Notes: generated by a model not told the origin, from the sequence alone. A DNA stretch of 40,113 nt from Pelomyxa schiedti (GCA_020536535.1 JAHLWZ010000394.1:1-40113), one strand, 5' to 3'. Positions 1 to 40,113 are shown, numbered from the stretch's first letter. Translations and numbers: made by a program.

Positions 1-452
1 AGGACTTGGGTACAACCACAGTCTCAAATTCGTTGGTACCTAGCAAGAGTCACCACACGGATGTTGCTGGTTGTAATTGTTGTAGTTAGGAACCTTCATT
101 TTTGCATGCCAGGTGTAAGACGGCGTCATAAGCTATTTTACTATCTGCTACAGTTCTGGTTTCTGTGGAGCGTGATCAGAACGAGATAATGTCCCGTAGA
201 CACACCATCAAGCGGAGTTGTGGGATTTGAAAACAGACGCAATTTGTCAGGCGACATTTTGAGCACGGCACCGACTTTCGCTTTGATTGAACCAACGAGA
301 TCCGTTGGGTCACACATTATGAAAATACATTGCTGCTCTCTCTTGACCCTGACATACATCGACTGTAGTAAAAAAAATAAAAAGAAAGAAAAGGAGACAC
401 GACGATCACAAGATGAGTGAACACAAAAGAAAAAAAAAAGAGAGAGAACCAT
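1..452 (-). CDS. ELOB: Elongin B-like ubiquitin-like protein, copy 1 (spliced; 3' end runs off the window)
   Basis: Near-identical to the copy at 1025-1474. The three substitutions in the spliced CDS (Ala GCC/GCT, Thr ACT/ACA, Gly GGT/GGC) are all synonymous, which supports the spliced model. Confidence 0.7.
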
Positions 453-796
453 TTGTGAATTGTTCGTTATTCGTTGGTGCAGTTTATATTGTTATAATGG
501 CGGTTGTATTTATTACTTGTTGTTGTTTGTGCGACAAGGGCGCAGGGGAGTGGTGTCAATCGCCAATACCATTTTCCCTGCTTGTTAATTTTATTCTTTC
601 TTTCGTGCCTACGCAGAATCGTGATCGGCTCTGAGCCCTCCTGAGGAGTCCTGTGTGCGAAACCCAGTTCACACGTGACATCTATGCTGGGTACGTACAC
701 CGACTCTGACAGAGTCTCCTGGAGATCCCACCCTAGCAGTTGTTGTTCGCATCAGACAAATTAAATTCTACGCTCTTTGCGTGCCGCGAGACGACG

Positions 797-924
797 ATGA
801 CAACGATGGATCCCTCCGCGTTCACCAGAATGGACAACGTCAACTTCGACGACGACGCGCTCGACTTCGCGGCGGACGTTCCGGACGACGAGGACACCCT
901 GGCGGGGCCAGGGGAGCCCGGCGC
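797..924 (+). CDS. EIF3L: eIF3L N-terminal fragment (duplicate copy, truncated by the gap)
   Basis: MTTMDPSAFTRMDNVNFDDDALDF... matches 1822 onward except Thr/Ala at residue 3. Confidence 0.7.
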
Positions 925-1024
925 NNNNNNNNNNNNNNNNNNNNNNNNNNNNNNNNNNNNNNNNNNNNNNNNNNNNNNNNNNNNNNNNNNNNNNNNNNNN
1001 NNNNNNNNNNNNNNNNNNNNNNNN
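925..1024. other. Assembly gap (100 N)
   Basis: Run of exactly 100 n. Confidence 1.
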
Positions 1025-1474
1025 AGGACTTGGGTACAACCACAGTCTCAAATTCGTTGGTACCTAGCAAGAGTCACCACACGGATGTTGCTGGTTGTAA
1101 TTGTTGTAGTTAGGAACCTTCATTTTTGCATGCCAGGTGTAAGACAGCGTCATAAGCTATTTTACTATCTGCTACTGTTCTGGTTTCTGTGGAGCGTGAT
1201 CAGAACGAGATAATGTCCCGTAGACACACCATCAAGCGGAGTTGTGGGATTTGAAAACAGACGCAATTTGTCAGGCGACATTTTGAGCACGGCGCCGACT
1301 TTCGCTTTGATTGAACCAACGAGATCCGTTGGGTCACACATTATGAAAATACATTGCTGCTCTCTCTTGACCCTGACATACATCGACTGTAGTAAAAAAA
1401 TAAAAAGAAAGAAAAGGAGACATGACCATCACAAGATGAGTGAACACAAAAGAAAAAAAAAGAGAGAGAACCAT
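1025..1474 (-). CDS. ELOB: Elongin B-like ubiquitin-like protein, copy 2 (spliced; 3' end cut by the gap)
   Basis: Spliced product (M)SMYVRVKREQQCIFIMCDPTDLVGSIKAKVGAVLKMSPDKLRLFSNPTTPLDETRTVADSKIAYDAVLHLACKNEGTNEFETVVVPKS, using GT-AG introns 1229-1187 and 1117-1064 and a probable first intron right after the ATG at 1474. Matches the Elongin B/plant Elongin-B-like pattern MYxRVKR..T.F..CDPT...KxK...RL...L.D...FE.V. Confidence 0.8.
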
Positions 1475-1821
1475 TTGTGAATTGTTCGTTATTCGTTGGT
1501 GCCGTTTATTTTGTTATAATGGCGGTTGTATTTATTACTTGTTGTTGTTTGTGCGACAAGGGCGCAGGGGAGTGGTGTCAATCGCCAATACCATTTTCCC
1601 TGCTTGTTAATTTTATTCTTTCTTTCGTTCCTACGCAGAATCGTGATCGGTTCTGAGCCCTCCTGAGGAGTCCCGTGTGCGAAACCCAGTTCACACGTGA
1701 CATCTATGCTGGGTACGTACACCGACTCTGACAGAGTGTCCTGGAGATCCCACCCTAGCAGTTGTTGTTCGCATCAGACAAATTAAATTCTAGACGCTCT
1801 TTGCGTGCCGCGAGACGAACG

Positions 1822-4307
1822 ATGACAGCGATGGATCCCTCCGCGTTCACCAGAATGGACAACGTCAACTTCGACGACGACGCGCTCGACTTCGCGGCGG
1901 ACGTTCCGGACGACGAGGACACCCTGGCGGGGCCAGGGGAGCCCGGCGCGTCGGCGTCGTCGTCGGGCGCGACGGGCGGGGTGTCGGCGGAGAGCGTGTC
2001 GACGAGCACGGTGCCGGACAAGGTGAGGGACTTCTTGGGGAAGCTGCAGCGGGCGATCGACGCGAGGGACGCCGCGGCCACCATGGCCCTCTACGACGAG
2101 AGGTACACACACTACACTGAGAAGTTCTTCTGGACGAGGCCCTGGCCTTCTTTTGATTCCGTTTCCGTGTTCCTTCCCCGCCCTGATGGTTGCTTCAATG
2201 CTTTCTTTTTTTTTTAATTTAAAAAATATTTTTTTTTTTTTTTAATAATGTATAATGTAATAAATATATTATTACATAGGGAATTCATTTTTTTAATCCA
2301 GGATGTTCTTAACACTTTTTTTAGATGACCTGTTCCGTACACTCTACAAAGAGCTTTATTTCCGCCACATCTATGGAAAAGTTCAGAGGAATGCGAAAAA
2401 ACAACCAACAATCGATCAACGCCTTGACTCGTGGACAAACTTTGTTGACTTGTTTAATATTATACTTGGTAATCACCCGACATCAAGAAAAGCCTCTCAC
2501 TCTTTCTGTCCAGTGAAGGATATTTCTTCCGTTCAACTTCCGGCACAGTGGGTGTGGGATATACTGGACGAGTTTATTTACCAAGTGCAGGCTTTTGCAC
2601 AATATAGAGCAAATCTGACTGGAAAATCAGAGGAAGAAATAAACGCACTCAAAAAAGATCCCCAAGTAAGCATCTCCCTTCCTTTCTATCAATTCACCAT
2701 TCTAGGTCTGGTCTATCTGCACTGCAATGAAAATTTTGCATTCTCTTGTTAAAAAGAATCAAGAACTGTTGGGAAAGAGGTGTGTCATTTTGGGGAATTT
2801 TTCTTTGGTGTTCATTGATCCAAACAGCGTTCAAACCACGCCAGAATCCAGTGAAACGCGTTCTATTTACTCCTACTTCTCAGAGTTTGCCACAGTACAG
2901 CTTTGCAGGCTACATTGCATTTTGGGTGATTACCACCGCTCGTTGTTGTCCCTTGAGCCACTCCATCTTCAACAAAAGGTAATATGGTTAGGTTAATCCG
3001 TACTAAACTCGTTTGTAGTTTCCTCAGTCTCAAGTACTGTCATGTTACACAACACAACAATACTACATTGGGTTTTCCTGTTTAATGTTGCGACGTTACG
3101 TTGACGCAGTTAAATCGTTTGGAGCCATTTTAAGGTACACGGCACGCGCCAAGCCATACCACCCAAAGAGCTACCAGCAAGATTCGGTTCCCTCACTTCT
3201 TCACAAGTTGTTTTGTAACACACTCGTAGATTTCCAAGAAGAACGAGCAGCTCTATGCCCTGCTGGCATTGAGTATAACCTTGTGCCCTCTACGGGTTGA
3301 CAATCATGTGCACCAAACTCTCAATGATAAATATGGTGACAAGTTGACCAAGCTTCAACATGGGTGTGTACATTTTGAAAAGATTTTGCAGTTTTCTCAT
3401 AATTGTTGCAGCGATGAGACATGCTTCGAAGAAGTATTCACGTTCAGCTGTCCAAAGTTCATTACAGCAGCACAACCAGATTATGATGCTAGAGGGACAA
3501 ACCTTTTTGCAGTAAGCCTTCTTAGAATTTTTGAGATATTCCAGCGTTGACCTCCCCTAAGGAACCGTTGAAACTCCAGCGCGGCCTCTTCATGAATGAA
3601 GTGAGACACCAGCTTAAAATATTACAGATTCGCTCCTACCTTCGTCTGTACACCTCCATCTCCCTCACAAAACTGGCCAGCTACCTTCAAATGAACGCTT
3701 CAGAGCTCAAGTATGTACTCTTTTTTCCTTTCCTTTCTCTCCTATCCTGTTGTCATTAAACCAACACAAACTAACCTTTTATTCCCGGTGCAGCACCGAA
3801 CTTCTCAACTACAAGCACAAGACCACGCAGCTCATTTGCTCCGGGACTTCGTTCCCGCTCCACGAGGGCAAGTGGGGCCTTTCCTCGAGCGAGCCCGACT
3901 TCTACATTGAGAACGACATCGTCTACGTGACGGCGCCCACCAAGCCCGAGGCCGCCGCGTCCGCCGACGCCGACGCCTCCGCCTCGGCCCCGGGCTCGGC
4001 CCCGCTCAAGGGCCCATCAGAGTACTTCCTGCGCCACATCACCCGGCTCAACAACATCACCCCGATGCCCATAGTCCCACAATCACAGCCCGCCGACACA
4101 CAAACACCCCCCGCGGCGTCATCAACTACTACTCCTAAGCCCACCACTGCAACCGCTGCAGCAGCCAACAAGGCTGGGGCACCTCGTTCCACCGGTACAG
4201 CTACTTATTCTTCAGCACCAACACCAACTAGTAGCACTGCACCAAAGGTGTCTGCACTGGGTGCACCACCAAAGAAAAACCCCTGGAACATACCGAAAAA
4301 ATCTTGA
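1822..4307 (+). CDS. EIF3L: Eukaryotic translation initiation factor 3 subunit L (multi-exon)
   Basis: Motifs DDLFRTLYKELYFRHIY, QRLDSWTNFVDLFNIIL, LPAQWVWDILDEFIYQ, LCRLHCILGDY, YYIGFSCLMLRRYVDA, FEEVFTFSCPKFI, IRSYLRLYTSISLTKLA, LLNYKHK and DFYIENDIVYV are joined by GT-AG introns (first intron 2189-2324). Ends in an Ala/Pro/Thr-rich tail; TGA at 4305-4307. Confidence 0.95.
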
Positions 4308-4511
4308 GCAAACAGAACAACACACAGTTTTTATCCTCAAATATTCCTTTTTTTTTTTATTACCTTACAAAGTTTCATTATAGTTCTTACATAGACTCAC
4401 AGTGGGGGAGTACATTTGCATCCCGGCGGTGTTAAGGGAGTGATAGCGGATTGTTATGCTGGTGGAATGTTGAATGGTGAATTGATTGGGTGTGAGCTCT
4501 GTTTGCCGAAT

Positions 4512-7500
4512 TTAATCAGCAAAGGCATTGCCAAACGGCACAGAATCCTTCTCCTTTGGAGATGTTAATACAGTTATACGGATTGTGAGCCAACCTTGTA
4601 TTTCTCCATTCTGTCTCTCTTTTCCTTTTCCAGCTGTTTGATTCTGTAATGCCGGAATACTATGAAGCCGCATGTAGACCCGCCGACAAGCACCACGGCA
4701 CCCGCGGCGGCGACCTGTGAGAATGTAATTAGTTAAGGAAAAATAAAGACGTTGTTGTGTGTTGGGTACCAGGCCAATCAGGAGGTAGTCTTCGTCTTCA
4801 CAGTATTTGCCCTTGTGCCCGGTCTGTTTGGAAACGGTTAATACCTGAGGAAACAGGATAATCGGAGTACCTTGCATTTGCACTTTCCTTGGTTACAAGA
4901 ACCTGCTTTTGAGCAGCTAAGATAACAAATCCCTGCGTTTGTGTTTGCCCAAGGAATACAAGGAAACGTTCTACATACTCTGGGAACAGTCGGGCCCGCC
5001 CCACATGTTTGTTGGGTCGAAAGCAAAACATGAACAGTTTCCAGTTTGCGAGTTGCAACTGCCGTGGGAGCTGCAGTTGTTGAGACAGTCCCCTGAAAAA
5101 GGTGAGGAGTGTAAGACGGTGGCAAAGGGGCAATACTAAGGTTGCAGCTGGGTCCGTGGAAACCGGGGTAGCAAGAACAAATTCCGGTTGTCATATTACA
5201 GAAGCCATTGCCGTTGCAGTTCTGTGGGCACAGCTCTATTTTTGCGGTGTTAAACAAGAACTGGCAGGGAGAGACATACTGAACTCACAGGCATCCCCAG
5301 TATAACTTGCCCAGCACTTGCATTTTCCAATTGTCAGGTTGCAGCTTCCGTGATACGAGCATTGCAACGGGCAGGTTTCTTGTGAGTTATGAGTTGAGGA
5401 AACATTTTTGGTGAAGAACATACTGTTGGGAAGATTGCAACTAATTCCTCCCCAATCAGGGATACAAGTGCACACACCAGTCAATAAATTGCAGGTTCCC
5501 TTACCACTGCAGTCAGGAGGGGTACAATTCTCTGTTGGTTCTTGGTTAAAAATGACGATGACAGAATAAGCAGTATACTAAATCTGCAATCAGGATAATC
5601 TGGGAGGATAGAGTAGAATCCTCCAGTGCACAAACACTCGCCAGTGAGTTCGTTGCAAACGCCATGTTTGTAGTCAGTGCAATTGTTTGGACACGGGACT
5701 AGGAATAATCAACATATAATAACTGAATCAAATTGATTACTATGTGTGTTCTGACAGAACGTTCCATCGTGATATTGTTCACAAATGCATTCTCCTGTTG
5801 TTCCATTGCACGTTCCGTGACCGGCACATGGGGGGCTTCCAGGGCACTTCGGGGGTTAACTGGAGAAAAAAAAAGACAAGCAACTCACTTTCTTTTGGTC
5901 ACAGGTTGCTCCAGTGTAGCCAGTGTCACATCTGCATTTGCCTGAGAACTGGTCGCAGATGCCATTTACACAAGGTGGAGTGCAATTATATTTTATCATG
6001 TCTAAAAGAGGTAAGGCAAAACGAGGACGACTTAATCCACATACCACAAGAACTGCCATAAAACGTGTAATTTGACCCAGTGAAACAGACACATAACCCA
6101 GTGGATGTGTCACAGCTACCACCTCCTTTAACAGAACAATTGTACTTACACGTGGCTGAAAAGGAGGTAAGGCAGGAGAAAATGGGACGTGGGTGTACCA
6201 GTTGAACAATCAGGGAGCTGGAAAGTGCCTGTGCACGTGCAAGTTCCTGCAGTAGTGTTGCACCTTCCGTGGATGCATGGAGTGGAACAATTTGCTACGA
6301 ATATCAGAAAGTACAAAAAAAGGTGGAAAACTACTGTAAGGAGTTTGGCACATCAAACCAATATAGCCTTCGTCGCAGGAGCAGAGACCAGTGGTTGTGT
6401 TGCAGGTGCCATGATTCGAACAATTAGAAGGACATTGAAGGATACTGCAGTCGACCCCTGAAGCGGAGCCACTGCATATGCAACTACCCGTTGTTGTGTT
6501 GCATGTTCCATGACCTGGTAAAAGTAAGAGCTAGGCAGAATAGCCTTGTTAAAGGAATGCATACCCGAACAACTGTGAAGGCACGCGAAGTACTGAATAT
6601 CACAGCCAGAGCCTGTCCAGCCATAATCACAGAGGCACTGTGGGGGATACTTATAAGTGCAATTCCCATGTACGCATGTTGGGCAGTTGTCTAGCATAGT
6701 GAATACAGTTAACATCTGGTTCCTTAAATACATTTGCTGCAGTCATTTTCGAACCATCCACTGTAGCACAAACATTGACCAGTCTCTCTGTTGCAAGAGC
6801 CGTGCCAGCTGCAGTTGTTCGGGCACGGTTTGAGTGCAATAGAACAATCCTGAGGGCAAATGAGGACTTCAAGACTTAAATCAAGTAACGCACAGTTCCT
6901 GAAAAATCAGACAAGCAGGTGCATTTGCCTGTACGATTGTTGCAAGTTCCATGCGATGAACAGTTGTTCGGGCAGAACCAGTACTCACAGGAGTGACCAT
7001 AATGGCTTGAAGAGCACATACATTCTCCAAGGGATTGGTCGCACTTCCCGTACCCAAGGTTCGAGTTACAGAAACTGTAATTCCGACAAACACTGAGTCC
7101 TACAAAAATCGTCAGAGGTGCGCTTGCTCCTCTTACTACACACGGCAGTAGGATGAAGACTCCCAATTCGTATCAGGACACGTGCATTGCCCACTAGTTG
7201 TGTCACACACTCCATGGAGGGGGTCACAGTTTGGGCAATCCTCTAATATTTGTTGAGCTTGAAAATTTTGAGAAGGATAATATACTTAAAGAGCAAGTGT
7301 CTCCAAAATATGGGGAGTAGCAAGAGCAATTGCCTATATTGTAGTTGCAATACCCGTGATCCCCGCAGTCAGAAGAGCAAGTTACATAGGGGGTCGTGCA
7401 GTCAATACCACTCCAGCCATCGAAACACTCACATCGACCATTTGTTTTATTACATAGGCCATTTCCGTTGCAGTCCAGAGGGCAAACCTGTTGCTAGTAA

Positions 7501-10500
7501 GAAAATAGTTACAAAGCGTAACTACCTTTTCTGTACAGACACCAACAGGGCCATAGCCATAAACGCAGACACAAACACCAGTCTCATAGTTACATGTGCC
7601 ACCAGGAAGTTTGCAGCTTTCATTGCAGGGTTCTTTCATTCAAGTAAATTGAAGTTTGTAGTGATGTGGGTCGTACTGTACGAAATACTGCAGTCATAGC
7701 CTTTCCATCCAACTATACAAGAGCAATTGCCAAATTCCTTGTTGCAGACACCATTGCCACTGCAGTCATTGGGACATGAAAAAAGTGCACAATCTGGTTG
7801 TAGTCTATTCGATGGGCAGTGGCATATACCTTGAGGAAAGTAAGATTAGGGATGTGTGGTTGTGAAATACCTGTTGTAATATCACAGCGTGCCCCAACTA
7901 CATTGCTGCAGTTGTTCGGGCAGTTCCAAATGAATGTGCTACACATTACGCCGGACCAGTAACCAGATGAGTTCTACTCGAGTTGAGAGTGTGTATTATA
8001 CGTGAATAAACGTACAGAATAACATTCACATTTGCCATCCACAGTATCGCAAAGACCATGGAGCGAACACTCACTGTCAGGATACCCAGGACACATCTGT
8101 CGGAAATGTCATTGCACTATAATGATATTGTCGGTTTACCAATAGACTGCAATCGCTCCCTTTTCTTCCAGTTTTGCAATAACAAACGCCCAGGTTGTGA
8201 TCACACAACCCGGAAGATGTTCCATTGCAGTTTCCAGGGCACTCAACATATTTCATGCTGCAGTCGTACATTTTCGTGTATGATGTATCACAGATGCACC
8301 AGCCTGTCGTTGGGTCACAGTGGCCATGCCCTGAGCAATTCCGTGCACATACAACCAAAGAACAGTCGTCCCCACCGTAGGTGATATTACCAATAGTCTT
8401 ACATATGCAAGTCTTTTGTTGTTTTTGAGTGAAAAATGCTTTGCGCGACGGAGCGCATACCCCTGTTGTCCAGTCGCAGCTACCAAAAGTAGAATTGGTA
8501 CAGTTATTTGGACAAGACTTCATAGGAATGCTACAAGAAGTTCCTATCCACCCAGGGTCGCATAGGCATGTGCCATTTACAGGGTTGCACTGACCATGGC
8601 CAGAACAATACTGGAAACAATGGTTAAGAATGCAGGGAAGTTAACGGGCTGCTACGGGTTCGTTATATGGCGGGCAAGCTTTCTTGGAGCAGTCTGCACC
8701 CCAGATCTTGGAATAGCAGTAACATACACCAGTGTTATAGTCGCAAGTTCCACTTGTTAAAGTCAGTGGCATTTATGAAAGGTACGAAGGTACTTGTGTG
8801 AGCAATTATTAGGGCAAGACAGCTTCTGAAACGTGCAAGCAGATCCCTCCCAGCCATCATCGCACTTACAGACTCCAGTAGTTGTATTGCACTTACCGTG
8901 CCCTGTGCAGTTGTTCGGACATTTTCTCAGAGAACAGTCCACGCCAAAGAATTGAGGTTGACATTTACACAGTCCCAGAATGTTGTCAACACAGAAACCA
9001 TTTGGTGAACTGCAGTTATTGGGGCATTGCTTGATGTACTTGAAGGCAACGTAGTTTGTGAGAGCCCAGCTTTCATTAAGCCACACAAGTTGAATCTTGA
9101 CCTATTTCGCACATTGGTACACATCTCTCAGTTTTGAAAACACACCGTTCCTGGATCATGTGGGGGGAGAGTGAAGGTGACAGTAGTGTCTGTCACGGTG
9201 AGAGGAGTAATAAGGTAGCCCAAGTCCGTCATGGAAACACGGATGCCAAATTTGCATCGTGCACCCATGAATCCACTTCCCTCCAGGGTAACAGTAGGAT
9301 AGACAGTTTCTTCAACGTGGAACTCCGTGGGTGAAATAGAGGAGAGAGATGCAAATTCTGTTTTCTGATGACTGGAAAGCGACGGGGTGGGGGTTCATAC
9401 CACAGGAAGCTCCAACAACTGAACGAGCTACATCCAGGGGACACCAGAATGTCAACCCATACAAGCGAACAGCGTAGGTAATATTCAAGTTTTGTAGAAA
9501 TTTCGGTAAGTAGCAACTCAAGTCATTGTAAGAGAAGTCCCTAATGTCAGATGAGAAATTCTGTAAAAACACTTGGGACTCACATTAAAGACATCCCGGT
9601 GTCATTTTTGTTGTCTCTATTTGGTATCGTTCCAAGAATGGAATTGTTTCGAATTTGTCTTGTGTTTGGTTAAAAGTAAAAAGGTTATTCAACGACTCAC
9701 ATAGAAAAAATACGACTATTCACAAGGGAGTATGGAAGATCGCCATCCAACTGATTGGACTGTACGTCACTACTCAAAATGAGTACGCAAACTGGATTCA
9801 GGAGACTTTACAGGGATTTGAGTGATCGCATGCTAGAAATTTCATCTGGAATGTGACCAGTTAACAAATTGAATCCAATGTCCCTATGGTAAAGTGAGAT
9901 GTTATGTTGGACTGCTCGCACTTACAAATACTCTAGAGTGGATGACTTGCTTAATGCTGAAGGGATGGACCCAGTCAAGTAATTGTGAGACATGTACCTA
10001 CCATTGTTAAGAGTGACAAATGGAGATAATGGAATACAATTTCTTAATCTTAGGGTAGTCGCCGATGGATGGGGGAACAGTACCAGAAAGCTTGTTCTCA
10101 TAGAGATACCTTTGGAATTTATTGGAAAAATATTGAAAAAAAAAAGTACTTACAGATGAGTCATATTCGGGAGGTATTGTAAATCAGGAGGAATTGTCCC
10201 AGAAATGTTGTTATCGTGGAGGAATCTAACTGGATGTCAGCAAAGAAGGTGATATCAAAACATGAAGGTAAGATACAAGTATTTCAGATGAGGAAGAGAG
10301 ACAGAAAACAGAAGTCCTTGATTTTCAGGGAATGATCCTGTGAGGTTGTTGTAGGCAAGATTTCTTTTGTAGATAAAGTTAGTAGCACTATGGGCCAAAG
10401 TATTTCCGCACATTATTGAGACTCGGTCATACATGTCACAAAAAATTCCATACCACTGTGGTAAGGCGTTCATGCATGGATTTTGGAAAGATGTCCAATT

Positions 10501-13014
10501 GGCATTAGTTTTCCAGAAGGGCCCTCCCATAGATTGATAGAGATTGAGTAATGCCCTCCCTACCGAGCATAAGCCAAAAACGTATTATCTTTATGCATAC
10601 ATTCTGAGGGAATAGCTGTCAATGTAACACCCCCTACTTGATCGACTGTGTAGTGTTTGCACTCGTCCCATGTCCAAAGGTCTAATAACGTTAGAGATAT
10701 CATGAAGCAGGTCGAACGCAACTAATCAAGTTTGCTGTGCCGGCTGGTCTCTCGGTATAGGATATTTGTGCTGCAGTTCTTAGTGTATTCCACACGCGAA
10801 TTTCGTAGATTACAGCATCTGGAATGTGCAGTGTGTCGATTTGAGGGTATGTGACAGTGGTTCCCGAAACTACACGGGTTGTTGTTAGTGTCGTTCCGAC
10901 TCATTTGGCGTACGTCTTTGCTTCTGCCCAATAGTGAGGAAGGAGGTCGAGAAAGTCAGACTTTTGTAGGAGTTTGATGTTGTTGACCAGACAGAAGTGC
11001 TGTTCACAAACATCTCAAGCTTTCCATTTGTTTTATCATAAGAAACCTAAATACTGTAAGAAATAGTGTCTGCATGATAGCAGTCGTACCCCGAGAACAA
11101 CAAGCTTGCCAGTTGGTAATACGTATCCTGTGGAGATTGGGGTTCCCTTAAGGTTTCTTTTTTGTTTTAGTTACTGTCCCACAGTCATTTCTCCTTACAT
11201 TCTGACAACATCGGATGCGTCAGTGTAGATCACAAATTCTCCTGTTGTCTCCCCGAATGCGAATAAGTATTTGACCTGAAATACAGAAGCATTAAGGCTT
11301 GCACAAAGAGTGGGAACCAAACCGCATATGGAAAAGACCAGTAACTAAACATCTCGATGGTAAATGATGAAGTAGGCAAAGTGTACGTTGCGTAAGCCAA
11401 AACATAGTCAATAGTCATATCCAAATAACAAGTACTCCAAGAAACAAGTGCTAAGATGTGGTTGACAACAGAAAAGAATTGGTTTCTTTAGAAGGATACG
11501 AGCTGGAGTCCGTGGATCCGAGGGCGCATCAGTCACTGTAACAACTAACTTGTCCAAGAAGATATGATGTTCCTTAAGCTCAAGGAAAATCCCAACATCT
11601 GAATTTGCAACCAGAAACACTGGGCACGAGTACTGCAACAATATTAAAACTTCAAGGGCTGGATAAAGAGATACCATATTCCACATGAAACGTCCCCCAG
11701 TATTGAGCTGCCATGAGACGGCATTATTATTATCAATCTATGAGTACATCAACATAAGAGAGTGAAGAATAATTAAGTGCCTTGAGGTAAATTTCATTTG
11801 AATCATTGTCAAATGCCATGGCACGCAACCAAAAACTGAATAGTCCTTGCATAGGAACTTGAAAGTGGTAGTTATTTTTCTTGTACTTGATGAGTGAAAT
11901 CAACACAGAAACTCCTTCATACAAAAGTGACTGTGGGTGGTGAAGACAGAAAAGGATTGGTCCCAGTCAAAATCGTATCCGCCTTTCCGCCACTTGCTGT
12001 AATCTCATCCCGAGTAACAAGTCCCTGGGACAGTGAGAACACAGAAGTATCTTCAAGTTCGAAAGTGCGAGTGGCAGGGGGCCGACCTACCTGGATGTTA
12101 GTAACACTCACAGAAAAGAATGGACATACAGCCCCAAGCAGGTAAATTCGATGCTGTCCCACCAACATAGTCGTCAGCAGGAACATAAGACCAGTCATTA
12201 GTGATCAAAAACTTATCTAAGTAACACAAGTCTGTGCTTTATGAAGTTTCAGTTACATGTTTTTCATGGATTTATTCTTACCCATAGTCAAAGCCAAATG
12301 TATAGTAGTCCGACGTGGCAACATTGAAGCCAAAACCTTCCTCCTTGTGCCATGTCCATCTAGCAACCCCAACAGGCGAAAATAGGGTGAAGTTGGTAAC
12401 CGTAAACTGAATACAATGAACATCCAAGGCTAAGAAGGGAAAAGAAAGCAACCGATGTGCGTTGTCCGTTTTGCAGACGTAACCAGAAAGCGGATGTGCC
12501 GTCAGCAAAAGCCCAAGTCCTGATCCAAACTGTGTAGTACCCAACTCTATGTGAAGCTAAAAACCCACAAGAAGTAATATTTAGGGTATGCATACGGGAG
12601 TGGAGTTGGGGTCCAGTAGTAATTGGTATTTTGCCCTACAACCTTGCTAATTTCATCAGGATTTACTTGACTCCATCCATTGAAGTTTGGAACAACGAGG
12701 ACCTGGTTTTTTTTTGTCACTATCCAGGCACCTATCTATTTAACACCAAACCTGTGATTTCAAGGGGGAAGTAGGTGCTTCTCCAATTGCACCAGCGCAA
12801 GACGCTCCATAAATTTGAAGGAGAACGTTCTTGGTAGCATTTATATTAGCGAATTCTGCATCCAGCCACATATACACAGGCGTGCATAGCGATACACCTG
12901 TTCCGTTTTTCGGTTGTTATTTGTTGTGGTTTTGATCACTTTTATTTTTTTTTGGTTTTTTTTTGTTGTAGGCGGTGACATACCTAAAAGGCCAAACAAA
13001 ACAACCAACATCAT
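4512..13014 (-). CDS. Large type I membrane protein: SP - 2x CBM/galactose-binding-like - pentraxin/LamG - LRR - IPT/TIG - ~30 EGF-like - TM (many exons)
   Basis: ATG at 13014 with signal peptide MMLVVLFGLLGVSLC. LamG motifs FLTIGQKQ and IYEIRVWNTLRTAAQI; LRR cap IPSEWRALLNLYQSMGGPFW..W.GI.C and NLAYNNLTGSFPE repeats; TIG motif TVTLEGSGFMGARCKFG..TVTDTTVTFTLP; many CPNNCSxHGxC..GxCxC..GW.G.DC repeats; TM YLLIGLVAAAGAVVLVGGSTCGFIVF; basic tail ending EKDSVPFGNAFAD*. The frame can be carried across the LamG-LRR junction with canonical introns; not every junction was checked. Confidence 0.85.
4790..9030 (-). repeat. Tandem EGF-like (tenascin-type) coding repeats, ~30 units
   Basis: Repeated six-Cys pattern C-P-x-x-C-S-x-H-G-x-C-x(4-5)-G-x-C-x-C-x(2)-G-[WYF]-x-G-x-x-C across exons; counted by eye. 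Confidence 0.9.
9440..10620 (-). other. Leucine-rich repeat region with plant-type N-cap
   Basis: LxxLxLxxNxL(S/T)GxIP units (NLAYNNLTGSFP, NNISGTIPP, NKLSGTVPP, HNYLTGSIPS, NLLTGHIPD, NQLDGDLP), with introns at a recurring position in the repeats. Confidence 0.85.
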
Positions 13015-13436
13015 TCTGAAAGCGCTTTTTACAGCCATCCAGAGGCGCCTTTATCAACCAAAATATACACGCGGGATTGTCGTTACTTTGTGTGCTTGTG
13101 AGACTCTGTTTGTTTTCCCCCTCTACAAACGTACCCACAGTGAGCTCCCTTGCTCAATTGGTTATTTGTTTTGTAGTGCGTATTTTTTGTTTTTTTCGTT
13201 TTGGTTCCTCTGTTGGGCAGTGGTTTGGATCAAGAGCCTTGATCTGATTTTCCGTACTGCCCTCATAAAATTGGTCTTCACGTAATGCCCGAGCTCACGT
13301 TTCCACATTTGGACATGGACCCGGAATTCAAACTGTTGGATTTGTTTTAGTTTAGTGTGTACACAAAGTACACAATGAATGAGATGTGTTGTGGTGTGTC
13401 TCCCAGCAGTGTGTTGGCTGTGTGAGATAGTAGGGC

Positions 13437-16091
13437 CTAGGAGGAGGAGGGGGGAGGCCGCGGTGCTGCAGGTGAGGATGATGATGCTGCTGCTGTGGTG
13501 GTGGTGGTGGCGGATGCGGATGTGGGTGCGGTTGTGGATGCGGGTAGCAGGAGCGGGACAGGCTCGGGAGCAGGGGGAGGGGCGGCGGGGGACATTGCCT
13601 GGGGAGTGGTTGGTGACGGCGCATAGGGGTCAGAGGCCGGGACGGCGGCCAGCGGCACGTTGGTCTGGGTGTTGCCTACCGGCACGCCCTGAGACGCCAG
13701 CACCGGGCGTAGGGCCGCGAGAGCTTCCTTGGGGTCGCTGAACACAGCGGGGTCCTGTGTGTCTATGTTAGCGTGTTGTGTTGCTGAGGTGGATTGGAGA
13801 CTTACTGGTAGATTGGGCAAGGTGAGTTGCTTCAGGATAATGCGGGCGACGGCGGTGAGAGGAGAGTTGGCACTAGGCTCGGCGCCGCAACTGCTGCTGC
13901 TAGTTGTGGAAGTGGCACCCTGTGCTTCTGTTGGGGCAGCAGAAGCAGGTTTGGCGGTTTTAGACCTTACACAGGAGGTGGAAAGGAGCTTGGTATTTGA
14001 GTAGCAGTTTGGAGTGTAAGTGACTTCAAAGTTATCCATGTCTCCAATGAGGATCCTATTGTCTACTACCATTACCTGTGGAAAAAGTGAGGAGAAAAGG
14101 TTGTAGGGGTTTGTTTGCCTGTTCAGCGAATACATCATTGCAAGATATTTTTACAGGACCACTGGACTGCGAACTAGTTGAATAAGTATGTAGAAGGGAT
14201 TTATGCTAATTTACAAGATGAGAGTTAAGTTCCAAAGTGCGATCAACCAATCCAGTGGATCCTTTTTAATTTCGGCAACGACTTGAGGTTTGTCCTGCCA
14301 TAAAGAAAGAGGCACATGAGGAACGAACTTCATCACCAGGAAAGCGGCTTCACTTCCATGGAACTGGCAGTCCAAAATAAGTTTGTGTTGAACAAGGGTA
14401 GAAGGAGTTACCGTTGAGAGGAAGAACGTTTTCACGGGCATAAATAAACTGCTTACAGCACTGCGGGACACAATACGGAGTTTGGCGAATTCAGCTTGCA
14501 ACCTCTCTCTCTTAGTGTCAATTTTGACAAGCCAGTGAATGCATTCATTTGTTTTACTTTTTCCTTTTTTGGGCTTCGGGTATTCTGATACAATGAGGGA
14601 ACGTCGGCAATGCTTCGAGGCTAGAATCTGGGTGAAGTGTGAGGAGAGATTAGAAGTAAAGAATATATACAGTATCAAGAATTTTAGGCTCGATCTGAAG
14701 TGTTTCACTGTCAGCAAAACTGAATTTAGACCCCGGAGCGCCTAGAGCACCTCTAAGGTACGACATCCACACAGCGTCTTGTGGTAAGTCAAGGGACGAA
14801 GGAATAGGGGTGATCTTTTTCAAGAGTAAGTCAAACTTTTCGGGATAGAAGATTAATACATGTGGAATTTCTGGGAAAATCGGGTGACTCTTGAATGCTG
14901 TAAGTTGGGGTGCTATGACGGTAACTTTTTCCGCTTCTTCACTGCTGCATCTTGCCGCCGAGGAGTCATTTTCTGCCTCTTGATTTCTACCAACACCACT
15001 GCGCCGATGTACACGTTTTTCTTGAACTTGGATGTGAAACTTGCGGGAAGATTGAGGCAGTGAAACCCAGGAATCGGCTATGCTGACGAAATCCTGTATG
15101 AAGTGTGATTGTAATACAATGTGCATAAGAACCGTACAATGACTCGCATGTGTTCGGCAGCTGCCTCATTCCCAATAAAGAACATCAATTTATGGGAGTA
15201 TCTTGACAGTTCCGAATTCCGAGCTAAAACGAATACTTCATCACATATAGTGAATTCTAGTGCCCCATGTTCGTTAGGAGTTACTTCTAGTGTGGTAGTC
15301 GTGGGTGATGAGCCTTCGTCTTTGGGTTCTTTTAGTTAGAGTATTGGTTAATACCAGGCAGTAAGAGTATGTGAAAAAGGGGAAGGAAGACCTAGTTTCG
15401 AGGTTCTGTAGCTGACACACTTGTCACACAAGCAAGAAGCTTGGTCATGCCCTGTTCTTCTGCAGTGTGGTGCCTCCTTTTTCGCGGACCGAGGTAAATC
15501 TTCTCGAGGGGGTTCTGCATCACCATCCTCAGTCTTTTGCTTGCTCGTTGTAGCTACTTCACTACGGTTTTCTTCTCCTGAGGCATTTTCGGGTTGCTCC
15601 CCCGCGGACTGCTTAAGTGCTGTATTCTCGCCTTCTGCGCTGTCAACGTGAATCTGGGTGTCGTCACCGCTTTCGTCAGCTCTGTTTTGGCATTCCTCGC
15701 CACAGGCGCACGATTCTCCACAGAATTTATTAGCCCGCATGCACTTGCAGTGGAACTTCCCCTCGCAGTGCGTTGTTATGCAACCGCAAGTTATGGTTCG
15801 CCCCCTCTTCCTTGTGCTGGGAGTCGCGCTCGAACCGCGAGAGGTTACGCTTGACTCCCTCCTGCGAGGCGAGCGAGGCGAACGCGGGGGCGATTCCTGC
15901 GCGGGTAGCGATTTGTGGTGCACTTTCTCCTTCTTGGGGCTATCGGCGGGATCCCACTTGCGGTGTTGGGGCGTGTTGTAGCACGGGCTACAACTGCACT
16001 TGTCGTCGCAGTGCTTGGACGATCGCACGCATCGGCAGTGCATGGAAGTAGTACATCCAGATGACGCACATCCACAGTGTGTACCGCTCAT
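13437..16091 (-). CDS. Two CXC/CRC (tesmin/TSO1-like) zinc clusters + atypical kinase-like domain + Pro/Ser/Thr-rich tail (multi-exon)
   Basis: CGCASSGCTTSMHCRCVRSSKHCDDKCSCSPCYN and CGCITTHCEGKFHCKCMRANKFCGESCACGEECQN fit the CRC pattern. The downstream spliced region gives WLVK..AE (beta3-K/alphaC-E), FLVMKF (hinge) and ISCNDVFAEQVMVVDNRILIGDMDN. Stop TAG at 13437-13439. Confidence 0.75.
14076..14118 (-). other. Probable GC-AG intron (43 nt)
   Basis: CAG|gcaaac...tttttccacag|GTA. Splicing here restores the frame and gives D-x4-Q catalytic-loop spacing. An alternative GT donor lies 15 nt upstream. Confidence 0.55.
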
Positions 16092-16511
16092 TTTACGTTG
16101 TCGCTGTTGTCGCTGTTTTTTTCTCTCGCCGCGTTCGTGTCGTATCGCCGGTACTGCGACACTGTAGATAAGTCTACAATTTCCCTCTGCTTTTTTTTTA
16201 TTTTTTTTTGATTTTGATCTTGCCCTTCTGTGTCGAATTGGTTATTTTTATTATACGTTTATTTGTTGCGTGGTCGAAAGAACTGTCAGGGGGTGTTTGG
16301 TGCCGGGGTTTCAATTACAATTCTTTATATATTGCCAACTCTTCAAGATATTTTCATTAGAGACTACATACACAAAGGATTGGTGGGTTTGTGGTTGTTG
16401 ATTACTGTGGAGCCTGTTAGTGCCTCTTGATTGCATGGTTGATTTATGAGGGTGGTGTGAGGTTGTTGATTGGGTTGTGGTGTTGATGGTAGTTGGGGAT
16501 GGGGTGATGGT

Positions 16512-19500
16512 TTAGTCCTTGTCCTTTGGATCCTCCCAGGCCTCGTTGTTCTCCCAGTCAGCGGCCTTGTTGGGCTCGTAGAGGACGTTGTCGATGACGG
16601 TGCCCTTGGTGTCATCAAGAAGCTGGTTCGGGATGTACCAGTTGGCACCTTTGGCCCATCTCTGTGTGGTGATCAATGTTTGTTATTGGCGGTTCGGTTG
16701 GCGGTTGTGATTGTGTGGTTATATATTATAATATAATAATAATAAGCTGTGGCTGTGTGCTGTTTGTTGGAGAGAGTGCGGGGAATTTATATGTGGGGGA
16801 ATGTACAGCGTAGCCAAAGAAGGCAGCTATTGCGGCTCCAACGGCTAGTAAAACGCCTCCTATTATGCTTCCGGTTGCTATCAGCGCGGTTTCAACGGGA
16901 GCAGGATCTGTGTATTGATTGATTTAGAGGGAGCGGCAAGTTTGGGATTCAGGAGAGATATATACTGCAAATTGATGCATCCGTTGCGTTTCCCATGCAC
17001 ATCCCGCATGCGTCTGCTGTAGCTCCGGACCATGTAAGCCCGTCACAGCCGTAGCTTTTGGAATCGTAAGTATCCAGTAGAATCCGGGAATTTGTTAAAC
17101 ATACCAATCGCTCTGCCCGTTACACTGCCCACACTCATCATAAATAGCCCCACTGAATGCAACACCGTCGCAACCGGCGCAGCTGGTACCGTTGCCTCCG
17201 CATATTCCGCAGGCATCCACGACCTGAACTGCGTGTGAGAACCAGCTGGAATGATTTTTGCACCTTACCAGTCCGGACCAAGCAACGTTGTCACAGCCGA
17301 AGCAATCAGTGGTGCCAATCATTAGACCACAAGCATCATAGTATATGCATTCGTTGTTTCCACCACAAACTCCGCAATCGTCTACCGTCTGTGGAGGATT
17401 CCATTAGATTTGGGTCTGACTCGAACTGTGGGGCACTCACTCTGTTGGAAAATGGTACAAAATCACAACCCAGACTAAAGAAAAATTAGTGTTGGCAGAT
17501 TAAAAGAAAAGGGAGAACCATCCACTGTCTCCTCCACAGACACCACACTAAAACATGTTATTTACACTTGACAAAAATAGAGAAGCCACCTTATCGTAGG
17601 TCAGGCCAGAGAAAGTTTTGCCATCACAACCAATGCAATCGTCCTGACCACCACAGACGCCACAATGGTCGTAGGTCTGAAACGTGTGAAAAATAACATT
17701 TCCCATCATTCTGCATACCACAACAGACCACGCAATGGAGTCACAACCAAGACAAGAGTTGTCTCCTCCACATTCTCCACACTAACACTGTCGTGAGATT
17801 TAAGTTGTCTTGAAGGGGCAATTTACATTGTCGTATTGTTTTACGGGTTCATCTATGTAAACTGCGTCATCACAACCCACACAGTCGTTGTAACCTCCAC
17901 ATACGCCACATCGATCTTCATACACGTTGTTCTAGCCAGTGTGAGAGGAAGAATTAGTGAAAGAGTGGTGTACTGTGTTCCATGGAGTCCCATCACAAGC
18001 AAGGCAAGAAGGCTCTTCAGCACATTCGCCACATTCATTGTATGTCAGTGTGCCCCATGGTATCCCGTCGCAGCTCAGGCAACTTGAGTTATCACCGCCA
18101 CAAACGAAGCAGGCATCAAAAACTGCGGTGGAGTATGGAATTCCATCACACACACCGAGGCATTTATCGGGAATGGAATCGCAGTCCCCACACTGAAACG
18201 CAGTTGGGATAATGGTCAAAGATGATGAATACTTCTTACCAAGTCATAAGTCTTACCGCTGAAAGCAACACCTGCAGTGTGTAACTACGTTGGGCAAAGA
18301 AAGTAAAGAGGCTTACTGTCACAGCCGTAGCATTCGTTTGAGCCTCCACAAATACCGCAATCGTCATAATCGAGAACGGACCAGTACTTTCCGTCGCACC
18401 CCTTACATTCAGAATATCCACCACCTAGAAAGTTATTAGTGCTGTATGCGTGATTACCATGTATCGTACAGATTCCACAGGCATCGTAAGTGAGCCCGCT
18501 CCATAATTTACCGTCACACCCAGTGCAAGTGTGGTTGTCACCGCCGCAGATACCGCAGCCATCCCAATCAAGTCCTGAAAATGGCTAAAATGCTGAGTAC
18601 TCCTTGAAAACGACATAGGAAATACTTACGACATCGTCGCATCCTACACACACTGCAAGGGTAACTTAGTATTGAAGGAATTTGTTTACTGTAAGACTTA
18701 CAATCGGGAATTGTGCCATTGTTGCAGATACCACATCGATCGTAGGTGGCCGAACCATAAGGTTCTCCAAGACAATCAAGGCAGGTGTTATTTCCTGAAG
18801 AGATTAGAGCCGATTCCCCGTTTCATAAAGGAAAGAACCTCCACATTCCCCACATAGATCAGGAGGTGGACCCCACAGAACTCCACACTCTAAAAACGAT
18901 GTTACTGGGTGAGGTAAGAGAACCTCAGGGTACCCAAACAGTCCACTGTTTCAGCCCCACAATTTCCACAGATATCATACTGATAACCGTACGGTAAGCC
19001 ATCACAGCCAATACACACTACGGGAGCGTTAATAGAATATCTAGAGTTGGAATCATACAGTCTGTGCCATTGCAAATTCCGCATTTGTCAACAATCCACG
19101 GAGACCATTGTACACCAAAGCAGTCAAAACAATCAACAGACTCCGCTATGGTAGTGAGACATTTGGAATGATCTGGGGATGAAGATACCCCCGCAATTGC
19201 CACAAACGTCGTACGTCAAGCCTGAGTCCTTTACACCATCGCAACCGTAGCACTAAAGGAACCCATTTAGATGACAATTAAACTTGACGGGGTAAAAACT
19301 TGATTAGGTGGATAAACAAAACATTCTCCACAAAGATCAGGATCGTTCCCAGACCAAGGTAATCTGTCGCATTTTCCAAGGCAACCATCATCACCTTTGC
19401 TTATGTTACGTGGCATTCTATCCAAAGAATAGGGGGATACCTCCACACTCCCCGCAAGCATCATAATACTTCTCTGACCACATTACTCCGTCACATCCAA

Positions 19501-22305
19501 CACAAGTGTCGTTGGCTCCCCCGCAGAGTCCACAAAGATCATACTGCATACTCATATCGAAAGAACCTGGGTGAATATTAAATGCACTGGAAGTATAAAC
19601 CACTCATTCAGAAGGATACCGTCACATCCTCTACAGCTGCTTCCGTCCCCACCGCAAACGTTGCATACATCATATTCTATGTTATGTAACTTACAGAGAT
19701 AGAGAAAGAGAAAATACATACGAAGAGGGGGGAATGCTGTCTTGTTATCACATCCCACGCACCAGGCTGGCCCATTACAGACTCCACAGACTACAACCGC
19801 AGTTCCCCATGCTTCTAGGAAGCAGTCGTAGCAATCGTCACTCCCACCGCATACTCCACAGGTGTCGTACTAAAACGTCGTTAGTGTGCTACTAGCAGTT
19901 TGAAGTCGAACATTTTTCAAAGGTAACTCGAAGCTGCCGTCACATCCCATACAAGAAGAGTTGTCTCCACCACAAATGCCGCACAGATCCAGTTTGTAAG
20001 GTCCATAAGGTTTGTGTGTACAATCCATGCAAGTGTTATTTCCACCACACACTCCACACAGATCGTAGGTGGTGGGATTCAGGGAAGGCACTCCATCGCA
20101 ACTAGGGACATTTTAGTGAGGTGTCTCCATTCCTAGCACATACCCTGTGCAAGTTGCATTGTCGTAATATGAGTCGGTGTCACACACCCCACAGAAGTCT
20201 TCATATGCATAATCATCACCAGTTATGACTTGACCTGCGCAGTCCAAACACGTGCTACTGTTCCCGTCACAGACACCACATTCGTCATAGATCCTTTTGA
20301 ACAAGTTAGAAAAAGTCACACACTTCTGAGAAGTACAGGAATCCATATGGTGTTCCGGCACAGTCAACACAAGCATTTGTACCGCCACATTTTCCACATA
20401 GGTCATTAACCTTGGGTCCATTTGGAACCCCAGTGCAGTCTAAAATTTATGAGTTTATGAAAAAACAAAAAAAAAGGCAACCTAAGCATGGATAATGGTT
20501 AGTTACATTGATGTTGGACTTGCCCCATCCCAGAACTACCAGCTGAATATAACAGTTTTGAGGATTTCTGGTAAAAAAATGAGAAATCAAGAACAAAGGA
20601 CACTGCAGGCATACGGTACGGATGTAAGATTGACGTAGAACAAATAAGTCTTCTGTTCCGTCAAGTTTGTGTACAGGTGGGGCTTTGTGTCCTCAACATA
20701 AGAAAGCGGATCGTCGATAATAAATATCTGTGAGCTATAAGATATTTACAAGTTGAAGGCGGTTAAATACCTCGGCTCGAGATGTGATATAAGCCAGAGC
20801 ATATTTTACGGACTCCACAAGGTTACCACTATCAGCAGACAGAATTACAATTAAACCAAACCTGAAATTCCTCAGAAAATAAGTTAACTGAAAGAAACCA
20901 TACCCCCAGGAGGCTTGGAGAGCTTTCCACTGCAGGGTTTCATCTACGCTGTTAGAAGTAGGCTCATTGTTTACAAGAAACACAGGGAAAATGTTTCTTC
21001 GTAAAAACAGCGGTGCTAACAAATCCGGGTCTGGGTAATTCTCACCATCACCAGGAAGGTGCCTTTCAGTTGTTAATCGCTAAAATAATCCTTCTGGTGC
21101 ACACCCAATGCCGCTCCAGTCACAAGGTGGAGTAACACAGTCTGGTGTACAGTCGTAATTGTTTGCAGGAAGCGATGTTGCAGTGTTATCTTCATATTCT
21201 GAGGAGGTGGCCATTATGAGTACCTAGAGACAAGTAAGAAGAATAAAATACAGTTCAGGACAACTTTGATGGCTTCTTCTCTCCATTGTGTGGCTGGGCA
21301 TGATGAAAAAAGCATTCCTTCTAGTGCATCATTGGCGTTGCTTTTTGCAGTGAGGTATACATCTAAATTCTACAGAGGTAAGCCACAGTAGGTGTGGAAG
21401 AATACAACCAACAGCTGAGCTTGAAGGCCAGTGAAGTCCTTCTGAAGAACTTGAAATAGCTTATATGGCCAATTAGCACCATCAACTCTGGTTAGTTTTA
21501 ACCAGTTTTAAGACAAAAAAAGAGGATTCAAACCTGTTGTCTCCAACAGGCTTTTCTATGAAAGAACTCAAACCAAAAGCGCTGTTCTTACGTAGTGCAA
21601 TGACTTCTGCAATCATTTCCACCAACTTCATGGCAAATGTTGAGAGGTCATCGCCCATGAAATACGATTGATCCTAAATAGTGTGAACTCCAATGTGGAG
21701 TAAACTACATACATAAGTGAACATTAAATCGAGGGCTTGGTCATCCTGGCTTGGAACCAGAAGTTCAATCGGAACATCAAGCGGGTCGTTGGGATGTAAA
21801 TATACGTAGGAGACCTGTGCGGTGTCAAAGTGGGAAAACAAAAGGAAGAAATAATCACTCACAAATGGGTGAACAGGAAAGCCCGAATCTACCCAATATA
21901 CCTGGCTGTGAAGGTGGTGCCACTTGTAGGGGCACGTTCCAACCAACGGTCCTTCAATACTCAGAAATAATATTTTGACGACGCACAGAACGTACCGTCC
22001 CTGTTGCCTTTCGTGCAATACGCGCCAGCAGGATCAGCGCACCAACCACAAGTCGCATCTCCACCGTTTGAATACACACAGGCACTACAATTCTTTCCGT
22101 CACATGCAGCTGTAATAAGTTAAAATGAAATAAATTCACAATAAAAAGAAAACTAACCTTCCACAAGGCCACGTGGAGCTAACCCTATCACTATACAAAA
22201 AAAAAGTTAAATCAAAAGTTCGGTATTAATAATAATGGAAAAAACAAACCAACCTTGCAACAAAACAAGTGTAGTCGTTACAAATAACGCTGTAAAGTGT
22301 ATCAT
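16512..22305 (-). CDS. Integrin beta-like protein (PSI + beta-I/vWA, Cys-rich repeat stalk, TM, NxxY tail; many exons)
   Basis: Signal peptide MIHFTALFVTTTLVLLQ; PSI CSACV..CGWC..C. Beta-I motifs LDLMFTYDQSYFMGDDL, FGLSSFIEKP, QWREEAIKVVL, LPANNYDC, NYPDPDLL..NIFPVFLV and LSADSGNLVESV are colinear with integrin beta (VDLYYLMDLSYSMKDDL, LGFGSFVDK, GWRN..RLLV, PNDG.C, DYPS..NIQPIFAV, LSEDSSNVV). TM with GSIIG; tail ..IDNVLYE..NNEAWE..; TAA at 16512-16514. Confidence 0.88.
16965..20440 (-). repeat. ~30 tandem Cys-rich coding repeats, consensus YDxCG[VI]CGGxxxxCxGCDG.P
   Basis: Examples: YDLCGVCGGNNTCMDC, LDLCGICGGDNSSCMGCDG, FDACFVCGGDNSSCLSCDG, VDACGICGGNGTSCAGCDG. Count is approximate. Confidence 0.9.
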
Positions 22306-22597
22306 ACAAAATACCCTCGCGAACTACAACCAATCCCCTATTTATTTTTGTTTGTAGTCAAATTGCTGCCCGTAACCACTCGTTTGCTTGTTTTTTTTTC
22401 TGTTTTTCTTCCAAGTGACAGGCCGGGAAATGATGCCCGTTTCCCAAAAAAGAAGGCGGTACCGAAAAGATTTCTTCTTGTTGTGGGCCCAGTGAACGAT
22501 TCATCACATTACGATGGCTTTGCTGGTGGGAATCCAGGCCAAGCCAGTGCGTATCGGAATGAAAGGAGTGGAAGGCTAATTAGCTGTGTTCACATCT

Positions 22598-24685
22598 TTA
22601 CAGCTGCAGGAGGATTGGGAAAGTATCACCAAGCCAATTGCGGATGCTTGAGGGCCTCTTCCATGGCCTCTGCTGTGACCAGTACTCTGCAATGTCACGT
22701 GTTGTGATGTCAGGGAACACCCTCATCGTGAACTGGGCCATCACTGGTGTGTGTGTAACAAGGCACATCCAGTGTTGTTTCACAGTCTCTGATGTGATAC
22801 CTGGGAACACCCTCAGCATCATCTGAAACGTGAACAGGTCAGATGCTGAGAATGCTGATGGATCCCAGTGCAATTCCAACACCTGTGTAATTAAGAGAAT
22901 CTTCTTTGAAAAGGGAAATTCTCACACCTCATCCAAGGTGATGTGAAACCTGTTGATGAGCCACTCTGCACAACTGGCCTGTCTCCGTGCCACTAGATTG
23001 TGAAGCAACGTGTTGTTGTCGAGTGTGATATGCTCACGTTCTAGTTGGAAGTGTGTGATCAACCACTTCACTGACTTGATGGATCCAAAGCTAATCAACT
23101 CAGGGTTTGCAAGGCACTGTGCAACGGACTCTTTTGTGAATTCACCCATGGAAATCACCTTTTTGACTTGTGTGAGAGTGTCACCTTGCAGGCTTTCCTT
23201 CAGTACACCAAGGAGGAGCTCAGTGTGTGTTGGTTCGCTGATGGGGAACTTCTCAATGATGAAAAGTGGCGTTGCTGACAATCTTTTTTTACCCAGAAGG
23301 TACTTCACAGTTTCCGCAACCAAACTTTCATCCAGGTTTGCCATTGTTGGGTGATTCAGAAGCCATTTCACGCCTTGTGCCCTTTCGTCACCAGATTGGA
23401 TGTGCTTGCACATCTTGGAAAGGACTGAACTTACTCCAGTTGTTGTATTTTTCATGATGCCGAAGGACTCATCCAACCACGATGCAGTGGCGATGTTGTT
23501 GGTTGCCAGTGAAATGACAAAAGACTCGCAGGCATCCTCTGGTGAAAGACTCACCTTTGTTGACAGCCACTTCATCACATCCAAATTTTCCGTTTGGTTT
23601 TTGCAGGCTGCACGAAATATTTCAGGTGTTGGTGTGACTGAGTGCTCCTCAACGGCCCACTTCAGAAGATCAAGTCCACCTTCTTTGGGGCAAACTCTCT
23701 TAACCATTTCACTGGTGACGGTGAATGATGAAGGAAATGAAGAAGCTGCCCACCTGAGTACCTCAGCATTTGGAAGCGCATCAATGAAACTGTCATCAAT
23801 GGGAAGAATGCGATCCCTGATGCACTCACACACAGCAGTGCAATTGGTCCTGAGGAAATAGAAAGCTGTTGTTCCCTTGAAGGGTGAATCTGCACCCACA
23901 GGGAACATTTCCAATGCCCACTTGACAGTTTCCACGTTTCCACCCCTGCAAGCCTCTCCCTGAATGAACTCAGCCCTCCCAGAATAGTACTTTTTCAGGC
24001 TCTGTGGGCCAATTGATCCCACAATCCACTTTGCGACTTCCAGCCTCCCCTTGGAAAGTGCGGATATCATTGGCCCGTACAACTCCCAAGGGTGGTCCAT
24101 GTACCCAAACCTCTCGACCATCCACTTCACCACATCCAAGTGTCCCTTCTTGCACACTCCAGCGAGCAGATCTGAGTTCCTCACGTGGTCATCCAGCAGG
24201 AAGCGATCGCAACTCCAAATTGTGGGATCTGGCCACACACCAGCGACCAGCTTCTGTGCCATTTCCAAGTGACCACCGCAGCACAGCCCCTCAAGGATGT
24301 GCACCAACTCCTTGGTCTTGTTCCCGTTGTTGCCCGCGTTGAGCTCATTCTCTGTTGCCGCCGATGTATCGGAACTATGGGTTTCGTTGGATACGTGGTG
24401 CTTGATGAGCCACCTGAGGCACGATTGGGCACAGGCCTCGGCGGCCACTTCGAGGGCGAGGTAGTACTTGCTGTCGTGGTTCAAGATCAACCGGCACGCT
24501 CGAGGGACGAGGGGGAAAACGCCCTCGCAGACACTTAACAGCGTGACGGCGTCGTCAGTCGTTCTTATGGGTGCCAGAAGCGTGGCGCCGTTGGTTGGTG
24601 TGTCCAACCACGGGAGTACGTTGTCCCACAACAGCCTCGACAACCAAACGACTCGGTTGTGGTACTCAGCACGCGCAGTAGACAT
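22598..24685 (-). CDS. Ankyrin-like helical-repeat family protein, copy A (intron 22883-22927)
   Basis: Long ORF with GLCCGGHLEMAQ, VCKKGHLDVVKWM, ALSKGRLEVAKW and ACRGGNVETVKW repeats. Conserved intron after HITLDE; last exon DLFTFQMMLRVFP.. Confidence 0.85.
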
Positions 24686-24726
24686 CAATAGATTGGATTT
24701 TGCTTGTTTTTCAAATTTTCAACCAG

Positions 24727-26825
24727 TTACCAGAGGCTTCTGGGGCGCCACCCATAAGCCCTAGCTACCCACGGGTCCCTTTGTGCCCAGAAAGCAGCAA
24801 TCTCAGGTGTCGTGATGTCAGGGAAAACCCTCATCGTGAACTGGGCCACGACTGGTGTCCGGGTCGCAAGGCACATCCAGTGCTGTTTCACAGTCCCTGA
24901 CGTGATACCTGGGAACACCCTCAGCATCATCTGAAACGTGAACAGGTCGATTTTTGAGAATTCTGATGACTCCCAATCCAATTCCAACACCTGTCCACAA
25001 AGTGTGAGGAAGATGTATCCTTGGGAAAGGGAAATTCACACACCTCATCCAAGGTGATGTGGAACCTGTTGATGAGCCACTCTGCACAACTTGCTTGTTT
25101 ATTTGTCAGGAGGTTGTGAAGCAACGTGTTGTTGTCAAGTGTGATGTGCTCACGTTCGAGTTGGAAGTGTGTGATCAACCACTTCACTGCCCTCGTTGGT
25201 GCAGACATAATGAATGCTGAGTTTGCAAGGCACTGTGCAACAGCCTCTTTTGTGAATTCACCCATGGAACTCACCTTTTTGACTTGTGTGAAAGTGCCAC
25301 TGAGAAAACTTTCCTTCAGAATTCCAACAAGGAGCTCAGTGCGTGTTGGTTCACTGATGAGGGGGAACTTTTGAATGATTAAGAGTGGTGTTGCTGACAA
25401 ATTGAGGAACAGAAGGTGCCTCACAGCTTTCACAATCAGGCTCTCTTCCACCTGAGTCATCTCTGGATGATTCAGGAGCCATTTTACACCCTCTATTCTT
25501 TCCTGTTTAAATGGGATGTGTTTGCACACCCTCTCAAGGATTGAGGTTGCTCCGTGGTGAAAAGGAGTAGCATGTTTCATGATGCCGAAGGACTCATCCA
25601 ACCAAGACGCAGTGGCGACGTTGTTGCTTGCCAGTGAAACGGCGAAACACTCACAGGCATCCTCTGGTGAAAGACTCACATTTGTTGATAGCCACTTCAT
25701 CATCTCTAAATTCTCCTTTTGGTTTTTGCAGGCTGCACTAAACAGTTGGGGCGTTGGTGTGACTAAGTTTTCCTCAACGGCCCACTTCAGAAGATCGAGC
25801 CCACCTTCCTTTGGGCAAACCTTCTGAACGGTTTCACTGGTGATCATGGCGGAGAAGGGAGAATATACAGAACTTGCCCACCTCAGTACCTCTGCGTTTG
25901 AGAGGGAGTCAATGTGAAAGGGCTCAAATGGAAGTTGCGTGTGCTCTTTGATGCACTCGCACACAGCGGTGCAATTTTTCCTGATGTAACCATAAAACGA
26001 GCCTGCAGTGTACAGACTGTCCAAAGGGAACAGGCCAAGCACCCACTTCACAGCTTCCACGTTTCCACTCTTGCATGCTTTTCCCTGAACGACCTCACTG
26101 TAACACGTTGTCATGCTCTGCGGGTCGGCAATTGATCCCACAATCCACTTTGCGACTTCCAGCCTCCCCTTGGAAAGTGCGGCCGCCACTGGGCCATACA
26201 GCTCCAAAGGGTGGTGAGTGTACCCAAACCTCTCGACCATCCACTTCACCACATCCAAGTGACCCCTCTTGCACACTCCAGAAAGTATATCCGCCATCCT
26301 CACGTGCTCAACAATGTACGCCTCCCCACTGCCATTGGCACCACAACCACCCCCCCACGTGATCCCACTCGGCCAGATACCACCACCACCGCGATAAGCC
26401 TCCGTAAGCCTTGTTGCGGCGTCCAGGTGGCCAGCACGGCACAGGCCCCCAAGGACGCGAATAAACTCCTTGGTCTCGTTCCTCCGGTTCCCTGCTTGGT
26501 CATTGGCGTGGTTCGTGATGAGCCAATTGAGGCACGACTGGGCCCCGGCCTCGGCCGCCGCCTCGAGTGCGTTGTAGTACTTGTTGTCGTGCGACAGCAC
26601 CAGGCGACACATGCGGGGCACGAGAGGGAAGATGCCCTCGCCGACACTCAGCAGCGTCGCACTTTCCTCACTTGTAATTGTGGGATCATCATCACCATCG
26701 CCGTTGTTGGTTGGGGACACGACAAGCCACGGGACAACGTTGTCCCACAATAACCTCGACAACCACACAACTCGGTTGTGGTGCTCCGATGCTCCCCTCG
26801 TCGTGTTGTTGTCTCGTATCATCAT
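24727..26825 (-). CDS. Ankyrin-like helical-repeat family protein, copy B (intron 24991-25043)
   Basis: Paralogue of A with the same motifs and intron position. Start inferred at MMIRDN by homology. Confidence 0.85.
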
Positions 26826-27039
26826 CAAATGTAGACGCAGAAAGTGATGTTGATGATTGTGATGTTTCAGTGAAAAGAAATCAAAGCACAACCGATCCAC
26901 ACAACACGCGATACTCACCACAACACACGAGATTCAACACCTCACGGCACTTTGGAAACCCACAAAGTGGCGAAACTCATTGAACTCGCCGAGTTCAATG
27001 AATTACCCCAAAAATGAGCCCTGGACTCGTTTTTTTTAT

Positions 27040-29261
27040 CTATTGTCTAATACTATTAATCCAAAGCTGGACACTGAGGGGAACTTCACCTTCCGGCTCA
27101 TGGGACCAGCGCTCGGCAATGTCAGTGGTTGTGATGCCAGGGAACATCTGCATTGTGAACTGTGCCATCGCTGGTGTGCTTGTGACAAGCTTCAGAAAGT
27201 GCTCTTTGACTATTGCTGCTGTGATACTTGGGAACACCCTCAGCATCATCTGCCATGTGAACATATCAAATTCAAGTGGCATCCCGTCTAACTGGAACCC
27301 AATCACCTGTGACACACACACGAAGGTGAGTTAAATGGTGAAGAAGGATAATTATCATCAACCTCATCCAAGGTGATGTGGAACCTGTTGATGACCCACT
27401 CAGCACAACTTGCATGGTCATTGACCAGTAAATTCTTCAGTATTGCAATGTTGTTGAGTGTGATGCACTTGCGTTCCAACTGGAATTGAGTGATCAACCA
27501 CTTCACTGATTTGCTTGAGAACAAATAAGGGCAATCGGGGATTGCAAGGCACTGTGCAACAGCCTCTTTCGTGAATTCACACATGGAAATCACCTTCTTG
27601 ACTTGTGTGAGATCACCACCTTGAACACTTTCCTTCAACACACCAATGAGGAGCTCAGTGCGAGTTGGTTCACTGATGATGGGGAACTTCTCAATGATGA
27701 GGAGTGGTGTTGCTGACAAATTCTTTTTGAACACAAGGTGTCTCACAGCTTTCACAATCGTGGTTTCATCAATGCTGACCAGCATTGGATGATTCAGAAT
27801 CCATGCCACACCCTCCAACCTTTCCCCAAAAAACATTTTCTTGCAGACATTCATGAGGATTGACACAGCTCCACATTTTTCCACAATGTGGAAGGTGTCA
27901 TCCAGCCATGATGCAACTGCTGTGTTGCTGCGTTCCAAAGAACTGACCAAGGAATCTTGGAGAATTTCGCCAGAAGGTGCAACTTTGGACGCCAACCATT
28001 GCACAAGCTGCACGTCATCTTCGGAGTTTCTGCAGGCTGCACAGAACGCTGACAAATTTGGGTGGATTTCCTTCTCTTCAACCACCCACTTGGCCATCTC
28101 ATGGGCACTTGAGGCCACTTCACACAGGTGCTCAAGATTTTCCTTGGAGAGTGTGAATTCTGGAAACGCTGATGTGGCCCACTTGAGTACATCCAAGCTG
28201 CCAATTTTCCCGAAGAATTCTTCTTCAGAGGAAGTGGGCCAATCAGAGGGTGCAGGACTGTGATCCTTGACGAACTGGCAAACTTCCACAGTTTCTCCTT
28301 TTCTCTCACTGTCCCCAATGCATGGGATCAGCTTGAAACACGTAGTATCACGTCCCAGTGGAAAATTCTCAAAGCACCACTTCACAACACCCAAGTTTCC
28401 ACTTTGGCATGCTTCGTAGTCCACCAAACCCTCATGCCTAATGAGCAAAGGGATCACGTGCACAGACTGGCTGGCTGCCCACTTGGCCAACTCCAAGTGT
28501 CCCCCTCTGACAGCACCAACGAGTGCCCAGATGAGCTCCCAAGGCTCGTCCCTGATGTCGAACCTCTCCACCAGCCACCTCGCAACGCCCATGTGCCCCT
28601 TGTCACACACTCTCTCCAGGAGGTTGGATGACTTCACATGATAAGCAAGGTCCCAATCAACTCCCCTCCTCTCCACCCTTGTCCCTGGGTCTGATTCACC
28701 CCCACCACTGCCACTACTCCTCCCACTGTACCAGAAACCAGGGGTTCTTCTCTCGGGGTCAGACCTCTCCTGTTTCCGCCACGTTATTCCAGGCAAAATG
28801 CCACCACCATGATGATAATCCACCAGTGCTTGTGCCATCTCCGAATGACCACCACAGCACAGCCCATCCAGGACACACATCAACTCCCTTTTCTCTTTCA
28901 CTTCCTCAGTGCTGAAATTGCTCCTTTCAGTGTTGTTGTTGCTATTGTGGGATTTGAGGAGCCAACAGAGGCAGGAGCTGGCGCCGGCCTCTGCGGCTGC
29001 ACCGAGGGCGGTGTAGTACTTATGGGTCCGCGATAGGATGAGGCGACACACGCGGGGCACGAGGGGGAATACGCCCTCGCCGACCCTCGCCAGTGTCACG
29101 CAGTGCTCCCTCGTCAGATCTGGTGGGGGCGTCGACCACGATCGTCGCGACGACGGCAACAACCACTGGACAACGTTGTCCCACACGATCCGCGACACCA
29201 ACAGAACCCGATCGTTGTGTTCCTCCCTCGTTCTTTGACGACCACCCGTGTCCCCCATCAT
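27040..29261 (-). CDS. Ankyrin-like helical-repeat family protein, copy C (intron 27307-27362)
   Basis: Paralogue with SRIVWDNVVQWL, GEGVFPLVPRVCRL and CDKGHMGVARWL; same intron position. Confidence 0.85.
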
Positions 29262-29376
29262 TTCACAGAAAAAAAAGGATAATGATTATCCCTTCGGCGG
29301 AACGCCTGTCTGACAGGATCGTTTTTTTTCTGATCGATCGTTCCGTTAATCAAAATAAATAAACACCTCCTTCATT

Positions 29377-31497
29377 TTATGACAGCTTATGGAGGATTGG
29401 GAAGGCGTCACCAAGCCAATTGCGGATGCTTGAGGGCCTCTTCCACAGCTTCTGTTTTGACCAGTAATCAGCAACGTCACGTGTTGTGATGTCAGGGAAC
29501 ACCCTCATCGTGAACTGGGCCATCACTGGTGTGTGTGTAAAAAGGCACATCCAGTGCTGTTTCACGGTTTCTGCAGTGATACCTGGGAACACCCTCAGCA
29601 TCATCTGCCATGTGAACAGGTCTGAGTCAATGAAGGGAGATGGCTCCCAGGTTAGCAGCAGCACCTGGTCACAAAGAAAGCGGCTTAAAAATGTCTTTTT
29701 GGGAAGGGAAAATCACACCTCATCCAAGGTGATGTGGAATCTGTTGATGACCCACTCTGCACAACTGGCCTTTCTATGTGTAAGGAGGTTTTGAAGCAAC
29801 GTGTTGTTGTTGAGTGTGATGTGCTCACGTTCGAGTTGGAAGTGTGTGCTCAACCACTTTAATGCCTTCATTGACCCAAACACATTCAACTCAGGGTTTG
29901 CAAGGCACTGGGCAACAGACTCTTTTGTGAATTCACACATGGAAATCACCTTCTTGACTTGTGTGATGGTGTCATTTTGAACACTTTCCTGCAGTACACC
30001 AATGAGCACCTCGGTGCGAGTTGGTTCACTGATGAGGGGGAACTTCTCAATGATGAGGAGTGGTGTTGCTGACAAATTCTTTTTGAACACGAGGTGCCTC
30101 ACAGCTTTCACAATCAGGCTCTCTTCCACCTTTGACATCCCTGGATGATTCAGGATCCATTTTACACCCTCTATTCTTCTTTCCTGTGTGATGTGTTTGC
30201 ACACCCTCACAAAGACTGAACCTACTCCAAATGGAGTGGTTGTGGCACGTTTCATGATGCCGAATGACTCATCCAACCAAGACGCAGTGGTGATGTTGTT
30301 GATGGACAGTGAAATGGCGAAACACTCACAGGCATCCTCTGGTGAAAGACTCACCTTTGTTGACAGCCACTTCATCACCTCCAAATTTTCGGTTCGGTTT
30401 TTGCAGGCTGCACGAAACAGTTTTGGTGTTGGTGTGACTGAGTGGTCCTCAACGGCCCACTTCAGAAGATCAAGCCCACCTTCTTTGGGGCAAACGATCT
30501 GAATGATTTCACTGGTGATCTTGAATGAAGGAAATGCAGAAGTTGTCCATCTGAGCACCTCTGCATTTGGGATGTCACCAGGATTAAATGGAAGCGGAAG
30601 GTGCTCTTTGATGCACTCGCACACAGCAGTGCAATTTTCTCTGAGGAAATTAAAAAAGATGCCTCCAGTGATTGTATAGTCCAAAGGGAACATGTGAAGC
30701 ACCCACTTTATGGCTTCCACGTTTCCACTCCGACATGCCAAGCCATGAATGATCCGAGGTCTTCCAGAGAAGTACTTTTTCACACTCTGTGGATCACTTA
30801 TTTCACCCATAATCCACTTGGCTACTTCCAGCCTCCCCTTGGAAAGAGCTGCAGTCAGTGGCCCATACAGCTCCCAATGATGGCCAGTGTACCCAAACCT
30901 CTCAACCATCCACTTTGCCACATCCAAGTGACCCCTGCTGCACACCTCAGAAATTGTATTCTCCATCTTCACGTGCTCAGAAATGTATGCCTCCTCCCCT
31001 TCACCACAACCGCCCCCCCACGTGATCCCACTGCTTGGCCAGCGACCGTGACCACCACGATAAACATCCACGAGCCTTGTTGCGGCGTCCAGGTGGCCAG
31101 CGCGGCACAGGCCCCCAAGGACGCGAATAAACTCCTTGGTCTCGTTCCTCCGGTTCCCTGCTTGGTCATTGACCTCGTCGTCGTAGTTGTTGTTGTTGGT
31201 GTGGTTCGTGATGAGCCAATTGAGGCACGACTGGGCCCCGGCCTCGGCTGCCGCCTCGAGTGCGTTGTAGTACTTGTTGTCGTGCGACAGCACCAGGCGA
31301 CACACGCGGGGAACGAGAGAGAAGATGCCCTCGCCGACACTCATCAGCGTCACACTGTCCTCACTTGTAATTGTGGGATCATCATCACCATCGCCGTTGT
31401 TGGTTGGGGACACGACAAGCCACGGGACCACGTTGTCCCACAATAGCCTCGACAACCACACAACTCGGTTGTGATACTCGGTACGCACCGTCGACAT
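29377..31497 (-). CDS. Ankyrin-like helical-repeat family protein, copy D (intron 29665-29718)
   Basis: Paralogue. Start MSTVRTEYHNRV inferred from homology with copy A (MSTARAEYHNRV). Confidence 0.85.
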
Positions 31498-32233
31498 CAG
31501 GAAAAAATTTTGTCCTTTGTTGTCCCGCACCGGACAACCCATCAAAAAAACATCGGGGGCTGGGTTTCGTTCTGAACGTCGTGTGTGACCGTGCTTTTGT
31601 TGTTGGAGGGAGAAAAACGGGGGGGAGTGTGTGGCCTCGATCACGGTGGTGCGACGGTCTTGTGTTTGGGTGTCAGGACAAGTCCACCACTGTTCTGGTG
31701 TGACGTCTATTAAAATCACTGCATAACGACAGTGTGGGCAACACAGTGTTCACATGTGTTTCTTGTTGTCACTCAGGAAACTGGTCTTTTTTGTATTTTA
31801 CCCCAAGTCCCGAAGTCACAGTTGGTGGAATTGTGAAATTTCTGACTCTTTACAAAGAACCCTGCTGGTGACGCAAATCCCGTTTATTGACTTTCTGTTT
31901 CTAACATCCACACAGGTTCACATGACAACAGGCGACCATTATTTGATCTATGCACCTTTGTCCCTTGCAAAGAGCAAGAGAGTCTGCCTGGGTCCCGGTT
32001 GCCGACTCCGGTATGTCCTTCTCCCTTTTTTTTCCCCCAACTAACCAAGGCACAGATTGACAAGCTGCTGTTATGTTCAAGACTTCCGCAAGTTGGCAGC
32101 AAACTTGGTTTGTCCTTTTTATTGGCTTTCTGCTTCTAACATCCAAGTGTGCACTAGTTAAGCAATTTGGAGGCTCACTTTGGTTCCGATTTGACGCTTA
32201 AATTGGGAAATTTTTGGAGTTAGGGTGGACAGG

Positions 32234-33476
32234 ATGGAGTACTCTCAAATGTATTCCGGGAACTAATCAGTTTTCCTGTATGGATAATAATCTTTTTGTT
32301 TAGCATTGCACCGCTCATCGACTATGGGACAACAGAGACACCTACACGCACATTGGGCCCGATCCACAACACTTGTGGCCTTCTGGTCCACCTGCGATCC
32401 CTCGATAGATCGGGCCGTTGGCCTTTCGACCACGTTTCCCAACAGTGCCATTATGGGAGACGATCCCCAACGTTGTCGACCCTCAGGTTTGGTCTTTGGT
32501 GTTTTATCACATCTCATCAGGGCAGATCAGATCACATTTCTTTGGAATTTTCCTTGGTCGGTGCTGTGGCAACCAATCTCTTTGCTTTGCAAGCCGGATG
32601 AAGAAAGAAGGGCATCTGACGGGCGCATCGACTGCTTATGGGACATCGACGGCATCTAGCACTACTAGCGTTGCATCTGCTTCGGAAAACAGCGATAATG
32701 GGAATGGGACTGAGCACGCGGTGGGAATCATGACGCAAGAACACATCTCGATCTCGATCCCACCAACTTCCACAAATTCAAGCACTGAGGACGATTTTAT
32801 TTCCCTCTCTGAGTATGGTAGTGACTGGAGCAGTTTCGAGGTTCCTCCTCCTTTTGTATATTGCCTATTCTTCTTTTTTCATTCTGTCATAACTCTTGTG
32901 CCGTTCCAAAGAGCCCAACTCCCGTTACTGCATCATGCGATTCCAGTCATGAGGCTGATCACACAGTTATGCAACAGCCGAGTGAGGGGCACCAAGGTAT
33001 TGCCTTTTTCTCGGCAGAAATCTTATCATCAACCAGAAAGAAAAAGAGGACGCTATGCCGGCTCCCATTCATTGCAACCACAACATCCCAAGCCGCGTAC
33101 TACAACCACTGCATCCTCCAAACCGCGTACGACAACTATCAAAAGTCCGGCTGCACTGCTGAAAAAGAACAAACAACGCCGTAAGAAGTACGCCGTGATC
33201 TTGGAGAATTCAAAGACAACTGCCACAAATTCTTCCTTAAGCACCTCTGAGGTTCCAACTTTTTCCCCTGCACAGCCTGAGGAGTGTGAACCGCCTGCGT
33301 ATTTGACTCCAGAAAATACCCTCAAGTACAAGGAGGTAGCAATTAGGAAGAAGGAATACCTCGACAAGGCCAACACTTCTGATAGAAAATGGCGCCGACA
33401 AAGAATGCTCAAAAACTCGCTAAGAATGGACAAGCAGATGCAGAAAATGGTACAAAATGACAAATTGCATTATTAA
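32234..33476 (+). CDS. Hypothetical protein, Ser/Thr-rich middle and Lys/Arg-rich C-terminus (probably 5 exons)
   Basis: Phase-compatible GT-AG introns join MEYSQI|IAPLIDY..LSTLS|RMKKEG..WSSFE|SPTPV..EGHQ|ERKRGRY..KLHY*. No family recognised. Basic clusters (KKNKQRRKKY, RKWRRQR) suggest nuclear localisation. Confidence 0.55.
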
Positions 33477-34414
33477 ATAATGTTGGTGGGTTCTAATCTT
33501 TTAAATCCCCCGGAAATAATAAATAAGCTTCAACTAATTCCATGTAAACAGGGTGATGAAGTCGGAACGATTACTAGTGATAATCTGGCACATAATTCAG
33601 TGTGTAACAACTCACCAAATCAAATTAAACTTAACTTAAATTCAAACAGGCACTTGAAGTGAAGGCAGATCAGTATCAGCTGGATTTGTTTATTCTACAT
33701 TGCATGAAGCTTAGGGGTTATCTGCAACTTACACATGAGTAAGACAACATGTGTGGGAATCCAATACGCCTCACTTTTCACAGGTTCGAAAAGAAGAGTG
33801 GAGAGTGTATTCTTTGATTGTGCCCACTTCAGAAGTTTAATGGAAGGCTTGAAGTTCTCTGAATCCAAAGATTACATCTCAGCCTTTACCAGGTTCTTTT
33901 TAACTTAGCATTTAAGCTCCGCTATTTTAACAAAACCAGTCTTCCACCAGTAGTTGTTTCTGTATTTTCCGCATTTGAATCTCTGCTGCATGACCCAGAA
34001 GAGTGTGCCCAGAAGTTAGCAGCAATCAATGAACTCCACCTTGCCGACTCAATATCTGGTACCGGCCTCCATTATCATAGTTACTAACTCCTATAGGTGC
34101 TCCCGGCGAAGCTGTGACGCAATTCTTTACGTGGATAGATAAAAGGATAATACAACCAGAGTTACAGTCCAAGCAACAGATACCGGCTCTCACTTGCTCT
34201 GAAGTTGCTGTAATTCTTAGCTCCTTAAATACCGTCACAGAACATAACACTGCAAACTGTAACCAGAACCCTCAGTCAACCACAAAACCAAACCCCAGGG
34301 CAAATCAACCCAGAAAAAAAAAAAGGTGATGCCGGTGGTGTGGACTGAGTTTTGATCTTCAAAAAAAGCATAAAACGAGAAAGACGGGTCGGAGGCGTGT
34401 GGTGGGCGACGGGT

Positions 34415-34455
34415 GGCGCGCATTGATCGGATTGGACATTCTCGTTACGTCATCT
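34415..34455. promoter_or_regulatory. Possible (bidirectional) promoter: CpG-rich patch with ATTGG (inverted CCAAT) and TTACGTCA (CRE-like)
   Basis: gcgcgcattgatcggattggacattctcgttacgtcatc, lying between two diverging runs of splice-like signals. Confidence 0.25.
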
Positions 34456-35671
34456 CGGCTGTGTTTGCCCGCCGCGCTCTAAAGTATTTTTTTTTTGGAT
34501 TTTTGCTGAAGATGTCATAGGTGGTTGTTGCACAATGCACGCGATGTGTTGTTTGTGTTTAATGAGTGTGCGCCAAATTGGGTATTGTCTGTGTGATTGC
34601 CGATGTTGGTGGCAGCTAACTGAATGCAGAAGCTTTGTTCTTGGTGCCGCCTGAATCTTCTGCTGTACTGGATAGTATTAAGACTTACTGACGTGCACTC
34701 CAAGCTTCCTGTGTGTACCTTTATTGCATTGGTGACCAAAGTGACCACATTCTTCAGAGATGCCAAAAAAGTAATAGATACAAACGGAATGAAAAATTAG
34801 TTGTAGATATAGTTTACATACATACATAATTATATATATATTAGTACATAGTTTATGCTTTAGCTCAGGATCTGATTCTGATGGTTTCCTGAGCTTCAAA
34901 TGTGCAAAGGTACATCACAACCTCTTTGTCTCTGCACTCATCGCACTGCTAGATGATACCAGTGCCGGAAATTGAAATGTTAACTCAACACCGGGAATAT
35001 CCTGCCAGTGCTGACTGAAAACAGGATTCCACCATATCACTTATGCAAGTTATGTCCTGCTTCAACCTATGGCAATGGATTCATTTCACACTTCTCCAAC
35101 AAGGCCATCTGGGAACATATCCCCACCAACCCACAATCCACACCAGGGCTTGCTTGCTGGCATGCCAGCCACCATGGTGTCTCCATAGACTCAAAGAAAA
35201 CATACAATACCAAACACCATTTTTGTTTGTATTCAAATTGCACACTACAAAACACCCTACGTACAGCACTAGGCAATGAATGAACTGTTGTGCGTAACCT
35301 GCAACCTCACGAGCCACTGGGGCATAGAAGTAGCGCTATGGACAGCTGAGACAAGCACCCTAGCTCAAAATAAGTGGAATGGCTGATGTTATATATTATT
35401 TTAAGGCTGCAAAGCTGCTTGAGAGAGGAAGGAGGTAGGAGAGGAGGGAGGGAGGAACAACAGCATGATTGAGTAGTGATTGACTACCACTGCCCAATAG
35501 GGGGTCACCCAAGTACCAGTACCAGTCCTGCCCCCCAATTTATTTTATTTTGAAAGGCCTGACTACCAGGCAAAAGCCTGCTTGTGGTGGCATTGCCTTA
35601 AATGGTCAGCACACTTTGAACCACAGGAAAATTGCTCTGTAAAACACAAAGTGCGCCACCGTGAACCAGTT

Positions 35672-35710
35672 ATGAGGAGACACATGGGGCATGAGAGGGA
35701 AGATGCCCTC
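35672..35710 (-). pseudogene. Degenerate remnant of the repeat-family N-terminal motif (EGIFPLVPRMCRL)
   Basis: atgaggagacacatggggcatgagagggaagatgccctc aligns with the corresponding ~40 nt of copies B and C, with a 2-nt deletion and loss of CpGs. Confidence 0.55.
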
Positions 35711-35732
35711 TGTTATCTGTTAAAAAAGCACA

Positions 35733-37890
35733 CTAGGTGTTGGTGGTCATCAACATTGCATCACCAAGCCAAATGGTTGTGGGGAAAGGAACAAGGTGGT
35801 ACACCTGCTTTGACCAATACTCTACAATGTCAGCAGTTGTGATGTCAGGGAACACCCTCATTGTGAACTGTGCCACTTCTGGTGTCTGGCTGGCAATGGA
35901 CATGAAGTGCCGTTTGGTTGTTACAACTGTGATCCCTGGGAAAACCCTCAGCATCATCTGCCACGTGAGCAGGTCTTTGAAGCCAATCCACAATTCAAAG
36001 TCCCAGCCAAGGCTCAGAAACTGAAGAAATATGAAGATGTTAATCAGTAAAAAACGAATGGATTTCAGTGAAGGGAAATTCTCACACCTCATCCAAGGTG
36101 ATGTGGAAGTTGTTGATGACCCACTCGGCACAACCTGGATGACCCTTGGACAATAAGTTCCTCAGTAATGCATTTTTGTTGAGTCTGATGTCCTCACATC
36201 CAAGATTGAAGTGGGTTATCAACCACTTCACTGATTTGCTGGAGTAGAAGTAAATGGAACTAGGGTTTGCAAGGCACTGGGCAACTTCCTCTTTTGTGAA
36301 TTCACCCATGGAAATGACTTTTTTGACTTGTGACAACTGGGAACCCTGAACAGTGTGGCTGAGTATGCGACTGAGAATATTTGTGCCCACTGCTTTGCTG
36401 GTGATGTGAAACTTCTCAATAAGTAGGAGGGGGGTTTTGTACAACCGCTTTTCTGAAACAAGGAACTGAATGGCTCTCACAATTGCACTAACCTGAGGTG
36501 GTGTGGCCATTGCTGGGTGATTCAGAAGCCACTCCACGCACTCTTGATTCTCACACCAATTAATAGCCTTGCACACCCTCATGAGGATTGCGCCAGCTGC
36601 CTTGCTCTCACTCTTGTATGAAGAAGTGGCCTGATTCAAGATGTTGAAGGTGCTATCCAACCACGTGGAAATGGCACGGTTTCCTCGACCCATTGCAAGT
36701 AGGAATGAATCAAGGATGTGATCCTTGGAAGGCCTCACCCTTTGTGCAAACCATTGCACAAGTTGCACGTTATCATTCCGGTTTTTGCAGGCAGCTTGCA
36801 GCATCGCTACGTTGGGACGAATTGAAGAAGCCTCAACCCACTTGGTCGCATCTTCCACTGCTTCTGCCAGTTCACAGAGGTCACAAATATTTTTTTGCGA
36901 GAGTGAGAATGTTGGACACACCGTTGTTGCCCACTTCAGCACCTCGAGATTGCACATCCCACGGAAATCAATGGTGGCAGGTGTAACCCCAGTGCGTTTC
37001 GCGATGTACTGGAACATATCTGCACACACAGTTGGTGTTCCAGTGACAGAGGGGAACAGTCGTCCACACGAGATTTCACTCGGAGGTGGGGAAACCTTGT
37101 CAACCCACTTCAGAACCTCCAAGCTTCCGCTCTGACATGCCACCCCGTGAATTCCAATACCCATTCCACGGTCATGCTTCACAATCAAAGGAAGCACATC
37201 TGGGGAGGTGGTTACCACCCACTTTGCCACATCAAGGTGTGCCCCTGTCACGGCACCAGCAAGTGGCCACGCGAACTCCCAGGGCTCCCTGAGGTTGAAC
37301 CTCTCAGCAATCCACCTGGCCACTTCCAAGTGCCCGTTGCTGCACACGGTAGTCATCATCTCTGAGCCCCTGATGTGATCCCTGATGTCAAACTCTGAGT
37401 TAGACTCACCCTGCCTGATTGGCCACACGAACCCGTTGGGCCAGCCACCACCATCCACCAGTGCCTTGGCCATTTCCAAGTGACCACCACAGCACAGCCC
37501 CCAGAGCACGCACACCAAATCCTTCTGCGCCCTCCTCGCCCTGCTGCCCCCGTCTCCCTCTCCCGGTCTCCCGCCAGTCATTTTTTCCTCCTCGGCAGGG
37601 GTCTTGTGGTTTGCGAGGAGCCAGCGGACGCAGGACTGGGCGCCTGCCTGCGAGGCCGCGTCGAGGGCCGGGCGGAATTTACGGGAGTGGGCCAGCAGCA
37701 GGGAGCGGCAGGCGCGGGGGACCAGCGGGAACAGGCCCTCGCCGACGCAGATTAGCGCCGCGGCGTCGCGGCCCGAGATCGTCGCGGTCGCGGTGGTGGT
37801 GGCGGGGTGGGACAGGAGGAGACCGGGGGGGAGGAGCCAGGGGAGGACGTGGTCCCACACGATCCGCGACACCATCACACCCCGATCCAT
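35733..37890 (-). CDS. Ankyrin-like helical-repeat family protein, copy E (intron 36021-36087)
   Basis: Most divergent paralogue: SRIVWDHVLPWL, GEGLFPLVPRACR, GLCCGGHLEMAK, and HITLDE|FLSLGW..TWQMMLRVFP. Confidence 0.85.
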
Positions 37891-38108
37891 TGATTTCGTC
37901 GATTGCGTGGCAGGTGTTCACCGAATCGGGACCCGCGGCTGTGTGTGGCCCTTCAATAATGTTTGGGGTTGACGGTGTATTTGATTGATTGATTAACAAG
38001 TTTCCTGTTTCCTCACTTCAAGCATTAATTTTTTGAAGAATGGTGATGGGTTCCGGACTAGAAACAAAATTCAAGAGAGTTGGAACACCTGTTACGGGTG
38101 TAAAGTGC

Positions 38109-40113
38109 TCACCAGGACTGTGCGGGATTTGGTCGTAGTATGGCATCACCAAGCCAAAGCCTGACACTGAGAACCTGGGGTACATGGGACCAGGACTCAG
38201 CAATCCAATCAGTTGTGATGTCAGGAAACATCTGCATTGTGAACTGTGCCATCACTGGTGTGGCTGTCACAAGCCTCAAAAAGTGCTCCTTAACTATTGA
38301 CATCTCTGGGAACACCCTCAGCATCATCTGCCATGTGAACAGATCAAACGTAAGTGGTGGCTTGCCCAAGTTTAACCCAATCACCTGTGACACACAAAGG
38401 TGAGTTAAATGATATTATTTAATAATATCAATTATCAACCTCATCCAAGGTGATGTGGAACCTGTTGATGACCCACTCAGCACAACTTGAATGATCATTG
38501 GCCAGCAGATTCCTCAGTATTGCAATGTTGTTGAGTGTGATGTGCTCACGCCCAAGCTGGAATTGAGTGATCAACCACTTCACTGATTTGCTTGAGAACA
38601 AATAAGGGCAATCGGGGATTGCAAGGCACTGTGCAACAGCATCTTTCGTGAATTCACACATGGAAATCACCTTCTTGACTTGTGTGAGATCACCACCTTG
38701 AACACTTTCCTTCAACACACCAATGAGAACTTCAGTGCGAGTTGGTTCACTGATGATGGGGAACTTCTCAATGATGAGGAGTGGTGTTGCTGACAAATTC
38801 TTTTTGAACACAAGGTGCCTCACAGCTTTCACAATCGTGGTTTCATCAACGCTGACCAGCATTGGATGATTCAGGATCCATGCCACACCCTCCAACCTTT
38901 CCCCAAAAAACATTTTCTTGCAGACATTAACGAGGATTGACACAGCTCCACATTTTTCCACAATGTGGAAGGTGTCATCCAGCCATGATGCAACTGCTGT
39001 GTTGCTGCGTTCCAAAGAACTGACCAAGGAATCTTGGAGAATTTCGCCAGAAGGTGCAACTTTGGACGCCAACCATTGCACAAGCTGCACGTCATCTTCG
39101 GAGTTTCTGCAGGCTGCACAGAACGCTGACAAATTTGGGTGGATTTCCTTCTCTTCAACCACCCACTTGGCCATCTCATGGGCACTTGAGGCCACTTCAC
39201 ACAGGTGCTCAAGATTTTCCTTGGAGAGTGTGAATTCTGGAAACGCTGATGTGGCCCACTTGAGTACATCCAAGCTGCCAATTTTCCCGAAGAATTCTTC
39301 TTCAGAGGAAGTGGGCCAATCAGAGGGTGCAGGACTGTGATCCTTGACGAACTGGCAAACTTCCACAGTTTCTCCTTTTCTCTCACTGTCCCCAATGCAT
39401 GGGATCAGCGTGGAACAATTTTTCCCACGTTCCAGTGGAAAATTCTCAAAGCACCACTTCACAACACCCAAGTTTCCACTTTGGCATGCTTCGTAGTGTA
39501 TTTCCACCCAACAATTATGTCTAATGAGCAAAGGGATCACGTGTGCAGACTGGCTGGCTGCCCACTTGGCCAACTCCAAGTGTCCCCCTCTCACAGCACC
39601 AACGAGTGCCCAGATGAGCTCCCAAGGCTCGTCCCTGATGTTGAACCTCTCCACCAGCCACCTCGCAACGCCCATGTGCCCCTTGTCACACACTCTCTCC
39701 AGGAGGTTGGATGACTTCACATGATAAGCAAGGTCCCAATCAACTCCCCTGCTGCTACCACTCCTCCCACTGGACCAACTTCCCAGGGTTCTTCTCTCTC
39801 TTCTGCCAGACCTCTCCTTTTTCCACCACGTTATTCCAGGCCATTCACCCTTTCCGCCACCATCATCACAATCCACCAGCATCTGTGCCGTCTCCAAATG
39901 GCCACCACAGCACAGCCCGTCCAGGACACACATCAACTCCCTTTTCTCTTTCCCTTCCTCAGTGCTGAAATTGCTCCCTTCGGCGTTATTGCGGGATTTG
40001 AGGAGCCAACAGAGGCAGGAGCTGGCGCCGGCCTCTGCGGCTGCACCGAGGGCGGTGTAGAACTTATGGGTCCGCGAGAGGATGAGGCGACACACGCGGG
40101 GCACGAGGGGGAA
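38109..40113 (-). CDS. Ankyrin-like helical-repeat family protein, copy F (intron 38385-38439; 5' end outside the window)
   Basis: Near-identical to copy C over most of exon 1; same intron position. Confidence 0.85.

Follow-up and report, generated by a model that had tools for sequence, protein, structure and literature searches.

In canonical integrins, a Mg2+ ion at the MIDAS clamps an acidic residue of the ligand. Integrin betas from outside the animals serve to reconstruct the origin of cell-matrix adhesion, and published surveys take the three cation sites together with the NPxY motif as the mark of an "authentic" non-animal integrin beta. Integrin betas whose stalk carries the motif DXCGXCGGX(3-6)CXGC were published for amoebozoans, among them the close relative Mastigamoeba, in 2020-21 (Kang et al., bioRxiv 10.1101/2020.04.29.069435); in the type I proteins of this group MIDAS and SyMBS are well conserved and the stalk motif occurs 3-7 times, and ADMIDAS is variable among amoebozoans. 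The same study describes the Dictyostelium Sib proteins, which combine a vWA head free of cation motifs with a GxxxG helix and N-x-x-Y in the tail; SibA-E act in surface adhesion, with an integrin-beta-like head that lacks all three cation motifs and a talin-binding tail of NPxY type. The first-pass annotation of our window (the whole 40,113-nt stretch of Pelomyxa schiedti DNA that was analysed) proposed a non-animal integrin-beta homologue, for which novelty is not supported, since proteins of this stalk type were reported from amoebozoans by Kang et al. The new element is the state of the protein: two of five MIDAS residues, a degraded SyMBS, NVLY instead of NPxY, and a PF00362 score below the cut-off.

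The gene is real and intact in this anaerobic amoeba. It occupies positions 16512-22305 on the minus strand (as do all features below), from an ATG at 22305 to a TAA at 16512-16514, with 40 exons, all open, 39 introns and a coding sequence of 3924 nt (1307 aa). All 39 introns are GT-AG and, except for the last (145 nt), are 39-63 nt long (median 45 nt); splice junctions are placed by sequence, by the public model and by intron positions that are conserved, and our exon model agrees codon by codon, with 0 mismatches, with the public protein KAH3763297.1 (P0007). The parts follow in the order signal peptide, PSI, hybrid/beta-I head, 30-31 stalk modules, GxxxG transmembrane helix and 49-residue tail. 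Exon 1 (22254-22305) carries the start codon and a hydrophobic signal peptide, MIHFTALFVTTTLVLLQ, and the paralogues begin alike; the public model includes a 33-nt micro-exon (22158-22190), for which the alternative would be a single intron of 144 nt, bringing the signal peptide straight to the first PSI cysteine in a paralogue-like arrangement. Profile- and name-based surveys overlook this copy because the public record mis-names it "exocyst complex subunit 4" and holds no precomputed Pfam domain for it, and because its score is below the cut-off.

The predicted head has the headpiece topology of an integrin beta, with PSI followed by a hybrid domain into which beta-I is inserted. A PSI-like cysteine-rich domain with a CGWC motif (residues 30-83; 21902-22107) is colinear with the paralogues and lies within the Foldseek headpiece alignments, and Pfam PSI matches its exon weakly (E 0.22). 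The N-terminal part of the hybrid domain (residues 84-122; 21737-21901) includes QVYWVDSGFPVHPF, which is conserved in the paralogues, as is the final LGWG...PC of the C-terminal part (residues 361-428; 20438-20773); between them, the beta-I (integrin-type vWA) domain (residues 123-360; 20774-21736) is spread over seven exons and identified by Pfam, PDB and fold matches. The Pfam check proposed for the spliced protein succeeded in part: P0007 matches Integrin_beta (PF00362) as its sole Pfam family (residues 121-173, E 0.0055), at 16.9 bits and so below the curated cut-off of 24.8 bits, and single exons give no match to PF00362. The Mastigamoeba relative scores 52 bits, and two Pelomyxa paralogue proteins, those of the C693 and C906 loci (KAH3759353.1 and KAH3744682.1), score 76-82. 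All 16 matches in a PDB sequence search are integrin betas (best E 0.0056). An AlphaFold model of residues 1-476 reaches a pLDDT of 83.3 and a pTM of 0.81, and each of the top 50 Foldseek matches of the predicted head is an integrin-beta chain (E 4.6e-25 to 6e-22, with 389-469 columns aligned); the head superposes on the animal beta-1 (4wk4_B), beta-3 (4o02_B) and beta-6 (4um9) headpieces across PSI, hybrid and beta-I at E ~1e-24 to 1e-25. The animal motif DLxxxxD-x-S...DDL...FGSF[VI][DE]KP is recognisable, whereas identity to animal integrin beta is ~16%, the specificity loop is shorter, and the I-EGF modules, the beta-tail domain, the HDRxE membrane-proximal motif, three of five MIDAS ligands and most SyMBS ligands are missing.

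These matches bear on the proposal that the gene encodes a Sib-like or generic vWA adhesin whose likeness to integrin beta arose by convergence, which we consider highly improbable. It would account for a vWA head without cation motifs occurring together with a GxxxG helix and an N-x-x-Y motif in the tail, as in the Dictyostelium Sib proteins, and these are a possible functional analogue. However, the Sib proteins lack the PSI/hybrid head and the Cys-rich stalk, both of which are found here, and over 389-469 columns the predicted head follows integrin headpieces in its PSI + hybrid + beta-I topology. At E 0.1, P0007 has no match to PF24909 (vWA_SIBA-E), to which the paralogues have secondary matches, or to the generic VWA profiles PF00092 and PF13519, which excludes the earlier reservation that the domain might score only as a generic vWA. 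Exon structure, stalk module and tail motif are moreover common to bona fide paralogues.

Descent of the P. schiedti copy from integrin beta is well supported. Searches of the 52-Mb genome in six frames with the MIDAS exon and the tail exon place five integrin-beta loci in P. schiedti (C693, C906, C910, C351 and the present locus), and as each exon recovers other integrin-beta loci at E 5e-5 to 3e-3, the likeness is not due to chance; the tail exon matches its counterparts at C910, C693, C906 and C351 with E values of 5e-5 to 2e-4. Similarity to the paralogues on C693, C906 and C910 is colinear exon by exon, and all four paralogues share with the present copy the head exon layout, the stalk module, the GANWYIPN motif, the intron between transmembrane and tail exons, and a neighbour of the LRR-TIG-EGF family. 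In the tree, the protein falls inside the amoebozoan-type group (SH-aLRT 98; 98/97 for the split in a second tree) and in a subgroup of Archamoebae (80/88) alongside Pelomyxa and Mastigamoeba sequences that clear the PF00362 cut-off, which speaks against a grouping away from integrin beta; the tree was built without animal or other obazoan integrin betas, to which the link is made by the Pfam, PDB and fold matches. Taken together, the comparisons indicate common descent with accepted integrin betas, and the homology claimed in the first-pass annotation stands. With the amoebozoan type I proteins the copy shares a signal peptide, PSI, an integrin-type vWA head, the stalk motif, a short tail and a transmembrane helix (some proteins of that group likewise have GxxxG in it), and with Mastigamoeba balamuthi ITGB (EukProt EP00727 P004613 and P013107; 1302 and 1199 aa), which also has long stalks, the Archamoebae membrane-proximal GANW[YF]IPN. 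Unlike that group, it shows replacements at three of the five MIDAS positions and in the SyMBS, and it has NVLY in its tail and 30-31 modules.

The loss of metal binding is read from residues in a 66-sequence alignment and from the predicted fold. The family MIDAS is D-x-S-x-S ... E ... D, and all five residues are present in 62 of the 66 aligned relatives; the P. schiedti copy has D131-Q-S133-Y-F135 ... N216 ... S245 and keeps two. In the degenerate motif itself (D131 to F135; 21659-21673), whose bases show no sequence variants in four DNA runs, Phe replaces a Ser present in 64/66 relatives. The SyMBS/MIDAS loop S213-N-A-N216 (21331-21342) has lost its first residue (Asp in 64/66) and its last, with N216 for Glu (62/66), and S245, at the end of beta-strand VLIMAT (21203-21205), stands for the fifth MIDAS Asp (64/66), TDA having become TSS. 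As for SyMBS, the loop A211-K-S213-N-A215-N216 aligns with G/N-x-D-x-P-E in relatives and E170 is kept in conservative form; most residues of a D/E ... N-D-x-P-x-E type site are replaced. In ADMIDAS (S-x-x-D-D), D138 and D139 are kept (21647-21652) and the shared Ser is F135. The head would be unable to hold the MIDAS Mg2+; some cation binding could still persist through D217 beside N216, E170 and the retained DD pair.

The transmembrane helix ALIATGSIIGGVLLAVGAAIAAFFGY (16810-16887) contains its GxxxG as GSIIG (16858-16872), and a single-pass GxxxG helix followed by a short cytoplasmic tail is present. The CA-rich last intron (145 nt; 16662-16806), the only one longer than 63 nt, divides the transmembrane exon from the exon of the 49-residue tail (16515-16661); the two are adjacent in the public model, and C906 and C693 have an intron at the same boundary, so the NVLY exon would be spliced to the transmembrane exon as the first-pass annotation supposed. 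The tail carries GANWYIPN (16626-16649), a membrane-proximal motif common to this copy and its paralogues, NVLY (16578-16589) and NEAW (16536-16547; N-NEAW at 16536-16550 in derived coordinates). PSI, beta-I, the GxxxG helix, NVLY and NNEAW all lie where they had been annotated, NVLY to the exact base. Aligned with the paralogues' tails, NVLY stands opposite NPIY/NPVY and NEAW opposite NQLY/NPNF; the combination of NPxY/F with a distal NxxY/F is thus missing, and the first motif retains its N and Y.

Head and tail together speak against the canonical function that the annotation implied, in which a cation at the MIDAS, pairing with an alpha chain, and talin/kindlin activation via NVLY and NNEAW would make this an ordinary integrin beta. 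Architecture and fold are integrin-beta overall, D131, S133 and the DD pair are retained, N-x-x-Y persists at the NPxY position, and I/LWEQ (talin/Sla2-type) domains occur in the P. schiedti genome; but F135, N216 and S245 replace residues kept by 62-64 of 66 relatives, the SyMBS is replaced too, and NPxY has lost its Pro and the distal motif its Tyr, both of which the paralogues keep. The suggested genome search for partners, which recovered the I/LWEQ domains, yielded no convincing integrin alpha: in six-frame searches, which short exons weaken, Integrin_A_Ig_1 had no match and FG-GAP reached 25 bits at best, in an ORF with one FG-GAP-like repeat. We therefore regard canonical function as unlikely. 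The four paralogues keep D-x-[ST]-x-S, D-x-P-E, T-D and NP[IV]Y, whereas the present copy does not, and with three of five MIDAS and most SyMBS residues lost and NVLY/NEAW as degraded forms of the paralogues' NPxY/NxxY, it is the least canonical integrin beta of the genome.

The reading we favour, with a probability of about 0.75, is a type-I membrane protein of amoebozoan (type I) integrin-beta descent, the fifth P. schiedti paralogue, in which the family motifs are conserved least, still working as a surface receptor in a cation-free or modulatory manner. Continued function at the surface is suggested by an intact gene whose variants spare the protein sequence. Without Mg2+ at the MIDAS, the head would bind ligands or partners in a cation-free way, or the protein would act as a modulatory subunit; judged from its residues, it is probably a non-canonical, cation-independent receptor. 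The tail would probably still dock FERM/PTB-type adaptors via the membrane-proximal motif and the remaining N-x-x-Y, with adaptor affinity or partner choice probably changed.

The same evidence of maintenance makes it quite unlikely that this is a redundant copy drifting towards a pseudogene under relaxed selection, weakly expressed or silent. Such drift would fit the loss of exactly those residues that define the family, the Pfam score under the cut-off, the broken head-to-head neighbour pairing of the other four loci, and the fact that the public runs holding the stretch are four DNA runs and no RNA run. Against it, all 40 exons are open with 39 GT-AG introns, no stalk cysteine is lost, the hydrophobic pattern that defines the fold persists, and the branch length from the Archamoebae node (1.29) is not above those of the others (1.12-1.47). 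Coding changes are also avoided: the seven differences inside the gene among the four DNA runs are six intronic and one synonymous, for which the calculated chance is ~0.006 given 68% coding sequence, an argument that draws on eight sites and on runs from one sample. The P. schiedti copy is thus clearly of integrin-beta descent and appears maintained, yet has given up the marks of authenticity, and it offers a natural experiment on an integrin-beta scaffold without MIDAS, with four canonical paralogues in the same cell as controls.

A giant LRR-TIG-EGF gene adjoins all five integrin-beta genes, a clue to the missing partner chain that can be tested. At the four paralogous loci it lies head-to-head with the integrin-beta gene, whereas at the present locus it is in tandem, behind an intervening gene. 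A more speculative proposal, which we hold to be doubtful, is that the working receptor of Archamoebae would consist of an integrin beta and the giant LRR-TIG-EGF surface protein instead of an alpha/beta integrin; the present copy, which has lost its metal sites, carries a degraded NPxY and sits in a rearranged gene pair, would then be a naturally cation-independent or regulatory version that arose inside the integrin-beta clade and is intermediate between its true members and adhesins of Sib type.

The stalk (16967-20437, residues 429 to 1224) consists of 30-31 tandem modules of ~25-26 residues with the consensus [YF]DxCGxCGGx(2-4)CxGCDGxxxSGxx, 122 Cys in 798 residues, and the cysteines are invariant in the module alignment. 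The amoebozoan type I pattern DXCGXCGGX(3-6)CXGC is therefore present, and our count bears out the earlier estimate that ~30 CGxCGG modules replace the I-EGF/beta-tail leg. A structure model of four modules (pLDDT 87.8) matches neither EGF nor, significantly, anything else in the PDB. It has a local likeness to the Cys-rich domain of ADAMTS proteins (ADAMTS_CR_3; ADAMTS13, 3ghm and 6qig), with which it shares a D-x-CG-x-CGG-D-N-S-x-C knuckle that superposes over 21-23 residues at 0.6-0.8 Angstrom rmsd and 33-45% identity, at non-significant E values of 2.6-8.0. In ADAMTS this motif occurs once and ends a larger domain, whereas in the P. schiedti stalk it forms a free-standing module repeated ~30 times.

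The gene that the first-pass annotation had read as an integrin-beta homologue runs on the minus strand from an ATG at 22305 to a TAA at 16512 and is broken into very short exons. The features listed for it are all present in stop-free pieces of the three minus frames: a signal peptide, a CGWC motif, the segment DxSxxMxDDL...FGxSSFIEKP, about 30 CGxCGG units, a hydrophobic helix and a short tail. An exon model was obtained with a dynamic-programming splice finder, refined with paralogue conservation and the spacing of stalk modules, and then compared with the public Pelomyxa schiedti protein KAH3763297.1 (P0007, 1307 aa), which was retrieved by a profile search and shows no mismatches to the model, codon by codon. 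In its final form this model divides the gene into 40 exons by 39 GT-AG introns, 38 of them 39-63 nt long (median 45) and the last 145 nt. This last intron (16662-16806) is CA-rich; its retention would truncate the protein 26 residues past the membrane helix and remove the conserved tail. Published genes of this species were predicted with Augustus and refined by PASA/EVM with transcriptome data (PMC8887013). The public name of P0007, “exocyst complex subunit 4”, is clearly wrong; the same misnomer stands on three Pelomyxa schiedti integrin-beta records (KAH3763297.1, KAH3744682.1 and KAH3759353.1). The last of these, 2194 aa long and from contig C693, runs beyond the tail stop as a fusion with a 3'5'-cyclic nucleotide phosphodiesterase gene.

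Four lines of evidence agree on descent from integrin beta: colinear paralogues, Pfam and PDB matches, the predicted fold and the tree. Single-exon and six-frame profile searches miss the gene because each exon is too short and too diverged to be recognised by itself. Ten exon pieces searched one by one against Pfam yielded no Integrin_beta match, only PSI (E 0.22) and ADAMTS_CR_3 (E 0.005); PDB phmmer searches with single exons reached integrin beta-6 at E 0.45 only, with a second exon piece left unmatched; and a six-frame search of the genome (52.4 Mb, 5337 scaffolds) with the Integrin_beta profile (PF00362) found four other loci and missed the one in the window. The head is colinear, exon by exon, with genes of contigs C693, C906 and C910, at 28-60% identity and common intron positions. 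As genome queries, the C693 exon that encodes the MIDAS cation site and the tail exon of the window gene each recover C693, C906, C910, a fourth contig, C351, and the window, and from this identical set of loci it follows that the window gene belongs to a group of five paralogues and, among them, matches the C693 exon least well.

For the spliced protein, Integrin_beta is the sole Pfam family at E ≤0.1, but its 16.9 bits fall below the cut-off of 24.8; the public proteins of two paralogues score 76 and 82 bits, and a Mastigamoeba balamuthi relative 52. The alternative that the head is merely a generic vWA domain finds no support at the same threshold, where P0007 has neither a generic VWA match nor a match to the Sib-type vWA. 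All 16 of its PDB sequence matches are to integrin beta-6, beta-3 or beta-1, at the correct positions (best E 0.0056), and a word search with residues 60-430 returned only P0007 itself among 5.8 billion. An AlphaFold model of the head (residues 1-476, from a 66-sequence alignment; mean pLDDT 83, pTM 0.81) gave integrin-beta chains as all of its best 50 Foldseek matches (E 4.6e-25 and up, 389-469 columns), in alignments that take in the PSI, hybrid and beta-I headpiece completely or for the most part.

Maximum-likelihood trees of the head place P0007 within amoebozoan-type proteins with CGxCGG stalks (support 98 in one tree; a split at 98/97 in the second). Within these, an Archamoebae subgroup of P0007 with the Pelomyxa and Mastigamoeba proteins has support of 93 in one tree and 80/88 in the other, and the best tree resolves a clade of Pelomyxa proteins only, with weak support (67/68). 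The proposed grouping with integrin betas holds as far as the amoebozoan-type group; the trees contain no animal or other obazoan integrin (none occurs among the 150 matches listed). Also absent are the C910 and C351 paralogues, which have no database protein, and roughly half the RTX-type bacterial matches. Most matches of the MIDAS-exon profile (P0004, P0005 and most of P0013-P0150) are RTX-repeat (HemolysinCabind) proteins rather than amoebozoan-type integrin betas; the Integrin_beta domain of the two scanned with Pfam scores 231-247 bits, above the amoebal proteins' own scores.

The product is a type-I membrane protein of the secretory pathway, in which an integrin-beta head stands on a very long disulfide-rich leg, followed by a single GxxxG helix (16810-16887, minus strand) and a short tail (16515-16661, minus strand). 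Its stalk (residues 429-1224; 16967-20437, minus strand) is built of 30-31 modules, each about 25-26 residues long with four invariant cysteines, on the consensus [YF]DxCGxCGGx(2-4)CxGCDGxxxSGxx. An AlphaFold model of four modules is extended and confident (pLDDT 87.8), and a Foldseek search with it against the PDB gave no significant match and none to EGF domains, so that the I-EGF leg, as had been proposed, has been replaced rather than merely diverging. Only over 21-23 residues does the model locally resemble the last part of the ADAMTS13 cysteine-rich domain (E 2.6-8.0), in agreement with the weak ADAMTS_CR_3 Pfam matches.

The metal-binding columns of the beta-I domain (20774-21736, minus strand) are almost invariant across the 66-sequence alignment, and P0007 is the outlier. 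Its MIDAS reads D131-Q-S133-Y-F135, with Phe where 64 of 66 sequences have Ser; the Glu common to the MIDAS and SyMBS cation sites is replaced by N216 (Glu in 62/66), the SyMBS Asp by S213 (Asp in 64/66) and the fifth MIDAS residue by S245 (Asp in 64/66). Two of the five MIDAS residues are kept, against all five in 62 of the 66 sequences, while the four paralogues have D-[SI]-[ST]-x-S, D-x-P-E or W-E-E, and T-D at the MIDAS/SyMBS positions. Near N216 the alignment is anchored by the L-E-G-M helix that follows, and S245 lies at the end of a predicted strand (237-244) in the AlphaFold model. The pair D138-D139 of the third cation site, ADMIDAS, is retained, as is E170. In the tail, the membrane-proximal motif GANWYIPN is conserved in P0007, its paralogues and Mastigamoeba, and P0007 has NVLY where the paralogues have NPIY or NPVY, and NEAW where they have NQLY or NPNF. 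The Mastigamoeba balamuthi protein P0010 (EP00727 P004613) keeps all MIDAS residues and has SGMY and NAGF in its tail instead of NPxY, so the NPxY proline has been lost outside the Pelomyxa copy as well.

General fast evolution could also lower a Pfam score, but this explanation is ruled out for P0007, whose branch from the common node (1.29) is no longer than those of the paralogues (1.12-1.47). For the same reason the motif losses look targeted rather than part of a general decay, and the low PF00362 score is explained by the lost residues carrying most of the profile's information.

Integrin betas are known from 19 taxa of Amoebozoa, among them Mastigamoeba balamuthi, with a stalk pattern DXCGXCGGX(3-6)CXGC in 3-7 copies, NPxY in most, GxxxG in some, and well-conserved MIDAS and SyMBS; an “authentic” non-metazoan integrin beta has been defined as a membrane protein that combines a vWA head with three cation sites and a cysteine-rich region (Kang et al., bioRxiv 10.1101/2020.04.29.069435). 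The window gene belongs with these proteins by descent and architecture, but departs from the canonical definition in its cation sites and NPxY. Of the first-pass interpretation, assignment to the integrin-beta family stands, whereas its novelty does not, the amoebozoan family having been described by Kang et al., and neither does canonical function. What is new is the loss of MIDAS and SyMBS ligands and of NPxY in an integrin-beta paralogue.

Variation among sequencing runs bears on whether the gene is maintained. Four public runs contain the stretch, all DNA from one sample, and their contigs are colinear with it and show no splice joints. Eight differences separate them from the window: six intronic, one in the 3' flank, and one exonic and synonymous (AGT to AGC). 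The three in-gene indels (1-2 nt) all fall within predicted introns, and none of the eight differences touches a codon of the metal-site and tail residues described above. With 68% of the gene coding, we calculate a chance of about 0.006 that at most one of seven in-gene differences would be exonic, on few sites from one sample; this distribution supports the exon model and purifying selection. A 14-nt insertion (TGGTGTGTTGGTGT) at position 16477, in the GT-rich 3' flank, is present in one DNA run and looks like simple-repeat length variation.

In canonical integrins the MIDAS holds the Mg2+ that binds an acidic residue of the ligand. Judged from its residues, such binding by the P0007 head is unlikely, because Phe, Asn and Ser occupy three of the five MIDAS positions; the head may instead recognise a partner or ligand in a cation-independent way, or serve as a modulatory subunit. 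Some FERM/PTB-type docking by the tail, with altered specificity, is plausible because the membrane-proximal motif and an N-x-x-Y are retained. I/LWEQ (talin/Sla2-type) domains occur at three or more loci in the genome, and the best FG-GAP locus carries only a single FG-GAP-like repeat. In six frames the genome yielded no match to Talin_middle, Vinculin or Integrin_A_Ig_1, nor to the controls, and with exons so short this does not imply absence.

Downstream on the same strand, beyond a CXC/tesmin-like cysteine-cluster gene (14020-16091, ORF 15348-16091, minus strand), lies a giant surface-protein gene (~4515-13000, minus strand) with LRRNT (E 0.002), IPT/TIG (E 9e-5) and 17 or more EGF modules of the teneurin/tenascin type. 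Genome-wide, the LRRNT exon has six matches, of which five fall on the five integrin-beta contigs. On C693, C906, C910 and C351 the match and the beta gene are arranged head to head on opposite strands, with a few kb between the match and the beta gene's start; in the window the two genes stand in tandem with one gene between. The arrangement recalls the tenascin ORF that adjoins the Mastigamoeba integrin-beta gene (Kang et al., bioRxiv 10.1101/2020.04.29.069435), and this linkage suggests that the beta gene and its LRR-TIG-EGF neighbour may have a common job. Upstream, within 22598-40113, the minus strand carries long intron-poor ORFs of 558-668 aa (e.g. 22922-24688, 24927-26921, 27303-29261 and 29713-31719).
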